NCBI GenBank assembly: GCA_964556685.1
Contig: CAZKWX010000001.1
Coordinates: 11,417-75,416 of the forward strand
Length of the DNA: 64,000 nucleotides
Reading direction: 5' to 3'
From: an uncultured Bdellovibrionales bacterium
Lineage (GTDB): Bacteria > Patescibacteriota > Minisyncoccia > Moranbacterales > DUUL01
Part shown: one piece after another, positions 1 to 64,000 of the stretch
How positions within the stretch are numbered: position 1 is the first letter of the stretch
Layout: every line of letters starts with the position of its first letter
Translations under genes and position numbers: made by a program
The notes under the pieces: generated by a model
The model's database searches: none
Seen by the model: only the letters and a program-made list of their open reading frames with translations
What the model was told of the DNA's origin: nothing

Positions 1-93
1 TGTAAAACTTGGATTTTGAAATTGATTTGTCATTTGGATTTTCTAATTTGGCATTTCCGAGAATGCTATTTTAGTTATTGGGGGGATATTTTT

Positions 94-1014
94 ATGGCTA
101 ACACACATGAAGCAAAACAAGAGGTGAAACAGCACGCTGGGCAGCTCAGTGATGTGCGAACGGCTGCCCACACGGAGTTACAAGAGCAAGTGCAAGGGCA
201 TGGCGAAGGCGAAGGTGCGCAGCATGAGTCAACGTTGTTTGCCGAGCCCATCACTGTTGTTAAAAGCTTTGTTGTTTCCAATTCATATTTAACCAGCTTG
301 ATGACCGTGATTGTCCTGGTGGTGCTCTTTGTGGCCGCTGGACGGAAAATTAAAAGCGTCCCTCGAGGAGTTCAAAATTTATTTGAAATCATCCTCGAAG
401 GCGCCATGAACTTTTCTGATTCAATCACGGGTGATCGAGAAAAGACTGAGAGATTTCTACCGTTAGTTCTTAGTCTTTTTTTGTTTATTTTGGTGAGTAA
501 TTGGATGGGAATTTTGCCGGGGATTAGCACCATTGGTTTTGTTCAGGAAGGGACAGGACATGAGGTTTTCGTTCCATTCTTCCGAGGGGCAACGGCTGAT
601 TTGAACACGACTTTAGCATTAGCACTGGTAGCTATCGTTGCCACTCACGTGTTTGGCGTGATGACTGTGGGCGGATGGAACTATCTGAACAGATTCATCA
701 ACATCAAAGCTATCGCTGAGATTCCAAGAAAATTTCCCAAAGATAGAAGCGTGATATATATCAATCCCATCAAAGCTTTTGTCAGTCTGATTGAAATCAT
801 TGGAGAATTTGCCAAAATTGCTTCACTGTCCTTTCGATTATTTGGGAATATTTTTGCCGGAGAAGTATTGCTTATTTCTATTACAATTTTGTTTGCATTT
901 TTGCTACCGATTCCATTTATGTTTTTGGAAATTCTAGTGGGCGTAATTCAGGCTATGGTATTTTCAGTTTTGATTTTAGTGTTTTTGACAATGTCGACGA
1001 GTAAAGCGCATTAG
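94..1014 (+). CDS. atpB: F0F1 ATP synthase subunit a
   Basis: Polytopic membrane protein. C-terminal LFGNIFAGEVLL motif is typical of subunit a. First gene of the atp block. The tool ORF starts at TTG 16; the first ATG is at 94. Confidence 0.85.
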   Translation: MANTHEAKQEVKQHAGQLSDVRTAAHTELQEQVQGHGEGEGAQHESTLFAEPITVVKSFVVSNSYLTSLMTVIVLVVLFVAAGRKIKSVPRGVQNLFEIILEGAMNFSDSITGDREKTERFLPLVLSLFLFILVSNWMGILPGISTIGFVQEGTGHEVFVPFFRGATADLNTTLALALVAIVATHVFGVMTVGGWNYLNRFINIKAIAEIPRKFPKDRSVIYINPIKAFVSLIEIIGEFAKIASLSFRLFGNIFAGEVLLISITILFAFLLPIPFMFLEILVGVIQAMVFSVLILVFLTMSTSKAH

Positions 1015-1111
1015 AGTATAATACAAATTTACAAATGAATGCGAATGCTGCGAATATGCGAATAGTTATTAATAGTTAATTTCTCATAACATTTTGCAAA
1101 ACCGACGTTAA

Positions 1112-1372
<261 letters not shown>

Positions 1373-1704
1373 TGCTTTTACCTGGTCCCGCCTAGGCGGG
1401 ATCGGAATAAAAGTGGTAGAAAGATGGCTACGAAATACGAATTGAGTACGCCTGCCTGCCGATAGGCGTTGTGTTTTTCCTCCTTTAGCAAAGGAGGTGT
1501 CACGTCGCTTGCGACGTGATGGAGGATTTGAAAAGTTAGTAGGCCAAGATTTCAAATCTCCCTAGAAATTATGACTTGCTGCGCTCGTCTATAATTTCTT
1601 TCCCTCTTTGCTAAAGAGGGATGGGGAAAAAAGTTCGAACTAAGATTAACGTTGATAGAAAGATTCGTATATTAGTGTTTGATTAGTAATTAGTAGAGAA
1701 TACC

Positions 1705-2205
1705 ATGGAACAAATTTTCAACACATTTCATATCGACTGGAAATTATTGATTGCGCAAGCAATTAATTTTGCCATTGTAGTAGCCGTGCTTTATAAATTT
1801 GCCTACAAGCCTCTCATGAAGCACATGAAGGAAAGGACCAATAAGATTGATCAAGGGCTGAAAGATGCAGAAAATGCAAGAAAACAACTGGAAAAAGCTC
1901 AAGACGAGAAAGAAGCTGAGATTGTAAAAGCGAAAAAAGAGGCTAGGCTGATTTTGGAAGGGGCTCAGAAGCAAGCTGAAAAAAATAAAGGTGCAACGGT
2001 GGCCGAGGCAAAAGAAGAAGCAGAAAAAGTCGTCCAACAAGCCAAAAAGCAAATCGAAGGAGAGAAAGAAAAAATGCTTGTCGAAGTTCGATCTGAAGTT
2101 GGCCAGTTAGTCGTGGCCGCTACTGAAAAAGTGGTGGATGAAAAAATCGACGACAAAAAAGATAGGAAGTTAGTCGAAGAGGCAGTAAGAGATATTAGTA
2201 GATGA
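1705..2205 (+). CDS. atpF: F0F1 ATP synthase subunit b
   Basis: N-terminal TM helix followed by a long charged coiled coil (K/E/A rich). Position between atpE and atpH. Confidence 0.8.
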   Translation: MEQIFNTFHIDWKLLIAQAINFAIVVAVLYKFAYKPLMKHMKERTNKIDQGLKDAENARKQLEKAQDEKEAEIVKAKKEARLILEGAQKQAEKNKGATVAEAKEEAEKVVQQAKKQIEGEKEKMLVEVRSEVGQLVVAATEKVVDEKIDDKKDRKLVEEAVRDISR

Positions 2206-2345
2206 TGAATTACGTGTAGTTAGAAGAATTGTAAGTCTTTAATTTACGGATTACAGATCAATTACAAATATACAGATAGATTAAAAAATTAGATATCGCC
2301 TAAATCTGTATATCTGTACAAATTTGTAATCAGTAAAGAGTCCAT

Positions 2346-2750
2346 ATGAAAGTTTCACCAAAGCAATATGCAAAATTGATATATGAGACAACCGAAGGTC
2401 TAAAAAAAGATCAGGTTTCTGGTGAATTAATAAAGATTGCTGAACTTGTCAAAAAGAACCGAGATGAAAGAAAAATGAGAAGCATCGAAATGGAATTTGA
2501 AAAACTCTTGAAGGAGAGAGAAGGCTTGGTTGATGCAAGCGTGGTGAGCTCAAAAGAGTTAAGCAAAGTTAAACTGGGAGAAATTCAGAAAAAAATTGCT
2601 AGTCAAAAGGGAACCAAGAAAGAAAAAGTTAAGTTGGAAAATATTGTTGATGAGAATATTAAAGGAGGTTTAGTGGTCAGAATTGAAAATGAAATTTTAG
2701 ATGCAAGTGTGTTGAATAGAGTCAATAAACTTAGTGCAAACTTAAGCTAA
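2346..2750 (+). CDS. atpH: F0F1 ATP synthase subunit delta (short form)
   Basis: C-terminal IKGGLVVRIENEILDASVLNRVNKL matches the delta/OSCP C-terminal motif (iGGi...D.Sv...L). Sits between atpF and atpA. Shorter than the typical delta. Confidence 0.65.
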   Translation: MKVSPKQYAKLIYETTEGLKKDQVSGELIKIAELVKKNRDERKMRSIEMEFEKLLKEREGLVDASVVSSKELSKVKLGEIQKKIASQKGTKKEKVKLENIVDENIKGGLVVRIENEILDASVLNRVNKLSANLS

Positions 2751-2777
2751 ATATAATTCCAATTAAATTAAAATATA

Positions 2778-4340
2778 ATGGACAAAGATTTTATTATCGA
2801 ACAACTGAAAAAGCAAATTTCTGAAACTGACACCTCGGCGGAAACTAAAAAGGTCGGCACAGTGGTGGAAGTGGGCGATGGAATTGCCAGGATTGTCGGT
2901 CTTGATGATGCGATGATGGCAGAAATGATTCGGTTTAACGTTGAGAAGGGCAAATCAGAGGATGACTTGTTTGGCGTTGCGATGAACCTGGAAGAAGGCC
3001 AGGTTGGCGTCATCATCATTGGAGATGACTCAAAGATCAAAGAAGGCACGGAAGTTCAATCAACTGGAAAAATTCTATCAGTCCCAGTGAATGAAAAGAT
3101 GATTGGTCGAGTGATCAATCCAATTGGACAGGCCATTGATGGGGAAGATCAAATTGTGGCAGAAGAATTCTATCCTTTGGAGAAAATTGCTCCAGGAGTG
3201 ATGACTCGAGAGGGAGTGAAAGAACCAGTTCAGACTGGAATTAAAGCCATCGATGCCATGATTCCCATTGGACGAGGGCAAAGAGAACTGATCATTGGTG
3301 ATCGGCAGACCGGAAAAACTGCCATTGCTGTTGACACAATCATCAACCAAAAAGGGCAAGACATGATCTGCATCTATGTGGCGGTGGGACAAAAGAAATC
3401 AAAAGTGGCTCAAATCGTGGCCAAGCTCAAAGAGCACGAAGCCATGGATCATACCATTGTAGTGGTGGCAGGGGCTTCAGATCCAGCGGCCTATTCATAT
3501 TTCGCACCCTATGCTGGCTGTGCTATTGGGGAATATTTCATGGATCAAGGAAAAGACGTGCTTGTCGTTTATGATGATCTTTCAAAGCATGCTTGGGCCT
3601 ATCGACAAGTCTCGCTTCTTTTGAGACGACCACCTGGACGAGAAGCCTATCCGGGAGATGTTTTCTATTTGCACTCAAGACTCTTGGAAAGAGCCGCCAA
3701 GCTGAACGAAGACAATGGAGGTGGATCATTGACGGCACTTCCGATTATTGAAACTCAAGCCGGTGATATCTCGGCCTACATTCCAACCAACGTAATCTCG
3801 ATCACTGATGGACAGATTTTTTTGGAATCAGACCTTTTTTATCAAGGCATTCGGCCGGCGCTCAATGTGGGGCTTTCTGTTTCTCGAGTGGGATCAGCCG
3901 CTCAGACCAAGGCGATGAAAAAAGTGGCCGGGAAGGTGAAATTGGAACTGGCTCAATTCCGAGAACTGGAAGCTTTCACAAAATTTGGATCAGATCTGGA
4001 TAAAAAAACTAAGCAGAGAATTGATCGAGGCTATCGCACAGTGGAGATTCTGAAACAGACTCAATATGCTTCGATGTCGATGGAAGACCAGGTGTTGTTG
4101 ATGTGGTCGTTGACCAATGGATATTTGGATGATGTGGAAGTGGAAAAAGTCAAAGAATGGGAGGAGGATCTTTTGAAATATGCTCACGAAGCAGCTAAGG
4201 ACATTTTGGATGAAATTGGCAAGAAGAAAAAGTTGGACGAAAAGTTGGAAGAAAAAATGAAAGGACTGGTAGAAGATTACAAATCGACAAGAAATGATGG
4301 AAGTAAGGAGGGAGACGAGGGCAAGCAGAATAAGGAATAA
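2778..4340 (+). CDS. atpA: F0F1 ATP synthase subunit alpha
   Basis: Walker [19 protein letters not shown]. Alpha-specific C-terminal region. ~520 aa. Confidence 0.95.
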
Positions 4341-4443
4341 TTATCAATAATCAATAAACAATTATCATTCAATAATCAATGATCAATTTCAAAATGAAAA
4401 TTCATTGATAACTGATAATTGTAAATTGAAAATTTTATAAGAT

Positions 4444-5424
4444 ATGGCGAAAGGAGCTAAAGAAATACAACGAAGAATAAAATCAGTTGGCAACACTCGA
4501 AAAATCACTCGAGCGATGGAAATGGTGGCCGCTGCCAAGATGAAGAAGGAAGTTTCTCGCGTTTTGGCTATTCGGGCATATGCTCATAGCGCCCAGATGG
4601 TTTTAACATATCTATCTCGAGCATTTGCTAAACAGAAGCATGGTTTGTTAGAAGTACGAGAAGTCAAGAGAATCTTAGTGGTCTTAATTACATCGAACCG
4701 GGGACTATGCGGTGCTTACAACACTCAGGTGATAAAAAGACTCATAGACCAAGTGGAAAACCCAAAACTTCTGAAAATCAACCGAGTCGGAACAAAGAGA
4801 ATCGAATCAACAGTGCCGGATGATCAGATTGAGTTTGACTTTATCGCAGTGGGAAAGAAAGGCTTTGAACAACTCAATGCACGAGGAAAAAATGTGATTG
4901 CTGAATTTGAAGATTTGAATTACACACCAACACCAGATTCTGTTTGGCCATTAGCCAAGATTGCTATTGATGACTATCAGAATGCAAATTATGACAAAGT
5001 AGTAGTAGCCTACACCGACTTCAAGAACTCTCTGATTCAAGAACCAAAGCTGCGTCAGATTTTGCCGATTTCAAAGATTGACTTGGAAAAGCAAATTGAG
5101 GAAATGAGTTCTGGGATTTCTGGTGATGAAATTCAGGAAACAGAATCAAAGGAAGAAGAGCAGATTGATTATACGATTGAACCAGATCCGCAAGTTGTGG
5201 TGAAACATATGTTGCCGAGGTTGGTGGAAATGCAGCTTTATCATGCCATTTTAGAATCTAATGCTTCACGAGAATCGGCTCGGATGATGGCTATGAAAAA
5301 TGCTAATGAAGCAGCAGGAGAAATGATACAGCTGTTGCAATATTCATATAACCAGATTCGCCAGATGGGAATTACTCAAGAGATTGCGGAGATCACTTCG
5401 GGAAGAACGGCACTTGAGGATTAG
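4444..5424 (+). CDS. atpG: F0F1 ATP synthase subunit gamma
   Basis: N-terminal IQRRIKSVGNTRKITRAMEMVAAAKMKK and C-terminal NQIRQMGITQEIAEI coiled-coil motifs characteristic of gamma. Confidence 0.9.
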   Translation: MAKGAKEIQRRIKSVGNTRKITRAMEMVAAAKMKKEVSRVLAIRAYAHSAQMVLTYLSRAFAKQKHGLLEVREVKRILVVLITSNRGLCGAYNTQVIKRLIDQVENPKLLKINRVGTKRIESTVPDDQIEFDFIAVGKKGFEQLNARGKNVIAEFEDLNYTPTPDSVWPLAKIAIDDYQNANYDKVVVAYTDFKNSLIQEPKLRQILPISKIDLEKQIEEMSSGISGDEIQETESKEEEQIDYTIEPDPQVVVKHMLPRLVEMQLYHAILESNASRESARMMAMKNANEAAGEMIQLLQYSYNQIRQMGITQEIAEITSGRTALED

Positions 5425-5518
5425 TTTTTATAAGCTAGTTATACGCTTTAATACTATCGCCAGTATTACGCCAGCGTATCACCAGCGTTTAGTCAAGGTG
5501 TATTACTGGCTTATATTT

Positions 5519-6073
5519 ATGTTGGAAGTTGAAGCTAAAATTAGAGTAAAAGACCTGGAAACCGCTAGAAAGAATCTCAAAAAGCTGGGAGCCAAAAAAG
5601 TGGAAGAAAAAGTCCAAATTGATAAAGTGTATGGGCGAGATTCTGATTTAGACGACGAGCATAAGGTAATTGAAGGAAGATTCAGCGCCAGGATTAGAAA
5701 GACTAACAAAGTCTGCCGGATTGATTTTAAGGAGATTTTGCGAGGCAAACCAGGCGACGAACATAACATTGAACTGAGTGACATTGATGAGGGTGATAAG
5801 TTTTTACAAAAATTGGATTATAAAGAGGCCTTCACATCGGAGAAGAAAAGGGAAATCTATGGATATGAAAGTTTTGAAATTTGCTTGGATGACTTTCCAA
5901 AACTTGGCTATTTCATTGAAGCAGAAAAAAAGATTGAAGAAGGAGAAAGCAAGGAAGATGCGTATAAAAGTTGTGTGGAAGTTTTGAAGAAAATTGATCC
6001 AAGGGGAGAGATTGAAAACAAAAAATATGGGGATTTGATTCAGGAAGTGATTAATGAGAAAGGGAAGTTTTAA
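5519..6073 (+). CDS. CYTH-domain protein (class IV adenylyl cyclase / triphosphate tunnel metalloenzyme-like)
   Basis: N-terminal MLEVEAKIRV carries the ExExK signature of CYTH. Acidic clusters downstream. The tool ORF 5384 start overlaps the atpG tail; the in-frame ATG at 5519 is preferred. Confidence 0.55.
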   Translation: MLEVEAKIRVKDLETARKNLKKLGAKKVEEKVQIDKVYGRDSDLDDEHKVIEGRFSARIRKTNKVCRIDFKEILRGKPGDEHNIELSDIDEGDKFLQKLDYKEAFTSEKKREIYGYESFEICLDDFPKLGYFIEAEKKIEEGESKEDAYKSCVEVLKKIDPRGEIENKKYGDLIQEVINEKGKF

Positions 6074-6080
6074 CACACAT

Positions 6081-6157
6081 GTCATCTCGACCGAAGCGAA
6101 GTGGAGAGATCTCATGACAACTCACGAGATTCCTCGACTACGCCCGGAATGACAGTG
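6081..6157. repeat. MITE-like element, family B (ATGTCAT..CGA ... TCG..ATGAC terminal inverted repeats)
   Basis: Shares the GAGATCTCATGACAA / GAGATTCCTCGACTACGC core with copies at 34258, 43219 and 60996. Confidence 0.7.
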
Positions 6158-6165
6158 AATTAATT

Positions 6166-6654
6166 ATGAAAAAGTACAATAAAACAGTTCAAGACATTAA
6201 AACGCTGCTGGAGAAAAATGATATCGAATACAAGTTCTTTGAGCACAAACCAGTCAGGACTAGTGAAGAGGCAGTGAAAGTAAGGCCAGATTATAGTTTG
6301 CAACAAGGAGCCAAAGCTATGATTGTCAAGCCCAAAATTAATGGCGAAAGAACATTCGTGATGCTGGTTTTGCCGGGAGACAAGCGATTTGACAACAAGA
6401 AGGTGAAAAAAGTTTTGGACGCTAAAGATGTTACTTTCGCATCCGAAGAAGAAGTCGCCAAATTGACAAATGGAGTAATCCCAGGAGGAGTTCCACCGTT
6501 TGGTAATTTGTTTGGACTGAAAGTGGTTGCTGATCCTGATTTATTTAAAAATGATGAAATAGTTTTTAACTGTGGTGATCAGAGCGCTTCAATTGCAATG
6601 AAGAGTGAAGACTATGAACGAATTGTCAAACCAGAAATTGTCGAGATAACTTAG
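6166..6654 (+). CDS. YbaK/ProX-type aminoacyl-tRNA deacylase domain protein
   Basis: ~160 aa. GVIPGGVPPFGNLFG and CG..SASI motifs resemble the YbaK/EbsC trans-editing domain. Confidence 0.6.
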   Translation: MKKYNKTVQDIKTLLEKNDIEYKFFEHKPVRTSEEAVKVRPDYSLQQGAKAMIVKPKINGERTFVMLVLPGDKRFDNKKVKKVLDAKDVTFASEEEVAKLTNGVIPGGVPPFGNLFGLKVVADPDLFKNDEIVFNCGDQSASIAMKSEDYERIVKPEIVEIT

Positions 6655-6718
6655 GAGCAATTTGAAATTTGAAGTTTGTAATTTTTATTCAATTTATAAT
6701 TAATCAATTTCGAATTGA

Positions 6719-8134
<1,416 letters not shown>

Positions 8135-8139
8135 GAGGT

Positions 8140-8212
8140 AAGATCTAGGATTTAAGAATAAATTCAAATCCCCCACCTCGAGTACGAGGCACCCCCTTTA
8201 CTAAAGGGGGAA
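8140..8212. repeat. Element related to family G (TTCAAATCCC ... CCCCCTTT ACT AAAGGGGG hairpin)
   Basis: Begins GATTTAAGAATAAATTCAAATCCCCC like the 1545 and 9030 copies. Ends in the CCYCTT-N3-AAGRGG hairpin module. Confidence 0.55.
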
Positions 8213-8256
8213 ATAAAGAAATGCTGTAGTGGTACGACATGCTATATTGAAAAATA

Positions 8257-8288
8257 GTATATACCAACGTATATACGAATGTATATAC
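8257..8288. repeat. GTATATAC x3 array (family D)
   Basis: gtatatac-caac-gtatatac-gaat-gtatatac: three copies of the palindromic 8-mer at 12-bp phase. Confidence 0.8.
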
Positions 8289-8307
8289 AAATTAAGCAAG
8301 TATCTTT

Positions 8308-9006
8308 ATGGTATTGCTCGGACTTACAACTTCAAAAAGATCAAATTGGCAGCAGAAAATAAGAGAAGCGTCATATTATAATATTGAAAAAATATCACTT
8401 TTCCCTACGTATTCACGGATATCTGAAAGAAAAAAACTCTACGAAGCGATTGATGGGAGTACCATTGTTGAAATACCTCATGTGCATCTGTGCCATGATA
8501 TAGAATTGTGGGAGCTAGATTATTTTGTTAAAGAATACAATACCCAAATTTTTAACATACACACTGAGAGATTATTTCCGCTGGAGAATGATATTTCAAA
8601 GTATAATTCCAAGATATTCGTTGAAAATGCAGGACTACCCACAGAGAATGAATTAAAGAAATTCGGTGGTTTCTGTATAGATTTTGCACATTGGGAAGAC
8701 TATATAAGATTAGAGGGAGAAAAGTACAATCCAGAAGAGGATAAAATCAGGGACTGGATGAAGAAGTATGATGTTGGTTGTGGTCACGTGTCAGCAATTT
8801 CAGAAGAAATACACGAAGATGAGGGCATTCCAGGAAGAATGTGTTATGCCTCGCATTGGATGAATAGTCTGGATGATATAAAATATATGAAAAAATATGT
8901 CAAGTATGTTTCTAAATATGTTAGTATTGAGTTGGATAATCCTTTCAAGGAACAACTCAAGGTGAAGAAATACTTAGAGAAAATTCTATATAAAAGGATC
9001 AATTGA
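8308..9006 (+). CDS. hypothetical protein, possibly xylose-isomerase-like TIM-barrel (sugar phosphate isomerase/epimerase) fold
   Basis: Conserved H/E/D-containing segments (IFVENAG, CIDFAHWED, CGHV). Inserted between atpD and atpC. Weak assignment. Confidence 0.3.
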   Translation: MVLLGLTTSKRSNWQQKIREASYYNIEKISLFPTYSRISERKKLYEAIDGSTIVEIPHVHLCHDIELWELDYFVKEYNTQIFNIHTERLFPLENDISKYNSKIFVENAGLPTENELKKFGGFCIDFAHWEDYIRLEGEKYNPEEDKIRDWMKKYDVGCGHVSAISEEIHEDEGIPGRMCYASHWMNSLDDIKYMKKYVKYVSKYVSIELDNPFKEQLKVKKYLEKILYKRIN

Positions 9007-9029
9007 TGAAGTGAAGAGCAAGAATTAGG

Positions 9030-9118
9030 AATTAAGATTTAAGAGTTCAAATCCCTCTGAAGAATATGACTCGCATAGCTCGTCTATATTTTTCTTCTCC
9101 CTTTGCTAAAAGGAGAAG
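9030..9118. repeat. Family G element (GATTTAAGAGTTCAAATCCCTC ... GCTCGTCTATA ... CTCCCTTTGCTAAAAGGAGAAG)
   Basis: Near-identical architecture to 1545-1622. Contains a tRNA T-loop-like GTTCAAATCC but no tRNA cloverleaf. Confidence 0.65.
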
Positions 9119-9214
9119 ATTGGAAAGAAAAGGAATAAATAACTATACAACGTTGCTGTGTCGAGAAATAGTACTTGCCATAGTAAGTACGTCCGAGCAC
9201 GTATTAGAATCATT

Positions 9215-9871
9215 ATGATCAGAAAAAATGTCCCATTTTATGCCAATACGGCAGACAATACACACTGCTTTCAGGCTTCTTTGAAAATGGTAATGAAGTA
9301 TTTTTGGCCAAATAGGAATTATTCATGGAAAAAATTAGATAAAATCACCGCAAAAATTCCTGGACTATGGACCTGGCCAATGGCAGGACTGATCTGGTTA
9401 CAAAAACAAGGAATTGAAATTGCGATGGTTGAAGCTTTTGACTATTCAAGATTCATAAAACTAGGAGGAGAATATTTAATTGAGGAATTTGGGAAAGAAG
9501 TAGGGGAAGCCCAGATCAAACACAGTAATATAGACCAAGAAATAAGATTTGCGAAAGAATTTTTGGAGAGAATTAAAATTGAAAAACGAATTCCCAAATT
9601 AAAAGACATAAAAAGATTTTTAAAGAAAGGTTATGTCATTATATGTAATGTTAATTCTCGCAAATTAGCAAAGAAAGAAGGGTATGTCGGTCATTTTATC
9701 GTTATTTTTAATTTTAATGATAAATATCTTTTTCTTCATAACCCTGGTCTTCCACCCCAAAAAAATCAAAGAGTAAGTTTTAAGCAATTTGAAAAAGCTT
9801 GGGCTTATCCGAATGAAAGAGCAAAAGGAATAATAGCGTTAAGAATTAACATTACTAACCAAGATATTTAA
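9215..9871 (+). CDS. C39-like papain-fold cysteine peptidase domain protein
   Basis: NTHCFQASLKMVMKYFW (Cys motif) and GHFIVIF (His motif) resemble Peptidase_C39-like domains. The tool ORF starts at GTG 9158; the in-frame ATG is at 9215. Confidence 0.4.
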   Translation: MIRKNVPFYANTADNTHCFQASLKMVMKYFWPNRNYSWKKLDKITAKIPGLWTWPMAGLIWLQKQGIEIAMVEAFDYSRFIKLGGEYLIEEFGKEVGEAQIKHSNIDQEIRFAKEFLERIKIEKRIPKLKDIKRFLKKGYVIICNVNSRKLAKKEGYVGHFIVIFNFNDKYLFLHNPGLPPQKNQRVSFKQFEKAWAYPNERAKGIIALRINITNQDI

Positions 9872-9984
9872 TAAATTTTGGACCACAACGCCTCGAAATA
9901 AAACGCCGCATCTATGACAGAGCAAGAAATAAAGGGGCGTAGTACTGGCGATTTAAGCAGGGCGTTCTACTGGCATATACAACA

Positions 9985-10428
9985 ATGAAAAAAATCAACC
10001 TAAAAATAACCACTCCGGAACGAGTGGTGCTAGAAAAAGAAGTTGATCAAGTAACTCTGCCGACTAAGGGAGGGGAGATTACGATTTTGCCTGATCACGT
10101 GCCATTGCTTTCTACCATTACGGCTGGGATCATTGTGGCCAAGATCGACGAACAAATTTCTCCTATGGCGATTTCAGGCGGTTTTTTGGAATATCACAAC
10201 AATCAAGTGACGGTTTTGGCTGACACAGCAGAAAGGGTTGAAGAAATAGATTTGGATCGAGCAGAAGAAGCTCGAAAAAGAGCCGAAAAATTGAAACAGG
10301 AAACCAGGAAAACGCTTGACGAAGGACAATATGCTGCGGTGGTCTCGCAAATTGAGAAACAACTTGCTAGAATAAAAGCAGCCCAAAAATATCGACCTCG
10401 TAGCAGTTCGACATTGGGCGATGAATAG
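9985..10428 (+). CDS. atpC: F0F1 ATP synthase subunit epsilon
   Basis: N-terminal beta-sandwich (ITTPERVVLEKEVDQVTLPTKGGEITILPDHVPL) plus C-terminal helical hairpin. Last atp gene. Confidence 0.85.
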   Translation: MKKINLKITTPERVVLEKEVDQVTLPTKGGEITILPDHVPLLSTITAGIIVAKIDEQISPMAISGGFLEYHNNQVTVLADTAERVEEIDLDRAEEARKRAEKLKQETRKTLDEGQYAAVVSQIEKQLARIKAAQKYRPRSSSTLGDE

Positions 10429-11965
10429 AAATAAAAGACAAATTTTGATAAAAAAAATACCAACTTGGGTTTTGATCTCATTAGCCCTGATTTTGGCTTT
10501 GGGGCTGTTTTTACGTGTCTATAAACTTGGCCAACAATCACTCATAGCTGATGAATATTTGGGGATGAACATTAGCTATGGCTACAATCAAACAGGGGAA
10601 TGGACATTCTGGGATTTCAACAAACAAAAATTGATGGAGTGGGATTATAATCGAGCTCAAATTTATTATTGGCAAGTAGCTCAAGTTTTCAACTTTTTTG
10701 AGCCAACCGAAGCCAACTCTCGCTTGATAAGCGTGATGTGGGGAATGATCGGATTACTTTCAATTTTTTTGATTGCTTTTTGGGTGACAAAAAATTATGT
10801 TGTTGCGCTGATTTCAACCTTGCTTTTGGCAGTGAGTGTTTCTTCACTGACTTTTGATCGAAAGCTGAGAATGTATTCAATGTTTGTTCCGATATACCTT
10901 TGGCTATCCTATTTTTTATATATGTTTATAGAATCTCAGCCGAAAAGGGGGCCAAACTTTATCAAAAATATATCAGAAAAAACCAAACTTAATTGGAATT
11001 TCTTTCTGCCCGCTATTCTATTGGGACTTATATCAGTAGCAACGCATTTACTGGCAGTTAATATTGGAATAGTGTTGTTAGTCTACTTGCTAGTTATGGC
11101 TTGGAAGGCTCGCAAAAAAGAAAAAGCCTGGGCCAATCGATATTCCTATTACCTTATAGTTTTTTTGCTGCTCATTATTATTGGAATGAATTTCAGTTAT
11201 GCTCAACTAGCGTTGAAAGAATTTTCTTTCTGGATAAACAATTGGAGTTACCTATCAAAAGCCAGCTTGGATTATAGTCACATGTTTTTGGCCGGACTCT
11301 TCTTGGTGGCCGGAATATATTGGCTGATTAAAAATAATTCAAAGAAAGGAATTTGGATTGTTGTCTCATATTTAACAATTCTTTTCTTGGCAATTATGGT
11401 TTGGAGAAGAAGCGCTGGGCATCAGTATCTGCTTTTCACCCAACCTTTCAAGATTATGATCATCGCTGGTGGAATCTATTTTATTTCAGATGTTCTTTCT
11501 AAAGAAGTTTTCAATGGCTCAAGGAGGTGGTTTTGGGGACTGATTACAACCTTTTTAATATTGCTGATTAATTTTTCGTTCTTTTCCTCAAAGGAAAGCT
11601 TTTATGCTGGTCCCAAAAGTTGGTCCCACACAAACTATCGTGAGGGATATGATTATTATCATAAGCACCGAAAAGCTAACAGCGCAGTCATCATTCGTCC
11701 AGCGGTGACCTATTACCTGAAGGGCGTGAACACCGATGTCATTGAATACAATGAGGATGACAAGCTTCAGCTAGAAGAAATACTCAGCGCTCAAAGTAAG
11801 TATGATGAAATTTGGTTTATCTATTCAAAAGACACCTATGTAAGTGGAGATGCCAAGGATCATATTCGAGAGAACTTTGAACTAATCGAAACTAAATATA
11901 CTAACAAGAAATTGCAAATTAGAAGGTGGCAGAAAGAAGATACAAAAAATAACGCCAGCTCATGA
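10421..11965 (+). CDS. GT-C family membrane glycosyltransferase (PMT/ArnT-like, GT39/GT83-like), paralog 1
   Basis: ~12 TM helices. DE motif in the first extracytoplasmic loop (SLIADEYLGMN). Overlaps the atpC stop by 8 nt. Confidence 0.6.
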   Translation: MNRNKRQILIKKIPTWVLISLALILALGLFLRVYKLGQQSLIADEYLGMNISYGYNQTGEWTFWDFNKQKLMEWDYNRAQIYYWQVAQVFNFFEPTEANSRLISVMWGMIGLLSIFLIAFWVTKNYVVALISTLLLAVSVSSLTFDRKLRMYSMFVPIYLWLSYFLYMFIESQPKRGPNFIKNISEKTKLNWNFFLPAILLGLISVATHLLAVNIGIVLLVYLLVMAWKARKKEKAWANRYSYYLIVFLLLIIIGMNFSYAQLALKEFSFWINNWSYLSKASLDYSHMFLAGLFLVAGIYWLIKNNSKKGIWIVVSYLTILFLAIMVWRRSAGHQYLLFTQPFKIMIIAGGIYFISDVLSKEVFNGSRRWFWGLITTFLILLINFSFFSSKESFYAGPKSWSHTNYREGYDYYHKHRKANSAVIIRPAVTYYLKGVNTDVIEYNEDDKLQLEEILSAQSKYDEIWFIYSKDTYVSGDAKDHIRENFELIETKYTNKKLQIRRWQKEDTKNNASS

Positions 11966-12963
11966 AGATGTCTAACAAAAGAAAGGTCACTCTGATTTTG
12001 ATGGCGATTCTACTGATAGCTGTCGGAGTCAACCTATATTTATGGAAAAGTGGCGGTGGGGGAGAGAATAATCCTGGAATTCTTAAAATCGGTTTCATCA
12101 CGGATGTTCACTGCTATTCAAAACTTAACAAAGAGACCAACGAGTGGGAGATCAACTGGAGATGCAAACAGCCATTCGATGCCTTCATCAAACAAATGAA
12201 TGAAGAGTTTGGGCCTGATTTCGTAGTTGAAGGTGGAGATTTCGTTGACGGAAGAGATCGTCTAGAGGATGATGGATTTTTAAAGGCCAAAGATTTTTAT
12301 GATCAAATTCGTGCTCCGAAATATCATGTGCTAGGAAATCATGAAACCGACAACATGACCAAAGATTGCTGGAAGGAGATCGTAGGTTACGACAGCACCT
12401 ATTATTATTTTGACATCAAAGATTATCGAATGATTGTTCTGGATGCCAACAATGTTCAAACCGAAGAAGGCATTGTTGACATGAGTCCTAAAACGCCTCA
12501 TTCCTATCGGGGCTTGATGACTGATGAGCAAATGAATTGGTTGAAGAGCTTGTTTGAAGAGTCAAGCGATAAAAAAGTAATTGTGTTTATTCATGAGCCG
12601 CCATTTGATGAAACACCGGGAAGATTGAAAGAGGATCATTTTATTAACCCAAAACCATTGAGAGATTTATTTTCGCAGCATAGAGTCCTGGCAGTGTTCA
12701 GTGGGCACACAGAGGAAATGTGTGACGTGACAATAGACGGAGTGCGATATTTTTCACTCCAAGGATTCCATAAGGGAAATTCACTTTTACCCAAAGAGCA
12801 AAGGTTTAAAGATCAAGGAGCTTTTTATCAAGTGATATTAGATGAAAAAGAGGCAGACGTTGAAATGTTTTATAGTGATGGAAGAGACACGGAATATAAG
12901 TCGATGGAGATAAATCAAGATACAGCGTATTGCAATAACGACGCATTGCCAGAACAGGAATGA
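11962..12963 (+). CDS. calcineurin-like metallophosphoesterase, TM-anchored (paralog A)
   Basis: N-terminal TM helix, then GFITDVHC, GGDFVDGRD, GNHE and GHTE metallophosphoesterase motifs. Confidence 0.75.
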   Translation: MKMSNKRKVTLILMAILLIAVGVNLYLWKSGGGGENNPGILKIGFITDVHCYSKLNKETNEWEINWRCKQPFDAFIKQMNEEFGPDFVVEGGDFVDGRDRLEDDGFLKAKDFYDQIRAPKYHVLGNHETDNMTKDCWKEIVGYDSTYYYFDIKDYRMIVLDANNVQTEEGIVDMSPKTPHSYRGLMTDEQMNWLKSLFEESSDKKVIVFIHEPPFDETPGRLKEDHFINPKPLRDLFSQHRVLAVFSGHTEEMCDVTIDGVRYFSLQGFHKGNSLLPKEQRFKDQGAFYQVILDEKEADVEMFYSDGRDTEYKSMEINQDTAYCNNDALPEQE

Positions 12964-12977
12964 TATTATAAAGAATA

Positions 12978-15116
12978 ATGAAAGAGGTTGATTCAACTAA
13001 AGGGAGAAATAAAAAACCGATTATTTTATTTATCGGTATCGTGATTGCAATAGTGGCTGGAATATTCATATTTAGATCTGACAGAGAATCTTTGAGGATC
13101 GTTTTTGTCACGGATTGGGAATATGGAGAGATGAAAAGAATTGGCAGCAAAGCAAGTGGCTCGGCTGATGAAGAGCTGAAGAAGGTTGTCAAAAGCGCTC
13201 ATCGAGGCATCAACCCAGACCTGGCAATTGGAGGAGGAGACTATATCAACGGCGCAAAAATTGACGAAAAAAAGGCCACAGAGCAACTAAAGCTAGAGAG
13301 AGATATTTTCGAAAAGATAAAGTCCGAAAAAGTATATTTGTTGGGAGATCATGATTTAAAGAAAATTCCACTGCAGCAAGCAGAAGAAATTTTGGGAGTA
13401 AAATATCAAAACAATAGGATCGACAAGAAAGGATATAGGGTGGTATTTCTTAATAGTCAAGAGATTTTTAGAGGCGAGGGTGAGAGGCTAGAAAAAGAGC
13501 TAGCTTGGCTCAAGGCTCAATTGAAAGATGGATTGCCTGTAATAATTTTTTCTCATTTCAACATAATCGCAACGCCCCAAAAGGACAAATGGAAACGAGC
13601 AGCTGGAAATTCTGACAAGATCAGAGAGGTTTTACAAAACCATCCCAATGTAGTAGCAGTTATTATGGGCGAAGGACTGAGAGATTATGCGGTTAGAGAA
13701 AAGGGTATTGTATATGTCTCAATTCCTGGATTGGTTGAGCAAGATTATGTAGGGAGCTATGCTGAAATTCAGGCGACAAAGAAAGATAATTTGGCAGAAA
13801 TTAAAGTTATCCGTCGAGGAATTGACCCGATCGAATACATTATATTCAAAGACTTAACAGATATATACTCAGCTAAGATTGAAGCAAAGGGAGAAGAGAA
13901 AATTGCAGAAATTTTGTGGAACGAATTGGGCGTCCAAAAAGAGGGAAATGTGATGGCCAGCGAAAGCCAGGGGACCGAAAGCAGCCTGAGTGTTTCAGAA
14001 AACGGAAAAGTGTTTGTTGCATATGAAGATGGCGAGGATAAGAATAAGGCGAGAATAAGATCAGTTGGGGCAAAAGAAGCTCAGAATCTTGAAGGCCAAA
14101 ATAGTCAACAAGGAAAAATTAGTCAGCAAAAAGGAGGTGATCCTTTTGTTGAAGCAAGCTCGGAAAAAACATACGTTGGATTTATGGATTATCAAAATGG
14201 AGCTCGAGCTAGGATCAGGGAATGGGACGGTGTGGAGTGGAGAGATCTTGCTGATGCGAATCACCCAGAAGGCCTAATTAGTATTTCCAAAGGACACGAG
14301 CCAGTTTTGGCGCTTGATCAATCAAAACAACTCTACGTAGCTTTTAATCAAGGAGCTAATTCAGAAGTTGAATGCGGTGATGAGTTATGTTGGGTTAAGG
14401 TGATGAAATGGAGTGGCGATGTTTGGGAAGATTTAGGAGACCAGAGTTTTGTTCAGCAATCAGTCAATAATCAACCGGGAACCGAAGTGGCCATTGCTGC
14501 ATCAAAAATAGACGAGTCTGTCTACATCGCATTTCAAAATCAATCTCAAAATAACAAAATTCAGGTAAAACAATACGATGGAGAAAGATGGAAGAATATA
14601 TCAAATTTAGATAATAATTTAGCTACGAATATCTCCGGCTTCAGTCCGTCAATTACTACTGGGAAAAATGGGGGATTATACTTAGCTTATGTTGGTGAGA
14701 ATTTTGAAAAGTTATATATTCAAGAATGGGATGGAAACGAATGGCATCCTGTTGGAGATGGAGCAATTTCTTCGGGAAAATGTTCGGAAGTTGATATCGC
14801 AGTGAGTGATTCTGGGATAATATATGCAGCTTATTCGCAGTATAAGAAGAACACAATTATTCCTAAAAAATCTAAGAAAAAAAATTCAGAGGAATATTTT
14901 CCCAGCAGAAGCAATGCCTGGAGGGTTCGAGTGAAAAGGCTAAACGGAGAAAAATGGGAGAGCATTTCTGATGACTTAAATCCAAGCGGATACATATCTC
15001 GGGGAAACGGAAAAGGAGATCCGTCGTTGGATGTGTGGAAGGAAAACATTTATGTTTCATTCACCGATAAAGCCAGTGATTATAAAGTAAAAGTAAAACA
15101 AACTCAAATTAAATAG
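12978..15116 (+). CDS. TM-anchored degenerate metallophosphoesterase-like domain fused to C-terminal beta-propeller-like repeats
   Basis: N-terminal VFVTDWEYG / GGGDYING / LLGDHD / FSHFNI are divergent MPP motifs. The C-terminal ~350 aa hold 5-6 repeats of the form hYhAF ... (E/Q)WDGxxWxxh.D. Confidence 0.6.
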   Translation: MKEVDSTKGRNKKPIILFIGIVIAIVAGIFIFRSDRESLRIVFVTDWEYGEMKRIGSKASGSADEELKKVVKSAHRGINPDLAIGGGDYINGAKIDEKKATEQLKLERDIFEKIKSEKVYLLGDHDLKKIPLQQAEEILGVKYQNNRIDKKGYRVVFLNSQEIFRGEGERLEKELAWLKAQLKDGLPVIIFSHFNIIATPQKDKWKRAAGNSDKIREVLQNHPNVVAVIMGEGLRDYAVREKGIVYVSIPGLVEQDYVGSYAEIQATKKDNLAEIKVIRRGIDPIEYIIFKDLTDIYSAKIEAKGEEKIAEILWNELGVQKEGNVMASESQGTESSLSVSENGKVFVAYEDGEDKNKARIRSVGAKEAQNLEGQNSQQGKISQQKGGDPFVEASSEKTYVGFMDYQNGARARIREWDGVEWRDLADANHPEGLISISKGHEPVLALDQSKQLYVAFNQGANSEVECGDELCWVKVMKWSGDVWEDLGDQSFVQQSVNNQPGTEVAIAASKIDESVYIAFQNQSQNNKIQVKQYDGERWKNISNLDNNLATNISGFSPSITTGKNGGLYLAYVGENFEKLYIQEWDGNEWHPVGDGAISSGKCSEVDIAVSDSGIIYAAYSQYKKNTIIPKKSKKKNSEEYFPSRSNAWRVRVKRLNGEKWESISDDLNPSGYISRGNGKGDPSLDVWKENIYVSFTDKASDYKVKVKQTQIK

Positions 15117-15280
15117 AGAAGTTACGCGATCTAGGTTTAATTTCTCACAAGTAAGGCATTTTTGCCAAACGTTCGCTCCGCTTCCTAAGGTGTCAAAAAT
15201 ACCTTACTTGCGGGAAATTTCCGTTAAGTAAAGCAGGAAAGTGCGCAACTTCTATTAAATAACAATATACACTAAAAAAT

Positions 15281-16300
15281 ATGCCTAAGAAAAATAAATA
15301 CATAATATTTACGCTTATCGCAGTGCTATTGTTAGTGGGAGTTTTTTTGTATCGAACAAAAAATAGTAAGCTGATCAATGAATGGAGTGAAAAAAAGGTA
15401 GAAAAAATAGCTACCGAGCCATTAAAAGTGGGTTTCATCACTGATGCTCATTGCTATTCCAAGCAGGACAAGGACACTGGAGAGTGGACGCTAAATTGGC
15501 GCTGTCAACAGCCACTAGAAATATTCGTGAAAAAAATGAACGAAGATTTTAGGCCAGATGCGGCAATCCAAAGCGGTGATTTTATTGACGGCAAAGATGA
15601 TCATGCCGAAGGGACATTTATTGAAGCTCAAAAAATATTCGATCAATTGACAATGTCAAAATTGAAAGTGGTTGGCAACCATGAAGTTCGAGATTTCACC
15701 AAGCAGAGATGGCTGGAGATGACGGGAAATGAAAAAACCTACTACCATCAGGACATCAAGGGCTATCGCTTGGTGGTTTTGGATGCAAACAACAAACCTG
15801 GTCAGGACGGGTCGTCAGTCGACACTAGCCCGGAACTTGAATATTACCCAGGTTTTATTGACAAGGATCAAATGAAATGGCTCGAAAAACTACTGAAGAA
15901 CTCAAGAGAATACGAAGTGGTAGTTTTTGTCCACCAGCCAACATTTGCCACAGATGCAAAAGAACAAAGAGAATTGTTTGTCGGGGGAGAAGAATTGAGG
16001 AAACTTTTTGCTGAACGAGGAGTGAGGGCAGTTTTTTCTGGCCACATTGAAAGAGTTTGCAATTTTGAAGAAAATGGAGTGGAATATTTTGTGCTCAAAG
16101 GTTTCTGGAAAGAGAATGGGGGACTCAAAGAAGAATTCCAATATAAAAAAGGCGGAAACTTCAGCGAAGTTACAGTTTTGCCAGATGATGTCAAGGTCGA
16201 AATGTATCATCGGGTAGGGAGAGACATGCCCTATGGGAGCAAGGAGATAACACCCGAGAATTATTCCTGTTTTGACGGGGCGACCCTTGCTGACGATTAG
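15281..16300 (+). CDS. calcineurin-like metallophosphoesterase, TM-anchored (paralog B)
   Basis: Clear paralog of 11962..12963 (VGFITDAHCYSK, SGDFIDGKDD, VGNHE, FSGHIE). Confidence 0.75.
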   Translation: MPKKNKYIIFTLIAVLLLVGVFLYRTKNSKLINEWSEKKVEKIATEPLKVGFITDAHCYSKQDKDTGEWTLNWRCQQPLEIFVKKMNEDFRPDAAIQSGDFIDGKDDHAEGTFIEAQKIFDQLTMSKLKVVGNHEVRDFTKQRWLEMTGNEKTYYHQDIKGYRLVVLDANNKPGQDGSSVDTSPELEYYPGFIDKDQMKWLEKLLKNSREYEVVVFVHQPTFATDAKEQRELFVGGEELRKLFAERGVRAVFSGHIERVCNFEENGVEYFVLKGFWKENGGLKEEFQYKKGGNFSEVTVLPDDVKVEMYHRVGRDMPYGSKEITPENYSCFDGATLADD

Positions 16301-16316
16301 ACCGTCCATACATATT

Positions 16317-18077
16317 ATGCAAAAAGTAAAAATCAAAGAGCACTTCAGAAAAAATTGGCACCGGTGGATGCTTTTGGTTATTATTCTGTTGGCTATTTGG
16401 GTGAGGGCTTACAATTATTCTGACTGGCTGCTCATGCGCGCTGATCAAGCCAGAGATGGCTATTATGCAAAAGAAGCATTTGATAACGGGCTAGATCATT
16501 TGCGGCTTTTAGGTCCTAAAGTTGATCTGGCTTATCTTGAAGGGGACAAACTTGAAAGAGGCAACACGCTCCATTTAGCTGGTCCCTTTTATTATTACAT
16601 TCAATATTTTTCCGTGTCTGTCTTTAACACTATGGAACCCTGGGTGGTGGCTTTACCGGATTTAGTGTTTTTTCTATTATCTATTCCTCTTTTCTTTCTT
16701 CTGGCTCGAACATTTTTTTCAAAAACTAACAGTCTTTTATTGACAACCCTATATGCTTTTTCATTTTTCAACATAATTTATTCAAGATTTGCCTGGAATC
16801 CCAACCATTTATATTTTTGGATAGTATTGTTTGTCTTAAGCATGGCCAGGGTGGCAACTGAAAAAGAAAACAAGAAAAAAGGCTGGTGGTTTCTGACAGC
16901 TGTTTTTGGTTTTTTAATTATTTCACAGCTTCATTTCTTGGCCTTGGCTGGTTTTTTTATCGTCGGCATAATTTTCTGGATTATTCTCAGAAAGAGAATA
17001 AAAATCAGCAAAAAATATTGGCTGGCAGCTTTGGCTATCGTGCTTATTTTAAATATTCCTTTGGCAGTTAGTGAATACAAAAACAGAGGTGACAATGTCA
17101 AGCGATATTTAGTGGCCATGACTCGAGAAAGAGAAACGGATGATACACTTTATAAAAAAATTAGCACTACCATGAAGAAGCAGGGAGAATTTTTCTCCAT
17201 CAGTTTGACATCATTTCACGAAGAGGAAATAGCTCCGATTGAAATGATGGGCCTAGTGCTATTTTTGATTTCAATCGGAGCTTTTATTTTCCATTTGGTG
17301 AAAAAGAAGGAAATAACTACTATAAAAAACCAAAAAGTTTTATTTGTGCTGCTGCTTCTTTGGTCAGGTGTTTTCCTTTTGTTGTTTTTTCGAATTTACT
17401 TTAAACTCAACAACGCACGCTATTACATCATGTTAGTCCCAATGAGTTTTCTATTTTTAGGTTTTTGGTTGGCTATGTTGGAAAAGATTAGAAAAAAAGG
17501 CTTAGGAATTTTGATGATGATTGCCGTTTCTCTGACCTTGTTGGCAGGAAACTTGAATGCCACTGCGTACTTTTATGAATCTTTACAAGCTGGCTATAAA
17601 GCAGAAAAGTATTCACGAGATCCAAAATTGGGACCATACAGAGAATTGATAACCTTGGGCGAAATGAGACAAGCTTATATTTTCATGACTGAAGAAGCCA
17701 AAAAAGAAAACAAGGAAGCCTGTTTTCGCAACTCAAACTACCAATACAATTTAGGATTTAAGTATATTGCTGATGTCTATCATTCAGTCGAAGACTTGCG
17801 AAGTTTTAATGTTGAAGACGAAGCGCTTGATTGTAAATATTTCTACACTACCAGGGCGAAGAGAGGAGCAGGAGGCATTGATGAAGAATTTCTCGGAAGA
17901 TTTGAAAGAGGAAAACCCAAGCAATTTGGTGCGATGATTGTTTGGGAAATGAATCTTAAGGAAGGAGAAATAAAGAAAATTCTTGCAAAGAATGTTGAGG
18001 AAGTTGAAAAACCAAAGAAGAAAGATGATGAAAAAAGAATTATAATTTGGAAAGAAGTCTTCAATGGAAAAGAATAA
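16317..18077 (+). CDS. GT-C family membrane glycosyltransferase, paralog 2
   Basis: Polytopic. Shares the N-terminal WxRxYN..DWL..ADQ..D motif with paralogs 3 and 4. The tool ORF starts at TTG 16272; the ATG is at 16317. Confidence 0.6.
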   Translation: MQKVKIKEHFRKNWHRWMLLVIILLAIWVRAYNYSDWLLMRADQARDGYYAKEAFDNGLDHLRLLGPKVDLAYLEGDKLERGNTLHLAGPFYYYIQYFSVSVFNTMEPWVVALPDLVFFLLSIPLFFLLARTFFSKTNSLLLTTLYAFSFFNIIYSRFAWNPNHLYFWIVLFVLSMARVATEKENKKKGWWFLTAVFGFLIISQLHFLALAGFFIVGIIFWIILRKRIKISKKYWLAALAIVLILNIPLAVSEYKNRGDNVKRYLVAMTRERETDDTLYKKISTTMKKQGEFFSISLTSFHEEEIAPIEMMGLVLFLISIGAFIFHLVKKKEITTIKNQKVLFVLLLLWSGVFLLLFFRIYFKLNNARYYIMLVPMSFLFLGFWLAMLEKIRKKGLGILMMIAVSLTLLAGNLNATAYFYESLQAGYKAEKYSRDPKLGPYRELITLGEMRQAYIFMTEEAKKENKEACFRNSNYQYNLGFKYIADVYHSVEDLRSFNVEDEALDCKYFYTTRAKRGAGGIDEEFLGRFERGKPKQFGAMIVWEMNLKEGEIKKILAKNVEEVEKPKKKDDEKRIIIWKEVFNGKE

Positions 18078-19788
18078 TTTTCAAAAAAATTGGCACTGGT
18101 GGGTTTTGGGATCGATTATCGTTCTGGCTTTTTTCGTTCGTGTTTATAATTTTCACGACTGGCTCTATTTTGAGGCTGATCAAGTGCGTAATGCTAACAA
18201 TGCCATCGCCGCTTTTGAAAATGGACCAGGAGAACTTCCTCTGCTGGGGCCCAAAGCAGGGGGAACTGACCTCCATCTAGGACCAATTTCCTATTATTTT
18301 GAATATCTGAGCGCAATCATCACTCAGAGCACCAGACCAGAAGTTTTTGCTTTTCCCAATCTGCTATTTCTCTTGCTGCTTGTGCCTTTGACCTATTATT
18401 TTCTTTCTCACTTTTTTCCAAAAAAAATCAGCCTTTTGGTGGTTCTCGTTTTCTCACTATCATATATGGTCACTCAATATTCTCGTTTTTCTTGGAATCC
18501 AAATGCGATTTTGTTTTGGAGTCTGCTTTTTATGCTTGGGTTATATAAAACATATTCAGAAAAAGAGACTGGAAAGTCAGGCTGGTGGCTTCTTGTTATG
18601 GCTCTGAGCTACGCTGTTGCCAGCCAACTGCACATGGTGGCGTTGCTCGGGTTTCCCTTGATAGCAATTATTTTTTGGATTTTCTATCGACCATTTCACA
18701 TCAAATGGGCTTTTTGGCTAGCTAGTATTGCTCTCTTGTTTTTCTTTTATACTCCGGTGATTGTCAATGATCTGAATACCAGCGGATCCAATACGAAAAA
18801 TTTCTTGCATTCACTCGGAAGCAGGAGTGAAAAGAGAGGATTAATTGAAAGCGGAATTAAAACGGTTGATCTGCACGGAAAATATTACACTTTTGCTACG
18901 CTTTCTTTAAATGAAAAAGAATTTAAATTTTCTCATTGGTTAGGAATCTTATTTGTCATTTTTGGTTTTACACTTATTGTTCTTCATTGGAGAGGGAAGA
19001 TTAAATTGTCTAAAAAATTGCCGCGATCGTTCTTGATTCTTCTTTCTGTTTGGTTTGGTGTTTATCTGCTGATTTATTTTAGGTTAGTCTTCGACTTGGA
19101 TGAACCACGCTTTTGGTTTCCAACTATATTTTTGGCTTTTATTTTACTAGCAATTATTTTTTCCTATTTGTGGAAATATCGATGGGGAAAGCCAGCGGTT
19201 TACGTTATTACAATACTGTTAGTTTTATTGAATCTAACCGCAATCGCTAATTGGTATGGAGGTTTGAAAAACCAGGATGAAAAAAACCGCTTTGGCAGAA
19301 AACCGACAAGCACGACTTTAATTCAAAACGACTTTATTGCTTTGGGCGATATAGAAAAAGCAGCCAGCTTAATTACAGAAAGCTTAAGCGTTGGAAAAGC
19401 GTGCTTTAATACTCCCTCGACATATTTAGCATCTTATAAATTTATATTTAACAGAAACCATTCAGAATTTGAAACAAGAAGAATAGACAAGAGCATTGAA
19501 ATTGGCAATGTCGAAGGTTGTGACGTATTCATTCTGGATCATAGTGGGAACAAGAAAGAAGAGATAGAAGAAAAATTCCTGAAAAAAGGAGCCGAAATTG
19601 AGATTAAAAAAATAGGAACGCAGGGATTAATAACGATTTGGGGAGTCAATGTCATTAGGAATGTGAATGCAGAGAATCTTGAATTAACTCAATCAGACGA
19701 AGATCCTGATGGTATTAAAAAAGAAAAAAAGCCCACAAAAAGGCCTCGGTTGAAGTGGAAAGATATCTTTTCGAAAACCGGAAAGTAG
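18064..19788 (+). CDS. GT-C family membrane glycosyltransferase, paralog 3
   Basis: MEKNNFQKNWHWW..VRVYNFHDWLYFEADQVRN mirrors paralog 2. Overlaps its stop by 14 nt. Confidence 0.6.
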   Translation: MEKNNFQKNWHWWVLGSIIVLAFFVRVYNFHDWLYFEADQVRNANNAIAAFENGPGELPLLGPKAGGTDLHLGPISYYFEYLSAIITQSTRPEVFAFPNLLFLLLLVPLTYYFLSHFFPKKISLLVVLVFSLSYMVTQYSRFSWNPNAILFWSLLFMLGLYKTYSEKETGKSGWWLLVMALSYAVASQLHMVALLGFPLIAIIFWIFYRPFHIKWAFWLASIALLFFFYTPVIVNDLNTSGSNTKNFLHSLGSRSEKRGLIESGIKTVDLHGKYYTFATLSLNEKEFKFSHWLGILFVIFGFTLIVLHWRGKIKLSKKLPRSFLILLSVWFGVYLLIYFRLVFDLDEPRFWFPTIFLAFILLAIIFSYLWKYRWGKPAVYVITILLVLLNLTAIANWYGGLKNQDEKNRFGRKPTSTTLIQNDFIALGDIEKAASLITESLSVGKACFNTPSTYLASYKFIFNRNHSEFETRRIDKSIEIGNVEGCDVFILDHSGNKKEEIEEKFLKKGAEIEIKKIGTQGLITIWGVNVIRNVNAENLELTQSDEDPDGIKKEKKPTKRPRLKWKDIFSKTGK

Positions 19789-19914
19789 TTGTTCAGAAAG
19801 CGGAAATTGGTAATGGAAATTTGAAAATAGAAGATAGATAAATTCAAAAATAAATATGCCAATTTCAAATATCCATTTTCAATTACTGATTTCCAGTTTC
19901 CAAACAGCCAGTTT

Positions 19915-21060
19915 CTATATTTTCACTGGCAATCTCCAGATAACTTTGGTAGCCAAGAAGAAGTTTAACAGGGTAGCGGCAATGACGCCGATGATGGCAG
20001 CGAGAATATAGTGCAGTCCGATTGAAAGCCCGAAAGAAAAAATTGCAAAGTTGAAGAACATTGTGACAACAGAAAAAACATAATAATAGATCACTCGACG
20101 CATGCTCTCTTTTCGATCGGGTGATTTTTTGTCGCTATAAGTGAATAGGGAATTGAAAGCATAGTTCGTCAGGATTGAAACTGCTACTGCGATGATATAA
20201 GCTGGTCTTTCGACTATATTAAAAATTTCTACTAAAATTGCCAAGAGGCCAAGGTTCACAATCACGCCACTAGCTCCGACAATGCAGAATTTAATGAAAC
20301 GTCCGGCCTCAGGAACGGTGCGGAAAAGATGCCAAAGGTGACTAAAAAATTCCAGGCCTTGCTTGAGGGTAGCTTTACTTTGGTCATTTTCTCGAGGAAG
20401 AAATTTCTGTGGAACCAAAGAAACCTTTTTTGGATTTGTGCGCACAAGCAATTCAACTTGGATTTTGAAGCCTCTTGGTTCAAGTTTAACCCTTTCAAGT
20501 AGTTCTCTTTTAAAAAGAAAAAGTCCGGCCAAAGGATCAGAAGTCTTGCGAGTAGGAATGAAAATAATTTGAGTGAACCATTTCATTCCCAAGGAAACAG
20601 CTCGCCGATAGATTCCATAAGGAGTTTTGAGACTGCCTAGTCCTGTAGCGCTTCCTCCTTTCATATAACGAGAAGCGGAAACGAAGTCAGCATCATCACT
20701 GATGGCTTTTCCCAACATTGTTAGCATTACTTCTGGTGGATGTTGCAAGTCTGTGTCCATAGAACCAATATATTTGCCTTGAGATTTTTCAAAGCCAACA
20801 ATGACGGCTGAAGCCAAACCTTCTTTATTACCATAAATAAGCCTTATTTGAGGGTCTTTTTGAACCTCCCGTTCAATGATTTTTGGCGTTTCATCGTCGC
20901 TATCATCAACAAAAATCATTTCATAGTCATATTTGGTATTTGCAAAAACAGCCGTCAGCTTCTCGATTAGCGGTAATACGTTATCCTTTTCATTGAACGT
21001 GGGCAGCACAATGCTGAGCAGTTTTTGATTCTCCATGTTTATTTTTTGTAGTTGACGCAT
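19915..21060 (-). CDS. polyprenyl-phosphate glycosyltransferase (GT2, Dol-P-Man synthase-like) with C-terminal GtrA-like TM domain
   Basis: LSIVLPTFNE, FVDDSDDET and DTDLQHPPE are GT2 motifs. C-terminal 4-TM GtrA-like tail. Alternative ATG at 21036 (MENQK...). Confidence 0.75.
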   Translation of the reverse strand: MRQLQKINMENQKLLSIVLPTFNEKDNVLPLIEKLTAVFANTKYDYEMIFVDDSDDETPKIIEREVQKDPQIRLIYGNKEGLASAVIVGFEKSQGKYIGSMDTDLQHPPEVMLTMLGKAISDDADFVSASRYMKGGSATGLGSLKTPYGIYRRAVSLGMKWFTQIIFIPTRKTSDPLAGLFLFKRELLERVKLEPRGFKIQVELLVRTNPKKVSLVPQKFLPRENDQSKATLKQGLEFFSHLWHLFRTVPEAGRFIKFCIVGASGVIVNLGLLAILVEIFNIVERPAYIIAVAVSILTNYAFNSLFTYSDKKSPDRKESMRRVIYYYVFSVVTMFFNFAIFSFGLSIGLHYILAAIIGVIAATLLNFFLATKVIWRLPVKI

Positions 21061-21075
21061 ATATGCGTCAACTAC
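21048..21075. promoter_or_regulatory. 28-bp perfect palindrome GTAGTTGACGCATAT|ATGCGTCAACTAC at the 5' end of the GT2 gene
   Basis: Perfect inverted repeat. A sibling copy lies inside the GT-C paralog 4 CDS at 22364. Confidence 0.4.
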
Positions 21076-21104
21076 GCTATTATAATTTTCGGTTCAATGA
21101 AGTA

Positions 21105-22907
21105 TTATAAAACATCCTTCCAAAAAAGCCTTTCTGTTTTTCCTGACCCTCCTTCTTCATCTGGAGCTAGCTCTTTTTCTTTTTTAGTTGGTAGTTTTTC
21201 TTTTTGGACTTCCAGCTGAAAAACTTCTAACTGTCCAATTTGTTTCGAATCAACTATTTTAGTATAAGGTTGAATTTTTTTGTTGATAGAATTCTTGCCG
21301 CCAGATTTTGTTACTAAAGCAAAAATAGTGTCGACATTTTCCAAGTCACTCGACCCTCCTGCATAGGAATAGTCTATTTCGTTTTGAAGGGAAAGCAAGT
21401 ACTTCGTTGGCAGCATGTATTCTGCTTTAGTGTTATAAATCAATGTCAATCCGGGATTATTTTTGAGCATATACTCAATAGCTTTTTCAAATTGGCCTAA
21501 GGTAACCCCATCTTGGTTTTTGAGAATCAGTGTTCGGTTAGTATCAAAACTTTTTTCTTGAGAAAGTTCGTTTTCCCTGAACCAAGCGCAGGTGCCGAAA
21601 ATATTTAATAATAAGAAAATTGCTGAAATGATAAAAATTAATGGAAGATAATTTTTCACCACTCTTTTTTCTAGTGCCGAAAACCAAAGAGCGATGATGA
21701 TAAATGGGATGGGGAAAACCGGGACAAAATAACGTGGTCTGAGCAGGTACGAAGTAGTAATAGTAACTAAAAAGAACAGTACTATCCAGATAATGAGCAT
21801 GAAAAGAAAGTTTTTATCATTCTGCTTTGATTTAACCTTGTATTCTTTAATGGCCAGATAAATACCAGAAAAAATGAAAAGTAATCCAAACCCAACAGTT
21901 ATGGGGTCAGCTTTGTGGCCTTTTCGGTGACTGAATGAAGTGGTGATCAGTGAATAACCCTTAGCTTGTTCGCGGAAATTTCGAATGATTTTCTTGTGGA
22001 ACTTTTTGTCCTTTGATTTGGCCTCGAAGGCACCAAAAAAGTTTTTAGTGTTTGAAAAATCAGTCTTGAAATCACTAATAATCACTGGGGAATAAATTAT
22101 TCCGAAAATTAAGAGAGTTGTCAAAACATAAAAAAGAGAATTTTTGGAAGAAAGGATGTTTTTAACGTTTCCTGATTGAGGTTTCACCGCGAGTACTCGC
22201 GGTGAAACCTCTCTTGAGCGGTCCCAAATATAATAAACAATGAAAACTACCGAAATTGCAATTAAAGCAAAGGCGGCATAAAAATGAAGTTGCGATGCGA
22301 CAGCAAAGGCAAAGGCCCAAAGAGCAATCCAGCCAATTTTTTTCCAAAGATTCTTATTTTCTTGTAGATGACGCACATGTGCGTCATCTACAGAAGAAAA
22401 ACGCAATAGAGCATAAATTGTCAATAGCATGAAAAACGGCACGGAATTTGGATTCCAGGAGAAACGGGAATACTGAATAATTAAGAAGGAAAAAGAATAA
22501 AGTAATGTGGCTAAAAGAGCTGGCACTGGCTTGAAATAGAGTCGCAAAAATAAATAGAAGAGTGGAATGACTAGAATCGAAAACAGCAAGTCTGGATAGG
22601 CAAAAACGTCAGGGGACGAAGATTTAAAAATCGCACCAGAGGTCCATTGCATGTAATAGTAGGCTGGTCCTAATCGCAAGAAATCTGTGCCACCAGTTTC
22701 AGTTGAGACTTTCGTAGCCCTTGGTCCCAATAGCGGCAAGTTTTCTGCTCCATTTTCAATGGCTGGTTTCAAAAGGGAAGCATCTCGTGCCTGGTCCCAC
22801 TTAAAAAACAGCCAATCATGATGTTGATAGGTTCGAACCCAAATTGCTCCGGCGATGATCAGAACAAGAGCAACGCCAACCCAGATTTTTGTTTTGTTGT
22901 TATTCAT
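21105..22907 (-). CDS. GT-C family membrane glycosyltransferase, paralog 4
   Basis: MNNNKTKIW...VRTYQHHDWLFFKWDQARD. Same architecture as paralogs 2 and 3. Confidence 0.6.
   Translation of the reverse strand: MNNNKTKIWVGVALVLIIAGAIWVRTYQHHDWLFFKWDQARDASLLKPAIENGAENLPLLGPRATKVSTETGGTDFLRLGPAYYYMQWTSGAIFKSSSPDVFAYPDLLFSILVIPLFYLFLRLYFKPVPALLATLLYSFSFLIIQYSRFSWNPNSVPFFMLLTIYALLRFSSVDDAHVRHLQENKNLWKKIGWIALWAFAFAVASQLHFYAAFALIAISVVFIVYYIWDRSREVSPRVLAVKPQSGNVKNILSSKNSLFYVLTTLLIFGIIYSPVIISDFKTDFSNTKNFFGAFEAKSKDKKFHKKIIRNFREQAKGYSLITTSFSHRKGHKADPITVGFGLLFIFSGIYLAIKEYKVKSKQNDKNFLFMLIIWIVLFFLVTITTSYLLRPRYFVPVFPIPFIIIALWFSALEKRVVKNYLPLIFIISAIFLLLNIFGTCAWFRENELSQEKSFDTNRTLILKNQDGVTLGQFEKAIEYMLKNNPGLTLIYNTKAEYMLPTKYLLSLQNEIDYSYAGGSSDLENVDTIFALVTKSGGKNSINKKIQPYTKIVDSKQIGQLEVFQLEVQKEKLPTKKEKELAPDEEGGSGKTERLFWKDVL
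22364..22391. repeat. 28-bp palindrome GTAGATGACGCACATGTGCGTCATCTAC embedded in-frame in the GT-C paralog 4 CDS
   Basis: Near-copy of the 21048 palindrome. Encodes an extra ...DDAHVRHLQ... segment absent from paralogs 2 and 3 at the aligned position. Confidence 0.5.
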
Positions 22908-23094
22908 TCTTGCTCCAGTCTCTGATTAAAATCGTTTTCTTTTCATCATCAACTTCCAATACGACTTTCTGTTTTTCTCTCCACTTCCATTTTCGAACAA
23001 TTTCAATAGGCAATGTTACACCATAGCTAGTTCCACTAGATGTTTTGGTGATTTTTCGAATGAAATGTTCTTCGATTTTTCTTCTAGTTTTCAT
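22900..23094 (-). CDS. AbrB/SpoVT/MazE-family swapped-hairpin DNA-binding protein
   Basis: YGVTLPIEIVRKWKW...VVLEVDDEKKTILIRD matches the AbrB N-domain (VVIPIELRR..G....L.I.VDDEKIIL). Overlaps the paralog 4 start by 8 nt. Confidence 0.55.
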   Translation of the reverse strand: MKTRRKIEEHFIRKITKTSSGTSYGVTLPIEIVRKWKWREKQKVVLEVDDEKKTILIRDWSKNE

Positions 23095-23103
23095 TTTTTT
23101 GCT

Positions 23104-23125
23104 CCACCTGAGATATCTCAGGTGG
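23104..23125. promoter_or_regulatory. 22-bp perfect palindrome CCACCTGAGAT|ATCTCAGGTGG overlapping the RBS of the AbrB-like gene
   Basis: The left arm CCACC is the complement of the GGTGG Shine-Dalgarno of the minus-strand gene starting at 23094. Confidence 0.4.
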
Positions 23126-23162
23126 AAAATATTTTAATGCCTAAGAATGCCTTATTTTGGGG

Positions 23163-24626
23163 TTATTTAGAGGTCTTCTTTTTTAGGGAGTCACGAAACA
23201 TGGTCCAATCTTCTTGCTTGATTTCTTTGAAAATATACAAGAACAACAAATATACAGCAAATAAAATTCCGCCCCAAAGGATGAACATAAATTTTCCTTG
23301 AGGAAGAAAAGAGATGGCGATGAAATAAATCACGATACTAGCTAGAAAGTATTTTAGTAACTTTATATAGTTAATAAACTTGGCCACATTCTTCTGGGAA
23401 AAATAAATTATGACAAACATGACCAAAAGGGAAGTGATTGAGGTGGCGACAGCAGCTCCCATAATGCCATATTGCTGAATCAAAAAGAAACCTAGTATTG
23501 TGTTGGTGACCATGCCAGAAAAAGTGATCCACATTGGAATTCGATTCTTGCCAGCGCCATTGAGAACAAAAGCCAGGGCATAGAAAACCGTCAGGAATCC
23601 AACTCCAAAAGCAAGGATCTGCATTGGCAAATAAGCGGGAATGAAATTTTCGCCATAGAAAAACAAAACGGCCGAAGGTGCGAAAGCGGAGAGCAGAAAT
23701 ACAAAAGGAATCAGCAGCATGAACAAAAAGCGCATCGATTTGTTCATCAGATTTTTTGTTTCTTTGTTCAATCCTTGAGAAGTGGTTTCGGAAATTTTTG
23801 GCAGTAAAATTAAGGTGAGGAAATAGAAAAGATAGAAGGGAATGCGGGCGAGCGTGATGGCCGCGTTGTAGAATCCAGTTAGGGAGTCGTCTTGCAGAAT
23901 TCCTTTGACCATGAAGAGATCGATCGAAATCATGATCTCAAAGAATATCATGAATAAAGTTATTGGCCAGGCAAATTTGATCAGCTTTTTCCAAGTGATT
24001 TCTGATTTTGATTGTATATTTTTCGACTTTAGTTTTTTGTATGGATCAGCAATGAATGCGACGATGAACACGGCCAAAGGAGCCAAAAAGTGGCCCACAA
24101 CGGCTCCAGGGACTGCGAAAATCACAGCTAGTGGAATGATAAAGACCACCTTAGCAAAAGAGCGGAAAAACTTCAGGAATGCTTGTTTTTGGAATTGTTG
24201 AATGCCAACAAAATAATAGACATAGAAGCTGGCCAGAGCGAAAGCTGGGATGATGAGAGAGGAAAGCTGGAAAAGAGGCGTCAGAGTGGGGTCATTAAGA
24301 AGCGTGGCGAAAACAGGCGCCAAAAGGAAATATAAAGTGGTGACGACAACAATCAAAATCAATTGAACTGCCAAAGCATTTTTTCGAATGATGGGAATCT
24401 GATTTTTGTCTTTCTTGAAGATTTCACTCAGATATTTGCTCATTGAAATTGGCACGCCTCGGCCAATCAAAACCACAACCATGGTGGACAAGGTGATGGC
24501 CAAAGCATAGCGACCATAATCTGCCGGACCCAAAACCCGGCCCAAAACTGAGTGGACAATGTAACCAGAAATAGCAAAGGCCATTTCTGCTAGGAGCAAC
24601 CAAATTGAAGCACGGACTAGGGACAT
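23163..24626 (-). CDS. MOP-superfamily polysaccharide flippase (Wzx/MurJ-like)
   Basis: ~14 TM helices, 487 aa. Typical polysaccharide biosynthesis protein topology. Confidence 0.7.
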   Translation of the reverse strand: MSLVRASIWLLLAEMAFAISGYIVHSVLGRVLGPADYGRYALAITLSTMVVVLIGRGVPISMSKYLSEIFKKDKNQIPIIRKNALAVQLILIVVVTTLYFLLAPVFATLLNDPTLTPLFQLSSLIIPAFALASFYVYYFVGIQQFQKQAFLKFFRSFAKVVFIIPLAVIFAVPGAVVGHFLAPLAVFIVAFIADPYKKLKSKNIQSKSEITWKKLIKFAWPITLFMIFFEIMISIDLFMVKGILQDDSLTGFYNAAITLARIPFYLFYFLTLILLPKISETTSQGLNKETKNLMNKSMRFLFMLLIPFVFLLSAFAPSAVLFFYGENFIPAYLPMQILAFGVGFLTVFYALAFVLNGAGKNRIPMWITFSGMVTNTILGFFLIQQYGIMGAAVATSITSLLVMFVIIYFSQKNVAKFINYIKLLKYFLASIVIYFIAISFLPQGKFMFILWGGILFAVYLLFLYIFKEIKQEDWTMFRDSLKKKTSK

Positions 24627-24631
24627 CTGGA

Positions 24632-24683
24632 ATGTATTAGGTATTAATACTTTGTCATTCCCGTGAAGGCGGGAATCTATTAG
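24632..24683. repeat. Family F element (TATTAGGTATTA..TTGTCATTCCCG-loop-CGGGAATCTATTAG)
   Basis: Reverse-complement copy of the element at 55193-55250. Confidence 0.6.
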
Positions 24684-24899
24684 TCAGTGTTTTTTAAAGA
24701 CGTATTCTATATTAACAATAAAATCTTCTCCTTCTTCAATTATATCTATTTGTTTATCAATCACTTCATATCGCCCAGCCTTTTCAGAACTATCCTTTTT
24801 AAAGCTTAAAATATCTCCAATGGATAGAGGCATTCCTCCTTGAATAGAGACAACCTCTTCTTTTCCATCAATAATTATTTTTGTATTTTTCTTGATCAT
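24684..24899 (-). CDS. hypothetical small protein
   Basis: 71-aa ORF in an operon-like arrangement downstream of the Tmk-like gene. No recognisable motif. Confidence 0.3.
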   Translation of the reverse strand: MIKKNTKIIIDGKEEVVSIQGGMPLSIGDILSFKKDSSEKAGRYEVIDKQIDIIEEGEDFIVNIEYVFKKH

Positions 24900-24903
24900 T
24901 TTT

Positions 24904-25497
24904 CTAATTATTTATTACTGATTGGAGTTCTTCGAAAACTTCATCCCGGCTTTGTTCGCCATCGATCACAGTCATTTTCCACCGCTTACAAAAAATTCTG
25001 TAAAGCTTCCTTTTATCGTGCAGATAATCAGGGCTCTGATCAATCGATTTTTCACGATTAAGAACGGCATCGGGTGAAACGTCAATGAAAATATAATAAT
25101 CAGGCGGAACAATCTTTTTTTCTGCCGAGCCTAGCAGGCCTTTAATGTTTCTCTCACCCTCTAAGTAGAGGATGTTGACTATTTGATCATAGAAATACCT
25201 GTCGGTGATGACATAGTCGTTGCCAGCTTTTTCCAATCGATCATAATATTTTTTGAATCTCGTTAGGTCAATCAATAATCCAATTTTTCGCAAAAAGATT
25301 TTGAAAAACCCAGCCGAAGTAACCGACTTGCTTTTCTTGTCTTTCGGTCTTCTCCTTAAGGTGGTGTTAGCAATAGAAAAATCAAGCACGTGAAAATATT
25401 GAACGGTTTTTCCGTTTTTCTCGAGATCATCTTTGAGCCTTTCGACTTGAGTGGATTTTCCGGAACCATCAATTCCAGAAATAGAAATGATTTTCAT
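24904..25497 (-). CDS. thymidylate kinase-family P-loop kinase (Tmk-like)
   Basis: GIDGSGKST P-loop and a DRY-like motif (ITDRYFYD) match the dTMP kinase family. Diverges elsewhere. Confidence 0.55.
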   Translation of the reverse strand: MKIISISGIDGSGKSTQVERLKDDLEKNGKTVQYFHVLDFSIANTTLRRRPKDKKSKSVTSAGFFKIFLRKIGLLIDLTRFKKYYDRLEKAGNDYVITDRYFYDQIVNILYLEGERNIKGLLGSAEKKIVPPDYYIFIDVSPDAVLNREKSIDQSPDYLHDKRKLYRIFCKRWKMTVIDGEQSRDEVFEELQSVINN

Positions 25498-26039
25498 TTT
25501 TTATATATTCTAAGCAAATAGGATGCTGCAAATAGCTGAATTGTACCCATGACAAAAAATAGCACTGTGAAAGATGAATAATTCACAATCAGCCCACCAA
25601 CAATAATAGCTATTCCAGCAATAATAATCCATACGCCTTCAGCTAGTCCCCAAGCAAAACCACTTTTCTTCCTAGTTGTGCTTTCTGCGTACAATGCATC
25701 CCAGGTAGGCATGATAAAAGCGGAACCGATGCCAATGCCAGCTTGAACTAACAGTAACTCAATCGGTGAGGAAACTAGCAAATACCCATAAGTAAACAGA
25801 GCTACAATAAAGAAACCAATAATCAGCAGTTTTTCTTTGGAGATGTTTTTATCTGAATATTTTCCAACTAAAATTGTTGTCAGTCCCATTAATATTAAAT
25901 AAACAGCCCAAGCCCATGAAATGTCTAATATGTTGCCTCCAACTTGCTGCCCGAAAACTGCAAAGAGGGGGCCGAGCATTCCTGCGCTCAATGACCATAA
26001 GCCAATGCCTATTAATAATGTTCTTCCGTTTTTGTTCAT
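25494..26039 (-). CDS. MFS-like 6-TM membrane protein (half-size)
   Basis: Six predicted TM helices with MFS-like loops. Only half the usual 12-TM length. ATG at 26039 (the tool ORF starts at GTG 26063). Confidence 0.4.
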   Translation of the reverse strand: MNKNGRTLLIGIGLWSLSAGMLGPLFAVFGQQVGGNILDISWAWAVYLILMGLTTILVGKYSDKNISKEKLLIIGFFIVALFTYGYLLVSSPIELLLVQAGIGIGSAFIMPTWDALYAESTTRKKSGFAWGLAEGVWIIIAGIAIIVGGLIVNYSSFTVLFFVMGTIQLFAASYLLRIYKK

Positions 26040-26070
26040 CGTCAATAAGGTAATACGAAACACCTATCTA

Positions 26071-26208
26071 TCCCTCCCCTTGGTAAAGGGAGGTTGGGAG
26101 GGGTTCGTCAGAATGTCAGGAGTCGCCGACCATTTTAACTAACTCCCCGAGCAAAGCTCATCCGCTTCGCTCCACTCCACTCTTACCAAGAGGGGGAAAA
26201 GAAATGAA
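26071..26208. repeat. Family A composite repeat (GGGTTCGTCAGAATGTCAGGAGTCGCC...CTAACTCCCCGAGCAAAGCTCATCCGCTTCGCTCCACTCTTACCAAGAGGGGGAA)
   Basis: A ~100-nt core recurs at 47141, 54515, 60195 and partially at 30381. It contains three internal hairpins. Confidence 0.75.
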
Positions 26209-26226
26209 TTTCTCAATTTAAAATAG

Positions 26227-27717
26227 TTAATACATCAAAACTGCTACAGGCATCATTTTGGCAACCGGCTTCATGACGCCATTGGTTTTGAGGCCTTCAA
26301 TAGCTTTATCCGGATTTTTATAATGAGCTGCATCCTGTTCGATCACGCCTTTTGAGGCGGCGTTGTAGAGCTTGACTCCTCGACGATTCATTTTGTCAAA
26401 AAGCACTTTTTTATTTTCTGGCACTTCAGATGTTTTGGTTTTAGATTTTCCGGTGCCGTGAGCGGCCGAAAAGTAGGCTGATTCGTTGTCATTTGTCCCA
26501 ACTCCAAAGTAAGCTGGAGTGCTCATAGAAGAAGGCATGAAAACAGGCTCGCCAGTTTGGGCAAATTTTGTTCCTTGCATTCTTTCTGGTCCAAAGGCCC
26601 GGGTGGTGTTCTGACGGTGAATCATCAAATCTTTACCAAAGTGATTTTCTTTTTTTGCATAAACATGGTTCATGTCATAGATCAGATTCAGCGAATCTTT
26701 CTTGCCCAAAATTTCTTCGATGGTTCTCTTGAGATGAAATTGAATCATGGTTCGATTGGCAAAGCCCATATTGGAAGCAGCTCGGTGAGCTGTGAAATAG
26801 TTTCTTCCCAAATCGCTGTCGGCCTTGAAAGAGAAGAATTCTTTTTTGTCTTTATATTTAGGCACTTCGGTTTCAATTGTTCGGTGCCAATCGATTTTGT
26901 TGTTGAGGAAGAAAAATCGTCCCATTTCCAAAATTGCTCTTTGGCTCAGATGTTCCTTGATTTTAGGAGTATAAAAATAGCTGGCATATTGGCCAAATAA
27001 TCCTGATCCTGTGTGAATCCAAAAAACATATTGACCTTTTTTCAGGTTGAATTTTTGAGCAGCGTCTTCGTCTAAAACATCAGTAACTTTCATCAGATCT
27101 ACAAAGTGATTGCCAGCGGCTCCCAAAATTCCCAGGCGGAATTGCCCAAAACGGAAAAACCAGCGAGGGAGAGAATTGTACAAATCTTTTTTGGTCACTT
27201 TTTCATCTTCAAACATGTTGCCCTCAGAGTGGACATTCTTGAACTGCTCGACGTCATCTTGCAACCACTCAGAAAGTGCTCGAGAACCTCTTTGGCAGAT
27301 GTCTAAAACGACTCGAAGGGGAACATAGGTGCCAAAGTATGTTTTGGTAGGAATTACTTCAACTAATTTCTTGAAAAGCTCATCAATTTGTTCTTCTTTC
27401 AAATTTTCCTCGCTAAAGGGCGTGCTCATCAATCGCATCCCGCAATTTGGTGCGGTGTCTAAAAGTTGAGGCATGAAATGATTTTCTGTGGCTACCACAG
27501 TTCCTCCGGCATTTCTCCGGCCAGGCTTCTTATGAACATCAGTCATGGCTGCAACATGCGCAACTACGTAAGAATCAGATGCCACATCAACCAGCTGCCC
27601 TATGGTTTCATCATCAGGCATCAGTTCGTCAGAGACATGAAAAATCACCGGAACTTTTTGATTTCCTGAAGGCTGTAAAATTTTTTTATAATCAGATATT
27701 TTTTCGAATTGATTCAT
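26227..27717 (-). CDS. rtcB: RtcB-family RNA ligase
   Basis: HVAAMTDVHKK, NCGMR, GNHFVD and AAHGTGK motifs characteristic of RtcB. 496 aa. Confidence 0.8.
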   Translation of the reverse strand: MNQFEKISDYKKILQPSGNQKVPVIFHVSDELMPDDETIGQLVDVASDSYVVAHVAAMTDVHKKPGRRNAGGTVVATENHFMPQLLDTAPNCGMRLMSTPFSEENLKEEQIDELFKKLVEVIPTKTYFGTYVPLRVVLDICQRGSRALSEWLQDDVEQFKNVHSEGNMFEDEKVTKKDLYNSLPRWFFRFGQFRLGILGAAGNHFVDLMKVTDVLDEDAAQKFNLKKGQYVFWIHTGSGLFGQYASYFYTPKIKEHLSQRAILEMGRFFFLNNKIDWHRTIETEVPKYKDKKEFFSFKADSDLGRNYFTAHRAASNMGFANRTMIQFHLKRTIEEILGKKDSLNLIYDMNHVYAKKENHFGKDLMIHRQNTTRAFGPERMQGTKFAQTGEPVFMPSSMSTPAYFGVGTNDNESAYFSAAHGTGKSKTKTSEVPENKKVLFDKMNRRGVKLYNAASKGVIEQDAAHYKNPDKAIEGLKTNGVMKPVAKMMPVAVLMY

Positions 27718-27753
27718 TTATGCTATGATAATGAAAAAGAAAGGAGGTTTGTC

Positions 27754-27972
27754 ATGCAAGCACTTAATAATTTCTGCGCAAATTTATCTAAATTCTTTAT
27801 TTTTCCAATAGGAATGGTTTATCTGAGTTTATCATTCGCCTGCCAATCTCGAAGTGCAGGCTTAGGGTCTTGTATCGTGCTAAATTGCTACGCGACTGCC
27901 ATAATTGGCATACTTATAATGATCTACGTCGTATCACCGATGTACACTAGGTATCAAAGAGGGAAAAAATAA
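27754..27972 (+). CDS. small membrane protein (hypothetical)
   Basis: AGGAGG Shine-Dalgarno 7 nt upstream of the ATG at 27754. Two hydrophobic helices. Confidence 0.3.
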   Translation: MQALNNFCANLSKFFIFPIGMVYLSLSFACQSRSAGLGSCIVLNCYATAIIGILIMIYVVSPMYTRYQRGKK

Positions 27973-27996
27973 AATGGAAAACAAATATCAATCTTG

Positions 27997-28019
27997 AGGA
28001 CCCATGAATTCGGGTCCTC
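27997..28019. terminator. hairpin GAGGACCC-ATGAATT-CGGGTCCTC between convergent genes
   Basis: 8-bp GC-rich perfect stem between the 27754(+) and 28025(-) genes. Only a weak U-tract. Confidence 0.4.
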
Positions 28020-28024
28020 AAAGC

Positions 28025-29200
28025 TTATAGGCTCTCATAAACTTCAGCATACTCCTTAGCTGTTTTTTTTATGTCAAAATTTTCCTGGGCAAATTTTCTA
28101 GCATTAGAGCCGATTCGGTCTAGTGTGACTGGGTTGTTTTTTAAATATTCAATTGTCTTAGCCAAAGTTTCAGGATCGGCTTTGGGAACGATAACCCCAT
28201 TTTCTCCATCCCTGACGAACTCTTTTAAAACAGGCAGATCTGAAATAACAACAGCTCTTCCACAAGCCATCGGTTCAACGATAGCATAGGGAATGTCAAA
28301 TTTTCCTTCCATTTTACGCGCTGGGAAAATATTTAAATCAGTCGTATTAAAAAGTCTGGCAATGTCATTAAAATAGTCCAAAAACACCACCTGCTTATCA
28401 TAGCCCGATTTCTTCAGTCTTTCAATCACTGCCTCTTTCTTCTTTTTATCTTCAGGAGATTTTATTCGTACAGTCATAATCAGCTTATATTTCAAATCTT
28501 TTTTCCAAAGAATTTCCATCGCATCAATCACATCATCAACTGTTTTTTCATTCATCTTGGTGTATTCTCCAGTATACTGGAGAAGGAAATCTTCAGAAGA
28601 AAATCCCAATTCTTGAATCAGCTGCTCGTCTTTTGCTGTAGGGGAATATTCTTCTAAATCAATCCCGGGGTATATTGTAGCGGTATTCTCAATGCCTACC
28701 TTATTCAGTTTTTCTTCGGTGTGATTGGATTGAGTGATAACTTTATCAGTGAAGAAAACTTTTCTCAGTTTTTTATTATTCCCACATGTAGAGTTGAGAC
28801 ATTGCCTCGACTCTACGGATGGCAAGGCAGCTACGGTTTGGATGGTTTTGGCCTTAGAAAATGACAAACGTAGTTTTATCATGAATGAAGTCAAAGAGCG
28901 AGGAGTGAAAAGGAAGTGAATAGCGTCTGCGTTCAGCTTGAAGCGATAAAGTCTCATGAGCAATCTCAGCTTTGACCAAGCGCCGAATTTGGTGGAACTA
29001 TAAATTGGTTCTGGTTTTGCTTCGGCCAAATAGCCTTCCTTTTTCTCTTCTTTCTTTTTAATCTCCTTAGCAAACTCTTGGGTGGTCAACACTTCAAACT
29101 CAAAATCACCCTCAACATTTTGAGATAATTCATAGGCTAAATTTTTCGATGCCTCATCCCAGGGTGGAGCCAATGGGCGAGTGTAGAGGAGAATTTTCAA
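28025..29200 (-). CDS. glycosyltransferase family 1 (GT4-like)
   Basis: C-terminal EGKFDIPYAIVEPMACGRAVVISDLPVLKEFV...GENG is the GT1 E-x7-E type motif. Apparent TTG start. Confidence 0.8.
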   Translation of the reverse strand: MKILLYTRPLAPPWDEASKNLAYELSQNVEGDFEFEVLTTQEFAKEIKKKEEKKEGYLAEAKPEPIYSSTKFGAWSKLRLLMRLYRFKLNADAIHFLFTPRSLTSFMIKLRLSFSKAKTIQTVAALPSVESRQCLNSTCGNNKKLRKVFFTDKVITQSNHTEEKLNKVGIENTATIYPGIDLEEYSPTAKDEQLIQELGFSSEDFLLQYTGEYTKMNEKTVDDVIDAMEILWKKDLKYKLIMTVRIKSPEDKKKKEAVIERLKKSGYDKQVVFLDYFNDIARLFNTTDLNIFPARKMEGKFDIPYAIVEPMACGRAVVISDLPVLKEFVRDGENGVIVPKADPETLAKTIEYLKNNPVTLDRIGSNARKFAQENFDIKKTAKEYAEVYESL

Positions 29201-29321
29201 TTTCAGATTTTAAATTTATAATTTCAATTTTGTAATTAATCAGGTTTCGTTTCTTGAAGCTAAGCTTCGCAGCCGTTACTTTATGTAAAAGTTGACTTAG
29301 AATAAAATCTACTTATACTTG

Positions 29322-29452
29322 AGTTGGGCAGGATGGTTAGGTGACGTATACCTTTTACAGAGCGGACTTGGTCCTTTTAAAAGCTGTTAGGTGGGGACTA
29401 AGTTCGTTGTATATCAAACTTGGCCGTTCTGCCCATTTTTTATAGGTCAATG
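29322..29452 (+). ncRNA. candidate structured small RNA (closing stem TGGGCAGGA...TCTGCCCA plus U-tract)
   Basis: ~125-nt intergenic segment whose ends pair (TTGGGCAG / CTGCCCA), followed by TTTTTTAT on the + strand. Internal hairpins GGACTTGGTCC and GGTGACGTATACC. Confidence 0.2.
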
Positions 29453-29874
29453 AAGAAACCTTTCTGGGCCTTTTTTGTTTCCAAGCGTTTTGTGATTTCT
29501 TCAACATTCTTATCTTTATTCCAAATAACTCTAACCAAGGCTTTATGCTCTCCGGATCTCAATGATTCTATTTCTTTTTTCACTTCATTTGGAGTCGCAA
29601 CTGACGACTTTCCACCGCTGGGAATTTCCACTTTTTCAGTGTGGGACAACTGGTCGTCCATGTAATATTCAACCGTGAAAGTTCTTTTTTGCGGTTCGGA
29701 ATTATTGATGAAGAAATCAAGATTGCTTAAATTACTATCTATAGTCTCAAATCCCACCACCACAAAACCACGAGTGGCTTTTTGGTTGAGAACTTTGTCG
29801 CCATGCCGAAACAGGATGCCAACGGCACCGAATATTATGATTAATATTAATACAATTAACAATTTTGACTTCAT
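29440..29874 (-). CDS. N-terminally TM-anchored hypothetical protein
   Basis: Single N-terminal TM helix, then a soluble domain. No motif recognised. Confidence 0.4.
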   Translation of the reverse strand: MKSKLLIVLILIIIFGAVGILFRHGDKVLNQKATRGFVVVGFETIDSNLSNLDFFINNSEPQKRTFTVEYYMDDQLSHTEKVEIPSGGKSSVATPNEVKKEIESLRSGEHKALVRVIWNKDKNVEEITKRLETKKAQKGFFIDL

Positions 29875-29880
29875 TTTTCT

Positions 29881-29960
29881 TGTTTTTCTTCCCCTCTTCT
29901 TAAGAGGGGACTGAATTCATTGGTTTTGAATTCAGGGAGTTCGTCGGGAGGCTGTTATGT
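29881..29960. repeat. hairpin-module repeat (CCCCTCTT-CTT-AAGAGGGG + CTGAATTCA-TTGGTTTT-GAATTCAG)
   Basis: The TGAATTCA-N-TGAATTCA hairpin module recurs at ~36518, ~47164 and ~58785. Confidence 0.6.
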
Positions 29961-29979
29961 TTACCAAGTATTATATTCC

Positions 29980-30363
29980 TTAATTATCCAGTCCTAATTC
30001 TTCTCTAATTTTGAACAAAATCCCGTCTAAATTATTATATATTTCATTGTTCCAAAATCTGACAGCCTTAATTCTTTGTGTTTTTAAAAATTCAGACCTA
30101 TTCTTGTCACTTTCTCTGCTACTTTCATAAGCATGTTGATCCCCATCTAATTCTATGGCCAGTCTCTTTCTAGGACAATAAAAATCTAAAATGTATTTTC
30201 CTATACTGTATTGCCGATAAAATTTGTATCCCTCAATTTGTTTATTTCTTAACTGTTGCCATAATTTTCCTTCAGCGTCAGTCTGATTTTTTCGAAAAGC
30301 TCGGGGCAATTGTTTAGATCTTTTTTGATTGTGTCGATTAGACAACATCTTTTTATTTATCAT
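29980..30363 (-). CDS. DUF559 / Vsr-like endonuclease-fold protein
   Basis: YRQYSIGKYILDFYCPRKRLAIELDGDQH matches the DUF559 (very-short-patch-repair endonuclease-like) core. ATG at 30363. Confidence 0.6.
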   Translation of the reverse strand: MINKKMLSNRHNQKRSKQLPRAFRKNQTDAEGKLWQQLRNKQIEGYKFYRQYSIGKYILDFYCPRKRLAIELDGDQHAYESSRESDKNRSEFLKTQRIKAVRFWNNEIYNNLDGILFKIREELGLDN

Positions 30364-30380
30364 TGACAACTGCCAGATAG

Positions 30381-30418
30381 CTAACTCCCCCTAACCCCCT
30401 CTTGCCAAGAGGGGGAAT
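30381..30418. repeat. partial family A element (CTAACTCCCCCTAACCCCCTCTTGCCAAGAGGGGGAA)
   Basis: Matches the 3' half of family A. Confidence 0.55.
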
Positions 30419-30430
30419 TCATATAATTTA

Positions 30431-32422
30431 CTAATTTCGCTTATAAATCACTGTGTTAGTTGAAGCATATACCTTAGAGAAATTATTTGAATTGTCAAAT
30501 TGGGCGTTGTCATAACCTTTTTTGAGCATGATGTATTTCACTCCGGTTTCGTCGTAACACTGCACTCCACGCTCGGTGTCTGGCTGAATAACCATGTCTC
30601 TAGTGCAGGTTTCTCGTTTCTTGTATATGTCGTCATAGCGTTTGTCGAAAGTCCGCGAAAGCGGATATTTATATCCCCGCATAAAAAATATTTTTATCCA
30701 CGAGTCTCCGGCCAAATGAGTATGGTCCTTGAGAACTTGTTCATCTTTAGTGGTTCGATCAGCCAAATACATTGAGGCCAAATAGGTTTGAAAAACTTCC
30801 TGATTTTTTCTGGGATCATGGTCACGAGCTGAGTCAGAAATGTCGGAAAAACCAGAAATAAATCCAGTTCCGAAGATGACTAGCCCGACAAGAATGGCCA
30901 ATGCCTTGGAAAGTCTTCGAGCAGAGAGGGCAAAAATTAGTACAACAGAAATGGCTGCCAAAATCGACATAGGGTAAGTGATGTAGCTAACGATTCTGTT
31001 GGAAGGAATGTCAACCTTCAAAAAGGTAGGTTTAACACTCATCAAAATGATCATGACAGTCCAAGCGAGCAAAAATCCCAGCGATGCCAAGATAAGAATG
31101 TTTTTCTTCTCATTGCCATCTTTGCCAGATTTTTTGAAGACAAAAAGCATAACTAGTGCGATGACGGCCAATCCGATCATTCCATAGAGAAATCTCCAAG
31201 GTCCAGCGCTGAGTATCACTGCTCCGATGGTCAGTCCAGTTCGAGTGGCCTTGACGGGTGTGCCCACGGCGGTGTCAATTGCTTCAGGATTGAGATAGGA
31301 TGGCTCGCGAACAAAGAAAAAGAAGAGGATCAATAAAATTACCAGGATCATGTTGCGGAAGGCAAAAAACGGTTTCGCATAAACTAGGAGGGCAGAAAAA
31401 AACTTTTTCAAATTGAAACGATAATAAATCAAAAGCGCTACGAGTAAAACTACCAAAAATCCAACCAGAGCATATAAAAATATATAACTGGAAAGATGAT
31501 GAGTATAGACCATAGTGGCTACAGCCAGAATAAAAGCCATGGCTAAGTTGCGACTCTTGAATTTCAGTGTTGTGACAAAAAGATAGATTACGAAAGGGAT
31601 GAAGAAGTTGCCAATGATGTTGCCAATCACGCCGCCAGAAACAAATTTGGCTCCCGGAGATGAAATTGCATAAAAAGTACCAGTGATGAGCAGAACAAAG
31701 AATGCAATATTTTTTGCCGTTCTTTTTTTGGTAAAATATTCACTCAAACGATAGGCTAAAATAAATATGGCCAGTAATGAAAAAATATTGATTAGAAACA
31801 AAGTGACAACCGGCATGGCACTGACAAAGGGAATCTTCGTCAATGCAGCAACCGAAGCAAAAACGATGTGTTCACCGATAATGAAATCTGGTTGGCCATC
31901 ATAGTCAGGCAGTGTTCCATTGGTGGTGATGTAACTGGACCAATACATGTGATGGCCCATGTCGGTGGTTTGGGGCATGATGCCGCGAGAAACATAGAAA
32001 CCACGAATGGCGACAGCGAACAATAGAATCAAAATAAATATTAAAATCTGCCGATAGGAGAAATGCCGCAAAGAGGAGAAGTAATCTTCTTTCGGTGTCA
32101 TCCCGGACTTGCCGTGCCCGCTCTTTGGAGGGATCCGGGATCCATTCTCTCTAGTCCTAAGTTTATAAACACCCCAGCAAAGAGCAGAGAACAGCAATAT
32201 GACCATCAAAATCCATTTTCCTGTGATGGGAATGCTGCCAAAATCCATCAGCATGACCAGAAAGTTGGTGGCAGTCAGACTCAGTCCGAAAGAAATGACT
32301 AACTTTTCCAATGCAGAAAACCGGTTTTGAAAGCGACCCAAAATAGCTAACATAAAAAAGAATCCCGGAATAAAAAGGACCAAAAAAATTGATAAATAAA
32401 GTTTTATTATGGGTATTAGCAT
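30431..32422 (-). CDS. large polytopic membrane protein with C-terminal extracytoplasmic domain (possible GT-C-like glycosyltransferase / polymerase)
   Basis: ~13 TM helices plus a ~150-aa soluble C-terminal domain. Sits in the glycan cluster. Family assignment uncertain. Confidence 0.45.
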   Translation of the reverse strand: MLIPIIKLYLSIFLVLFIPGFFFMLAILGRFQNRFSALEKLVISFGLSLTATNFLVMLMDFGSIPITGKWILMVILLFSALCWGVYKLRTRENGSRIPPKSGHGKSGMTPKEDYFSSLRHFSYRQILIFILILLFAVAIRGFYVSRGIMPQTTDMGHHMYWSSYITTNGTLPDYDGQPDFIIGEHIVFASVAALTKIPFVSAMPVVTLFLINIFSLLAIFILAYRLSEYFTKKRTAKNIAFFVLLITGTFYAISSPGAKFVSGGVIGNIIGNFFIPFVIYLFVTTLKFKSRNLAMAFILAVATMVYTHHLSSYIFLYALVGFLVVLLVALLIYYRFNLKKFFSALLVYAKPFFAFRNMILVILLILFFFFVREPSYLNPEAIDTAVGTPVKATRTGLTIGAVILSAGPWRFLYGMIGLAVIALVMLFVFKKSGKDGNEKKNILILASLGFLLAWTVMIILMSVKPTFLKVDIPSNRIVSYITYPMSILAAISVVLIFALSARRLSKALAILVGLVIFGTGFISGFSDISDSARDHDPRKNQEVFQTYLASMYLADRTTKDEQVLKDHTHLAGDSWIKIFFMRGYKYPLSRTFDKRYDDIYKKRETCTRDMVIQPDTERGVQCYDETGVKYIMLKKGYDNAQFDNSNNFSKVYASTNTVIYKRN

Positions 32423-32467
32423 TGATTACTACACTAATTATACGCCAAAATTAGGGAAAAACAACAT

Positions 32468-32496
32468 TTGACAAAATACTTATAAAATGATATAAT
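32468..32496 (+). promoter_or_regulatory. consensus sigma70-type promoter TTGACA-17-TATAAT
   Basis: TTGACA at 32468-32473, 17-nt spacer, TATAAT at 32491-32496. Lies ~85 nt upstream of the ATG at 32584. Flanked by the 11-bp inverted repeat AAACAACATTT / AAATGTTGTTT. Confidence 0.5.
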
Positions 32497-32583
32497 CATA
32501 GAATATAATAAATGTTGTTTTTTTTAAATAATCTCTCAATAGCGACGCAAAATAAACCAACAGAAATCAGTGAGGAAAGGAGA

Positions 32584-33015
32584 ATGGCCATGCAAAGGTT
32601 TATTGTCAAGCAAGGAAATTTTGAGGTAATGGAGTTTCCCGGTGAAAGTTTCTGTAAGGTGCCAGGCGCCGTTCATAATGGACAGCATTGGCAGGCACCG
32701 GGCAAGATTCTTGTTCAACTAGAGTCTGATGACGAAAGAGGGGCGGTATTCTCATTGTTTCATCCCAAAACGAATGGCGTTACAACTGGCCATGTTGACA
32801 TCATCTTCGCAATTCATGGGAAAAATGCGGAGTTGAGACGATATTCCGGGATGAAAAAAATATCATTAAGAAGTGCGCTCTTCAAGATGTTTTGGCCAGA
32901 TGGGCCGAACCATCTCATCGAGACCTTACGTTCATTGGGTGGTAGTTTCATCAAGAACCATCAGGCTACCCGTTTCGGACGAATCGTTATTTTGGCCGCT
33001 AACAGTTTGAATTAA
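32584..33015 (+). CDS. hypothetical protein
   Basis: GAGGAAAGGAG Shine-Dalgarno before the ATG at 32584. 143 aa. No recognised motif. Confidence 0.45.
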   Translation: MAMQRFIVKQGNFEVMEFPGESFCKVPGAVHNGQHWQAPGKILVQLESDDERGAVFSLFHPKTNGVTTGHVDIIFAIHGKNAELRRYSGMKKISLRSALFKMFWPDGPNHLIETLRSLGGSFIKNHQATRFGRIVILAANSLN

Positions 33016-33032
33016 TAAGCGGCATGAACAAA

Positions 33033-33077
33033 AAAGGTCCCGTCGACAGACAATTTGTCGATGGGCCTTTATCTTTT
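33033..33077 (+). terminator. rho-independent terminator
   Basis: GGTCCCGTCGAC-loop-GTCGATGGGCC stem followed by TTTATCTTTT. Lies 18 nt after the stop of 32584..33015. Confidence 0.6.
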
Positions 33078-33084
33078 AGAAAGA

Positions 33085-34194
33085 TTAATATTTCTTCATC
33101 TCATCCAAGTACCTTTGGCAAATTTGGTCCCAAGTAAAGTTTTCTTCTACGTACTGTCCTGCGCGTTTGCCGAATGCTCGAGTGAAGGCATCACCGGCAT
33201 CAAGAATTTTATTTATTTTTCCCAGCCAATGGTCAACATTTTCTGGATCAACCAAGAAGCCATTTTCCCCATCTTTAATTGCGTCAGCCAAACCTTCAAG
33301 ATTGGAAGCGACTACTACTCGTTCACAAGTTCCTGCTTCAATGGCGTTGATGCCAAAGCCTTCCATTGATCCGGGCACCTTGATGTTAGGCGAAACCACC
33401 AAATCAACCGTGTTGAGCAAAATTTTCAGGTCTTTTTGTGGTAGGGAGGGAAGGAGCTTCACCCGATCTTCCAAGCTATTTTGGATTATTGCTTGCTCAC
33501 AATTGAGAAAATCATCCGGGTCGCCAGCAGTATTCTTGTGCACTCGGTGTCCAGTGGCAATCATCACAACATTTTCAGCCAGCTTGGGCATGATATTTTC
33601 AATAAACCAACTGGTTCCTTTGTGGGGAACAAAGCGAGCTAATCTCAAAATTACTTTTTTGTTGTCTAATTTCTTTCCGAAAAGCTCAGCCAGTTCATCA
33701 CGATTATGGGATTCTCTTAATTCATTTGGATTGACACCATTGGGAATGAAAGTGCATAAATCTTGATCAATATCAACTTTGATGGCTTCGTCAATAGTCG
33801 TGGTACCAACCGTGAAAAGTTGATCCATCTTTTTCAAGGATGGAATGTTAGTCTTAGCGTAAATCTTTGACAGTAAACCATCTTTTCTGGCATAGACGAT
33901 ATCCAAGCCATGAACAACGCAAAAGAATTTTTTATTTTTATAAAAAGGCTTCAAGGCGGCACCAATGGGTGCTAAAATTCCACTGCCGAAAAGGCATGCA
34001 TCATATTTTCTCAACTGGAATAAGGCTATGAAAAAAGTCATTGGAACAAAAACAGGCAACCACCATTTGCCTTTCCCGTTTGTGATTATTTTTGTCTCGG
34101 TGATTTTCTGCAAACCACGAGACAGATCCCTGTTTTGATTTTCTATGCCTCCAACCAAAGGAGGGTAGGAATGTGATATAAAAAGTATCTTCAT
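33085..34194 (-). CDS. glycosyltransferase family 1 (GT4-like)
   Basis: MKILFISHSYPPLVGGIE N-terminus. C-terminal EGFGINAIEAGTCERVVVASNLEGL...GENG motif. Confidence 0.8.
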   Translation of the reverse strand: MKILFISHSYPPLVGGIENQNRDLSRGLQKITETKIITNGKGKWWLPVFVPMTFFIALFQLRKYDACLFGSGILAPIGAALKPFYKNKKFFCVVHGLDIVYARKDGLLSKIYAKTNIPSLKKMDQLFTVGTTTIDEAIKVDIDQDLCTFIPNGVNPNELRESHNRDELAELFGKKLDNKKVILRLARFVPHKGTSWFIENIMPKLAENVVMIATGHRVHKNTAGDPDDFLNCEQAIIQNSLEDRVKLLPSLPQKDLKILLNTVDLVVSPNIKVPGSMEGFGINAIEAGTCERVVVASNLEGLADAIKDGENGFLVDPENVDHWLGKINKILDAGDAFTRAFGKRAGQYVEENFTWDQICQRYLDEMKKY

Positions 34195-34202
34195 TTTAAA
34201 TC

Positions 34203-34246
34203 TGGCGACCCAAATATACGAATTAACACTCGAATGTTACGAATGG
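34203..34246. repeat. Family C element (GGCGACCCAAATATACGAATTAACACTCGAAT...)
   Basis: Begins 9 nt upstream of the GT1 start codon. Related copies at 63471 (abutting the pyrG start) and 60881. Confidence 0.6.
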
Positions 34247-34257
34247 GTTAAATGAAA

Positions 34258-34392
34258 TGTCATTCCGAGCGTAGTCACGTCGTTCTAGAATGACAGTGAC
34301 GTAGTCGAGGAATCTCGAGAATTTTAATTAGATTTCTCCACTTCGCTACGCGGAGCCTGCACTGAGCAAGGCCGAATGTGGTCGAAATGACA
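34258..34392. repeat. MITE-like element family B (long copy)
   Basis: ATGTCATTCCGAGCGTAGTC ... GTCGAAATGACAT terminal inverted repeats. Internal GAGGAATCTCGAGA and CTCCACTTCGCTACGC cores. Confidence 0.7.
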
Positions 34393-34394
34393 TA

Positions 34395-35393
34395 TTATTG
34401 ACTTTGCTTTCTTTTTTCGTAGATATCCTTCCTGCGACGATAGATCGAATCCTCGGTCAACTGACGATTAGATTTAATCATATCAGCCACTAGGGCAAAA
34501 ACTAAAAATTGAATGCCTAAGAGCAACGAAAGGGAAGAAAAAACAATCAGATTGATGTAGGGGGTAATTTTAAAGGAAGTGAAATAATTAATGAAAAAGA
34601 CGATAAAGCCAAAAGTTCCGATTGTTCCAAAAAATATTCCCGGCCAACCAAAAAATTTCATTGGTCGAACATCGCGGATGGCTTTCAGAATGAGTTTAAA
34701 GCTAGTAGAGACAAACTTCCAAATAGATTTGGTAATTCTTCCTTGCCGGCCAGAAAAATAGGTAACTTTGACTGGAATCCATTTGAGTCTAAGATTTTTT
34801 CCAATGGCATCAATAATTGTTTCTTGAGTATAAGTGAAATATAAGTTTGTCAAATTGAGTCGCAAAAGAGTTTCACTGTTAAGGGCCCGAAAGCCACAGG
34901 TCAAATCATCAGTTTTCTGATTGAGAAAAAAGCCAATTAATCTGGCTGCTAATTTGTTAAGGAAACTTCGAATCCATGGAATATTTTCCGCTTTCAGTTT
35001 TCCAAAGCGATTAGCAATTGCCATATCAGCCTCTTGTTTTATTACCGGAGATAGAAGTTTGGGAATGTCTTCTGGATTAAACTGGCCATCAGCGTCTACG
35101 TTGACCATGAAATCAGTCCCGTTTTTTAATGCGCTTTCAACGGCTTGGCGAAATGAATAGGCCAATCTTCGATTGGGCTTGTAGGAAACAATAATATCAA
35201 CCCCAGCTTCTTTGGCAACTTCAACAGATCGATCAGTCGATCCATCATCCACAATTTGAATTAATTTTTCCGTGATCACGCTACCGGCTCCACTGGAGTA
35301 AAAATCATTACTAAAACTTCTCTTTATCCTGGCCACAGTTTGGCCTAGTTTTTCTTCTTCATTATAGACGGGGAGATTTACAATAAGTTTCAT
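34395..35393 (-). CDS. glycosyltransferase family 2 (Dpm1/Dpg1-like) with C-terminal TM helices
   Basis: VNLPVYNEE, VDDGSTD and VDADGQ GT2 motifs. Two C-terminal TM helices. Confidence 0.8.
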   Translation of the reverse strand: MKLIVNLPVYNEEEKLGQTVARIKRSFSNDFYSSGAGSVITEKLIQIVDDGSTDRSVEVAKEAGVDIIVSYKPNRRLAYSFRQAVESALKNGTDFMVNVDADGQFNPEDIPKLLSPVIKQEADMAIANRFGKLKAENIPWIRSFLNKLAARLIGFFLNQKTDDLTCGFRALNSETLLRLNLTNLYFTYTQETIIDAIGKNLRLKWIPVKVTYFSGRQGRITKSIWKFVSTSFKLILKAIRDVRPMKFFGWPGIFFGTIGTFGFIVFFINYFTSFKITPYINLIVFSSLSLLLGIQFLVFALVADMIKSNRQLTEDSIYRRRKDIYEKRKQSQ

Positions 35394-35607
35394 GGGTAGT
35401 AGTTTGTAGTTGCGTTGAGATTAAAAAATATAACAACATTTAAACTTGCCTTTCTAAGGCATTATCACTATAATTATACTCCAAAAGATAATAAGTTACA
35501 ATATTCAACCCAAACAGTCAAGCACTTTTATATTGTTTTTTAAAAATAGCGGAGTACACTTTTGAATAATAAAATCACTTTTTCGGCAATGAAAGAGAGG
35601 TGTTCAA

Positions 35608-36219
35608 GTGACTATAATTCACGATTATCAGCCAAGCAATAAGGAAAAGTTAATAAGCGTGCTATTTCCAAAACTAGCACCTCCAAAACTGTCATTTTCC
35701 AGAAGAATGTGTAGGGAATTACTGGATGAATTCGGAGTGATTCTTGAGGATGAATTACTACCGCTTGGGGGAAAGGAAGAACATATCGTAAGTGCTTTTT
35801 TCGGAGTTTGTGGGAGGCAAGAGGAAACAATGAGGCAGATTTCAAATGAACTTGAAATCTGCTACACACACGTTTCAAGGTTGAAAACGAGAACTCTTTT
35901 TCAGTTAAGACATCGTGCAGGAAAAGAATTTATGGATGTCATAGCTAGGATATCAAAACAATGGGAAGGATTGAAAAAAGAGGTAACGGATTTAAGAAAA
36001 ATTAATTATCCATTCCCGGAAAAAATCTCGGTTTCAGGCCTCTTGTCCAAAGAAATTGTTGACATTCTTGAAGAAAAAAAAGTGTTTAACCTGAAAAAGT
36101 TAGCAACGTGCCCATTCTGGAAATTTAAAAGAATTGGCAAAAAACGCCAGAGAATAATAAAAAGTGTTCTAAAAAAACACATGCTTTATCCAGGTATGGA
36201 AGAGGAGGATTTCAGGTAA
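35608..36219 (+). CDS. putative transcription regulator: sigma-70 region-4-like HTH fused to an RNAP alpha-CTD-like helix-hairpin-helix domain
   Basis: EEHIVSAFFGVCGRQEETMRQISNELEICYTHVSRLKTRTLFQLR fits the sigma region 4 pattern. The C-terminal LLSKEIVDILEEKKVFNLKKLATCPFWKFKRIGKKRQRIIKSVL fits an alpha-CTD/HhH pattern. Confidence 0.45.
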   Translation: MTIIHDYQPSNKEKLISVLFPKLAPPKLSFSRRMCRELLDEFGVILEDELLPLGGKEEHIVSAFFGVCGRQEETMRQISNELEICYTHVSRLKTRTLFQLRHRAGKEFMDVIARISKQWEGLKKEVTDLRKINYPFPEKISVSGLLSKEIVDILEEKKVFNLKKLATCPFWKFKRIGKKRQRIIKSVLKKHMLYPGMEEEDFR

Positions 36220-36338
36220 AAAAGTTATCAAGATGTATAGTGGGTAAAATTTTAGATCATAAAACCGGGAGTCGTCGACACGATTAGCCGGTTTTTTGCT
36301 TGAAAAAAATACTCCATAGAGAACTCTATGGAGGACAC

Positions 36339-36370
36339 GTATATACGAACGTATATACGTTGGTATATAC
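36339..36370. repeat. GTATATAC x3 array (family D)
   Basis: gtatatac-gaac-gtatatac-gttg-gtatatac. Preceded by the perfect palindrome CTCCATAGAG-AA-CTCTATGGAG. Confidence 0.8.
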
Positions 36371-36419
36371 TAGTCTCAACTCGCTAGCATAGCTATGCAC
36401 TTTGGCAACTACTTATTTA

Positions 36420-36585
36420 AGTTTCCTCCCCTTGCTAAGGGTAGAGAATTGCGAATGAGTAATTCTTAAGGAGGGGTTAGTCTAAATGGCAGTAGTCGCC
36501 GGTCATACAGACGAACTCCCCTGAATTCATTACTAATAAATTCAGCACCCTCTTACTAAGAGGGGGGGGGAGCAAGAAGAAAAAA
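36420..36585. repeat. cluster of hairpin modules (CCTCCCCTT...AAGGAGGGG, CTGAATTCATT..AAATTCAG, CCCTCTTACTAAGAGGGGGGGG)
   Basis: Same module types as at 29881, 47141 and 58770. Confidence 0.55.
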
Positions 36586-37878
36586 TTATTTCCTTCCAAT
36601 CCCATGATATTTGATTCCCAGCTTTTTTATTGCTTCGTGATCCAAACAATTTCTTCCATCAACAATTGCCAGAATTTTGTTCTTCTTAAAATCCTCTGGC
36701 TTCAAATCCAGAAACTCTTGGTGATGAGTGGCCAAAATGACTGCCTTTGATTTTTGTAAAGCTTCTTTCGGTGACTTTGCGTCAGACATTCTGGGAAAAT
36801 AGGGATCGAATCTGATGACTTTAGCTCCTCTTTTTTCTAAGATTTTGATCATTTGCAAAGAGGGTGATTCACGAAGATCGTCTACGTTTTCTTTATAAGA
36901 AAGTCCCAAGATGGTTATAGGAGTTCCTTTGATTGGCAATTTGACCTTATTGAGAAGATTTTGCAGAATATCAACTGTATAATGAGGCATGAAACGGTTT
37001 ATTTCTCGTGCTTTGCGCAAAAAGTGATGATCAAACCCAGCCTTTTTCGCTCGCTCAATCAAATAATAGGGATCAACCGGAATACAATGACCACCCACGC
37101 CACAGCTCTGACGGAAGGCCATGAATCCAAACGGCTTAGTGGCGGCTCCGTCAATCACGTCTTTGAGATCAATGTCCATCTGATCAAAACTTTGAGCCAA
37201 CTCATTGACAAAGGCGATGTTGATGTCGCGAAAAGAATTCTCCACCACTTTGACCGCTTCAGCTTCCCTGATTGACTTCATTGGTTTAATTTCTGCATCA
37301 ATAATTGACTCATAGAACTCTTTGGCTATTTTCAATCCTGTTTTCGAAAGAGCACCAACTACTCGAGCAATATTGCTCACGTCATAACCGGCGCTAACAG
37401 AAACTTTTCCCGGGTCAATTCTTTCTGGACAGTGAGCTAAATAATAATCTCGTCCCTCTTTCAAGCCAGCATCCGCAAATATAGGTTCCACTATTTCTTC
37501 GCAAACACCGGGATTAATAGTGGATTCAACGATAACTAGTTGGCCCTTTTTTCGGTTTTTTATGATCAATTCCACGGCTGATTTGATTGGATCAAGAATG
37601 GGATAGAACTGCTCATCGACCGGGGTAGGCACACAAATAATCACCACATCAGATTTTTTTATACTCAAGCCGCTTGAGGAAACTGAAATCTTTTTCAACA
37701 AACTTTTTCGTTTCTCGATGAACTCATCTTTCAGAGGACTTTGCCCTTTTTTGACAATAGCTATTTTTTTCTTGTCTAAATCAATCCCAAAAACTTTGTG
37801 ACCCTTTTCTACACATCGGACTGCTAGTGGCAAACCTACATAGCCAAGACCAATGATAGCAATGGTTTTATTTTCCAT
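36586..37878 (-). CDS. UDP-glucose/GDP-mannose dehydrogenase family nucleotide-sugar dehydrogenase
   Basis: N-terminal IAIIGLGYVGLPLAV Rossmann fold. Catalytic region GFMAFRQSCGVGGHCIPVDPYYL. 430 aa. Confidence 0.85.
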   Translation of the reverse strand: MENKTIAIIGLGYVGLPLAVRCVEKGHKVFGIDLDKKKIAIVKKGQSPLKDEFIEKRKSLLKKISVSSSGLSIKKSDVVIICVPTPVDEQFYPILDPIKSAVELIIKNRKKGQLVIVESTINPGVCEEIVEPIFADAGLKEGRDYYLAHCPERIDPGKVSVSAGYDVSNIARVVGALSKTGLKIAKEFYESIIDAEIKPMKSIREAEAVKVVENSFRDINIAFVNELAQSFDQMDIDLKDVIDGAATKPFGFMAFRQSCGVGGHCIPVDPYYLIERAKKAGFDHHFLRKAREINRFMPHYTVDILQNLLNKVKLPIKGTPITILGLSYKENVDDLRESPSLQMIKILEKRGAKVIRFDPYFPRMSDAKSPKEALQKSKAVILATHHQEFLDLKPEDFKKNKILAIVDGRNCLDHEAIKKLGIKYHGIGRK

Positions 37879-37933
37879 TTACGTTTTATAATTTTTTATA
37901 ATAATTCAATTCACTTCTTTATTCTAGTCTTAG

Positions 37934-39610
37934 ATGAATATTATATCAAGACTAAAAAGTCCGGTAGCATATTTGACACAACTTCACAATTCTTGCCATA
38001 TATTTCAATTCATGGTAGTATCTATAATTGATACATTAGACTTAACCATTTTTGTGAAGTCAGTTCGATTTATACGTGAAGTTATAGAAAACTCACTCAT
38101 CACAATAATTATGGGAGCAGTGGCCTTTGCGCTGATTCTGGTGACCACTTTGAATTTCACCGCCGCTACTCTTGTTTTTGTGCTTTTTATATTTCTGGCC
38201 ATACTCCAGCACAGTTTTTCACGAGGATGGCTATTTTTGTTAGTTATTGCTCTTTTGTTGCCATCGATTGGAATTGGTACCAGCTATTTCGCAATTCATG
38301 AAATTTTTCTGACCATCCTGGCCGTGATTGGTCTCATTTCCATCGGGATTGAGAATAAAAAAATTCCCATTAACAAGATTTCTTACTATTTCTTTTTACT
38401 CATCATTATCGGTGGTAGCATCATCGTTTTTGGCAGCGCTTTTGAACAAGTAATCGATCCCAGTGTCTGGATTCTGATAGTGACATTGGCCTTGATCTGG
38501 GCGTTGCTAATTGCTTTTCAATACTTTTTTCAAACTCAAAAAAGATTGCAAAGGTTTTTCTTGGCGTTAATCACTGTAGGTGTGTTGCATTCAGCTTTTG
38601 GTATTTTGGCCTACATATTTGACTGGCAGACATCATTGGGAATGGGAATTTCAAGTGGGAAATTCGAACATCTGATTTTTGCCGATGCCTCCATTCGAGT
38701 GAATGGATTTCTGGGAGACGGTTTTGTGATGAGAGTGGGGGACAGTGCCTTGGCACCACTCTTACTGATCACCATTCCTGTCGCCATTGGATTGTTGCTG
38801 AGTTTTCAGAAAGAAAAAAAATCTCCCGCGAAGAAAACATTCGACACGAAACGGGACAGACTTTTTGATTCAATTCACCTCGCCAGAACGAAGGAAGAAC
38901 TTCGAAGAAAAATCGTAGTCATTTCCCAGAAAACCAATGTTAAAGATCTTCAAAAAGAGTTGCCCATGATTTTTAACAAAAAGACTCTCATTATTGGTTT
39001 CATCTTGCTTCAAGCGGTGGCCTTAATCCTGACGTTTTCCTATAGTGCCTTGGTGATATTGACGATCGGACTCTTTGCTATTGGACTATTGTTACGCAAC
39101 AAGTCCCTGCTTTCCATCGCTGCTTCAATATTAATTGTTTTGTCCATTGCATTTCCAGGTTTTCGATCTTCGTTAATCAATGAATCAACTGCCAATTTGA
39201 CTCAATGGTTTTCTGGTTTTGAGCAAGTAAGTAAATCATGGGCTTTTGGAAATGGCTGGAGAGTTGAACTGCAAGAAGGAGAGTCGTCCGGTATTAGCGC
39301 AGAGCACATCTACAACTCCTATCTTTACATCTGGAATATTTTAGGCCTGGCCGGGCTGTTGGTTTTTCTGGCAATGTTAGTCCAATATTTTATTGAAATT
39401 AGAAATGCCTACATTAGATCTGATGGATGGCAGAGAATTTGGCTGATTGTTATTTTGGCAGTCTTTATTGAGTTTGCTTTGTTGGGTCTAACTAACAATG
39501 CATTGCTTTTTGGTCCCGCGGCACTAATTTTCTGGCTACTCTATGGAGCCATTCAAAATCTCAAAAAGAGAAAAGTTGAGTTTGGCCTGACTGAAACCAA
39601 AATTTTTTAG
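37934..39610 (+). CDS. O-antigen ligase/polymerase-like (Wzy_C domain) membrane protein
   Basis: Polytopic. C-terminal AEHIYNSYLYIWNILGLAGL matches the H-x2-N-x-Y-L O-antigen ligase motif. A large internal loop is present. Confidence 0.5.
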   Translation: MNIISRLKSPVAYLTQLHNSCHIFQFMVVSIIDTLDLTIFVKSVRFIREVIENSLITIIMGAVAFALILVTTLNFTAATLVFVLFIFLAILQHSFSRGWLFLLVIALLLPSIGIGTSYFAIHEIFLTILAVIGLISIGIENKKIPINKISYYFFLLIIIGGSIIVFGSAFEQVIDPSVWILIVTLALIWALLIAFQYFFQTQKRLQRFFLALITVGVLHSAFGILAYIFDWQTSLGMGISSGKFEHLIFADASIRVNGFLGDGFVMRVGDSALAPLLLITIPVAIGLLLSFQKEKKSPAKKTFDTKRDRLFDSIHLARTKEELRRKIVVISQKTNVKDLQKELPMIFNKKTLIIGFILLQAVALILTFSYSALVILTIGLFAIGLLLRNKSLLSIAASILIVLSIAFPGFRSSLINESTANLTQWFSGFEQVSKSWAFGNGWRVELQEGESSGISAEHIYNSYLYIWNILGLAGLLVFLAMLVQYFIEIRNAYIRSDGWQRIWLIVILAVFIEFALLGLTNNALLFGPAALIFWLLYGAIQNLKKRKVEFGLTETKIF

Positions 39611-39640
39611 CCAATCAGTCAATCAAAATATTCAAGTCCT

Positions 39641-39666
39641 ACTCTCATATATGCATATATGAGAGT
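39641..39666. promoter_or_regulatory. 26-bp perfect palindrome ACTCTCATATATG|CATATATGAGAGT (family E)
   Basis: Identical copies at 50291 and 50801. A half copy at 47289. Confidence 0.7.
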
Positions 39667-39887
39667 AAAAGTTTTTGTGGTTGTGATGATTTTCAAAACC
39701 CAGAACTTGACCCATTACTCGGTTTTGGGAGCTTGTAACGCGGACCGATGCTGATATAAAGAAACTTAGTTTTCAGGGAAACTAAGTTTCTTGCGGCGTA
39801 CCCTGAGAGAGGAGATAGCTAATACTAGCAAAGTCTTTACAAAAAGGCTTTTTTTGGTTATGCTTGTTAAGTTCTAATTCGTTATAT

Positions 39888-41255
39888 ATGCCAAAGAAAT
39901 ATTCGAAAAAATTTTGGATCAGTTTTTGGCTTATCTCAGCTGTTTTTTTGCTGGGGTGGTTTGTCTTTTTGCAATACAAAAGTAAAGGATATTTGGGATT
40001 GATTTCCTTTTTTAGACCAGCAGCAAAAATTCTTCCCATAGATCAAAAACAAAAGGAGGAATTGGGTGTGGTTTTTGATATCATAGATAAACTGGCTGAC
40101 AGCGAAGAAAAGACTTTTTTAATCTTATTTCAAAACAATAACGAGTTGAGACCAGGCGGTGGCTACATTGGATCGTTTGGAATTCTGAAGATTAAAGACA
40201 AGAAAATAACCTTCGTTGATTCTCATGACACCAATATTTTTGATGATCGAGCGTCCACTGAGATTGAACCACCCTTTCCGATGAAAAAAATGTTACGCAT
40301 TCCAGATTGGGAATTGCGAGACAGCAACTGGTCACCAGACTTTCCAACTAACGCAAAAAAGGCCGAGGAATTCTTTCACCTAGAAGGCGGCCAGGAGCAA
40401 TTTGATGGAGTGATCGCCATTTCCACTGCTCTCCTGCCTTCTTTTTTGGAAATCACCGGGCCAGTCAGTGTCGAAGGATATCCGGGGGAATATAACAGTG
40501 AAAATGCTATTACCAAACTTCAATATCAGGTGGAAAGGGGATATAAGGATCAAGATATTGAAAAAGGAAAACGAAAATATATTATGAAGGATCTTTCGAA
40601 AAAGATCATGGATCGAACTCAGGCGATGAGTTTTTTGGACAAGAAGAAACTAGCCGAAAGAGTGGAGCAGCATTTGGACGAGAAAGATATTTTAATCTAT
40701 TTTAAAGACGAGGAATTGCAAGAAAAGATTCGAACTTTAGGTTGGAGCGGAGAAGTTCAAGATTCAGAAAGCGACTATCTCATGATTGTGGATGCCAATA
40801 TGGGTTCGCTCAAGTCTGATGCAGTGATCGATCGTTCTGTTGAATACACGGTTGATTTTCAAGAAGATATGCCCAAAGCGACTTTGAAAATAACTTATCA
40901 ACACAATGGCAAAAGCCGGGACTGGAAAACCAAAGACTATGACACCTACACTCGGGTTTATGTGCCCAAAGAGAGTTGGCTTCACAATGCTACTGGAGTA
41001 GGCAAAACTCGCTTTGGAGAAGAGCTGGACAAAAAGTATTTTGGATTTTTGCATCAGGTGAAACTGGGTGAGACTAAAACCGTGGTGGTCAACTATGATT
41101 TGCCTGAAAATATTACTGAGGAAAATTACAGCTTGCTTGTTCAAAAACAAGCCGGCTTGAAAAATCTGCCGCTTAAGAGTATTATTATAAAAAAAGGAGG
41201 AGAAAGAGTTGAAAAAAACATTATCATAAAAAATTCCGAAGCTATAGGAGGTTAA
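39888..41255 (+). CDS. DUF4012-domain protein
   Basis: N-terminal TM helix, then the ELRPGGGYIGSFG motif characteristic of DUF4012. The tool ORF starts at 39864; the ATG at 39888 is preferred. Confidence 0.5.
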   Translation: MPKKYSKKFWISFWLISAVFLLGWFVFLQYKSKGYLGLISFFRPAAKILPIDQKQKEELGVVFDIIDKLADSEEKTFLILFQNNNELRPGGGYIGSFGILKIKDKKITFVDSHDTNIFDDRASTEIEPPFPMKKMLRIPDWELRDSNWSPDFPTNAKKAEEFFHLEGGQEQFDGVIAISTALLPSFLEITGPVSVEGYPGEYNSENAITKLQYQVERGYKDQDIEKGKRKYIMKDLSKKIMDRTQAMSFLDKKKLAERVEQHLDEKDILIYFKDEELQEKIRTLGWSGEVQDSESDYLMIVDANMGSLKSDAVIDRSVEYTVDFQEDMPKATLKITYQHNGKSRDWKTKDYDTYTRVYVPKESWLHNATGVGKTRFGEELDKKYFGFLHQVKLGETKTVVVNYDLPENITEENYSLLVQKQAGLKNLPLKSIIIKKGGERVEKNIIIKNSEAIGG

Positions 41256-41256
41256 A

Positions 41257-41409
41257 ATGACAAAAGTGGAATCAGAGGCAGGATTGCCATGGCGAATTAT
41301 AAAGATAGTTGGTGCAGTTGCGATGACAGTGCTACTGCTATGGAAACAATTTCTCGAAATTTTTAAAAGGGCGCTAAAGCAGGAAGGAAATTCAAATGGA
41401 TACTTTTGA
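41257..41409 (+). CDS. small membrane protein (50 aa), hypothetical
   Basis: GGAGGT Shine-Dalgarno 6 nt upstream. One TM helix. Confidence 0.25.
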   Translation: MTKVESEAGLPWRIIKIVGAVAMTVLLLWKQFLEIFKRALKQEGNSNGYF

Positions 41410-41548
41410 GCGTAAATTATATTTAGGATGGCGAGATTCAATTTCATCAGGGATTCGATGTACAATTATGATTATAGGTGCCGCAGCTTTGACACTGATC
41501 TCATCAATAATTTATCGAAAGGAGGGCTGGGGTGATTGGAACGAATAG
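41396..41548 (+). CDS. small membrane protein (50 aa), hypothetical
   Basis: Overlaps the previous small ORF by 14 nt. One TM helix. Followed by a terminator. Confidence 0.2.
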   Translation: MDTFERKLYLGWRDSISSGIRCTIMIIGAAALTLISSIIYRKEGWGDWNE

Positions 41549-41564
41549 AGAATTCAAAAATTTT

Positions 41565-41614
41565 GGGCAGGGGAAGCATAATAAAATGCGAACCTTGCCC
41601 GCCTTTTTATTTTA
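41565..41614 (+). terminator. rho-independent terminator
   Basis: GGGCAGG-loop-CCTTGCCC stem followed by GCCTTTTTATTTT. Confidence 0.5.
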
Positions 41615-41654
41615 GAAACAAATGCTATAATAAAATCGTTCCATAAAAACAAAA

Positions 41655-42200
41655 ATGACTTTTAAAAAAACAAAACTTAAAGACGCTTTTTTAATTGAGC
41701 CCAAAGTTTTTCAAGACGAGAGAGGTTTTTTTCTTGAACCATATTCGAAGAGGGTTTTTAAGGAAAACGAAATCGACATTGACTTTGTTCAAGACAATCA
41801 TTCATTGTCAGTCAAGAAGGGAGTGTTGCGAGGAATGCATTTCCAAGTACCACCCAAAGCTCAAACCAAACTGGTGCGAGTTACTAGAGGATCAGTTTAT
41901 GACGTGATTATTGATTTACGAAAAAATTCTCCCACATTCAAAAAGTGGGAAGGCTTTGAACTGTCAGCTGAAAATTTTTTGATGTTGCTCATTCCTCGAG
42001 GCTTTGCTCATGGCTTTTGCACTCTGGAAGATAACACAGAATTCATGTATAAAGTGGATGAATTTTATGCACCGGAAACAGACAGCGGCTTTGTTTGGAA
42101 CGATCCGGAAATAAATATTGATTGGCCAGTGAAAGACCCGATTCTTTCAGAGAAAGATGGACAACTAAAAAAGTTTAAAGACTTAAATAATCCTTTTTAA
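41655..42200 (+). CDS. rmlC: dTDP-4-dehydrorhamnose 3,5-epimerase
   Basis: RGFFLE, RGMHFQ and cupin-fold motifs. 181 aa. Confidence 0.85.
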   Translation: MTFKKTKLKDAFLIEPKVFQDERGFFLEPYSKRVFKENEIDIDFVQDNHSLSVKKGVLRGMHFQVPPKAQTKLVRVTRGSVYDVIIDLRKNSPTFKKWEGFELSAENFLMLLIPRGFAHGFCTLEDNTEFMYKVDEFYAPETDSGFVWNDPEINIDWPVKDPILSEKDGQLKKFKDLNNPF

Positions 42201-43214
42201 ATGAAACTTCTAATCACTGGTGGAGCCGGTTTCATTGGCTCCAATTTTATTCACTATTGGATGGGGAAATACCCTAAAGACCAAATTGTCAATTTGGATG
42301 TTTTGACATATGCGGGGAATTTGGAAAATTTAAAAAGTTTGGAGGGAAATAAAAAGCATAAGTTCGTTAAGGCTGACATTGTAAATTTCGATGAAATTAA
42401 TCAAATCATAAAAAAGGAAAAGCCAGACATTATTGTTCATTTTGCTGCCGAATCACACGTCGATCGATCAATTTTGGGGCCAGATGCGTTTATGAAAACT
42501 AACATTGAAGGGACACATAATTTACTCAAAAGCGCAAAAGAAAATGGAAACATTCGCTTTCATCACATCTCCACCGATGAAGTATATGGCTCTTTGGGCC
42601 CGGATGACCCAGCTTTCAATGAAAAAACGCCCTATGATCCAAGGAGCCCTTATAGTGCGTCAAAAGCCGCGGCTGATCATTTGGTGATGGCCTATTTTCA
42701 TACTTTCAATCTTCCCGTAACAATTTCAAATTGTTCCAACAATTATGGCCCCTATCAATTTCCAGAAAAATTGATTCCTCTTTTCGTGACCAATCTGCTG
42801 GAAGGGAAGAAAATCCCGCTCTATGGAGATGGAATGAACATCCGCGATTGGCTTTTTGTAAAGGATCATTGCGAAGCAATCGATTTGATAATTCAAAAAG
42901 GAAGACCGGGAAAGACTTATTGTGTTGGAGGGGATTCGGAAAAAACCAATAAAGAAATTACTTTTAAAATTTTGGATCTTATGGGTGAGAAGGAAGACAG
43001 AGTCGAGTATGTGAAAGATCGCAAGGGGCATGATCGGCGTTATGCGATTGATTTTTCAAAGATTAAAAATAAATTGGGCTGGGAACCGAAGGTAACCTTC
43101 GAAGAGGGACTGAAGGAGACAGTCGAGTGGTACAAAAATAATCAAGATTGGTGGAAGCGAGTGAAGAGCGGGGAGTATGAGGAGTATTATGAGAAAAACT
43201 ATGGGAAGAAATAA
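42201..43214 (+). CDS. rmlB: dTDP-glucose 4,6-dehydratase
   Basis: MKLLITGGAGFIGSNF. YSASKAAADH catalytic YxxxK. 337 aa. Confidence 0.9.
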   Translation: MKLLITGGAGFIGSNFIHYWMGKYPKDQIVNLDVLTYAGNLENLKSLEGNKKHKFVKADIVNFDEINQIIKKEKPDIIVHFAAESHVDRSILGPDAFMKTNIEGTHNLLKSAKENGNIRFHHISTDEVYGSLGPDDPAFNEKTPYDPRSPYSASKAAADHLVMAYFHTFNLPVTISNCSNNYGPYQFPEKLIPLFVTNLLEGKKIPLYGDGMNIRDWLFVKDHCEAIDLIIQKGRPGKTYCVGGDSEKTNKEITFKILDLMGEKEDRVEYVKDRKGHDRRYAIDFSKIKNKLGWEPKVTFEEGLKETVEWYKNNQDWWKRVKSGEYEEYYEKNYGKK

Positions 43215-43218
43215 ACTA

Positions 43219-43319
43219 TGTCATCCCGAGCGAAGTCCCGCCTTAGCGGGAAGAAGTCGAGGGATCTCATGACAATAACGAGATCTCTCCACTTCGCTAC
43301 GCTACGGTCGAGATGACAT
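43219..43319. repeat. MITE-like element family B
   Basis: TGTCATCCCGAGCGAAGTC ... GGTCGAGATGACAT inverted termini. Sits between rmlB and rmlD. Confidence 0.7.
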
Positions 43320-43329
43320 TTTAAAAACC

Positions 43330-44184
43330 GTGAAGCGTGTTTTAATAATTGGTGCCAAAGGGATGCTTGGTCAAGATCTGGCCAAGATTTTTTCAGCTGA
43401 CAAAAGCTATGAAGTGATCAGTTGGGATGTTGAGGAAATTAACATCACTGACAGAGATCAAGTCTTCAAAAAAATAGAAGATGAAAAACCAGAAATTATT
43501 ATTAACGCAGCTGCCTATAATGCCGTGGACAAAGCTGAAGAAGATGAGAAGGAATTTGAATTAGCCAAAAAGGTCAACGGAGAAGGGCCAAAGAACTTGG
43601 CTGAAATTGCAAAAAAGATTGATGCGATATTTGTCCATTACGTTTCCGATTATATTTTTGATGGGGAAGTGGGAGATTATTCTGAAGAAGATGTGCCCAG
43701 TCCCATTTCAAGATATGGGGAATCAAAGGCGTTGGGAGAAAATAATGTAAAAAGAGTAGGTGGTAATTTTTACATACTTCGCACATCAAAATTGTTTGGG
43801 AAGCCAGCCCAGTCAGAGTCTGCCAAAAAAAGTTTTTTTGAAGTGATGTTGGATTTAGCTCAAGAAAAAGATGAAATCAAAGTTGTTGACAGTGAAAGAT
43901 CGTGTTTCACTTACACGCCAGATCTTGCTCAGGCGACTAAAGAATTAATTGAGCAAAATTATGACTTCGGGATTTATCATATAATTAATGAGGGAGCAGT
44001 GACTTGGTATGAGGGAGTGTTAGAGCTGTTCAAAAAAGCCAGTATTAAAAATGTCAAAGTTGTTCCGGTTGGATCGGAGGAATTTCCTCGACCGGCCAAA
44101 AGACCGAAGAGTTCTGTGCTCAAAAACACAAAATTTCCTAAATTGAAACACTATGGCGAAGCCCTGGAAGAATGGTTAAAATAG
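43330..44184 (+). CDS. rmlD: dTDP-4-dehydrorhamnose reductase
   Basis: VLIIGAKGMLGQDL Rossmann fold. YGESKALGE YxxxK. GTG start. Confidence 0.8.
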   Translation: MKRVLIIGAKGMLGQDLAKIFSADKSYEVISWDVEEINITDRDQVFKKIEDEKPEIIINAAAYNAVDKAEEDEKEFELAKKVNGEGPKNLAEIAKKIDAIFVHYVSDYIFDGEVGDYSEEDVPSPISRYGESKALGENNVKRVGGNFYILRTSKLFGKPAQSESAKKSFFEVMLDLAQEKDEIKVVDSERSCFTYTPDLAQATKELIEQNYDFGIYHIINEGAVTWYEGVLELFKKASIKNVKVVPVGSEEFPRPAKRPKSSVLKNTKFPKLKHYGEALEEWLK

Positions 44185-44399
44185 TTTGTTTTTAAGCGTT
44201 TTTGTGCTATTGTAAAGACGGAGTTTATGCTCCATCTTTAATGTTAATCCGCGCCCCAAAAGACACTCACTAGTGATTAAACAGACGGGTCTTTTGGAGC
44301 GGGATTCCGCCCCGCAAACAAGCTATCGGGTTAAATATATCATCCAAAGATGTATCCCAGGCTCATTTGCGGAGCTTCATATTAGTAATTCAAAAGCTT

Positions 44400-45338
44400 A
44401 TGACAGTTAAGCAAATTTGTGATTTGGCGACGAAAATTGGCATCAAGAATGATTTTCGAACTAAAGCTGAAATCAATGAATATCTGAAGAAACAGAAAAA
44501 GGAATATGATGATCTTCCCAAGGAAGAGAAAAAATATTTTGATAAGGAGAAATTCAGCAATCCATACTCAGACAGTCGTATTAATTTTGACAGTGGTAAA
44601 AAAATAAAAAAAATAATCAGTGGCATCGATTTGACCATGGGAGGTGTATTGCTGGCAAAAGAACTTCAGGCCGATTTGATTCTCCTCCATCACCCGGTCG
44701 GGTCTGCCTTAGCTAATCTTGACGGAGTGATGGATCTTCAAGTTGATATGATGGAAAAATATGGCGTACCGGTTAATATTGCTGAAAAATTACTTCATAA
44801 AAGAATTTCCGAAGTAGCTCGAGGAGTAAATCCAGTCAATCATCAGGTAACAGTTGATGCTGCTAAATTACTTAACATCAGTTTGGCTAACATTCACACT
44901 CCTGCGGATAACTGCGTGGCAAAATTTGTTGAAGATAAAATTAAAAAAGCAAAGCCTAAGTATGCCTCGGACATTATGAAGGTCTTAAATTCCATTAAAG
45001 AATATCAGGAAGCTAAAAAGCAAGGAGTGGGTCCCAGATTGTTTGTTGGAGACGAGAAGAACCGTTGCGGAAAAGTTGTCGTATCTGAAATGACCGGTGG
45101 CACTGAAGGTTCGAAAGAAATCTATCAGGCTATGGCCAATACTGGTATCGGAACCGTTGTCGGCATGCATCAAAGCGAAGAACACAGGAAAGCGGCTGAA
45201 AAAGCGCATATCAATGTAATTATCGCGGGGCACATTTCCTCTGACTCACTTGGCATGAATTTAATCTTAGACGAACTTGAAAAGAAAGGGATGAAAATCA
45301 TTCCGTTTTCAGGTTTGATTCGTATTAAGCGATGCTAA
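44400..45338 (+). CDS. Nif3-family dinuclear metal centre protein (GTP cyclohydrolase 1 type 2 homolog)
   Basis: ADLILLHHP, NIHTPADN and AGHISSD motifs typical of NIF3/YqfO. The tool ORF starts at TTG 44367. Confidence 0.7.
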   Translation: MTVKQICDLATKIGIKNDFRTKAEINEYLKKQKKEYDDLPKEEKKYFDKEKFSNPYSDSRINFDSGKKIKKIISGIDLTMGGVLLAKELQADLILLHHPVGSALANLDGVMDLQVDMMEKYGVPVNIAEKLLHKRISEVARGVNPVNHQVTVDAAKLLNISLANIHTPADNCVAKFVEDKIKKAKPKYASDIMKVLNSIKEYQEAKKQGVGPRLFVGDEKNRCGKVVVSEMTGGTEGSKEIYQAMANTGIGTVVGMHQSEEHRKAAEKAHINVIIAGHISSDSLGMNLILDELEKKGMKIIPFSGLIRIKRC

Positions 45339-45382
45339 TCCACGAATGACATGCGAATACCACAAATTAAAATGCAGTAAAA

Positions 45383-45751
45383 ATGAAAAGGAGGATAATT
45401 GAAAAGGAATTGTCTTATGAAATTGTTGGTATTTGTTTTGATGTTCATAACGAGCTAGGGAGATTTCTAAGAGAGAAGCAATATGCCGATGAACTCGAAA
45501 AGAGGTTTTTGCAAAAAGGCATGAAGTATGAACGAGAGATTCTGTTAAACAAAATTTGTAAAAGCAACATAGAGGGCAACAAAGTTGATTTTCTGATTGA
45601 AAATAGAATTGTGCTGGAAGTTAAAAGCAAAGAAATTCATTTCAAAAGAAGATTATTATCAATTACAAAGATATTTAAGGTGTGCCAGTTTGCAACTGGG
45701 AATGATAGTAAATTTCAGACAACCGCACCTGAAGCCGAAAAGAGTGATTAA
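45383..45751 (+). CDS. GxxExxY-family (PDDEXK_3) protein
   Basis: ELSYEIVGICFDVHNELGRFLREKQYADEL ... VDFLIENRIVLEVKSKE matches the GxxExxY / PD-(D/E)xK_3 pattern. Confidence 0.6.
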   Translation: MKRRIIEKELSYEIVGICFDVHNELGRFLREKQYADELEKRFLQKGMKYEREILLNKICKSNIEGNKVDFLIENRIVLEVKSKEIHFKRRLLSITKIFKVCQFATGNDSKFQTTAPEAEKSD

Positions 45752-45822
45752 CAAATATTATAAAAAATAATGTCCAAGTATTATTTGCGGTATTCGTATG
45801 TAATTTGTAGCATTCGCATTGC

Positions 45823-47094
45823 ATGAATTTCTCAAAACATATTCTGAAAAATGGAACCCGAGTAGTGCTGGTGCCGATGAAGGACACCCAAACGGTCACC
45901 ATCCTGATTTTGGTGGAAGCCGGTTCAAAGTATGAGACCAAGAACAATAATGGAATCTCGCATTTTATTGAACACATGATGTTCAAGGGAACCAAGAAGC
46001 ATCCAACTGCCAAAAGCCTCACTGAACTATTTGACAATGTTGGTGGAGAATACAATGCTTTCACTGGGAAAGAACAAACTGGATACTTTATCAAGGTTCC
46101 CAAGCAGCATTTTGAAATGGCACTTGAGGTGGTATGCGATTTATACTTAAACTCACTTCTAAAAAGCGTGGAAATAAATAAAGAAAGGGGAGTGATTCTT
46201 CAAGAAGCAGCCATGTATCGTGACACTCCAACGAGGTATGTTTGGGACATTTTTGAAGGATTAATGTATGGAGATCAGCCGGCTGGGTGGGACATCATCG
46301 GAACGGATGAAAATATAAAAGGTTTCAACCGAAAGTTTTTCATTGATTATATGCAGAAGATGTACCTAGCAAAATCTACGGTCGTTTCAATAGCAGGAAA
46401 TGTTGAAGAGGGGAGGGCCCTAGAATTAACAGAGAAGTATTTTAGAACAGATGGGAGCAGAAAGAAAAAGACAACCAAAAAGAAAGTCAAAGAACAGCAG
46501 AACGTTCCTAAAATCAGATTATATCCAAAAAAAACTGATCAAACCCATTTGATGTTGGGCTTTCGTGGGCCACACATGTTCAGCCCAGATCGACATGCAG
46601 CTGTTGTATTGGGAACTGTTTTGGGCGGAGGATTCAGTTCGCGAGCATGTATTAACATTCGAGAAAAGCACGGTCTGACCTATTACATTGAATCCGCCAC
46701 AGAAATGATGACTGATTCCGGATTCATTTTCATGCGAGCTGGTGTGCAACATGAAAATCTTCTGAAAGCGACTCGGCTCATCTTAGAAGAATTTAAAAAA
46801 ATCCGAGATAAAAAAGTTTCTCAAAAGGAACTGAAGAAAGCCAAGGAGTATCTAAAAGGGAAGACATTAATGTCATTGGAATCAACCAATGCTGTGGCAA
46901 GTTTCTTTGGGGATCAGGAACTTTTTCGGAAAAAAATAAAAAGTCCAGAAGAGCTGTTCGAAAAAATTGATGCTGTCACAGCTGAGCAAATTCAAAAAAT
47001 AGTACAGAAGATCGTCAAAAATAACAAAGTAAATTTTGCGGTTATCGGTCCACACAAGGATGAAGCATCACTTAAAAAGATTTTAAGAGTTTAG
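45823..47094 (+). CDS. M16-family zinc metallopeptidase (insulinase-like)
   Basis: HFIEHMMFKGT (HxxEH inverted zincin motif). Downstream E. 423 aa. Confidence 0.8.
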   Translation: MNFSKHILKNGTRVVLVPMKDTQTVTILILVEAGSKYETKNNNGISHFIEHMMFKGTKKHPTAKSLTELFDNVGGEYNAFTGKEQTGYFIKVPKQHFEMALEVVCDLYLNSLLKSVEINKERGVILQEAAMYRDTPTRYVWDIFEGLMYGDQPAGWDIIGTDENIKGFNRKFFIDYMQKMYLAKSTVVSIAGNVEEGRALELTEKYFRTDGSRKKKTTKKKVKEQQNVPKIRLYPKKTDQTHLMLGFRGPHMFSPDRHAAVVLGTVLGGGFSSRACINIREKHGLTYYIESATEMMTDSGFIFMRAGVQHENLLKATRLILEEFKKIRDKKVSQKELKKAKEYLKGKTLMSLESTNAVASFFGDQELFRKKIKSPEELFEKIDAVTAEQIQKIVQKIVKNNKVNFAVIGPHKDEASLKKILRV

Positions 47095-47140
47095 CCTTTT
47101 ATGAACTGTATAATACCTTAAGCTATGAAAAGCCTTTTTG

Positions 47141-47284
47141 TCCCTCCCCTTCGAAAGGGGATGTTGAATTCATTAGTTTTGAATTCAAAGGGGTTCGTCA
47201 GAATGTCAGGAGTCGCCAGCCATTTTGACTAACTCCCCGAGCAAAACTCATCCGCTTTGCTCCACTCTTATCAAGAGGGGGAAG
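47141..47284. repeat. Family A composite repeat (full copy with upstream hairpin modules)
   Basis: CCCTCCCCTTCGAAAGGGGATG, TGAATTCATTAGTTTTGAATTCA, GGGGTTCGTCAGAATGTCAGGAGTCGCC ... CTCTTATCAAGAGGGGGAA. Confidence 0.75.
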
Positions 47285-47288
47285 GTCG

Positions 47289-47306
47289 TATGCATATATG
47301 AGAGTA
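47289..47306. repeat. half copy of family E palindrome (TATGCATATATGAGAGTA)
   Basis: Right arm only, directly abutting the family A copy. Confidence 0.5.
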
Positions 47307-47345
47307 CAGTAAAAGAAATAAGAGTTTTAGTTAATTTTAAATTAT

Positions 47346-48380
47346 ATGGAAACAAGAAAAATTGACATTTCAAGCGGTGTCATTTGGAGAATTATATTGA
47401 TCGCTCTCCTGCTTTGGTTTTTATTTTTCATCCGAGACATTCTGCTATTATTGATTTTAGCTATAGTTGTTGTCAGCGCCGCACTTCCTCTGGTGGACAA
47501 AATGGAATCAAAGAAAATACCCCGCGCATTAGGAACACTAGGAATTTTCTTGGGTTTTATTTTGGTGGTGGCTTTTATTTTCTACTTAATTTTGCCTCAA
47601 TTAGTCGACGAATTTAAACAATTGGGACAAACCTTACCGAAATATTTCGAAGGAATAAATCGTTTTTTTGAAAATGCTTCACAACTGGCAATAACCTATA
47701 ATTTCAGCAACCTGCAAGATATAATTGACAGAAGTTCGGAAGCTCTGGCTAGTTCTGCTTCGAGTTTCTTCTCTAGTACGGTAGGATTTCTTGGAGGGTT
47801 CCTGAAGATTATCATAATTTTTTCACTTTCTTTCTATATGTTGGTGAAGAGGAATGGTACTCAGAATTTTATCAAGCAAGTTACTCCAGCTAAGCATCAA
47901 GAATATGTGACAGATTTAATCAATCGAATTCAAAGAAAGATGGGTCGTTGGTTGGTAGGGCAGATCGCTCTCATTTTCATTGTCTTTGGGTTGTACTATT
48001 TAGCCTTGACTTTACTGGGTGTTCCATTTGCTCTGGCCTTGGCAATTTTCGGAGGATTGCTGGAAATTATTCCATACTTGGGTCCAATCATAGCGGCTAT
48101 TCCAGCGATATTACTGGCTTTCACTGTCTCTCCCCTGACAGCGCTGCTGGTTGCCGCAGCCTATTTTTTGATTCAACAGATGGAAAATCATCTCTTCACG
48201 CCATTGATTATGAGGAAAGCCGTTGGTCTTAATCCGGTTATAGTTATTTTAGCTCTTTTGGTAGGAGCAAAAATAGCCGGAATTTTAGGGGTAATTCTAG
48301 CAGTTCCCGTGACTACAGCAATTGGAGTTTTCATTAAAGACTTAATGGAGAAAAAAGAAGCAGCAGAAGCTGATGCGTAA
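47346..48380 (+). CDS. AI-2E family transporter (PerM/UPF0118)
   Basis: 8-TM topology. Typical AI-2E organisation. 344 aa. Confidence 0.7.
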   Translation: METRKIDISSGVIWRIILIALLLWFLFFIRDILLLLILAIVVVSAALPLVDKMESKKIPRALGTLGIFLGFILVVAFIFYLILPQLVDEFKQLGQTLPKYFEGINRFFENASQLAITYNFSNLQDIIDRSSEALASSASSFFSSTVGFLGGFLKIIIIFSLSFYMLVKRNGTQNFIKQVTPAKHQEYVTDLINRIQRKMGRWLVGQIALIFIVFGLYYLALTLLGVPFALALAIFGGLLEIIPYLGPIIAAIPAILLAFTVSPLTALLVAAAYFLIQQMENHLFTPLIMRKAVGLNPVIVILALLVGAKIAGILGVILAVPVTTAIGVFIKDLMEKKEAAEADA

Positions 48381-48403
48381 ATCAACTCATAACTACACTT
48401 TCA

Positions 48404-49105
48404 ATGTCTAGTATTCTTGGAGTTGAAATTGGAACAGAAAGAAAAAAAGAAATATTTGATTTTGTCGATGAAGCCTTGGGAGGCGATAAGCAGAAATATA
48501 TAGTCACTCTTAATCCAGAAATTCTGCTCAAAGCTGAAGGGAATGAAAATTATAGAAATATTCTCAATAGAGCTGATCTGAAACTCATAGATGGGTTCGG
48601 TATTAAGCTAGTTTCATGGATAAAGAAACTTAAGACAGGAGGAAGAATTGCAGGAGTGGATCTGGCTGAATATATTGTAAAAAAATCAAAAGAAAATAAT
48701 TACAAAATAGGGATTGTAATAAGAAAAGATGGTTTAAGTAGTAGGGAAGAGGCGGAAAATTTTTTTAAAGATTATAACAATTTTGAAATAATTGAAATAG
48801 GGACAGAAAAAAACTACCATTTAAATGGTATATATAATGGTAGGATAGATGTGCTGATAGTTTGTTTGGGTGCGCCATATCAAGAAAAATTCATTTGGCA
48901 AGCCAGAAAACAAAATATGTATGCCAGATTGGCAATCGGAGCCGGAGGGACAATAGATTTTTGGACGGGAAAACAAAAAAGAGCACCAAAGTGGATGCAA
49001 GAAGCAGGACTGGAGTGGCTTTGGCGCTTTCTCAACCAGCCGAATAGATTTTTCAGAATGTTTAACGCTACAGTCGTGTTTTTATGGAAAAGTATTGTGA
49101 ACTAG
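48404..49105 (+). CDS. WecB/TagA/CpsF-family glycosyltransferase (GT26)
   Basis: DGFGIKLVS, DVLIVCLGAPYQEKFI and LEWLWRFLNQPNRFFRM motifs. Confidence 0.8.
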   Translation: MSSILGVEIGTERKKEIFDFVDEALGGDKQKYIVTLNPEILLKAEGNENYRNILNRADLKLIDGFGIKLVSWIKKLKTGGRIAGVDLAEYIVKKSKENNYKIGIVIRKDGLSSREEAENFFKDYNNFEIIEIGTEKNYHLNGIYNGRIDVLIVCLGAPYQEKFIWQARKQNMYARLAIGAGGTIDFWTGKQKRAPKWMQEAGLEWLWRFLNQPNRFFRMFNATVVFLWKSIVN

Positions 49106-49106
49106 C

Positions 49107-49634
49107 ATGAAAAAGAAGACCCAATTAGACAACTTTGAAAATAAATGTTTCGCGGAGGCTATTAAAATGGCCAAGAAGGCTTATGAAAATGGAAATTATC
49201 CTGTAGGCGCAGTAGTTGCCGCAGAGGAAGAGATTATTAGTCAGGCAAGCAATGAGATAAAATCTTCCGGATCGATTGTTAGTCATGCCGAAAACATAGC
49301 CATTACGCAAAAAGGGAGGGAACTGTTGCAAGCGTCTGAAGCCAATAAAGAAATAAGTTTATTTTCTACGCTCGAACCTTGTCTACAGTGCTTGGGAGCA
49401 GCGACCATGAATGGCGTTAAGAAAATTTATTTTATTCAAAAAGATCCAAATGGTGGGGCTTGTGGTATCAAGTATGATAATATCGGACTATATTATAAAG
49501 AATTCTGGCCAGAAATATTTCACGCACCAATCTCAGACGAGCCTTTGAAATTAATGCTTAGATTTTTCCACGAAGAGATTGATCAGGGAAATACGAAGTG
49601 GCCCAATAGGATGTTAAAATTATTAGAGAAATAA
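49107..49634 (+). CDS. CMP/dCMP-type (cytidine/deoxycytidylate) deaminase
   Basis: HAE ... PCLQC zinc-binding motifs. 175 aa. A TadA-like tRNA adenosine deaminase cannot be excluded. Confidence 0.65.
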   Translation: MKKKTQLDNFENKCFAEAIKMAKKAYENGNYPVGAVVAAEEEIISQASNEIKSSGSIVSHAENIAITQKGRELLQASEANKEISLFSTLEPCLQCLGAATMNGVKKIYFIQKDPNGGACGIKYDNIGLYYKEFWPEIFHAPISDEPLKLMLRFFHEEIDQGNTKWPNRMLKLLEK

Positions 49635-49636
49635 AA

Positions 49637-50224
49637 ATGAAAAGAAAAATAGTTTTAGCATCACAATCACCCAGAAGAAAGCAGCTCTTAGAGCAAATTG
49701 GTTTGAACGATTTTGAAGTGAGAGAAAGTGAATATGAGGAAGACATGACGATTAATAAGGCCCCAGAGGAACTAGTTAAATTGCTAGCCTTAGAAAAGAC
49801 AAGAGATGTAGCTAAGCATTATGATGATGCAATAATAATCGGGGGAGACACCGTGATTGAATTTGAAGGGAAAGTTTTAGGCAAACCAGCAGACAAAACC
49901 GCAGCGAGAAAACTATTAAAAAAATTGTCTGGCAACAAGAATCGTGCGCTATCAGGACTAGCAATTATCGATACAAAAGCAAAAAAAGAAGTAGTTGATG
50001 TTGGAGAAGCTCAAGTTGAATTTCGAAAGCTATCCGGAGAAGAAATAGACACTTACATTTCCACAGGTGAACCTTTGGAAATGGCCGGCGGCTATGGTTT
50101 AATGAATAGAGGAGCAGTTTTAATAAAAGGAATAGAAGGAGACATGTATGGGGTGATCGCTTTTCCTTTAAATAAACTATATCTACATTTAAAAAAATTA
50201 GGAGTGGACGTTTTGAAAATGTAA
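49637..50224 (+). CDS. maf: Maf-like nucleoside triphosphate pyrophosphatase
   Basis: IVLASQSPRRKQLL N-terminus. GGDTV and GKP motifs. 195 aa. Confidence 0.85.
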   Translation: MKRKIVLASQSPRRKQLLEQIGLNDFEVRESEYEEDMTINKAPEELVKLLALEKTRDVAKHYDDAIIIGGDTVIEFEGKVLGKPADKTAARKLLKKLSGNKNRALSGLAIIDTKAKKEVVDVGEAQVEFRKLSGEEIDTYISTGEPLEMAGGYGLMNRGAVLIKGIEGDMYGVIAFPLNKLYLHLKKLGVDVLKM

Positions 50225-50290
50225 TGGAGGAGAAAACTCATTGTCTATCTAATTGCTCTTTGCTCCACAGTTTCTTGATTTAGCACACAT

Positions 50291-50316
50291 ACTCTCATAT
50301 ATGCATATATGAGAGT
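50291..50316. promoter_or_regulatory. 26-bp perfect palindrome (family E), ~55 nt upstream of the TrpR-like gene
   Basis: ACTCTCATATATGCATATATGAGAGT. Candidate operator or attenuator. Confidence 0.7.
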
Positions 50317-50370
50317 GGATGATAGAATTGTAATGCAAGGTATTTCTTATAAAATTTCTTATAAAAAAAT

Positions 50371-50787
50371 ATGGCAAAAAGAAGAGTATACGAAGTAGAT
50401 CAAAAAGAACGATATCGGATGTTGAATGATTTTTTTGAAATGGTTGCTGGAATAAAAACAAAAAAGGAGGCCGCAAACTTTTTCAAGGACATGCTAACCC
50501 CAAGCGAATCGCTGATGATTACTCGTAGAATTGAAATTGCCAAGATGTTAATCACGGGACATACTTTTGATGAAATAAAAGACATTCTTAAAGTTGGCAC
50601 TAACACAGTCAATAGTGTCAACCGTTGGTTGTTTACAGGCTTTGGTGGATATTTAAATGAAATAAAGAAAAGTAATAATAAAAGTAGTCTGAAAAATAGT
50701 ATGCCAAAAAGTGAGTGGGATAGTATAAAGAAAAAATACCCAGCCCACTTTATGATTTTTAATCTAGTCGATAAATTTAAAAAATAA
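50371..50787 (+). CDS. TrpR-related YerC/YecD-family DNA-binding protein
   Basis: LNDFFEMV...EAANFFKDMLTPSESLMITRRIEIAKMLITGHTFDEIKDILKVGTNTVNSVNRWL matches the YerC/YecD (Trp-repressor-like) fold pattern. Confidence 0.6.
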   Translation: MAKRRVYEVDQKERYRMLNDFFEMVAGIKTKKEAANFFKDMLTPSESLMITRRIEIAKMLITGHTFDEIKDILKVGTNTVNSVNRWLFTGFGGYLNEIKKSNNKSSLKNSMPKSEWDSIKKKYPAHFMIFNLVDKFKK

Positions 50788-50800
50788 CAATAAACATTTT

Positions 50801-50826
50801 ACTCTCATATATGCATATATGAGAGT
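50801..50826. promoter_or_regulatory. 26-bp perfect palindrome (family E), between the TrpR-like stop and the gltX start
   Basis: 13 nt after the stop at 50787 and ~27 nt before the gltX ATG. Confidence 0.7.
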
Positions 50827-50853
50827 AAAACAGAAGGAGAGTTTTGAATTTAG

Positions 50854-52374
50854 ATGGATAAAAAAAATAGTAAGAAAAAAAAGGATAAGAAAAAAGGGGG
50901 AGAGATTCGAACGCGTTTTGCGCCATCTCCCACTGGGTTTGTTCACGTGGGAAATTTGCGCACTGTTTTGTATAGTTATTTGATGGCTAAAAAAAATAAA
51001 GGCAGTTTTTTGTTGCGAGTGGAAGACACTGATCAAGATAGACGAGTGGAAGGCGCCATGGAAAAAATGCTTGAAAGTTTGCGCTGGGTTGGCATTGAGC
51101 CTGATGAAGGCGTACTTTTGGATAAAGATGGCAAAGTTCAACAAAAAGGTGAGCATGGGCCTTACATTCAATCAGAGAGGCTCAAAATCTACCAGGAGCA
51201 CGTTCTCGGGCTTCTTTCGAAAGGAAAGGTCTATCACTGCTTTTGCACGGAGAATCGTTTGAAAGAGCTGCGAGAAGAGCAACAAAAGAACAAGCAAGCA
51301 CCCAAATATGACGGGTTTTGCCGCAATTTATCAAAGGAAGAGAAAGATGAAAAAATAAAAAATGGAAAAGATTACGTAATAAGGTTAAAAGTTCCCAAAA
51401 ACGAAACCATAGAATTCAAGGATGAAGTCTTCGGAAAAATAAAAATAGATTCAAACACGATTGATGACCAAGTGCTTTTGAAATCAGATGGTTTTCCGAC
51501 TTATCATTTAGCGGTGGTTGTCGATGACCATTTGATGGACATCACTCATATTACTCGAGGTGAAGACTGGCTGCCCAGCACACCAAAACATGTATTATTA
51601 TACCAAGCATTTGGCTGGGAAATTCCGACAATAATTCATTTACCAAATGTTTTGGGACAAAACGGAAAGAAACTTTCCAAGAGGGAAGGGGATGTTGGCG
51701 TTGAAGACTTTCGAAGAAAGGGCTATCTTCCGGAAGCACTGATTAACTTTCTGGCGCTGCTTGGCTGGAATCCAAAGACTGAGCAAGAACACTTCTCCTT
51801 GAATGAGTTGGTGAAAAAATTTGATGTTAACGGTTTGCATAAGGCCGGAGCAGTGTTTGATTATAAAAAACTAGATTGGATGAATAGCCATTACATCAAG
51901 CAAAAAGATGATGCTGCGCTGTTTGGATTATGTCGACCATATCTAAAAAAATATTTAGAGGAAAATAAATTTTCTGCTGCTGATGAATTACTTCAAAAAA
52001 TAGTTACAATCGAAAAAGAGAGAATTAAAAAACTTTCGGAGATCATTGATGACATTAATTATTATTTTACTGAGCCAAAATATGAAAAAGAAATGCTTTG
52101 GTGGAAAAAAATGACTGACGAGGAGCTTGAAAAATCTCTGAAACAATCGCTTGAAGTGCTTAAGAAGTTAAAAGAAAAAGATTACACCATTGAAAAACTC
52201 CAAGAAAAACTATTTGAGGCGGCTGGTGATAAGAAAGGCGAGCTTCTTTGGCCGCTACGAGTTGCTTTGACTGGAGAAGAGAAAAGTCCCAGTCCATTTG
52301 AAGTGGCTTGGATTTTAGGGAAAGAAAAAGCAACAAAAAGAGTGAAAAACGCGCTAAAACTTGTGCAAAAATAA
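50854..52374 (+). CDS. gltX: glutamyl-tRNA synthetase
   Basis: HIGH-type motif PSPTGFVHVGNLRT. KLSKR (KMSKS-type). N-terminal Lys-rich extension. Confidence 0.9.
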   Translation: MDKKNSKKKKDKKKGGEIRTRFAPSPTGFVHVGNLRTVLYSYLMAKKNKGSFLLRVEDTDQDRRVEGAMEKMLESLRWVGIEPDEGVLLDKDGKVQQKGEHGPYIQSERLKIYQEHVLGLLSKGKVYHCFCTENRLKELREEQQKNKQAPKYDGFCRNLSKEEKDEKIKNGKDYVIRLKVPKNETIEFKDEVFGKIKIDSNTIDDQVLLKSDGFPTYHLAVVVDDHLMDITHITRGEDWLPSTPKHVLLYQAFGWEIPTIIHLPNVLGQNGKKLSKREGDVGVEDFRRKGYLPEALINFLALLGWNPKTEQEHFSLNELVKKFDVNGLHKAGAVFDYKKLDWMNSHYIKQKDDAALFGLCRPYLKKYLEENKFSAADELLQKIVTIEKERIKKLSEIIDDINYYFTEPKYEKEMLWWKKMTDEELEKSLKQSLEVLKKLKEKDYTIEKLQEKLFEAAGDKKGELLWPLRVALTGEEKSPSPFEVAWILGKEKATKRVKNALKLVQK

Positions 52375-52426
52375 AGATTTGTTATAATGTTGACTTAAAT
52401 ACCCCGGACAGATCCCGGGAGATTAG

Positions 52427-53713
52427 ATGGGAAACAAAAAGAAAAACTTAAGTATAGCCATTCTGAGTGTCTTGATTGTGACAAGTCTTTTTTTGGTGGG
52501 AGAAAAAACCAAAATTCAACCTATTCAAGCGCTTAGCGACAGAGAAGAGTTAGAAAAGTTAGAAAGAAAGTCAACGGAATATCAGCAGATAATTAATCAG
52601 AAGCAACAGCAACAGACAACATTGGAAAATCAACTAAAATTGATGGACGTTCAAGTGGACAGATTTGGCAATGAAGTTGACATTGTTAAGCAAGACATCG
52701 AACGCTATAAATCGGAAATAGAGCAAACTCAACAACAACTCGAGGCTGCCACCAAAGAATATGAAGAAGTGCGAGCTAGACTGGAAGAATCGATCAGACT
52801 CTATGACCAGATTGATCAAGAGTTCGCTCTGGAATATTTGACTAGTGATGGAGATCTTTCATTGGTGCTTAATCAATCAGAATATCTGGATCAAACTGCT
52901 CAGCGAGTGGCTCAAGTTCTGAACGAGACAGAAGCTCAAAAACAAAAACTGGAGGAAAAGAAAAATGACTATGACAACAAGCGAGCAGATCTTGAAAAGA
53001 GGGAAGCCGAGTTGGGAGAACAGATTTTCTATCTGAATAATGAAAAAATGACCAAAAATGTTCTGCTTGATCAAACGGAAGGAGAGGAAGCGAAATACAA
53101 AAAACTGCTTAGCCGAGTCGAAAAACAAAAGAAGGAATTGTTGGGAGACATTGATTCTTTGTCATCTGAGAAACGAGGAGAACTCGATAAGATTTTAGCC
53201 AAAGCACCCAAACCCAAGAGCGGCTTAGCGTCTACTAGTTGGTATTACGCTCAGGATGATAAAAAGTGGGCTTACAAAAGAATTGGCCTGTCTTCATCGT
53301 TGATGAAAGATTATGGCTGTGCGGTCACTGCGTTAGCCATGGTATTCACTCATTACGGAGAAAAAATTTCTCCTGGTAAGCTTGCGTCTCAGCCAATATT
53401 CTATCGAGACTTGATTGTTTGGCCAAGCACTTGGAAAGGAGTTGATTTGAATTCAAGCATTAACCATGGAAATATTGACTGGAGTCGCGTCAAGAAAGAA
53501 GTTAAGAAAGATCGTCCAGTGATTGTGTTTGTCCGTTCAAGAACCGGGGCAGGGCACTACGTTGTCGTTCATGGAAGAGATAAAAAAGGAAAGTATGTTG
53601 TCCATGATCCATTGTTTGGTGCCAATATCTATCTCGACACAACCGAAAAATTAGTTGGGGCCATTTTTGATACTTCTACAACCGTTGACCAAATGATCAT
53701 TTATAATGATTAG
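52427..53713 (+). CDS. secreted coiled-coil protein with C-terminal C39-like papain-fold peptidase domain (PcsB-like architecture)
   Basis: Signal/TM helix, a ~200-aa Q/E/K-rich coiled coil, then DYGCAVTALAMVFTHYG (Cys) ... GAGHYVVVHG (His) ... HDP. Confidence 0.5.
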   Translation: MGNKKKNLSIAILSVLIVTSLFLVGEKTKIQPIQALSDREELEKLERKSTEYQQIINQKQQQQTTLENQLKLMDVQVDRFGNEVDIVKQDIERYKSEIEQTQQQLEAATKEYEEVRARLEESIRLYDQIDQEFALEYLTSDGDLSLVLNQSEYLDQTAQRVAQVLNETEAQKQKLEEKKNDYDNKRADLEKREAELGEQIFYLNNEKMTKNVLLDQTEGEEAKYKKLLSRVEKQKKELLGDIDSLSSEKRGELDKILAKAPKPKSGLASTSWYYAQDDKKWAYKRIGLSSSLMKDYGCAVTALAMVFTHYGEKISPGKLASQPIFYRDLIVWPSTWKGVDLNSSINHGNIDWSRVKKEVKKDRPVIVFVRSRTGAGHYVVVHGRDKKGKYVVHDPLFGANIYLDTTEKLVGAIFDTSTTVDQMIIYND

Positions 53714-53812
53714 AAAAATTTAGAAAAATTTTTCGGCTAGAAGGTACTGGGAAGTTCGGTGTGTGTTAAAAAAAATGCCAAAGAAAACTTCTCTAAAAAA
53801 TTCGTAAAAAAT

Positions 53813-53847
53813 GTGGCCCAAGTGGGGGAGACCCCATTTTTTTATTC
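53813..53847 (+). terminator. hairpin plus T-tract (GTGGCCCAAGTGGGGGAGACCCCATTTTTTTAT)
   Basis: GGGG-AGA-CCCC stem followed by seven T. Confidence 0.45.
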
Positions 53848-54089
53848 CCGTTTAAAAACCCTGAAAAAAATGTTAGAATTGAGCCACACCCAGACGTAGG
53901 GTAGTAGCTCTGGCGTTTAGTCATTTGAAGTCCTAAAGTTTCTCTTGAGTGAAATTCTGATCAAAGTTAATATATTATATGAGGGGCTGAATGAACCTAG
54001 GATTAAATAGGCATAATGTCGTAAAATATACATTGTGCGACGCACTGTGTTATCTAAGATAAGCTAAGTTCTCATTAAAACACTTTCCC

Positions 54090-54503
54090 ATGCACTCTTC
54101 TCCCGTTCCACAAGGTTTCTCCAAATCTTTTTATATCATCGGAGTTTTAATTTTGATTATTTTTGTATTTTTGGCCTACCACTACGTTCCCTCTCGCAGG
54201 TATGTTGAATTTATTGGCGAAGGATCATCAATGGAACCAACTCTTTTTCACGGCGACACTCTCATAGTTGACCCCCGAGCACTCCCCCAGGAAAATGATC
54301 TGATTGTCTTTAATTGCAAAACCTGTGAAAAGAATAATGAGGAAATTATGACTAAACGGCTCTACGAAATAAATTCTGAAGGATGCTATTGGCTATTGGG
54401 TGACAATCGAGAAAATTCATTTGACTCAAAAGACTATGGATGGTTATGTGAAGATGATATAGAATATCATGGGGTGGTGAAAGAAATAGTTAATGAACAG
54501 TGA
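54090..54503 (+). CDS. lepB: signal peptidase I (S26 family)
   Basis: N-terminal TM helix. SMEPTL catalytic Ser box. KRL (Lys box). GDNRENSFDSKDYGW box E. Confidence 0.7.
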   Translation: MHSSPVPQGFSKSFYIIGVLILIIFVFLAYHYVPSRRYVEFIGEGSSMEPTLFHGDTLIVDPRALPQENDLIVFNCKTCEKNNEEIMTKRLYEINSEGCYWLLGDNRENSFDSKDYGWLCEDDIEYHGVVKEIVNEQ

Positions 54504-54514
54504 GCACCGGCCTT

Positions 54515-54575
54515 CTAACTAACTCCCCGAGCAAAGCTCATCCGCTTCGCTCCACTCTTACCAAGAGGGGGAAAA
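54515..54575. repeat. family A element (3' portion)
   Basis: CTAACTAACTCCCCGAGCAAAGCTCATCCGCTTCGCTCCACTCTTACCAAGAGGGGGAAAAG. Confidence 0.7.
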
Positions 54576-54582
54576 GAACATA

Positions 54583-54620
54583 AAAAAATAGAAGCGCCGT
54601 GTTGCGTTGTGGCGCCTCTA
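54583..54620 (-). terminator. rho-independent terminator of the GNAT gene
   Basis: Minus strand reads AGAGGCGCC-loop-GGCGCTTCT followed by ATTTTTTTAT. Confidence 0.55.
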
Positions 54621-54642
54621 TGATCATAAAAATATTGACTTA

Positions 54643-55080
54643 CTATTGTTGTAGCTCGAGGTAGAACCAGCCGGTGTTGCCGATTTCATGAAAACCCAAA
54701 GAGTTATAAGCTGCTCTAGCTCCCAATCTTTCATCTTTTAGATCGCTTTTCAAAAACAACATTTCTATACCGAAAGCTTCCGCTAAGTTCTTCAGATGAA
54801 TCGTTAAAACACTTCCCAAACCTTGACGCCTATACTGTTTGTCTATGACCATGTCTTCCAAAAGCGCCCCCTTACCAAGACCGTCCATAGCGTTTGCATG
54901 TCCCGAGAGAATTCCAAAGCCTACAACCTCAGTTTTCGCAAGCATAACGTATGGAAAACAATGGCAGTCCGCAATGAGCTCCTTTGGTTCAAATTTCGCC
55001 TTTCTGCTACTGAGCTGTTTCAGCAGCATAGCAACACGATCTGCGTGACATAATTCAAAAGGTGCTATTTTATAACCCAT
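54643..55080 (-). CDS. GNAT-family N-acetyltransferase
   Basis: QYRRQGLGSVL acetyl-CoA binding motif. Strong GGGAGGAGG Shine-Dalgarno before the ATG at 55080. Confidence 0.7.
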   Translation of the reverse strand: MGYKIAPFELCHADRVAMLLKQLSSRKAKFEPKELIADCHCFPYVMLAKTEVVGFGILSGHANAMDGLGKGALLEDMVIDKQYRRQGLGSVLTIHLKNLAEAFGIEMLFLKSDLKDERLGARAAYNSLGFHEIGNTGWFYLELQQ

Positions 55081-55192
55081 GACAAGCCTCCTCCCTCTCA
55101 CGGTATATGATTATTACACTGGACCTCCATAGTAAGGCATGTTAATTATAAGTCAAGAATGAAGCACCATCCCGCATGTTTAAAATATTAAA

Positions 55193-55250
55193 ACTAATAG
55201 ATTCCCGCCTACGCGGGAATGACAAGCTATATATACTTAATACCTAATAC
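55193..55250. repeat. Family F element (CTAATAGATTCCCGCC-loop-CGGGAATGACAAGCTATATATACTTAATACCTAATAC)
   Basis: Mirror of 24632-24683. Immediately upstream of the Cas4-like gene. Confidence 0.6.
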
Positions 55251-55271
55251 AAAATACTTGATACTAACTTC

Positions 55272-56399
55272 ATGAATACCTCTTTTTCTGCCCTGGACAC
55301 GTTCCGCACTTGTCCACTCAAATACAAATATCAACAGATAGATAAGATTAAAACTCCGAAAAGTCCGGAAGCAATTTTTGGGTCGCTGATGCATGATACG
55401 ATGAAATTCATCCACACTGGTCAATTTATTATGCCTACTCAGAAAGAAGCCTTGCACCACTTCTCCACCAACTGGGAACCTGATGTTTTTGAAGATGAAG
55501 TCAAAGAGCGAGCTGCTTTTGCTCAAGGAGTGAACATCGTTCAGAAGTATTATAAGAAAAATGACCCAAACAAGTTTCAAATCGTGGATCTGGAATCACG
55601 TTTCACCATTGAGATTGAAAATAAAAATAAAAAAGAGACCCATTTGGTCTCTGGCTTCATTGATCGGATCGATAAGATCGAGGATGGATTCGAAATCATT
55701 GACTACAAGACATCTCGCAAGCTTCCGCCGCAAAAAATGATTGACAGCAACCTCCAGTTATTAATTTATTTGTTAGCTTTCTTAAAAAGATATCCCAATG
55801 AAGAAAAAAATCTTGGGAAAGTGAAGCTTTCTCTCTATTTTCTTCAACACGGAACCAAACTTTCTGCTCAAAAGAACCCAGACCAACTTCAAGCTGGCAT
55901 CAAAGAAGTTTTAGACATCATTGATCAGATTGAAAATTTAGACTATCCACCTATGGTCACTCCGTTGTGCGATTGGTGCGGTTATCAAAAAATGTGTCCC
56001 ATGTGGAAACACAAATTCAAGGATGAACGAAAATCAGATGCTGAAAAAGAGAAAATTATTGATGAATATGTTGCTCTTGCTGAGGATATAAAAACTAATC
56101 GCAAAAAATTAGGTGAGCTCCAACGAGAAATGTTGGAAATCATGGAAATTGAAGAAGTCGAACGGCTTTTTGGAAAAGATAAAATTGTATCTAAAACTCA
56201 TCGACAAACATTCACCTATGATGAGAAAAAATTAAAACAGATCCTTTTGGATCTGGGCAAATGGGACGATGTAGTCAAGGTTGACGGCGTAAAACTGAGA
56301 AAAATTATGGAAACTTTGCCAATTGACAAAAAGAAAGAGATAGAAGACACTAAAGAACTGAAATCAGAGAGCTTTAGCTTATCAGTAAAAAAACAATAA
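55272..56399 (+). CDS. Cas4/RecB-like PD-(D/E)xK nuclease with C-terminal Cys cluster (stand-alone)
   Basis: N-terminal CPLKYKY. GFIDRID...EIIDYKTS (D ... ExK). C-terminal CDWCGYQKMCP (C-x2-C-x5-C). No cas genes or CRISPR nearby. Confidence 0.55.
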   Translation: MNTSFSALDTFRTCPLKYKYQQIDKIKTPKSPEAIFGSLMHDTMKFIHTGQFIMPTQKEALHHFSTNWEPDVFEDEVKERAAFAQGVNIVQKYYKKNDPNKFQIVDLESRFTIEIENKNKKETHLVSGFIDRIDKIEDGFEIIDYKTSRKLPPQKMIDSNLQLLIYLLAFLKRYPNEEKNLGKVKLSLYFLQHGTKLSAQKNPDQLQAGIKEVLDIIDQIENLDYPPMVTPLCDWCGYQKMCPMWKHKFKDERKSDAEKEKIIDEYVALAEDIKTNRKKLGELQREMLEIMEIEEVERLFGKDKIVSKTHRQTFTYDEKKLKQILLDLGKWDDVVKVDGVKLRKIMETLPIDKKKEIEDTKELKSESFSLSVKKQ

Positions 56400-56429
56400 C
56401 AATTGTTTGTTTAGAAAAGGAGGAATGGT

Positions 56430-56705
56430 ATGGAGATACAACAGCTGTTTGAAAAACTTCGTGAGATGATCAACAAGGGAGAGCCTTTTTTCGATCTACT
56501 TGCACAGGCATTTAAAGCGATGGATGATGAGAAGTGGCCGGAGAATGACGCGGGGCAAATCAAGCATCTTCGACAGAACCTGGCTACCACTATCGAAGCT
56601 CACCTAGCTGAGGCTTTGACTAGGGCTGGTTATTCTGACGAAGAAACAGTCAAAAAAACCACGATCTTTATCCAGATGCTGTTTAGCTTCCCTCCCTCAA
56701 GATAG
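56430..56705 (+). CDS. hypothetical protein
   Basis: Strong AAGGAGG Shine-Dalgarno. 91 aa. Lies 30 nt downstream of the nuclease gene. Confidence 0.45.
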   Translation: MEIQQLFEKLREMINKGEPFFDLLAQAFKAMDDEKWPENDAGQIKHLRQNLATTIEAHLAEALTRAGYSDEETVKKTTIFIQMLFSFPPSR

Positions 56706-56855
56706 CCTTCCTCTTACGCAATAATCAACGCCCACCACTTATCAAGCCCGGTGGGCGTTATGTATTCAAATGGGGTTTGATTATATTGTAAAGCATGCGC
56801 TGGGTGCTTTTTTTACCTTTTTTTCTAGTTATTTTATAATTTTATAAAAAACTTT

Positions 56856-56889
56856 GCGGAAGACCTTCTGGTCTTCCGCTTTTGGTTTA
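56856..56889. terminator. bidirectional rho-independent terminator GCGGAAGACC-TTCT-GGTCTTCCGC
   Basis: Perfect 10-bp GC-rich stem. TTTTGGTTT on the + strand and AAAGTTTTTTAT on the - strand. Confidence 0.75.
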
Positions 56890-56920
56890 AACAGCTTGAG
56901 CGAGCAATAGGTTGACAAAC

Positions 56921-57124
56921 CTACTTTTCGGCTATAACGAGTCTGTCAACGTGTATTGGAAACCTCTCAATTATTTCTCCGTTTGTTATGTCTCTTATTT
57001 TTAAGAGAGGCCCAATGCTTAAGTCGAAACGTGACTTCCCAATTACTCTCCCGATCTGCCATTCATCTTGTTGACTACCAGGACTGCAAGGAACAACTAA
57101 ACTGAATAGGGGTATTTTTACCAT
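56921..57124 (-). CDS. hypothetical small protein (67 aa)
   Basis: AAGGAGG Shine-Dalgarno 6 nt upstream of the ATG. Confidence 0.35.
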   Translation of the reverse strand: MVKIPLFSLVVPCSPGSQQDEWQIGRVIGKSRFDLSIGPLLKIRDITNGEIIERFPIHVDRLVIAEK

Positions 57125-57149
57125 GGTGACCTCCTTACTCTTTTGCAGA

Positions 57150-57300
57150 AAATTTCTATTTCTTTCTCCAATCCCTTATTTCCAGCAATCCCCTGCCTTT
57201 GTCCTTGATGGACATTTTTTGTCGTTCTTTCCAGCCGTATTTATCAACAATATCTCTTGGGATTGTCAGAGAACAACTATATCGCGTGCCATTGTATTGA
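57150..57300. repeat. ~150-nt leader element, copy 1 (upstream of the 56921..57124 gene)
   Basis: Shares TTCTCCAATC...TTCCAGCAATCCCCTGC and CCTTTGTCCTT...TGTTCTTTCCAG..TATTT.TCAAC...TTGGGA.TG with copy 2. Confidence 0.6.
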
Positions 57301-57322
57301 ATGTTTAATTAGAACACTCAGA

Positions 57323-57571
57323 TTACAGGATTTTAATGAATAACCATTCTGGCTGACTTGTTTTTGCGAGATCCATGGTTGCCTCTTCCATTTCAGGGTG
57401 ATCTATATTTGAAGGAATAGTCTTTTCGACGATAAGTTTATCATCATCCCCCCTGCTCAAGGTAATAATCATTCCGGGTCCTTTTGCTTCTGATAATTCC
57501 TTGATCCTGTCATAGGTTAGTTGCATGATTTTTTCCTCCTTAATTTCTTTTATTGTGCTTTTATTAAGCAA
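57323..57571 (-). CDS. hypothetical small protein (82 aa)
   Basis: AAGGAGG Shine-Dalgarno 8 nt upstream of the ATG. Confidence 0.35.
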   Translation of the reverse strand: MLNKSTIKEIKEEKIMQLTYDRIKELSEAKGPGMIITLSRGDDDKLIVEKTIPSNIDHPEMEEATMDLAKTSQPEWLFIKIL

Positions 57572-57667
57572 TTACTAACCCCTAAAAGCATTTTGTCAAA
57601 AAACAATTTCCATAAAGTTCACATAACTTTGTGTGTGGTTTATGCTATCAAAGAACAATGCTAAAAA

Positions 57668-57950
57668 TGAGCCTGGTCACTATTTCCTTCTCCAATCTCT
57701 CACTTCCAACAATCCCCTGCTCCCGGTTGAATACTGCTTCTATCGTCGCAATTCAACGGGACAGGCCTTTATCTTCTCCGCCAATCCTTTATCTCGAGAA
57801 GACCACGACCTTTGTCCTTTACGGTGAATTTCTGATGTTCTTTCCAGTCATATTTTTCAACGAATTCTTTGGGAATGACCAAGGCATAGCTGTGAGACGA
57901 CATCTTGAGCAGTTTTCTTGTAGGCGTTTTCATTCGAATAAAATTAAGAT
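57668..57950. repeat. leader element, copy 2, with ~90-nt internal partial duplication
   Basis: Same blocks as copy 1, split by an insert (TCCCGGTTGAATACTGC...TTCTCCGCCAATCCTTTATCTC...) that re-iterates the 5' block. Confidence 0.6.
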
Positions 57951-58010
57951 TTTATTCGCGCAGATCGACGCTGACTAAACGCAGACTCACGCGGAATGTT
58001 TGATCAAGCC

Positions 58011-58042
58011 GTATATACAGTCGTATATACGTGGGTATATAC
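58011..58042. repeat. GTATATAC x3 array (family D)
   Basis: gtatatac-agtc-gtatatac-gtgg-gtatatac. Lies 10 nt downstream of the stop of the HAD gene on the other strand. Confidence 0.8.
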
Positions 58043-58052
58043 TTTTATACAG

Positions 58053-58667
58053 TTATCTCTCTGGATTATATTTTAATGACTCAATGTCTTTGCTGAATTT
58101 ATCAAAATCAACATACTGAACAAATTTGATTCCCAGCTTCTCTGAATTTTTTTTATTCTTCAAATTGTTATCAAAAAAAATACATTCATCCCCTTTATGT
58201 TCAATCACATCCAACCCCTTCTTAAAAAATTCAATGTCCGGTTTGATTAATCCCAAATTAAAAGAATAGACACATTTATCAAAAAATTTCTCATAGTCAA
58301 CCTTCTTTCTGTGTTCCTTGACTTCCATTCTGCTCATGTTTGAAAAAATGTAAAGCCTAAATTTTCCAAACAGCTGATTTTCAATGAATTTCAATATTTT
58401 TTCATTTGTTTCGATATGCTCATTAAAAAACTTGGCATAGAAATCTTCCTCTGATATGTCTTTTGCAGAAATGCCAATATCAGAAATAAAATTGGCATAA
58501 AATTCATGCTCGTCGATTTTATCAATGTCTCTCAAGTCCCGCCACTTTTTCCAAGCAGGTTCAATTTCCCCGTTTGGGTGAAACGTATTTTTTAGCCAAG
58601 CATTAAATGATTTATCGTCATATATCCTGATGACGCCACCAACGTCAAATAATATTATGTTTCTCAT
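58053..58667 (-). CDS. HAD-superfamily hydrolase
   Basis: ILFDVGGVI (DxG motif I). S/T motif II. K and FFDN motif IV. Confidence 0.65.
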   Translation of the reverse strand: MRNIILFDVGGVIRIYDDKSFNAWLKNTFHPNGEIEPAWKKWRDLRDIDKIDEHEFYANFISDIGISAKDISEEDFYAKFFNEHIETNEKILKFIENQLFGKFRLYIFSNMSRMEVKEHRKKVDYEKFFDKCVYSFNLGLIKPDIEFFKKGLDVIEHKGDECIFFDNNLKNKKNSEKLGIKFVQYVDFDKFSKDIESLKYNPER

Positions 58668-58684
58668 GTCTGATTGTGATTTTC

Positions 58685-58716
58685 GTATATACGAACGTAT
58701 ATACGTGGATATATAT
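58685..58716. repeat. GTATATAC array (two perfect copies plus a degenerate ATATATAT)
   Basis: gtatatac-gaac-gtatatac-gtgg-atatatat. Lies 18 nt upstream of the HAD start. Confidence 0.75.
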
Positions 58717-58898
58717 GTTTAAACTTCGTATGTCTTCTTCAGAGTTGCTTTTGTTAATAGTGATCACCAGCCCTTCGACTAACTCCCCTGAATTCAAAAC
58801 TAATGAATTCAGTCCCCTCTTAACAAGAGGGGAAATAGAATTTCCGCCGGAGTTTGTGCCGCACTTGCCGTATCCGCCTTTGGAGGAATGCGGTGCGG

Positions 58899-58918
58899 GA
58901 ATATACGAACGTATATAC
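58899..58918. repeat. GTATATAC array (two copies)
   Basis: gaatatac-gaac-gtatatac. Confidence 0.65.
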
Positions 58919-58977
58919 GCTTTGGCACGTCTCAGTCAACCACCCCTTCACCCCTCCTTTCTAAGGAGGGGAAATAT

Positions 58978-59685
58978 CTAATCTTCAATTATTGTTCCTT
59001 GGAATTTTTCTCCTTTGAATATCTTTTCAAGATTTTTTATGTTGCGACCTTCAGCTATGATAACCTTTAGACCCGTTTTTTGAGCATGTTTGGCTGCTAC
59101 TGGATCGAATGGCACATTGGCTCCCGGATCCCACTTATTTCCCACCAACTTACGAAATTCTTTCCAGTTCATGTTTTCGAATTTTTTGGCATCTTTATAC
59201 TTGTTGGGATCTTTATCACAAACATATTTTACATTGGAAAGATTGATGAGAGTTTTAGCATCCAGTCTTTCGGCCAGGATTGTTGCTACATAGTCGGTGG
59301 ACCAACCTGGTCGCCAACCAGCTGCAACCATGATGCCCTCTCCTTTTTTGAAATGTTTTTTCAGGTCCTCTTTGGTGCGAGGATTTTTGTTTATCCGGGG
59401 GTGAGCATAATCTCTGAAGATAGTTTTAATGAGATGGCCATTGAGTCTGGTTGAATGAACCCCAATCCAGTCACGGTCATCATTAGTCAGGTGGGCAGCC
59501 TTGCTGGCTGCTTGTTGATATTTTCTGGCCGTCTTTCCTCCTCCGGTGATGAGAACGAATTTTCTTCCATTTTTGATTTCCTTGATGATCAGCGCTCTGA
59601 ATTTCTTCAAGAATCTCCAATCAATTTTATCGGGAACGATCAGGGAGCCGCCCAGTGAGATTACTATGATTTCTTTTTTGGACAT
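58978..59685 (-). CDS. pyrH: amino-acid-kinase-family UMP kinase (archaeal type)
   Basis: IIVISLGGSLI N-terminus. VLITGGGKTARKY. IGVHSTRLNGHL. ~235 aa. Confidence 0.6.
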   Translation of the reverse strand: MSKKEIIVISLGGSLIVPDKIDWRFLKKFRALIIKEIKNGRKFVLITGGGKTARKYQQAASKAAHLTNDDRDWIGVHSTRLNGHLIKTIFRDYAHPRINKNPRTKEDLKKHFKKGEGIMVAAGWRPGWSTDYVATILAERLDAKTLINLSNVKYVCDKDPNKYKDAKKFENMNWKEFRKLVGNKWDPGANVPFDPVAAKHAQKTGLKVIIAEGRNIKNLEKIFKGEKFQGTIIED

Positions 59686-59701
59686 TTGATTTATTTTTTA
59701 A

Positions 59702-60148
59702 TTACCATGAAATATTTTTTGATCTGAAAAAAATTCTCGAACACAATGATCCCTCTTTTGCTGACTGAGTCAGCTCATCTGCTCGATCACTCCATCTTTG
59801 TTTAATGTATTGAGTGATACCCTTTTCGGTTTGTGGGACATTTGGTTCTCCTTTTATTATCGTTGCTGCATAGTCTCTCATAACAAGTATATAATCTCCC
59901 CTGTCGCTGGTGTCCTCTCCAATCAGTTCATCAATTTCAACAGTGACGCCAAGTTTGGTTGAGGCAGCTCTCCTTGCAATATCTTCCCATTTTTCTTCGG
60001 GATTCTTTTTTGATGCCGCTGGAAATCCCCAGTAACCAGGCATGCTGGCATCATCTAGTGGTCTTTTTACTATTAGGTATTTTGACTTATCCTCATTATA
60101 AATCACGAGAGCTGCTGAACAAACAACGGGTTTCGAATTATTTGTCAT
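59702..60148 (-). CDS. NUDIX-family hydrolase
   Basis: GYWGFPAASKKNPEEKWEDIARRAASTKLGV approximates the Nudix box G-x5-E-x7-REUxEExGU. Confidence 0.5.
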   Translation of the reverse strand: MTNNSKPVVCSAALVIYNEDKSKYLIVKRPLDDASMPGYWGFPAASKKNPEEKWEDIARRAASTKLGVTVEIDELIGEDTSDRGDYILVMRDYAATIIKGEPNVPQTEKGITQYIKQRWSDRADELTQSAKEGSLCSRIFFRSKNISW

Positions 60149-60194
60149 AATGCTTTTTTAAATTAGGAAATATTTATTCATTTTTCCTTAAAAC

Positions 60195-60254
60195 ATCAGG
60201 AGTCACCAGCCATTTTGACTAACTCCCCCTAGCCCCCTCTTACCAAGAGGGGGA
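60195..60254. repeat. family A element (short variant)
   Basis: CAGGAGTCACCAGCCATTTTGACTAACTCCCCCTAGCCCCCTCTTACCAAGAGGGGGAAC. Confidence 0.65.
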
Positions 60255-60318
60255 ACTATTGAACATTTGTAATTCACGTATTCGCGTCACTCGCATTCAT
60301 TCGCGGATTAGCATCGCA

Positions 60319-60768
60319 TTAATGGCAGCATTTGGCTGGAACGTAGCCCTTGTTTTTTGCATCCTCTTCGGAAGAAAAACAGACTCGATTCTCTGTTTTG
60401 ATCCTCGCGGCCCATTGGCATGATGGCAAGTGATATTTATCTGAATTTTTGCTGCCAACCAAGAGACATTCCTGATCTTGCTGAGCACCTTCATTATTAT
60501 TAACCGTATTTTGACCAACGTCAATTCCCTTCCTTTCCAACGCTTCTCCAAGTGTTTTGATTTTTTCCTGGGCGGGATTGGCTGCAGCCAGTTGATTGAG
60601 TTGGACATCAATTTTGGCCACTTGATTTTGCTTTTCGTGAGTTTGACCGGCCCGAAAACTTACTACTGCCACCAAAATCAAAGCCAAAACAGTCAAAATT
60701 TTTTGATCATGTTTTTGCCAAAATATCCTTATTTTATCTCCTAATGTCTTTTTATTTTGAGTTGACAA
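60319..60768 (-). CDS. TM-anchored protein with C-terminal Cys/His-rich putative metal-binding domain
   Basis: N-terminal TM helix. C-terminal CLLVGSKNSDKYHLPSCQWAARIKTENRVCFSSEEDAKNKGYVPAKCCH. Apparent TTG start. Confidence 0.4.
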   Translation of the reverse strand: MSTQNKKTLGDKIRIFWQKHDQKILTVLALILVAVVSFRAGQTHEKQNQVAKIDVQLNQLAAANPAQEKIKTLGEALERKGIDVGQNTVNNNEGAQQDQECLLVGSKNSDKYHLPSCQWAARIKTENRVCFSSEEDAKNKGYVPAKCCH

Positions 60769-60880
60769 ATCGGATTCTATACGATATTATTTACCTTAGT
60801 TTCTCGCATAGGAATAGTACCCTATGCGCGCGGATGTACGCAGACTTAACGCTGACACACGCGGGTAATTTATTTATTTA

Positions 60881-60960
60881 GGCGACCCTAATTTACCTGC
60901 CCGCAATGCTGCGCATGCAAAGCAGGCGGGCGAATGAATATTCGAATAACTCGAATGGAG
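60881..60960. repeat. family C-related element (GGCGACCCTAATTTACCTGCCCGC...CGAATGAATATTCGAATAACTCGAATGG)
   Basis: Shares the GGCGACCC head and CGAAT/ATTCG-rich body with 34203 and 63471. Confidence 0.5.
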
Positions 60961-60995
60961 GTGCTCGATTACGTGGATTATAACATATATTTAAT

Positions 60996-61076
60996 GTCAT
61001 TTCGACTGGAGCGTAGCGGAATGGAGAAATCTCGTTTTATTCATGAGATTCCTCGACTACGCTCGGAATGACAGCA
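60996..61076. repeat. MITE-like element family B
   Basis: GTCATTTCGACTGGAGCGTAGCGGAATGGAGAAATCTC ... GAGATTCCTCGACTACGCTCGGAATGACAG. Directly upstream of rpmA. Confidence 0.7.
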
Positions 61077-61082
61077 GGACTA

Positions 61083-61355
61083 ATGGCGCATAGAAAAGCT
61101 GGGGGCTCAACTGAACTTGGACGAGATTCTAAACCCAAATATCTTGGGGTGAAGCGTTTTGGTGGCCAAAAAGTTAAAAGCGGTGAAATTCTCATTCGTC
61201 AAAGAGGATCGAAATTCCGAGCCGGAAAAAATACGAAAATTACTTCCGACGACACCATTATCGCGGTCAAAGATGGTGAAGTTAGTTTTGTTACAAAAAA
61301 GATTAAAAAGTTTACTGGAAACCTGGAAACAGCGAAGATTGTTGAAGTGGTATAG
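61083..61355 (+). CDS. rpmA: 50S ribosomal protein L27
   Basis: MAHRKAGGSTELGRDSKPKYLGVKRFGGQKV..G.ILIRQRGSKF matches the L27 signature. C-terminal extension. ATG at 61083. Confidence 0.85.
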   Translation: MAHRKAGGSTELGRDSKPKYLGVKRFGGQKVKSGEILIRQRGSKFRAGKNTKITSDDTIIAVKDGEVSFVTKKIKKFTGNLETAKIVEVV

Positions 61356-61517
61356 AGTTTACGGATTACCCTACTTCGCTCTGACAAGCTACGAAGGGCA
61401 GGCAGATTGTTACAGATATACAGATAGAAAACGCTCTGTTCTAGGAGCTGTTTTTTTGTTGTTTTTTAAAAGAAAATCGCTCGATCAGGAGCGATTTCCC
61501 GTCGAACGATTAGATTC

Positions 61518-61733
61518 TTATGATATGTTTTTGAAATAGGTTCTCCTTGGCTCTTTTGTAAAGAGTGTCACGTAGAGAAACCCCTCCGCATCAACTCCAG
61601 CATGTCCTTCCAAGAAATCTTTGTAGATCTGAAACAATTTCTCAACCTCAACCTGTTCGTTTTCGCTTGTGTCAAAAATAGTGCCGTTGCTTTCCTTCCA
61701 TTTGTTGAGAACCTCTCTTAGCGTTGACTTCAT
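61518..61733 (-). CDS. hypothetical small protein
   Basis: 71-aa ORF between rpmA and pyrG. No motif. Confidence 0.25.
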   Translation of the reverse strand: MKSTLREVLNKWKESNGTIFDTSENEQVEVEKLFQIYKDFLEGHAGVDAEGFLYVTLFTKEPRRTYFKNIS

Positions 61734-61830
61734 TTTAAAATTCCTTTCTTTGAAAAATGATTTACAGTTACAATAAATTAACTAAAAAGCATAGCATAAT
61801 ACTACGCTTTTGTCAAGTCTTTAGGGATTT

Positions 61831-63465
61831 TTATTTCTTCGCTGCTTTGATAAATTCAAAGAAAAGCGGATTCGGCTTGAGTGGTCTTGAAGTAAATTCT
61901 GGATGAAATTGAGAGCCTAGCATGAAAGGATGAATGTCTCTACGAAGTTCAGCGATTTCCATAAGTCGTCGATCAGGTGAGATTCCCGAAAAAACAAAGC
62001 CTTCGTTTTGCAAACGCTTGATATATTTCAGATTCACTTCATAGCGATGACGATGCCTCTCTTTGATTTTTTGTTTTTTGTAGGCAGCGTATGCAATAGT
62101 TCTTTTCTTTATGTTGCAAGGATAGTTGCCTAGCCTCATTGTGGCGCCATAGTTGCTTTCTTCCATGTTTTTCTTTTGTTCAGGCATGAGGTCAATCACA
62201 GGATACTTTGATTTCGGTTTGATTTCCGTTGTGTGAGCTTCTTTCAAGCCAACTACATGACGAGCAAATTCAACAGTCATGAGCTGCATCCCATAGCAAA
62301 GTCCAAGGTATGGAATTTTATTTTCTCTAACATACTTTATTGCCTTTATTTTTCCTTCTACTCCGCGAGATCCAAACCCTCCTGGAACAATCACCCCATC
62401 GCACTTATCGAGCTCTGCTAATTTAGACGAATCTTTTTCATAAACTTCTGAATTCAACCAGATTATTTCTGGATTCAGGTTGTGAGCCCACGCAGCGTGG
62501 TTAATTGATTCAATCACGGAAATATAGGTGTCCCTGCAAGATTTTGAATTAAAATACTTACCAACTATTCCGATTCGAACAATGTTTTTTAACTTCTTAA
62601 TCTTCTTGGATAGCTTGATCCAATTCTGCATGTTAGTTTTTCTGGGCTTGAGACCCATCGAATTCAAAACAACGTTTCCGAAATTTTCTTTTTCAAAATT
62701 GACTGGGATGTCATAAATCGAATCAACATCTGGAGCCGACATTATTCTTTCTTTTGGCTGGCTGCAAACAGTGCTAATGGTTTGCTTGATGTCATCGGTA
62801 ACAGGCAAGTTTGCTCTGCAAAGAATAAAATCAGGAGAAATACCAGCAGAGTTCAAGGTTCGGATTGCATATTGAGTAGGCTTTGATTTTTGTTCTCCCA
62901 AAAGCCTTGGGGTAGGAAGATAGCTGGCCATAACAAAGAAAACGTTCTTTGGGTCTTTAATTTTCATCATTCTGGAGGCTTCCAGGAACAAAAGGAGTTG
63001 ATATTCTCCAATCGTTCCTCCAAATTCAACTATTGTTATTTCTGCTCTATTTTTCCTTTGACACTCCTTGATTCTTCGAATTATTTCATTAGGTACGTCA
63101 GGATAGACCTCAACGTCCTCACCGCCATACTCGAGATTTCTCTCTCGCTTGATCACCTCCCGATAAACTTGTCCCGTAGTTATATAGTTATCACATGTGC
63201 AGGTTTGATTCGTAAACCTTTCATAATTTCCAAGATCTTGATCGGCTTCAATCCCGTCGGAACCAACAAAAACCTCCCCATGTTCTGCTGGTCGAATTGT
63301 TCCAGCATCAACGTTCACGTACATGTCACACTTTATATTTGCAACCCGATAACCCTTTGAGTTTAAAATTTTTCCAATTGAAGCAGCCGCAACTCCTTTT
63401 CCAACAGATGACATGACTCCCCCAACAACAAAGATGAACTTTTTTACGCTTTTTGTTTTTTTCAT
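61831..63465 (-). CDS. pyrG: CTP synthase
   Basis: N-terminal synthetase domain (FVVGGVMSSVGKGVAAASIGKIL). C-terminal class-I glutamine amidotransferase (GLCYGMQ, HPEF). Confidence 0.95.
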   Translation of the reverse strand: MKKTKSVKKFIFVVGGVMSSVGKGVAAASIGKILNSKGYRVANIKCDMYVNVDAGTIRPAEHGEVFVGSDGIEADQDLGNYERFTNQTCTCDNYITTGQVYREVIKRERNLEYGGEDVEVYPDVPNEIIRRIKECQRKNRAEITIVEFGGTIGEYQLLLFLEASRMMKIKDPKNVFFVMASYLPTPRLLGEQKSKPTQYAIRTLNSAGISPDFILCRANLPVTDDIKQTISTVCSQPKERIMSAPDVDSIYDIPVNFEKENFGNVVLNSMGLKPRKTNMQNWIKLSKKIKKLKNIVRIGIVGKYFNSKSCRDTYISVIESINHAAWAHNLNPEIIWLNSEVYEKDSSKLAELDKCDGVIVPGGFGSRGVEGKIKAIKYVRENKIPYLGLCYGMQLMTVEFARHVVGLKEAHTTEIKPKSKYPVIDLMPEQKKNMEESNYGATMRLGNYPCNIKKRTIAYAAYKKQKIKERHRHRYEVNLKYIKRLQNEGFVFSGISPDRRLMEIAELRRDIHPFMLGSQFHPEFTSRPLKPNPLFFEFIKAAKK

Positions 63466-63470
63466 TTATT

Positions 63471-63570
63471 TAAGGCGACCCAAATTTACGAATTGACACT
63501 CGAATTTACGAATGAATTTCATTCGAGTCATTCGGATGAGAATTCGTATATTAGGATCGCATATTAAGAT
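63471..63570. repeat. Family C element (GGCGACCCAAATTTACGAATTGACACTCGAATTTACGAATGAATTTCATTCGAGTCATTCGGATGAGAATTCG...)
   Basis: Begins 6 nt upstream of the pyrG start codon. Same position relative to the start as the copy before GT1 at 34203. Confidence 0.6.
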
Positions 63571-63627
63571 TCAAAACAAAAACCGCTCCCCTAACAAAAA
63601 AGCGGCTCCTGAGTAGTTCTTAATCCG

Positions 63628-64000
63628 CTACTCAGCCTCCACAATTACTTTAATTTCAACCTCAATCCCATGATCGAGATTTATTTTAATCTTATGCTCC
63701 CCGATTTCTTTTATTGGATCGACTAAAATTATATATTTTTCTTCTAATTTCACTCCTTGGGCAGCCAATGCTTCTACGATCTCCTTGGCAACAACTGAAC
63801 CAAATAGTTTGTCGTCTTCTGCTTTTGACTTGATGACCACTTCACGCCCGTCAAGGTCTTCGGCGATTTCTTGAGCTTTTGCTAAATCTTCTTTCTCCTT
63901 TTCCGTTTGTTCTTTCTTGGCTTCTTCAGCTTTAGCTATGCTCTCAGGAGTGGCTGGTTCAGCTAAACCATTGGGAATTAAAAAATTTCTGGCAAATCCA
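63628..64000 (-). CDS. rplI: 50S ribosomal protein L9 (5' end beyond the window)
   Basis: The frame is open to the window edge. It encodes ...GFARNFLIPNGLAEPAT...KAEEAKKEQ...KLFGSVVAKEIVEALAAQGVKL, matching the L9 N-domain, linker helix and C-domain. Confidence 0.75.
   Translation of the reverse strand, partial: GFARNFLIPNGLAEPATPESIAKAEEAKKEQTEKEKEDLAKAQEIAEDLDGREVVIKSKAEDDKLFGSVVAKEIVEALAAQGVKLEEKYIILVDPIKEIGEHKIKINLDHGIEVEIKVIVEAE

Follow-up and report, generated by a model that had tools for sequence, protein, structure and literature searches.

A dispersed inverted-pair triplex-motif repeat in a CPR genome and a DUF559 endonuclease gene bracketed by the same ends

Results and discussion

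Copies of the repeat in the window

Two complete copies of a short palindromic repeat, here called family A, are located among ordinary housekeeping genes in the window, i.e. the whole 64-kb stretch of DNA that was analysed; the remaining copies are truncated or module-swapped (Table 1). The window also carries a gene for a DUF559 (Vsr-like) endonuclease which is flanked by pieces of the same repeat. All family A copies are intergenic, as a sequence-only reading of this DNA had already stated, and every spacer that holds a copy includes at least one gene 3' end. The stop codon of the upstream S24 peptidase gene marks the start of the truncated copy at 54504-54579, and the units at 1479-1621 are situated between the ATP synthase B gene and the coding region of the ATP synthase c-subunit (~1150-1372, recognised by eye in the sequence).

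The near-identical core by which the family had been recognised was present at the places named for it and gave no match in 100 shuffles of the window. Exact matches to the 26-mer GGTTCGTCAGAATGTCAGGAGTCGCC are located at 26102 and 47192, and the region of the “J box” (GGRGTT) is matched at 26131, 47221 and 54511. A window-wide repeat search showed 26099-26177 to be 94% identical to 47189-47267 and located the right-end hairpin at 26168, 30387, 47253, 54543, 58805 and 60225; the segment 54543-54578 is likewise 94% identical to 26168-26203. The similarity of over 90% reported earlier thus describes the best core pairs (94%), but with flanks included the pairwise identity between copies is 54-85%. 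The five sites originally listed are real; the list missed 36425-36570, 58760-58834, 58941-58973, 29889-29951, 1479-1526, 1600-1621 and 8170-8212. These five copies all share the + strand orientation while neighbouring genes run either way, so that the two orientations attributed to them exist only relative to the flanking genes. The sole inverted piece of the family is 29889-29951.

Logan short-read contigs of the same organism are short, end inside the repeats (at 26182, 47151, 47218 and 60213) and yielded no further copies. Metagenomes in which the organism is present include SRR24302423 and SRR29008690. Scanning a genome collection for the J box plus hairpin pattern returned eight short-motif matches in CPR, Nostoc and deltaproteobacterial MAGs. 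A metagenome scan with CATTTTRACTAACTCCCC was discarded: almost all of its 26 matches were due to chance, since the reverse complement of this sequence reads as a ribosome-binding site plus ATG.

Table 1. Coordinates of family A copies, their parts and the DUF559 gene in the window.
Feature	Coordinates	Strand	Description
Two more C-rich hairpin units	1479-1621		1479-1526 and 1600-1621
Solitary C-rich hairpin unit	8170-8212	-	downstream of ATP synthase beta gene
Complete family A copy 1	26071-26203	+	fold z-scores vs shuffles -3.3 (+) and -4.65 (-); left half passes the strict class II triplex-motif scan
Copy 1, left unit	26073-26093		C-rich hairpin, plus third strand GGAGGGGTT
Copy 1, left arm	26100-26115
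Copy 1, conserved central spacer	26116-26130
Copy 1, right arm	26131-26148		with J box (CATTTTAACTAACTCCCC)
Copy 1, accessory hairpin H4	26149-26172
Copy 1, right C-rich hairpin	26177-26198
Cassette, downstream end	29889-29951	-	inverted unit: C-rich hairpin, H2 in loop 2, third strand GGGAGTT(CGTC)
DUF559 / Vsr-like endonuclease gene	29980-30369	-	product 122 aa; Pfam PF04480, E 9e-34
Cassette, upstream end	30380-30417	+	J box and C-rich hairpin; 38 nt
Diverged full-length variant	36425-36570	+	left hairpin, different loop-2 hairpin, arms GGGGTTAGTCTAAATG / CATACAGACGAACTCCCC
Complete family A copy 2	47140-47284	+	fold z-scores vs shuffles -4.4 and -4.1; in a 251-nt spacer
Copy 2, left hairpin	47145-47161
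Copy 2, accessory hairpin H2	47165-47187		in loop 2
Copy 2, left arm	47190-47205
Copy 2, conserved central spacer	47206-47220
Copy 2, J arm	47221-47238
Copy 2, H4	47239-47262
Copy 2, right hairpin	47262-47283
5'-truncated copy	54504-54579	+	3' two-thirds: part of spacer, J box, H4, right hairpin
5'-truncated variant	58760-58834	+	spacer, J box, H2, right hairpin
Solitary triplex-type unit	58941-58973	-	CCCTCCTT-AGA-AAGGAGGG-GTGAAG-GGGTGGTT
Partial copy	60184-60255	+	degenerate left arm, spacer, J box, right hairpin; H4 and left hairpin missing

Architecture of the repeat

A complete copy measures 135-145 nt and is composed of two inverted units. Its order is a left C-rich hairpin, an optional GAATTCA..TGAATTC hairpin (H2), a left arm (GGGGTTCGTCAGAATG), a conserved 15-nt spacer, a right arm containing the J box (CATTTTGACTAACTCCCC), the hairpin H4 (GAGCAAAGC..GCTTTGCTC) and a right C-rich hairpin. 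Since the two units face each other across the spacer of ~15 nt, the whole element is an imperfect palindrome. Each unit combines a C-rich hairpin with a mirror-repeat “third strand” (ACTAACTCCCC), laid out as C-rich stem, loop, complementary G-rich stem, loop 2, and a second G-rich block mirroring the first. Accessory hairpins (H2, H4 and a third one at 1498-1520) are always located in loop 2, which separates the duplex from the third strand.

This anatomy extends and in part corrects the sequence-only reading. The complete element starts ~30-50 nt to the left of the core described there, with a C-rich hairpin (26073-26093 in copy 1, 47145-47161 in copy 2) that forms the inverted counterpart to the right-end hairpin. 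Three hairpins per copy, as had been proposed, are seen in 26101-26203 and 47189-47284, but not in 54504-54579, in 60184-60255, which has no middle GAGCAAAGC.. hairpin, or in 30380-30417; and the GGAGT..ACTCC hairpin does exist, but only as part of the longer stem GGGGTTCGTCAGAATG / CATTTTGACTAACTCCCC.

The end hairpins of copy 1 are paired to one another in its predicted fold, and as their loops (TTGGTAAA / TTACCAAG) are reverse complements, they represent true terminal inverted repeats. Across six aligned copies 84% of the predicted pairs can form, even where the unrelated palindrome H2 replaces H4. Such a replacement is seen in the variant at 36425-36570, where H2 stands in the place that H4 occupies in the complete copies and is followed by the right hairpin; this variant also shows one compensatory change in the central stem. 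At 1479-1526 yet another accessory hairpin (TGTCACGTCGCTTGCGACGTGA) fills loop 2 ahead of the third strand GGAGGAT, and at 60184-60255 the J box and the right hairpin are joined by a plain 3-nt loop (CTA), which on the - strand gives the perfect triplex motif CCCCCTCTT-GGT-AAGAGGGGG-CTA-GGGGGAGTT. A mini-ORF, M(A/V)GDS, in the central spacer was judged incidental.

The unit layout is that of the BoxC/PIT/TMECO elements, a group of G/C-rich class II intrastrand-triplex motifs known from E. coli as well as from other bacteria (Holder et al. 2015, PMC4666352, where previous studies by Bergler, Bachellier and Hoyne/Maher are cited). The class II definition of Holder et al. 2015 demands a C-rich stem, a complementary G-rich stem and a mirror G-rich block in direct succession. 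Stems must be 6-15 nt long with no more than one mismatch, and loops 1-6 nt. Scanning the window under these strict settings identified four sites with 8-nt stems, 26073-26104 (+), 30383-30414 (-), 58938-58970 (-) and 60221-60252 (-); the same scan found no site in 30 shuffles and none in 64 kb of sequence from relatives. On the gene strand, 30380-30417 reads as the perfect motif CCCCCTCTT-GGC-AAGAGGGGG-TTA-GGGGGAGTT, and this layout of the G-rich strand, taken together with the scan, identifies the J box as the third strand of the motif.

A loop 2 of 1-6 nt is not found in every unit. In three units of the complete copies, namely both right units and the left one of copy 2, a hairpin of ~20-25 nt (H4 or H2) occupies loop 2, and the same is true at 54504, 58760 and 36425; the third strand that follows such a hairpin still provides 6-7 of 7 triads. 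A perfect 7/7 third-strand segment within 45 nt was detected for 9 of 27 hairpin sides (null probability 0.028), and its offsets, 2-3 nt or 16-37 nt, correspond to a position directly after the stem or past the intervening hairpin.

Judged by its sequence, then, family A is an inverted pair of BoxC/PIT-type triplex units which shares the architecture of TMECO and belongs to a different sequence family. The window units and BoxC/PIT/TMECO have in common a C-rich stem, a 3-6 nt loop, a G-rich stem, a 3-nt loop and a mirror G-rich block, and the TTA loop of the type A elements is also that of 30380-30417. Likenesses listed for the BoxC/PIT/TMECO class further comprise a strictly intergenic, dispersed occurrence in tens of copies per genome, sometimes as close inverted pairs, the lack of promoter or terminator activity, and an association with local genome variability; the inverted-pair configuration is reported at five E. 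coli sites (Holder et al., PMC4666352). There are also differences. The stem is CCCCCTCTT in the window as opposed to CCCTCNCCC in TMECO, and the TMECO pattern CCCTCNCCC-N3-6-GGGNGAGGG-N3-GGGNGAGGG finds no match in the window even with three substitutions. The host is a low-GC CPR bacterium and not E. coli, and the extra loop-2 hairpins of the complete copies (~23-24 nt) exceed the published BoxC/PIT loop range of 1-6 nt. Finally, the window units bracket a DUF559 gene, whereas no associated gene is reported in the published work on BoxC/PIT/TMECO; Holder et al. describe no flanking-gene pattern and mention neither ycjD nor any endonuclease (PMC4666352). The same study did not find a stable triplex in vivo. 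The repeat is accordingly a BoxC/PIT-type dispersed triplex-motif repeat of new sequence, in inverted-pair (MITE/REPIN-like) form, in a CPR genome.

A DUF559 gene between the same ends

The ORF at 29980-30369 has Pfam hits to PF04480 (DUF559) and PF18741 only. Its invariant acidic/histidine residues D55, E66, D68 and H72 are intact, a search with the DUF559 profile gave PDB 3hrl (E 3e-35) and, as a distant match, the homing endonuclease I-Bth0305I (PDB 3r3p, E 3e-4), and the identical protein was found in four read sets. PADLOC does not assign the gene to any known defence system. DUF559 is a very widespread family of small proteins to which, to our knowledge, no role has been assigned.

Both flanks of this gene are family A sequence. 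The left 63 nt of the cassette match 47138-47199 (copy 47140) at ~83%, the right 39 nt are identical to 60219-60257 (copy 60184) at 36 of 39 positions, and 29889-29937 is 96% complementary to 58786-58834. The triplex motif at the upstream end lies ~20 nt before the start codon. The stretch 29889-30417 is a partner with the same ends as family A, and it encodes DUF559, which is not a known transposase. The gene-less copies have a central spacer sequence in common, which indicates that they multiply as gene-less units and did not arise by repeated independent deletions.

Comparison with related genomes

Gene order around the M16 peptidase / AI-2E transporter site is conserved in two relatives (L085 and L086). 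With copy 47140-47284 the spacer between these genes is 251 nt here, against 4 nt in L085 and 8 nt in L086. In the same way, 556 nt separate DUF1616 from the next gene at the cassette site (29889-30417), compared to 9 nt in L082, and in L083 the two genes overlap. Both sites hence show the presence/absence variation at orthologous positions that is expected of a MITE, and at the second one an intact nuclease gene has been inserted between genes that abut in relatives, as in homing-endonuclease cassettes. The variant at 36425-36570 is contained in ~1 kb missing from syntenic L083. Neither family hairpins nor DUF559 were found in 64 kb of syntenic sequence from relatives. The relatives compared are distant ones, with 67-72% amino-acid identity. 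No shared direct repeat was seen at the copy boundaries, GAA/GAA at the cassette being the sole candidate in a comparison with distant relatives and approximate element ends. The element is best read, from these alignments, as having entered a Moranbacteria-like lineage after its split from the sequenced relatives.

As a side observation on the host, a Moranbacteria-like CPR bacterium, the best named RtcB homologue is from Candidatus Moranbacteria (72% identity).

DUF559 genes and hairpins in other genomes

The arrangement of hairpin, GGGGAGTTA, gene, TAACTCCCC and hairpin was recovered in four further places, among them a Patescibacteria MAG (L006) and a contig of 50% GC (L040); the others are L039 and L043. 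In L043, a contig of 31% GC, the DUF559 gene lies inside an arginine operon, between 168-nt direct repeats. In a larger set of DUF559 loci from several phyla, a C-rich perfect hairpin is found no more than 200 nt from the gene in 31 of 36, and 24 of 34 have flanking inverted repeats far above control values; these counts do not stand for independent events, as related high-GC contigs dominate the IMG/VR sample. C-rich hairpins reach a density of 4.97 per kb near the DUF559 gene vs 0.38 per kb elsewhere. The J box upstream of the gene is enriched (10/36 loci vs a background of 7%) without being universal.

The pairing also recurs in E. coli K-12, where ycjD is a DUF559 gene. An exact match to the TMECO pattern is present in the ycjD-fabI spacer, ~170 nt after ycjD, and the order 3' of the gene is a degenerate C-rich hairpin over the stop codon, a duplicated 3' gene fragment and the TMECO match. 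Among 5,426 E. coli genomes the median number of TMECO-pattern places is 16. The ycjD gene is present in 62% of genomes. In 60 evenly spaced genomes the median was 17 places in the 37 with ycjD and 3 in the 23 without it, a difference with a Mann-Whitney P of ~1e-9 that ignores phylogeny and is confounded by phylogroup. O157 strains are without ycjD, yet have ~12 TMECO copies. For Salmonella, an absence of TMECO has been reported. Two candidate observations were set aside: strains without ycjD do not provide a simple empty site, since the locus holds an efflux operon instead, and the 9-mer GTCAGAATG, common to the window and to the hairpin upstream of E. coli ycjD, was judged to be chance.

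Overall, the pairing extends from a CPR (Patescibacteria) MAG through metagenomic and IMG/VR contigs of 31% to 74% GC to E. coli K-12. A literature survey on DUF559, COG2852, PF04480 and Vsr-like proteins in connection with inverted repeats and intrastrand triplexes returned no report linking DUF559 to repeats, and the recurring association appears to be unreported so far.

Interpretation

Our data favour a view of family A as a selfish repeat at the DNA level that corresponds to the DUF559 cassette without its gene, and not as an RNA gene; we give this reading a probability of roughly 60%. The suspicion of recent, MITE-like mobility voiced in the sequence-only reading is borne out by terminal inverted repeats, a short non-coding body, multiple copies (two complete and at least four partial ones), the absence from the orthologous spacer in two relatives, and ends held in common with a gene cassette. 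Its second suggestion, a conserved structured RNA or terminator cassette, is not supported, in view of the missing Rfam match, the missing T-run, the single orientation and the absence from 64 kb of relatives' sequence. As the same two ends bracket a DUF559 gene nearby, the DUF559 family suggests itself as the partner of such repeats. The most likely mechanism would start with DUF559 recognising and cutting the units, in the form of palindromic duplex sites or of folded single strands; recombinational repair or copying would then spread gene-bearing and gene-less versions between intergenic sites. By analogy, such a system would resemble a homing endonuclease acting on dispersed targets, or a REP/RAYT pair. 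As an alternative, a nuclease gene that homed into pre-existing repeats or is hitch-hiking in them fits the same anatomy. The data fit alike a cassette with its own ends, a gene homing into pre-existing repeats, and a MITE with an unseen transposase.

The last of these deserves closer inspection. An ordinary MITE could have been moved in trans by a conventional transposase encoded elsewhere; DUF559 would then be a separate homing-type gene which has one copy of the repeat as its target or happened to insert there. This scenario agrees with the small size of the element, its terminal inverted repeats, its several copies and its insertion relative to relatives. The transposase could lie beyond the 64-kb window, and the two halves of the gene-less element correspond exactly to the cassette flanks, as insertion into a pre-existing copy would give. 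However, the 55 window ORFs scanned with Pfam gave no transposase domain, Y1 included, no target-site duplication can be seen, and two successive insertions are needed because relatives do not have the repeat at the cassette site. A lineage-specific transposase would also leave the recurrence of hairpins with DUF559 across phyla, GC contents and E. coli unexplained. We therefore regard the scenario as unlikely.

Still less probable is a role at the RNA level in neighbouring mRNAs, as a 3'-end stabiliser or attenuator, with spread being secondary. Roles of this kind have been proposed for REP/BIME. The gene 3' ends in every copy's spacer would suit such a role, as would the strong folds on both strands (z -3.3 to -4.65) and the 84% of predicted pairs kept across copies despite the swapping of hairpin modules. 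Against it, no element has a T-run and, as a consequence, none of the 47 terminator-like calls made in 25500-37000 and 46500-61000 falls on an element, although canonical terminators are present elsewhere in the window. One chromosomal orientation is kept though the flanking genes run both ways, and in relatives, whose genes abut at these places, the orthologous spacers lack the repeat. PIT/BoxC elements are, moreover, reported to show neither promoter nor terminator activity in E. coli (PMC4666352).

That the element is an independent gene for a structured small RNA, or a riboregulator, maintained because of its fold is highly improbable: several stable hairpins, one compensatory change in the central stem and the conserved central spacer speak for it, but the element folds equally well on both strands, has no associated promoter or terminator, swaps or truncates its modules freely between copies, is not conserved in relatives, and no Rfam family was matched at the gathering score in the whole window, the best sub-threshold match in E-value mode being a microRNA hairpin model with 23.9 bits vs a gathering score of 70. 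The window contains no tRNA either. Covariation was discarded as evidence for an RNA, since inverted DNA repeats would be expected to show the few compensatory changes just as well; the two H4 mismatches that become G-U pairs do so on the - strand only and, as two events, are uninformative.

The selfish-repeat reading can be placed alongside several known systems. Like REP/BIME/REPIN-RAYT, family A consists of short GC-rich imperfect palindromes in mosaics and inverted doublets, intergenic and without recognisable target-site duplication, and the window repeats the REP/RAYT configuration of one small nuclease gene flanked by inverted repeat copies with gene-less doublets scattered around. The flanked gene, however, is a Vsr-like PD-(D/E)XK DUF559 here and an IS200/IS605-like HUH Y1 transposase in REP/RAYT; family A is also unrelated to REP in sequence, and its tie to a nuclease is a proposed one. 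Bacterial MITEs are exemplified by Correia/NEMIS, RUP and ERIC. Family A resembles them in its length class of 100-150 nt, in its terminal inverted repeats, in forming one long hairpin, and in being non-coding, intergenic and variably present between lineages. It differs in having no recognisable target-site duplication, no DDE transposase partner with matching ends among the window ORFs scanned, and ends that are themselves self-complementary triplex-type units. In the manner of I-Bth0305I and free-standing homing genes, the cassette is a small Vsr-like nuclease gene inserted between genes that abut in relatives, and a gene-less version of its flanks exists that could serve as a target. I-Bth0305I (3r3p) differs in that it is intron-encoded, has a unique coding target site and is only distantly similar to DUF559; we know of no dispersed hairpin repeats associated with it.

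More tentatively, DUF559 endonucleases may be the partner enzymes of BoxC/PIT/triplex-type repeats throughout bacteria, the two forming a selfish system similar to REP/RAYT but with a PD-(D/E)XK nuclease at its centre. Such a system would comprise cassettes with the gene between inverted triplex-type units and many derivatives without it, family A among them. We would put the odds of this generalisation somewhat below even. Repeats of the BoxC/PIT/TMECO type occur in large numbers in enterobacteria, cyanobacteria and other bacteria, and their function has been a puzzle since the 1990s; we are aware of no function, partner protein or spreading mechanism for them. If the generalisation is true, partnership with DUF559 would explain where BoxC/PIT-type repeats come from, why their copy number is patchy and why the genome is locally unstable around them. 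If the association is causal, both the repeats and the DUF559 family would gain a function, and two old unknowns would become one testable system. Neither the triplex-motif (BoxC/PIT-like) architecture nor the link to DUF559 had been anticipated by the sequence-only reading. A causal association would also have a practical side, in that it would help annotators to spot these repeats and the spurious protein tails of the PPLxxRGG type that arise from them; many DUF559 homologues carry read-through tails such as PPLNLRGG.

Insertions and extended spacers

Besides the DUF559 (Vsr-like endonuclease) cassette, the PDDEXK_3 / GxxExxY gene is another small nuclease-like insertion in the window. In the synteny comparison with the related Moranbacteria-like genome L086 its two neighbors, the NIF3-like and M16 peptidase genes, abut without it, and no C-rich hairpins were found beside it. 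The ATP synthase operon (1-10428) is interrupted by extra genes (see table). The glycosyltransferase and RtcB genes are separated by 307 nt in the window (27718-28024) versus 30 nt and 14 nt in the related genomes L082 and L083, respectively; the window's spacer includes a hairpin at 27993-28022, and no repeat family is recognisable in it. The 203-aa ORF lies within ~1 kb that is missing from the syntenic stretch of L083, and this ~1 kb is bordered by element 36425-36570, a diverged full-length variant of the C-rich family A repeats.

Coordinates of inserted genes, ORFs and repeats in the window
Feature	Window positions	Location or remarks
PDDEXK_3 / GxxExxY protein gene, 122 aa	45383-45751	flanked by NIF3-like and M16 peptidase genes
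CYTH-domain and aminoacyl-tRNA-editing-domain genes	5384-6654	between the genes for ATP synthase subunits gamma and beta
Two further ORFs	8308-9871	ahead of ATP synthase epsilon gene
Repeat clusters	1380-1625, 6079-6155, 8150-8300	ATP synthase region
203-aa ORF	35608-36219	opposite strand; weak similarity to sigma-factor region 4
Second dispersed family, perfect palindrome TACTCTCATATATGCATATATGAGAGTA	39640-39670, 50290-50320, 50800-50830	
Partial copy of TACTCTCATATATGCATATATGAGAGTA	47289-47306	
Arrays of GTATATAC-N4-GTATATAC repeats	8255-8288, 36337-36372, 58000-58042, 58685-58718, about 58900-58920	several spacers
Third dispersed family (TCACGAGATTCCTCGACTACGC... / CGAAGCGAAGTGGAGAGATCTC)	6079-6155, 34300-34351, 43276-43319, 61041-61074	both orientations
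Repeat pair GGCGACCCAAATATACGAATTAACACTCGAAT	34195-34245, 63465-63560	direct and inverted arrangement

Further repeat families

Two copies of the TACTCTCATATATGCATATATGAGAGTA palindrome bracket a Trp-repressor-like gene (50371-50787), which, together with the Maf gene (49637-50224), is missing from the syntenic stretch of L086. Logan contig ends fall at 39641, a coordinate within the first palindrome copy, and at 34359, beside the second listed copy of the TCACGAGATTCCTCGACTACGC / CGAAGCGAAGTGGAGAGATCTC family. The GTATATAC-N4-GTATATAC arrays look like operator sites; they often adjoin the hairpin elements of family A and its relatives.

Surroundings and central spacer of family A

Downstream of family A copy 1 (26071-26203) the MFS transporter is represented by two overlapping ORFs (24904-25497 and 25494-26063), and this split (24904-26063) suggests a frameshift or sequencing error. 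On the minus strand, the central spacer of family A carries GGGGAGTTAGTCAAAATG followed by a five-codon ORF, M(A/V)GDS-stop (47206-47238 and 26116-26148), which shows a synonymous change at 60199-60216. We judged this mini-ORF to be incidental.

DUF559 genes in other genomes

At 7385-8132 of L043, a metagenomic contig of 31% GC, a DUF559 gene is situated in an arginine-biosynthesis cluster between the Aminotran_3 aminotransferase and OTCase (ornithine carbamoyltransferase) genes. It is flanked on both sides by 168-nt direct repeats (92% identical), modules of which recur separately at other places on the contig. The E. coli family member, ycjD, belongs to the accessory genome: 3,378 of 5,426 complete E. 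coli genomes carry it. In the K-12 ycjD-fabI spacer (L093, 5041-5407) a duplicated fragment of the ycjD 3'-end is followed by TMECO, the E. coli triplex-motif repeat; strains without ycjD harbor an efflux operon at the locus instead.

Follow-up and report, generated by a model that had tools for sequence, protein, structure and literature searches.

Four short inverted repeats are scattered over the 64,000-nt stretch of DNA analysed here (hereafter the window), and the question they raise is what kind of element they are. The initial annotation regarded them as MITE-like elements, with terminal inverted repeats and with sizes that suggested internal deletions of a common ancestor. Bacterial MITEs, such as the Correia elements of Neisseria, are small intergenic elements with inverted ends that are often co-transcribed and contain no coding gene; they carry transposase-type terminal inverted repeats (TIRs) and target-site duplications (TSDs; TA for Correia). 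A sequence search of the 64-kb window recovered all four copies (c1 to c4), within 1-2 nt of the positions first given. The terminal 12-mer ATGTCATYYCGA, with at most one mismatch, had seven matches in the window versus 1.47 expected, a number that none of 100 shuffled sequences reached, while the right end of c1 (CCGGAATGACA), which makes up the eighth terminus, has extra mismatches to ATGTCATYYCGA. The 18-nt internal core GAGATTCCTCGACTACGC had three matches in the window versus 0.03 expected. The common termini and the common core that had been described are therefore present, and alignment of c1(+), c2(-), c3(-) and c4(+) revealed one common oriented architecture. All four copies are intergenic, and their placement in the atp operon, between rmlB and rmlD, upstream of rpmA and between glycosyltransferase genes (GT2 and GT4 in our analysis) was confirmed.

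Dissection of these doublets showed that what had been described as "terminal inverted repeats" is a pair of outer halves, each belonging to a complete hairpin unit, with the two units oppositely oriented. In all eight doublet arms, the unit consists of TGTC, a 5-nt stem (ATYYC), GA or, in the right arm of c1, GG, an apical part, then GA, the matching stem strand (GRRAT) and a C. The TGTC tag, a perfect 5-bp stem and the 3' C are kept in every arm, the continuation after the stem is C(TC/TA), and four stem sequences (ATCTC, ATTCC, ATTTC and ATCCC) occur among the eight. R-type arms possess the apex GCGWAGTC and L-type arms the apex CCGNAGCG...AAGTG; each doublet in the window is an L/R heterodimer with its tags facing outward, a spacer of 12-13 nt and one unit on each DNA strand. 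The apical part ranges from a GNA-type mini-loop to an inserted hairpin. The size spread of 75, 79, 100 and 135 nt is the result of extra apical hairpins, inserted in both arms of c2 and in one arm of c3, and not of internal deletions. The insert in the R-type arm of c2 holds ...TCTAGAATGACA, which, read directly in the sequence, resembles the terminus of another unit. Including two single hairpins discussed below, the window contains ten units in 64 kb, which is a high density.

Table 1. Doublets, their constituent units and the single hairpins in the 64-kb window. Units on the minus strand are given in the minus-strand reading.
Feature	Position	Strand	Sequence or structure	Context
Doublet c1	6080..6154	+	75 nt; bounds in the sequence search 6079/6080-6154	between CYTH gene (stop 6073) and YbaK-like gene (start 6166), themselves between atpG and atpD in the atp operon
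c1 left unit, L-type	6080..6111	+	TGTC ATCTC GA CCGAAGCGAAGTG GA GAGAT C; perfect 5-bp stem	
c1 right unit, R-type	6128..6154	-	TGTC ATTCC GG GCGTAGTC GA GGAAT C	
Doublet c2	34258..34392	-	135 nt; bounds in the sequence search 34257/34258-34392/3	between GT2 gene (minus strand, stop codon ends 34395) and GT4 glycosyltransferase gene
c2 R-type unit	34258..34314	+	TGTC ATTCC GA GCGTAGTCACGTCGTTCTAGAATGACAGTGACGTAGTC GA GGAAT C; ~26-nt apical insertion	
c2 L-type unit	34331..34392	-	TGTC ATTTC GA CCACATTCGGCCTTGCTCAGTGCAGGCTCCGCGTAGCGAAGTG GA GAAAT C; apical hairpin insertion	
Doublet c3	43219..43318	-	100 nt; bounds in the sequence search 43218/43219-43318/9	between rmlB (stop 43214) and rmlD
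c3 R-type unit	43219..43266	+	TGTC ATCCC GA GCGAAGTCCCGCCTTAGCGGGAAGAAGTC GA GGGAT C; apical GC hairpin	
c3 L-type unit	43282..43318	-	TGTC ATCTC GA CCGTAGCGTAGCGAAGTG GA GAGAT C	
Doublet c4	60995..61073	+	79 nt; bounds in the sequence search 60994/60995-61073/4	just upstream of rpmA (L27)
c4 L-type unit	60995..61031	+	TGTC ATTTC GA CTGGAGCGTAGCGGAATG GA GAAAT C	
c4 R-type unit	61047..61073	-	TGTC ATTCC GA GCGTAGTC GA GGAAT C	
Single NTS/SRM-type hairpin	24653-24680	+	TGTCATTCCCGTGAAGGCGGGAATCTAT; 8-bp stem; DNA fold -6.9 kcal/mol, z -4.6	between tmk and flippase gene
Single NTS/SRM-type hairpin	55197-55224	-	TGTCATTCCCGCGTAGGCGGGAATCTAT; published SRM motif match; DNA fold -8.9 kcal/mol, z -5.1	

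Further copies with aligning termini are plentiful outside the window. A 17-mer of the right arm, CTWCGCTCGGRATGACA, matched at least 120 stretches of GTDB genomes and 60 IMG/VR (viral-contig) stretches, and a pattern specific for the L/R subfamily of the window was found in 118 metagenome stretches with GC contents from 0.29 to 0.70, all of which display the window architecture with variable apical hairpins. Among the genome matches listed for the 17-mer are Acidobacteriota, Verrucomicrobiota, Chloroflexota, Bacteroidota, several proteobacterial classes, Gemmatimonadota, Nitrospirota, Planctomycetota, Armatimonadota, Bacillota, Fibrobacterota, Patescibacteria, Peribacteria and one Nanoarchaeota MAG. 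The motif in these listed matches is nearly invariant in more than 15 phyla and occurs in any gene context, also as singles. In some metagenomic loci, such as L194, L236 and L298, alternating units form arrays. By chance alone, about 280 matches to the 17-mer would be expected in 596 Gb; this explanation was rejected because nearly all of the matches show extended family similarity.

The pairing that is conserved in these repeats was evaluated in two sets of sequences. In the first, which comprised 101 non-redundant metagenomic elements of the same L/R subfamily, the variable stem base was scored in the four half-sites. Within the left arm, there were 57 T/A and 28 C/G combinations and a single discordant one (Fisher p = 9e-22). 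The right arm had 49 and 40 concordant combinations and three discordant ones (Fisher p = 7e-23). Between the arms, the same base was independent, both for the outer halves (Fisher p = 1.0) and for the inner halves (p = 0.28). In right arms found by the 17-mer, the free half agreed with the half fixed by the pattern in 141 cases and disagreed in two. The second set consisted of 63 distinct units that were unconstrained by any search pattern. Here, 91.7% of stem cells were paired versus only 16-57% in slid controls, 67 cells showed a double change versus 21.8±3.7 in shuffles (0 of 500 shuffles reached the observed value), compensatory changes were found at four of the five stem pairs, and 14 distinct stems were perfectly paired. 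Because the bases covary within arms and not between them, each arm is an independently maintained stem-loop, and the long hairpin that a whole doublet can form is a by-product of two units set back to back. The termini are thus not TIRs of a transposon.

Units of this kind resemble a repeat that was recently characterised in Neisseria together with its enzyme. The Neisseria Transformation Sequence (NTS), CGTCATTCCCGCGMAVGCGGGAATCYRG, contains the dRS3 palindrome, and in its generalised form, the "Ssn-related motif" (SRM), it flanks ssnA, the gene of a 94-aa nuclease with a single GIY-YIG domain (Chenal et al., Nat Commun 2025; PMC11893778). Binding of SsnA to the hairpin requires ssDNA and is confined to one strand, nicking takes place a few nucleotides upstream of the motif, and the trinucleotide on the 5' side of the palindrome and the C that directly follows the palindrome are both critical; this ssDNA-only, strand-specific nicking was established biochemically for the Neisseria and Wolbachia enzymes, and it is through this system that Neisseria restricts transformation with DNA carrying the NTS (PMC11893778). 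SRMs lie near 71% of ssnA homologues and on both sides of 42%, and an Ssn homologue is encoded by 81% of the genomes with more than 200 SRMs (PMC11893778). The arrangement NTS-ssnA-NTS was likened to an insertion sequence by these authors, mobility not being shown there, and their search sequence for SRMs, HGTCWYN(0-2)YYVSBRHN(0-5)WNVSBRGN(0-2)RNCYNB, was built by hand from 29 genomes (PMC11893778).

Like the SRM and NTS, the units in the window are oriented hairpins with a 5' (C/T)GTC tag, a stem of the form ATYCC... and a C right after the palindrome (GGAATC), and they are multi-copy and intergenic. The published SRM expression had two matches in the window versus 0.06 expected, and both are single, near-canonical hairpins of the NTS type; they possess an 8-bp stem, a 4-nt loop, the 5' tag and the 3' C, and the better of the two departs from the NTS consensus at one loop position. 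Both singles had been overlooked by the initial annotation. In contrast, none of the eight doublet arms matched the published expression, which they miss because their tandem GA/GA comes after a 5-bp stem. The doublet arms thus differ from the SRM and NTS in their 5-bp Watson-Crick stem, tandem GA/GA, variable apex and tight pairing as L/R heterodimers, and also in that the window contains no ssn gene. To judge from these sequence features, the doublet arms appear to be a variant subclass of the NTS/SRM class that escapes the published search.

Two other groups of repeats also resemble the doublets. Neisseria intergenic mosaic elements (NIMEs) are repeat blocks bounded by dRS3, and long mosaics of this kind are specific to Neisseria. 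As in the class described here, variable short sequences lie between inverted dRS3/NTS-type hairpins in NIMEs, whereas the window holds isolated compact dimers. The second group comprises the CGTC-tagged REPs, under which name the NTS/SRM class had been catalogued earlier; they include Neisseria dRS3 and Rickettsia RPE-4 and RPE-6, their tag is often TGTC, their stems begin with AT, dimers predominate, heterodimers are known, and a dimer may form two separate folds or a single large stem-loop (Di Nocera et al., BMC Genomics 2013; PMC3733652). The survey that defined them covered five phyla, with no Patescibacteria among them (PMC3733652). The window units share with these families the tag, the A-T start of the stem, the short unpaired tail and the occurrence as inverted dimers. 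Stems of 8-9 bp and loops of 4-5 nt, as in the REP families, are found in the window singles, while the doublet arms have 5 bp followed by GA·GA and a variable apex.

A gene linked to the units was found by asking what lies between inverted units that are 300-3000 nt apart. In four unrelated loci (L088, L226, L301 and L205), a GIY-YIG gene of 82-100 aa (PF01541, E ~1e-14) adjoins the units. In L226 and L301 it is cleanly enclosed by unit(+) and unit(-), and in L088 and L205 there are units on both sides in a more complex arrangement. A protein-first search yielded the same association in four of four viral loci, with units no more than 220 nt from the GIY-YIG gene: perfect Neisseria-type NTS copies flank the gene on both sides in L314, units lie on both sides in L313, a doublet is present only upstream in L312, where the contig ends just past the gene, and units are present only downstream in L315. 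In addition, three Patescibacteria genomes carry a GIY-YIG gene in or beside L/R doublets that are of the GA type, as in the window. Units therefore adjoin a GIY-YIG gene in 11 of the 11 loci examined. Five loci (L226, L301, L313, L314 and L322) show the pattern unit-gene-unit, and the remaining ones (L088, L205, L312, L315, L323 and L324/L325) show one-sided or doublet arrangements. This repeat class thus shares with the SRM and NTS the flanking of single-domain GIY-YIG genes of about 95 aa, in the clearest cases as unit-gene-unit.

The chromosome of a member of the Roizmanbacteria (CP065004.1) contains both forms. A cassette of the structure L-type(+)-ssn-R-type(-) occupies L322:9965-10316, with its 94-aa protein encoded at L322:10001-10285. 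At L322:7588-7637, 2.3 kb from this cassette, there is an L/R doublet of 50 nt that lacks the gene; the right unit of this doublet differs from that of the cassette by a compensatory stem change. The closest source-named homologues of the L226 nuclease all come from Patescibacteria (Roizman-, Lipton-, Pace-, Parcu- and Gracilibacteria and Absconditicoccaceae), and the spacing of its Tyr/Tyr/Glu residues (Y8/Y19/E66) equals that of Neisseria SsnA (Y6/Y17/E64). For the flanked proteins, the Pfam GIY-YIG assignment, protein size and catalytic spacing all agree with a likeness to Ssn (CDD class cd10448). NCBIfam holds no model for the small GIY-YIG proteins, and a PDB sequence search with them returned weak UPF0213 matches only. 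In the 64-kb window, no GIY-YIG gene was detected, either by phmmer among all ORFs of at least 50 aa or by Pfam scans of about 50 ORFs.

This linkage bears on the hypothesis that the doublets are REPINs, that is, REP doublets mobilised by a RAYT (REP-associated tyrosine/HUH transposase). The architecture matches, as REPINs consist of two inverted palindromic units that fold separately or as one hairpin; they are non-autonomous, lack TSDs and are presumed to be recognised as ssDNA hairpins (Bertels & Rainey 2011; Nunvar 2010; Ton-Hoang 2012), and REP dimers of such a kind have been described (PMC3733652). In both systems, moreover, a single-copy nuclease-type gene is flanked by its own repeats. 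However, REPINs carry a GTAG tag and depend on an HUH/Y1 transposase, whereas the window class bears a CGTC/TGTC tag and each of the 11 loci examined has a GIY-YIG gene as its linked gene, and the 2013 survey reports that CGTC repeats lack an association with genes for tyrosine transposases (PMC3733652). REPIN-RAYT pairs are also lineage-specific and vertically inherited, while the SRM-type motif is nearly constant across more than 15 phyla. We therefore consider a RAYT-mobilised origin very improbable.

Also very improbable is that the doublets are classical MITEs, deletion derivatives of an insertion sequence, either of the DDE type (IS630-like or other) or of the IS200/IS605 type, that moved via its TIRs. 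The termini 5'-TGTCAT...ATGACA-3' do give the copies a TG...CA look, and the copies are short, multi-copy and intergenic. However, unlike in Correia elements and other MITEs, transposase-type TIRs and TSDs are lacking. First, the end bases covary within arms and not between ends, as described above. Second, neither TA nor any other short target duplication was found in 73 complete elements, in which flank identity was 0 nt in 54, 1 nt in 13 and 2 nt in 4 and equalled the shuffled-partner expectation; direct repeats of at least 2 nt adjoining the two ends are absent from all four window copies. The flanks of the elements show no conserved bases, only a depletion of G 5' of the tag. Third, the sole gene found between identical ends encodes the ~95-aa GIY-YIG nuclease (PF01541) and not the cognate IS200/IS605 or IS630-like transposase that had been suggested. 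Fourth, Pfam scans of about 50 window ORFs detected no transposase, in agreement with the initial annotation, and clustering of the ORFs up to 1.2 kb from the repeats in the first loci collected yielded phage-homology clusters only, with no recurrent partner gene. Searches of literature full text for the terminal sequence strings returned unrelated primer matches only. What stands of the MITE-like description is a multi-copy, intergenic, gene-less family of inverted repeats with a gene-carrying counterpart that has the same ends; what falls is the derivation from a transposon with TIRs and TSDs.

Folding analysis was also used to weigh a role at the RNA level, in which the doublets would act as intercistronic terminators, attenuators or mRNA stabilisers in operons. 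Within operons, doublets c1, c2 and c3 start directly, 1-5 nt, past the upstream gene's stop codon, and whole doublets fold as RNA into one long imperfect hairpin of -29 to -51 kcal/mol (z -3 to -6). However, they lack a T-run, and Rfam gave no match for the whole window at gathering thresholds and none around c2 even at E ≤ 10. The folding energy shows no consistent strand preference, and both orientations relative to transcription occur. The conservation resides in the arms and not in the long hairpin, the Neisseria SsnA does not bind the RNA form (PMC11893778), and among the matches listed, units occur in any gene context in more than 15 phyla, also as singles. An RNA-level function is thus quite unlikely as the explanation of these repeats, while side effects of the doublets on mRNA, as known for REPs, are possible.

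As DNA, whole doublets fold with -13.8 kcal/mol (z -2.5; c1) to -26.7 kcal/mol (z -5.5; c3), and one long hairpin is the preferred fold in all but one of the copies. Folded alone, the four short GA-type arms are weak under nearest-neighbour DNA parameters (-1.6 to -3.2 kcal/mol, z ~0), in an energy model that gives sheared G·A pairs and GNA loops no credit. In ssDNA, the long hairpin would, according to these energies, compete with the arm hairpins and mask them.

Taken together, the doublets in the window are probably inverted, tags-outward pairs of SRM units, to be read as gene-less dimers of a unit(+)-ssn-unit(-) cassette known from other Patescibacteria, whose cognate Ssn would be encoded by the host. 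The architecture, the covariation within arms, the lack of TSDs, the spread over many phyla and the physical linkage of such units to GIY-YIG genes, also in CPR genomes, are observations, whereas we infer a host-encoded cognate Ssn, its cleavage of GA-type units and a present or past mobility of the doublets. Under this scenario, when the region becomes single-stranded during replication, DNA uptake or repair, each unit would fold on its own strand, and the genome-encoded Ssn would bind the folded unit and nick about 3 nt 5' of TGTC. A doublet with its tags outward would thus receive two nicks, just outside both ends and on opposite strands. Such nicking might serve the spread or maintenance of cassette-derived dimers, in a relationship like that of IS and MITE, or it might restrict or shape the recombination of incoming ssDNA, as shown in Neisseria.

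A bolder form of this scenario is that the GA-type doublets are non-autonomous mobile elements, copied or moved in trans by Ssn nicking, and that the Ssn cassettes represent a TSD-less class of elements with a GIY-YIG "transposase". The coexistence of ends with and without the gene in CP065004.1, the nested unit-like piece in c2, the arrays and the wide taxonomic spread are compatible with this reading, but no insertion polymorphism was seen in the population assemblies, and we regard it as possible yet doubtful. Doublets c1, c3 and c4 are unchanged in all assembled contigs of the same population that were reached via rmlB, atpA and pyrG, the sequence of c3 is identical in the independent Logan assemblies L307 and L308, and the identical rmlB protein was seen only on contigs with an unchanged c3. 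Neither an empty site nor a presence-absence polymorphism was found in the population contigs and the nearest relatives; the latter (Moranbacteria-like, 74-76% identity in rmlB) have a different synteny and no units at the rmlB locus. The differences between loci L324 and L325 are scaffold gaps. If the mobile-element reading is true, one nearly invariant hairpin would have spread via more than 15 bacterial phyla, CPR and one DPANN archaeon MAG.

The opposite possibility is that the doublets are decaying relics, persisting by drift after ssn was lost from the host lineage. The absence of a nuclease gene from the window, the GG in place of GA in the right unit of c1 and the large insertions in c2 would fit such decay. 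However, all eight arms keep perfect stems, TGTC tags and the 3' C, and ten units are present in 64 kb, while most genomes rich in SRMs encode an Ssn homologue (see above; PMC11893778). We therefore consider decay unlikely and retain the reading of the doublets as probable SRM unit pairs with a putative cognate Ssn in the host.

With this reading, a previously unexplained repeat of Patescibacteria (Moranbacteria-like) becomes tied to a recently characterised system of enzyme and site, the system itself being already known. A very common class of these repeats, in which a 5-bp stem is followed by tandem G·A and a variable apex, escapes the published SRM search motif, and the SRM class is extended to CPR genomes, in which small GIY-YIG genes beside units are abundant. 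The units would mark places where ssDNA-specific nicking could shape recombination or the uptake of DNA in organisms that are thought to rely on scavenged DNA, and each new pair of unit and nuclease is a candidate sequence-specific ssDNA cutter for biotechnology. The hairpins also matter for annotation, as they can yield spurious small ORFs and short-read assemblies break at them. A further observation concerns the viral matches, some of which lie near four-helix-bundle (23S-IVS-type) genes and heptamer repeats.

The two single hairpins of the Neisseria Transformation Sequence (NTS) type in the window are members of the same superfamily as doublets c1-c4, the four inverted, tags-outward pairs of TGTC-tagged hairpin units, and are not among the copies that the note gives. 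A further hairpin with the outline of the Ssn-related motif (SRM), TGTC-ATCCC-N25-GGGAT-C, may be a chance match. The repeat of doublet c2 breaks assemblies: two Logan short-read contigs containing the GT2 gene (L001 and L002) both stop 37 nt beyond the stop codon of this gene, inside c2.

Small genes and single hairpins in the window
Feature	Positions	Strand	Remarks
129-aa DUF559/Vsr-like endonuclease gene	29980-30369	-	PF04480, E 9e-34
122-aa PD-(D/E)XK gene, PDDEXK_3	45383-45751	+	PF13366, E 2e-13
Single hairpin	24653-24680	+	Near-identical to Neisseria NTS consensus (TGTCATTCCCGYGWAGGCGGGAATCTATTAGT)
Single hairpin	55197-55224	-	Near-identical to Neisseria NTS consensus (TGTCATTCCCGYGWAGGCGGGAATCTATTAGT)
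SRM-outline hairpin	32096-32135	+	Within 663-aa ORF

Two small nuclease genes in the window were also found to be accompanied by repeats. The PDDEXK_3 gene is bracketed by the inverted repeats ATGCGAATACC ... GGTATTCGTAT / GCATTCGCAT (flanks 45317-45375 and 45783-45818), and together they may represent another small-nuclease cassette; an SRM-like hairpin, TGTC-ATTCG-N20-CGAAT-C, lies directly upstream. The palindromes CCCCTCTT..AAGAGGGG are located on either side of the DUF559/Vsr-like gene (flanks 29893-29912 and 30395-30417) and are resembled by TTACCAAGAGGGG arms at 26073-26086 and 26183-26196, with which they appear to form a repeat family of their own.

The atp operon is broken in an unusual way between atpG and atpD (5384-6654) by two inserted genes, one with a CYTH domain and the other of the YbaK-like aminoacyl-tRNA-editing type, which doublet c1 separates from each other. 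AATTT-rich, long imperfect inverted repeats, with arms of 40-44 nt that are 73-75% complementary, were observed between operon genes at 4346-4434, 6659-6748 and 19796-19900. In addition, the AT-rich palindrome TATATACGAACGTATATAC and its variants recur intergenically (8252-8293, 36334-36375 and 58686-58715), and the motif GAGTGGAGCGAAGCGGATGAGC occurs on the minus strand at three intergenic sites (approximately 26156, 47246 and 54536), one of which carries a variant.

Related units were also observed outside the window. In five metagenome loci (L194, L236, L239, L262 and L298), units of the two arm types, L and R, alternate in dense arrays with linkers of approximately 8 nt and up to 28 half-sites within 1.4 kb, an arrangement that resembles BIME and NIME clusters. 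A further unit variant, GTCATGCTGAAC..GTTTCAGCATC, adjoins family units in a MAG of Nanoarchaeota, a DPANN archaeon (L091), and on the viral contig L315 it is found next to a GIY-YIG gene. On six other viral contigs (L015, L018, L026, L037, L061 and L068), heptamers or octamers repeated in tandem, such as runs of GCGACCAG, CAGTCGG and CAGCTGT, lie directly upstream of single right-arm units (R-type hairpins).

Follow-up and report, generated by a model that had tools for sequence, protein, structure and literature searches.

A small orphan protein with a sigma-70 region-4 helix-turn-helix and a basic C-terminal tail in a Patescibacterium

The open reading frame (ORF) at 35608-36219 of the 64-kb stretch of DNA analysed here (the window) encodes a small basic protein in which residues ~46-103 are, judging from profiles and alignments, clearly related to the helix-turn-helix (HTH) of sigma-70 region 4. 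An alpha-CTD or helix-hairpin-helix (HhH) domain in the rest of the protein, as proposed in an earlier sequence-only reading, is not established. The explanation that we prefer, tentatively and with somewhat less than even confidence, is that of a small basic transcription regulator that has reused a sigma region 4 as its HTH head and has a basic tail; its gene probably arrived by horizontal transfer, and its site of action may be the divergent promoter region in front of that gene. The coordinates of the features are collected in Table 1.

Table 1. Features of the ORF and of the adjoining DNA (positions in the window)
Feature	Position	Strand	Remarks
ORF	35608-36219	+	GTG start, 203 aa / 203 codons, pI 9.5, family-level orphan
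Sigma-70 region 4 (4.1 + 4.2) HTH, residues 46-103	35743..35916	+	Profiles, alignments, relatives
Alpha-CTD-like stretch KFKRIGKKRQRIIKSVLKKHMLYPGMEEED, residues 172-201	36121..36210	+	7 bits, weak; second HhH hairpin + last helix
Promoter-like site TTGCCT-17-TATAAT for the ORF	35446..35474	+	Consensus match 10/12; putative function
Second promoter-like site, facing the GT2 gene	35501-35473	-	Consensus match 10/12; putative function
Shine-Dalgarno-like AGAGAGG	35594..35600	+	7 nt 5' of the GTG start
Hairpin AAAACCGG...CCGGUUUU then U run	36261..36298	+	Fold + sequence
Palindrome CTCCATAGAG-TT-CTCTATGGAG	36312-36333; with TATTTTTTT on the minus strand, 36303..36333	-	Not part of the ORF
GTATATAC x3 array, 12-bp period	36339..36370	.	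One of five intergenic arrays in the window
Other GTATATAC arrays	8257-8288, 58011-58042, 58685-58716, 58899-58918		All intergenic

The region-4 helix-turn-helix

Seven NCBIfam sigma models (SigK, SigE, SigB/F/G, cyanobacterial RpoD-type, RpoS, RpoD and ECF) match residues 43-106 of the protein with their own last ~60 positions, the best of them at E=3.8e-6. A PHROG sigma family matches at E=4.8e-4, and RpoD/SigA region-4 chains make up six of the ten weak PDB matches (E 0.2-1.3). In Smith-Waterman alignment with region 4 of E. coli RpoD the protein attains z=9.5, a score reached by none of 5000 shuffles. Pfam Sigma70_r4 (PF04545) aligns with residues 56-102 at E=0.017 and 15.1 bits, under its gathering threshold of 24.1, so that in Pfam, taken literally, neither of the two proposed domains is above threshold; the region-4 call nevertheless holds because of transitive homology, through two relatives that carry region 4 themselves. 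These came from an exhaustive phmmer search of 1.84 billion representatives, in which five proteins were found at E<=0.001, namely the query, P0002, P0003, P0004 and P0005. We judged P0002 and P0003, which are retroelement-like repeat proteins from eukaryotes, to be noise. P0004 and P0005 match the query at E=1e-4 to 1e-3 (database-wide) and pass Pfam Sigma70_r4 at E=3.8e-27 and 3.3e-14, respectively. An HMM built from the region-4 modules of the two gives 35.4 bits on residues 46-101, and P0005 is 34% identical to the protein over residues 28-105.

The convergent NCBIfam matches, the alignment to RpoD and these two relatives thus bear out the sequence-only reading in its claim of a stand-alone protein with a region-4 HTH; the peptides which it had quoted correspond to residues 57-100 and 144-183 of the 203-aa ORF. 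It was also right that sigma regions 2 and 3 are missing: nothing was found for either at E<=10 in Pfam or NCBIfam, and only 45 residues stand ahead of region 4. Judged by its domain content, the protein cannot be a sigma factor alone, because it is without region 2 or 3.

When the protein is compared with group 1-3 sigma-70 factors (PF04545; SigK, SigE, RpoD), the match to the last part of the sigma models extends end to end over ~58 residues, and both share the FG motif, the HTH hydrophobic core and the L-R-H at the end, of which the latter two are also kept in the alignment to E. coli. However, group 1-3 sigma factors normally end at region 4, whereas this protein continues for 100 aa; it further differs from them in its lack of regions 2 and 3, in its sub-threshold Pfam score and in its recognition helix, which is CYTHVSRLK compared with TRERIRQIE in E. 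coli. The positions concerned, which we take to be R584/E585/R588/Q589 of the E. coli protein, are occupied here by Y/T/S/R. In E. coli sigma-70 these residues read the -35 element, and if the present domain reads DNA, its target would therefore differ from the canonical -35 element.

The two relatives are of different kinds. P0004, which supplied the closest module-level match, is one of two adjacent ~950-aa proteins encoded on a Firmicutes-like contig (L137, 5071-10868 with its neighbour) and has an unusual architecture, in which at least eight region-4-like modules stand in tandem behind a sigma region 2. P0005 (L136 2790-3386; 198 aa, HTH_3 + Sigma70_r4) comes from a phage- or plasmid-like contig, where its gene stands among a series of small genes that all point the same way; since it has region 4 without region 2, it provides a precedent for region 4 as a stand-alone HTH. 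Both P0005 and the present protein are small and join such a region 4 to a second putative DNA-binding part. In P0005 that part is an N-terminal Cro/C1-type HTH, whereas the extra part described here is C-terminal and matches no recognised domain, and outside region 4 the two proteins belong to different families.

Sigma region 4 also binds the beta-flap of RNA polymerase (RNAP), and an RNAP-directed role is consequently equally compatible with the sequence. In such a role region 4 would dock on the beta-flap tip, and the protein would compete with the housekeeping sigma factor or modulate it, or else supply region 4 to a sigma factor that is split over two proteins. The closest profiles, including the LRH, are those of region 4 of group 1-3 sigma factors and not those of LuxR/GerE-type regulators, and the changes in the -35-reading residues fit a domain that no longer reads canonical promoters. 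In split sigma factors, however, the gene for the region-2 partner is usually adjacent, and in the part of the window that was scanned for domains the neighbours are GT2, UDP-sugar dehydrogenase (UDPGDH), GT1 and membrane-protein genes; nearby ORF-B, described below, has no sigma match, and no paralogue of the protein was found within the 64-kb window. The precedent is SigO-RsoA of Bacillus subtilis, a two-subunit sigma factor in which the sigma-factor functions are split over two separate small proteins (PMC10141391). Unlike that system, the ORF has no adjacent partner gene, there is no sequence relationship between the two beyond region 4, and the 100-aa C-terminal extension is without a counterpart in known split sigma factors. 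We regard an RNAP-directed factor as improbable, and the DNA-binding regulator is preferred.

The C-terminal tail

The tail is strongly basic: from residue 158 to residue 192 there are 13 K/R and not one D/E, a composition that would fit nucleic-acid binding. It is here, at residues ~140-190, that an HhH of the alpha-CTD type had been proposed, which would mean that two genuine domains, sigma region 4 and the double HhH of alpha-CTD, are fused in the protein, both of them modules of the holoenzyme that read promoter-upstream DNA. A hairpin-like pattern is present, at residues 172-201, but it reaches 7 bits, is recognised by no curated profile and leaves the first half of alpha-CTD unaligned.

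In the comparison with alpha-CTD (PF03118), the likeness consists of a 30-residue stretch with a G-K-K hairpin and an amphipathic helix, together with the basic charge of the tail. BLASTP against E. coli alpha-CTD (a query sequence confirmed by its 168 bits to 1LB2_B) aligned 33 residues with 36% identity at a pairwise E=0.001, and Smith-Waterman alignment gave z=3.9. An unfiltered HMM of 120 alpha-CTDs, which is narrow in that all of the sequences are 85-100% identical to E. coli, gave 7.0 bits on residues 172-201 only (30/81 positions), where KFKRIGKKRQRIIKSVLKKHMLYPGMEEED is aligned with ktpnlGkkslteikdvlasrglslGmrlen of the HMM, corresponding to the second hairpin and the last helix. This score was reached by three of 2000 shuffles of the tail (~0.0015, an outlier of about 1 in 700), and the best of 691 natural 79-aa windows taken from the proteins of this window gave 5.2 bits. 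These frequencies overstate the support, as the alpha-CTD hypothesis was drawn from the same sequence. Two AlphaFold2 models have pLDDT values of 39 and 50, the low confidence being due to the absence of homologues. Alpha-CTD typically has a four-helix layout, and the four short helices of the low-confidence model (9, 4, 6 and 13 residues) resemble it.

Against the fusion, Pfam gave no HhH, RNA_pol_A_CTD or other family at E<=10 for the isolated residues 104-203 and 137-203, nor did RNA_pol_A_CTD match the full protein at that cutoff. No alpha-CTD chain was returned by phmmer against the PDB, no alpha-CTD match by fold searches with the AlphaFold2 models, and the ORF was not among the matches at E<100 when E. 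coli alpha-CTD was searched against the whole window with tblastn. The unaligned first HhH of alpha-CTD includes the helix with R265/N268/C269 (the 265-determinant). A dedicated homologue search with the tail found only the protein itself, and no homologue of the tail was detected. The resemblance to alpha-CTD is a true but small outlier, a weak likeness confined to one hairpin (RIGKK) and one helix, and we consider the two-domain fusion unlikely, the preferred reading being that of a regulator whose tail is basic and helical.

A degenerate second region-4 module, by analogy with the tandem modules of P0004, was also considered for the tail and was rejected, as the region-4 HMM gave -2.2 bits on residues 164-185, compared with its score on residues 46-101.

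A gene inserted in a conserved glycan cluster

The length and the frame score of the stretch 35608-36219 lead us to regard it as a real gene, one whose codon usage is atypical. An ORF of such length is expected 0.004 times by chance (six frames, 64 kb, at the window composition of 38% GC). Its frame has a codon-usage score of 0.073, which is the best of the six and the sole positive one (-0.15 to -0.53 in the other frames), and is lower than the scores of all 28 long genes of the window (the training set, 0.18-0.43). The NCBI gene call (P0001) is a 170-aa form with an ATG start at M34 and without a Shine-Dalgarno sequence, whereas the 203-aa form is that of the Logan gene calls; the latter is favoured because AGAGAGG precedes its GTG. 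The hairpin and U run behind the ORF are probably its intrinsic terminator, and with a promoter-like site and a Shine-Dalgarno sequence in front the ORF looks like a complete transcription unit. The promoter-like sites are consensus matches in AT-rich DNA, seven being found versus 4.0 +/- 1.9 expected. The -10 boxes of the site for the ORF and of the site facing the GT2 gene overlap back-to-back (TATAATTATA). A pair of 24-nt inverted repeats around the ORF (35551-35574 and 36292-36315; 71% complementary) was judged to be due to chance, as there are 124 such pairs.

Logan contigs of at least two independent read sets carry the ORF with an identical sequence, one of them having been seen in five samples, and no sequence variants were found among the Logan copies. 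Whether the query was the whole protein or its C-terminal 99 residues, word-indexed homologue searches returned the self match alone, and no relative above ~30% identity was found among 15 billion proteins. No orthologues of the protein were found that would give conservation or covariation in support of selection on it. A scan of viral contigs with the protein gave no match, and PADLOC assigned it to no defence family.

The ORF sits on the opposite strand in a gap of 1192 bp between the UDPGDH and GT2 genes. The UDPGDH neighbour shares 71% identity with its counterpart in a Patescibacteria MAG (L009) and 57% with the one in a Candidatus Moranbacteria MAG (L010), and the order DUF4012 / membrane protein / UDPGDH / GT2 / GT1 / membrane protein / GT1 is kept in the former and mostly kept in the latter. 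In these two relatives the UDPGDH-GT2 gap measures 624 and 365 bp, respectively, and contains no ORF related to 35608-36219; a gene remnant surviving there was also sought and rejected, as neither tblastn nor blastn gave a signal in their intergenic regions. The absence of the ORF from the syntenic loci of both relatives and its atypical codon usage make it a probable accessory gene of recent acquisition, inserted into a conserved cluster for cell-envelope glycans.

Two further lineage-specific insertions were observed in the same cluster. ORF-B (32512-33015, + strand, 167 aa) has been inserted on the opposite strand between a GT1 gene and a membrane-protein gene that are 13-14 nt apart in the relatives. 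It is preceded by a perfect TTGACA-17-TATAAT promoter at 32469-32497 and followed by a hairpin terminator at ~33028-33075, and it has no match in Pfam, NCBIfam, PHROGs or PADLOC. The third insertion, 29440-30369, comprises a DUF559/restriction-endonuclease-like gene (29980-30369) and a 144-aa orphan ORF (29440-29874), and stands where the relatives have a gap of at most 447 bp. The present ORF is one example of the small foreign genes that pepper the gaps between the genes of this conserved cluster.

This setting, with its other small insertions, bears on a further explanation, in which the ORF is a decaying or non-functional fragment: the 3' portion of a sigma-like gene of foreign, possibly phage, origin, dropped into an intergenic gap and still open through recency and not through selection. 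Its orphan status, its low codon score and its absence from the syntenic relatives would fit such an origin, as would the match to the PHROG sigma family and the location of its nearest small relative, P0005, on a phage-like contig. On the other hand, a 203-codon frame is very unlikely to stay open without selection at the GC content of the window, the Shine-Dalgarno sequence, the promoter-like site and the terminator are intact, as is the hydrophobic core of the HTH, and the sequence is identical in several independent samples. We find a decaying fragment a rather unlikely account of the ORF, and a functional regulator remains our preference.

Neighbouring repeats and a possible role of the protein

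Downstream of the ORF, the strong palindrome that had been placed at 36313-36334 is present, one base away from that position. As a U run follows it on the minus strand, the palindrome with this run (36303-36333) is a minus-strand intrinsic terminator. It closes a highly structured minus-strand RNA of ~280 nt downstream of UDPGDH (36296-36590) with a predicted folding energy of -93.1 kcal/mol (z=-6.6, 0/200 shuffles), which could serve as a structured 3' UTR or be a small RNA in its own right. Rfam gave no match for this RNA and no family at the gathering score in the whole window, the best in 35394-36700 being PyrR with 32.4 bits versus 54, and no tRNA genes were found in the 64-kb window.

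The sequence-only reading had also implied a tie between the ORF and the neighbouring GTATATAC array. This tie is not specific, as the array recurs at four other intergenic sites of the window, giving five arrays in 64 kb where 0.01 would be expected. The arrays are palindromic, with three units each (two in one of them), an exact 12-bp period and the middle unit CGTATATACG. Two of them lie 17-19 nt upstream of start codons (8308 + and 58667 -) in the same relative orientation, and the remaining ones are in convergent or downstream positions. That they are a private operator of the ORF protein is not supported, since the five sites adjoin unrelated genes. No homologue of the ORF was found in 123 array-bearing metagenome or viral loci, no GTATATAC array in 42 kb of the two relatives, and nothing relevant in the literature on GTATATAC operators. 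A more far-reaching form of the fusion, in which a region-4 and alpha-CTD-type protein would serve as a free-standing 'upstream promoter reader' that binds the GTATATAC x3 arrays or promoter-upstream DNA and recruits or blocks RNA polymerase, is in our estimate very improbable.

The arrays themselves have candidate roles as an operator, a promoter element, a terminator hairpin or a REP-like repeat. The triple-array pattern matches at least 120 metagenome contigs, most of them plain 12-bp tandem satellites. Isolated three-unit arrays with a CGTATATACG core form a subset, mostly on low-GC contigs and all intergenic (L051, L055, L073, L083, L085, L097, L102, L104, L129 and L134), and about half of these (L051, L073, L083, L085, L097 and L102) lie 7-20 nt from the start or end of a gene, as in the window. 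A two-hairpin module, GAATTCA..TGAATTC followed by CCCCTCTTAnnAAGAGGGG, is found at 36516-36566, 58781-58832 and 29891-29945 (-), with a looser copy near 8166-8210; the copies are 84-87% identical and are joined to the GTATATAC arrays at variable spacing. We regard the arrays and modules together as species-specific mosaic intergenic repeats. All Logan contigs of the organism (L001-L008) break at the GTATATAC array (~36370) and at the hairpin module (~36525), leaving 36371-36524 unassembled, which fits multi-copy repeats of the genome.

For the preferred regulator, the following mode of action is suggested. The protein would be a sequence-specific DNA-binding transcription regulator and not a sigma factor, with the region-4.2 HTH, its -35-reading residues replaced, as the reading head. 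A long predicted helix at approximately residues 106-131 may drive self-association, and the basic helical tail (158-192), with its one HhH-like hairpin, may add contacts to the DNA backbone. The simplest targets would be the promoter of the ORF itself and the divergent GT2 promoter, because of the overlap of their predicted -10 boxes.

In conclusion, the ORF protein is a modest curiosity rather than a demonstrated new fusion. As a singleton, its main value is that of a correctly annotated region-4 HTH orphan, and a region 4 outside a sigma factor shows the recycling of this module. The more general feature, and one worth pursuing, may be the GTATATAC arrays and hairpin modules that recur in this genome. 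Recognisable transcription factors are very few in Patescibacteria, and an additional DNA- or RNAP-binding protein is therefore of some interest; an upstream promoter reader, if true, would be a new kind of global regulator in a Patescibacterium with a reduced genome.

Follow-up and report, generated by a model that had tools for sequence, protein, structure and literature searches.

The tryptophan repressor TrpR of E. coli has the operator GTACTAGTTAACTAGTAC, and we know of no operator downstream of trpR in that system. In phage lambda, the tripartite operators OR and OL flank the cI-rex operon with a spacing of 2.4 kb, and the octamerization of CI has been demonstrated. In REP/RAYT systems, the gene of a Y1 (HUH) transposase is flanked by its own palindromes, which are present in hundreds of copies and form BIME-like clusters. 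YerC of B. subtilis is HisR, a repressor of the TrpR family whose operator is palindromic (PMC9413887). HisR operators are 20-bp palindromes (cacTTTA-N6-TAAAgtg) predicted in about 490 genomes, with binding validated in vitro for Ruminococcus gnavus, and a site upstream of hisR itself was predicted in 183 genomes, pointing to autoregulation (PMC9413887). Patescibacteria are not mentioned in that study, and our search for literature on the TrpR/YerC family in Patescibacteria found nothing. In these bacteria (Candidate Phyla Radiation), genomes are tiny and transcription factors few, and hardly any regulation has been defined by experiment.

Here we describe a 26-bp palindrome in a stretch of 64,000 nucleotides of DNA, hereafter the window. 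From sequence comparison we consider, with moderate confidence, that the regulator of the TrpR/YerC(HisR) family encoded next to the palindrome has it as its cognate operator, with a site on either side of the gene. Such a two-sided layout of operators, found here down to 36% protein identity, would be an architecture unreported for TrpR/HisR proteins.

Copies of the palindrome in the window

The sequence ACTCTCATATATGCATATATGAGAGT, a perfect palindrome of 26 nt, occurs exactly at 39641-39666, 50291-50316 and 50801-50826 (0 copies expected). At up to three mismatches the window holds no further copy, and 100 dinucleotide-preserving shuffles gave 0 matches, so the claim of the sequence-only reading that three identical 26-mers exceed chance stands. 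Two of the copies bracket a yerC-like gene (Table 1). The downstream one starts 13 nt past the yerC TAA (50785-50787) and ends 27 nt short of the gltX ATG (50854); these two distances, and that between the upstream copy and the yerC ATG, were given correctly in the sequence-only reading.

The third copy lies 30 nt past the stop of a gene at 37934-39610 and ~220 nt ahead of a DUF4012 gene with a probable start at 39890. The label "Wzy-like" that had been attached to the former gene was not confirmed; no Pfam family matched it even at E<=1. The long untranslated stretch from the third copy to the DUF4012 gene contains, at 39759-39792, a perfect stem of 14 bp that closes a 6-nt loop (AAGAAACTTAGTTT-tcaggg-AAACTAAGTTTCTT) and has no U-tract. 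With DUF4012 and an extensive rml/glycan cluster, the window looks like DNA of Patescibacteria, and its homologues carry the names Moranbacteria or Patescibacteria.

The right-arm half copy described earlier at 47289 is real. This truncated copy lies 40 nt 5' of the ATG of an AI-2E transporter gene (47346-48380) and may represent either a half-site or the decayed remains of a full one. An 11-mer, CTTTGCTCCAC, is present at 50258-50268 and 47255-47265, 5' of the 50291 palindrome and of the truncated copy at slightly different distances, and may be the remnant of a longer unit common to both places.

Table 1 Features of the palindrome-bracketed locus and of the other copies, in window coordinates
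Feature	Position	Strand	Basis and remarks
Third exact copy, 28-bp palindrome	39640..39667	.	exact match
Truncated copy, 17/26 nt (right arm and centre)	47289..47305	.	TATGCATATATGAGAGT, identical to positions 10-26 of the 26-mer
Upstream palindrome copy	50291..50316	.	exact match; end 54 nt 5' of the yerC-like ATG (50371)
Predicted extended -10 element TGaTAGAAT	50320..50328	+	sequence reading; begins 4 nt past the palindrome
yerC-like gene, 138-aa TrpR/YerC(HisR)-family helix-turn-helix protein	50371..50787	+	PF01371, TIGR02531
Downstream palindrome copy	50797..50830	.	34-bp perfect palindrome TTTT...AAAA enclosing the 26-mer 50801-50826
gltX (glutamyl-tRNA synthetase)	50854..52374	+	Pfam

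The bracketed gene and its product

The yerC-like protein scores 52.2 bits against PF01371 (cut-off 27) and 45.8 against TIGR02531 (cut-off 42.2). Its score against the TrpR equivalog TIGR01321 is 21.9, below the cut-off of 67.25, which sets the protein apart from TrpR itself. An AlphaFold2 model of the monomer has an all-helical TrpR-like fold with pLDDT >90 over residues ~11-90. Foldseek placed the YerC-like structures 3kor, 3frw and 3g1c first and E. coli TrpR next, with target-normalised TM-scores of 0.75-0.87; the identity to E. coli TrpR is ~19% (Foldseek). A C-terminal extension of ~40 aa (EW..IKKKYPAHF.IFN) is conserved in the homologue alignment, and residues 100-138, modelled at low confidence, are additional to the solved YerC/TrpR structures. 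Relatives of the protein form 235 clusters at 50% identity (E<=1e-10), many of them with the extension. No second yerC paralogue was found in all the DNA examined (the window and the related loci).

With E. coli TrpR the system has in common the fold (Foldseek 1tro, 1trr), and also, on our reading, an autoregulated gene, a palindromic operator and a dimeric helix-turn-helix repressor. The TrpR operator is unrelated in sequence to the 26-bp palindrome; tandem binding of TrpR (title of entry 1trr) could account for the longer site. An origin of the gene as a phage repressor was considered and dropped, since viral contigs hold neither yerC relatives nor a copy of the palindrome core. The leader of the yerC-like gene is A-rich and carries no recognisable Shine-Dalgarno sequence in most lineages (50336-50370 in the window; also L007, L012 and L017-L020).

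Conservation of the bracket across lineages

We compared the DNA around yerC homologues of 73% to 36% identity from uncultured Patescibacteria (L007, L010, L012, L013-15, L016-L023 and L025). Two similar palindromes of ~26 bp bracket the yerC-like gene in 13 of 13 lineages, and this constant two-sided layout argues for a cognate operator. In 12 lineages the distance from the end of the upstream core to the ATG is 10-90 nt. The upstream copy of the remaining one, L010, is split: an IS4-like element cuts the palindrome exactly at its centre (arms at 7310-7322 and 8652-8664). The DDE_Tnp_1 gene of this element occupies 7461-8633, its terminal repeats are CAAATCAC.../CAATTCAC..., and the yerC region of the same lineage lies between two IS256-like transposase genes. 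The genes next to yerC include Maf/gltX, rmlB/rmlD, HtrA-like, MazE-like/lipase, Dus, GcpE, alaS, aspS-like and others, depending on the lineage, and no gene other than yerC is consistently conserved across the lineages. Since almost every lineage has other genes at the flanks, the palindromes go with yerC and not with gltX.

The inner 20 nt of the palindrome were also searched against genome and metagenome contig collections, neither of which includes the window's genome. This core was found at only nine loci, and at five of them the full 26-mer, including the outer ACT/AGT that was not part of the query, is present: L001, L002 (the same as L009), L003 and L007. The matches in L004-L006 and L008 have no outer ACT/AGT, look like chance or unrelated sequence and were set aside. 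In L007 the full 26-mer lies 10 nt 5' of a yerC homologue of 72% identity, and a variant (ACTTTC...GAAAGT) lies just past its stop. With L022, the exact 26-mer is thus kept in L001, L002, L003, L007 and L022, where the known yerC proteins are about 70-72% identical. Exact conservation of 26 nt at this level of protein divergence favours sequence-specific recognition over a generic stem. A shared regulon member was sought in the HD-domain genes that adjoin sites in L003 and in L020 and was rejected, as the two genes are not homologous.

The resemblance to HisR comprises the family (PF01371/TIGR02531), a palindromic site 5' of the regulator's own gene and a lineage-specific operator consensus. 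The 20-bp HisR consensus cacTTTAnnnnnnTAAAgtg is not matched by the sites described here, which are 26-28 bp long and read yACTnyCATAtwtG-CawaTATGrnAGTr; a loose resemblance lies in cACTTT at the outer edge of some copies, 4 bp out of register in each half-site. Unlike in HisR, a second site is always present at the 3' end of the gene, and the protein has the conserved C-terminal extension of ~40 aa. No histidine biosynthesis or transport genes lie beside any site in the window and ~235 kb of related loci. Given the longer, different operator and the absence of histidine genes, the regulator would work in the manner of HisR/TrpR autoregulation and would not belong to the HisR regulon.

In L025 the two palindromes share an identical left flank of ~20 nt (aaaaacaaataaattaattt), forming a direct repeat of ~52 nt around yerC (8676-8725 and 9188-9237), which suggests a recent duplication, gene conversion or a longer functional module.

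Palindrome sequence and the recognition helix

The sequence of the palindrome is specific to the lineage, and in most lineages the upstream and downstream copies are identical or nearly so. The type ACTCTCATATATG is found in the window, L022 and L007, ACTTTC in L012, ACTATCATATAAG in L013 and L016, ACTTCAATAATTG in L010 and L017, ACTTCGATATTTC in L025, GTTCTCATGTTTG in L018, GTTATCATGCATT in L020 and ACATCGATACACT in L019; L021 and L023 have distinct further types. The geometry is constant: over 34 sites, the half-sites keep T3 (32/34), A7 (31/34) and T8 (34/34), at 6-11 bp from the dyad.

Half-site positions 4-6 vary with residues 77 and 82 of the protein, the counterparts in the alignment of TrpR positions 79 and 84, which contact DNA. 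Residue 82 (the equivalent of TrpR Arg84) pairs with half-site positions 5-6 as Ser-TC in eight lineages, Tyr-CA in two and Gly-CG in two. When the tree is built with these helix residues masked, the two lineages with Gly do not group as sisters; the correlation between helix and site is nevertheless partly confounded by phylogeny, with 13 lineages sampled. In a prospective check, L022 was picked because it has the window's helix GTNTVNS, and its upstream site proved to be the exact 26-mer of the window, with a mirrored one-pair variant as the downstream copy. The system supplies a widespread regulator subfamily (the 235 clusters), a testable DNA motif and a visible code that relates residues 77/82 to half-site positions 4-6. 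The motif offers a handle for DAP-seq and EMSA and for the interpretation of metatranscriptomes.

The upstream copy and the predicted promoter

The predicted extended -10 element begins just past the upstream palindrome (Table 1) and implies a transcription start near 50335, which would place the palindrome at about -45 to -19, where repressors classically bind. The prediction is based on comparison across the window, L022 and L018: an extended -10 lies at a like offset past the upstream copy in L022 (TGcTATAAT, +4..+12) and L018 (TGtTATTCT, +5..+13). A consensus sigma-70 scan gave no -35/-10 pair on the palindrome and listed TTGTAA-16-TAAAAT at 50328-50355 instead. A (GAAAAA)n tract lies directly 5' of the yerC operator in L022 (1455-1500).

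Because the upstream copy abuts the predicted promoter, autorepression is implied, and we propose this copy as the autoregulatory operator of the yerC-like gene. From the linkage, co-variation and site positions observed, we infer binding and the following sign and mode of regulation. A presumed dimer, similar to that of TrpR, would read the half-site core T-N3-A-T at 6-11 bp on either side of the dyad. With the upstream copy over about -45 to -19, binding would shut off the gene's own transcription (negative autoregulation). An operator pair for a Trp-repressor-like protein, one of the options in the sequence-only reading, thus finds strong comparative support in the 13/13 brackets, the co-variation with the helix and the position of the upstream copy beside an extended -10.

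The downstream copy

That reading had the pair serve both autoregulation and control of gltX. The identity of gltX is borne out by Pfam and the autoregulatory part of the proposal is favoured; control of gltX is genome-specific at best, because the downstream gene varies. The gene 3' of yerC is seldom the same from one lineage to another, and in L018 and L019 it is convergent; the downstream copy lies 3-63 nt past the yerC stop in 13/13 lineages, whatever gene comes next. It tracks the stop codon of yerC, not the start of the following gene. In the window, the sequence between the 50801 palindrome and the gltX ATG contains an AAGGAG ribosome-binding site and no -10-like hexamer. Promoter elements are absent after the downstream copies, and in L018 and L019 the copy falls between convergent genes, which argues against a conventional promoter operator at this place. 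In this genome alone, gltX probably shares a transcript with the downstream palindrome or is gated through it.

The downstream copy would delimit the gene at its 3' end; the likeliest mechanism would be a roadblock of bound protein that controls read-through (here into gltX). Alternatively or additionally, it could pair with the upstream site in a loop of ~0.5 kb. The bracketing of a repressor gene by copies of its own operator resembles lambda CI and supplies the looping model for the two-sided layout; unlike CI, the protein has a different fold and the locus no phage context, and bridging is here a model by analogy. The two sites are 461-599 bp apart, centre to centre, and no pattern of helical phasing was found. 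The few further copies, such as that at 39641, would put other intergenic positions under the same protein.

Four of the 13 lineages have an aminoacyl-tRNA synthetase gene no more than two genes away from yerC (p of only about 0.02 as a rough estimate): gltX at 50854 in the window, a class II synthetase at 9460 in L025, alaS at 8052 in L021 and cysS at 2246 in L018. These neighbours may hint at an amino-acid-related effector.

Extended palindromy and the RNA hairpin alternative

Self-complementarity runs past the conserved core into flanks that are specific to each site, for a mean of 2.4 bp compared with 0.74 bp after permutation (p<5e-5). Pairing in the flanks falls outward from 82 to 65, 53, 53, 35 and 38%, and where two copies of the same genome differ, the changes are in most cases mirrored (p~0.03). 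Self-complementarity thus appears to be kept beyond the needs of a protein site, which hints at selected hairpin or cruciform formation, or at template-switch "perfection" of quasi-palindromes. A dimer that reads its half-sites independently does not predict extended palindromy or mirrored changes, and these observations weigh against the operator reading; the exactness of all three copies in the window, which is unusual for a regulon, also counts against a simple operator. The extended palindromy also raises the question of whether the regulatory sites of reduced genomes such as these are moulded by DNA hairpins or cruciforms, or by template-switch mutagenesis.

The same observations bear on the possibility that the palindromes act in RNA, as terminators, attenuators or stabilizers of mRNA ends that the neighbouring regulator does not bind. 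Such a role would account for stems that lengthen with site-specific flanks and for mirrored changes; nearly all sites come after the stop codon of a co-directional gene, and the predicted RNA hairpin at 50801 is stable (-17.8 kcal/mol, z = -6.0). The copy at 39641 is the only one that passes a loose terminator scan (+ strand, tail AAAGTTTTTG). The stems at 50291 and 50801, however, contain only three G-C pairs and are followed on the + strand by ggatgat and aaaacag, with no U-tract on the sense strand. Mismatched pairs at the stem ends show no strand bias (G-U to A-C ~6 to 4 on the sense strand), an Rfam 15 search of the whole window gave nothing at the gathering threshold, and a tRNA/tmRNA scan of it found no genes. 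Moreover, a generic hairpin leaves the exact conservation of 26 nt across species and the 13/13 tie to one gene unexplained.

The arrangement in L022 is informative on this point. Three palindromes of the ACTTCAAT class lie there 35-100 nt 3' of canonical intrinsic terminators, G+C-rich and U-tailed, and one lies 44 nt 5' of a TGcTATAAT promoter. Canonical terminators upstream of related palindromes at this one locus argue that the palindromes are DNA sites and not terminators themselves, and since they lie past the terminators, the sites are probably in untranscribed DNA between transcription units. We therefore regard an action at the RNA level as quite improbable, and the hairpin terminator or attenuator offered as a second option in the sequence-only reading is not upheld. 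A terminator-like element of ~50 nt (GACCAGCCAA..CACGAACTTTGCGGAGTT.GTGTTTTTT) occurs twice in this 2.5-kb contig, at 694-745 and 2286-2337.

A possible boundary function between transcription units

Extended palindromy would also fit a sequence-specific boundary factor on long hairpin- or cruciform-prone palindromes between transcription units and at either end of its own gene, in place of a metabolite-responsive promoter repressor. Such an architectural or insulator protein would block read-through or bridge sites via its C-terminal extension, which is conserved and missing from the solved YerC/TrpR structures. The downstream copies that hug the yerC stop (3-63 nt), two of them between convergent genes (L018 and L019), agree with a boundary function, as do the L022 sites between terminators and promoters and the palindromes that separate each successive gene pair in L010, L017 and L022. 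Against it, the upstream copies overlap predicted promoters in the fashion of ordinary operators, the spacing of the two sites shows no helical phasing, and the TrpR/HisR relatives are classical repressors (PMC9413887). A purely architectural role appears unlikely to us, and the two-sided operator remains our preferred reading.

A wider proposal is that the bracket represents an ancient, self-contained module of Patescibacteria, in which a TrpR-fold protein with a clade-specific extension would serve as insulator, roadblock or DNA bridge at the ends of its own gene and in a few tens of gaps between transcription units, and not as a classical promoter repressor that senses a metabolite, with several specificity classes per genome. 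We put this forward as speculation, more doubtful than probable by a good measure.

Copy number, palindrome classes and the selfish-element alternative

Outside the brackets, about eight sites were found in the ~235 kb sampled, or ~1 per 30 kb, and a scan of one whole GTDB genome with the exact core gave a single occurrence. In the sequence sampled, the abundance of sites appears regulon-sized and not REP-sized. More than one class can be present in a genome: L022 has D-type sites at 314, 945 and 2430 (that at 945 is identical to the L010 site) beside T-type sites at 1525 and 2076, and L018 has V-type and T-type sites together, with the foreign T-type site at 5586. No cognate gene for these foreign classes (D-type in L022, T-type in L018) was found in the sequence examined; the mixture of classes in one genome suggests paralogous regulators.

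Mixed and lineage-specific classes could also arise if the palindromes were dispersed or homogenized repeats of a REP-like or cassette-like selfish element, with the helix-turn-helix gene as its associated gene in the manner of RAYT. The likeness to REP/RAYT is seen in a gene flanked by cognate palindromes (13/13), in class-specific co-evolution and in intergenic placement after stop codons. The change of genomic context around yerC in almost every lineage, the additional ~20 nt of flank shared by the L025 copies in their 52-nt direct repeat and the insertion sequence exactly in the centre of the L010 palindrome are further observations in favour of such an element. Unlike RAYT, the only domain found in the protein is PF01371: it consists of a TrpR fold and a short helical tail, with no Y1/HUH or Tyr domain and no DDE catalytic domain. 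Judged from the ~235 kb sampled, the sites would number tens, not hundreds, and they form no BIME-like clusters; viral contigs hold neither relatives nor copies. A cassette with target-site duplications is unsupported, since inspection found none flanking the palindrome-yerC-palindrome unit. On this evidence a selfish element is a very improbable explanation.

Other palindromes in the window

The window contains 17 perfect hairpins or palindromes with stems of at least 10 bp, compared with 0.8 in shuffled sequence, and some of them lie inside genes, which fits a process that acts genome-wide. Such stems are found at 21048-21075, 22178-22211, 22363-22392, 23103-23126 and 28565-28584. An ORF for a PMT-like glycosyltransferase (21105-22907) has perfect zero-loop palindromes of 30-34 bp inside it, and two palindromes of the window are related to each other (GTAGTTGACGCATA... 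at 21048 and TGTAGATGACGCACA... at 22363).

A second motif is built from two or three copies of an 8-bp palindrome, GTATATAC, with a period of 12 bp (GTATATAC-N4-GTATATAC). These arrays account for nine overlapping matches where 0.01 are expected. They lie at 8257-8288, 36339-36370, 58011-58042, 58685-58716 and 58899-58918, most of the placed ones in intergenic DNA, and the motif probably serves a further DNA-binding protein as an operator array.
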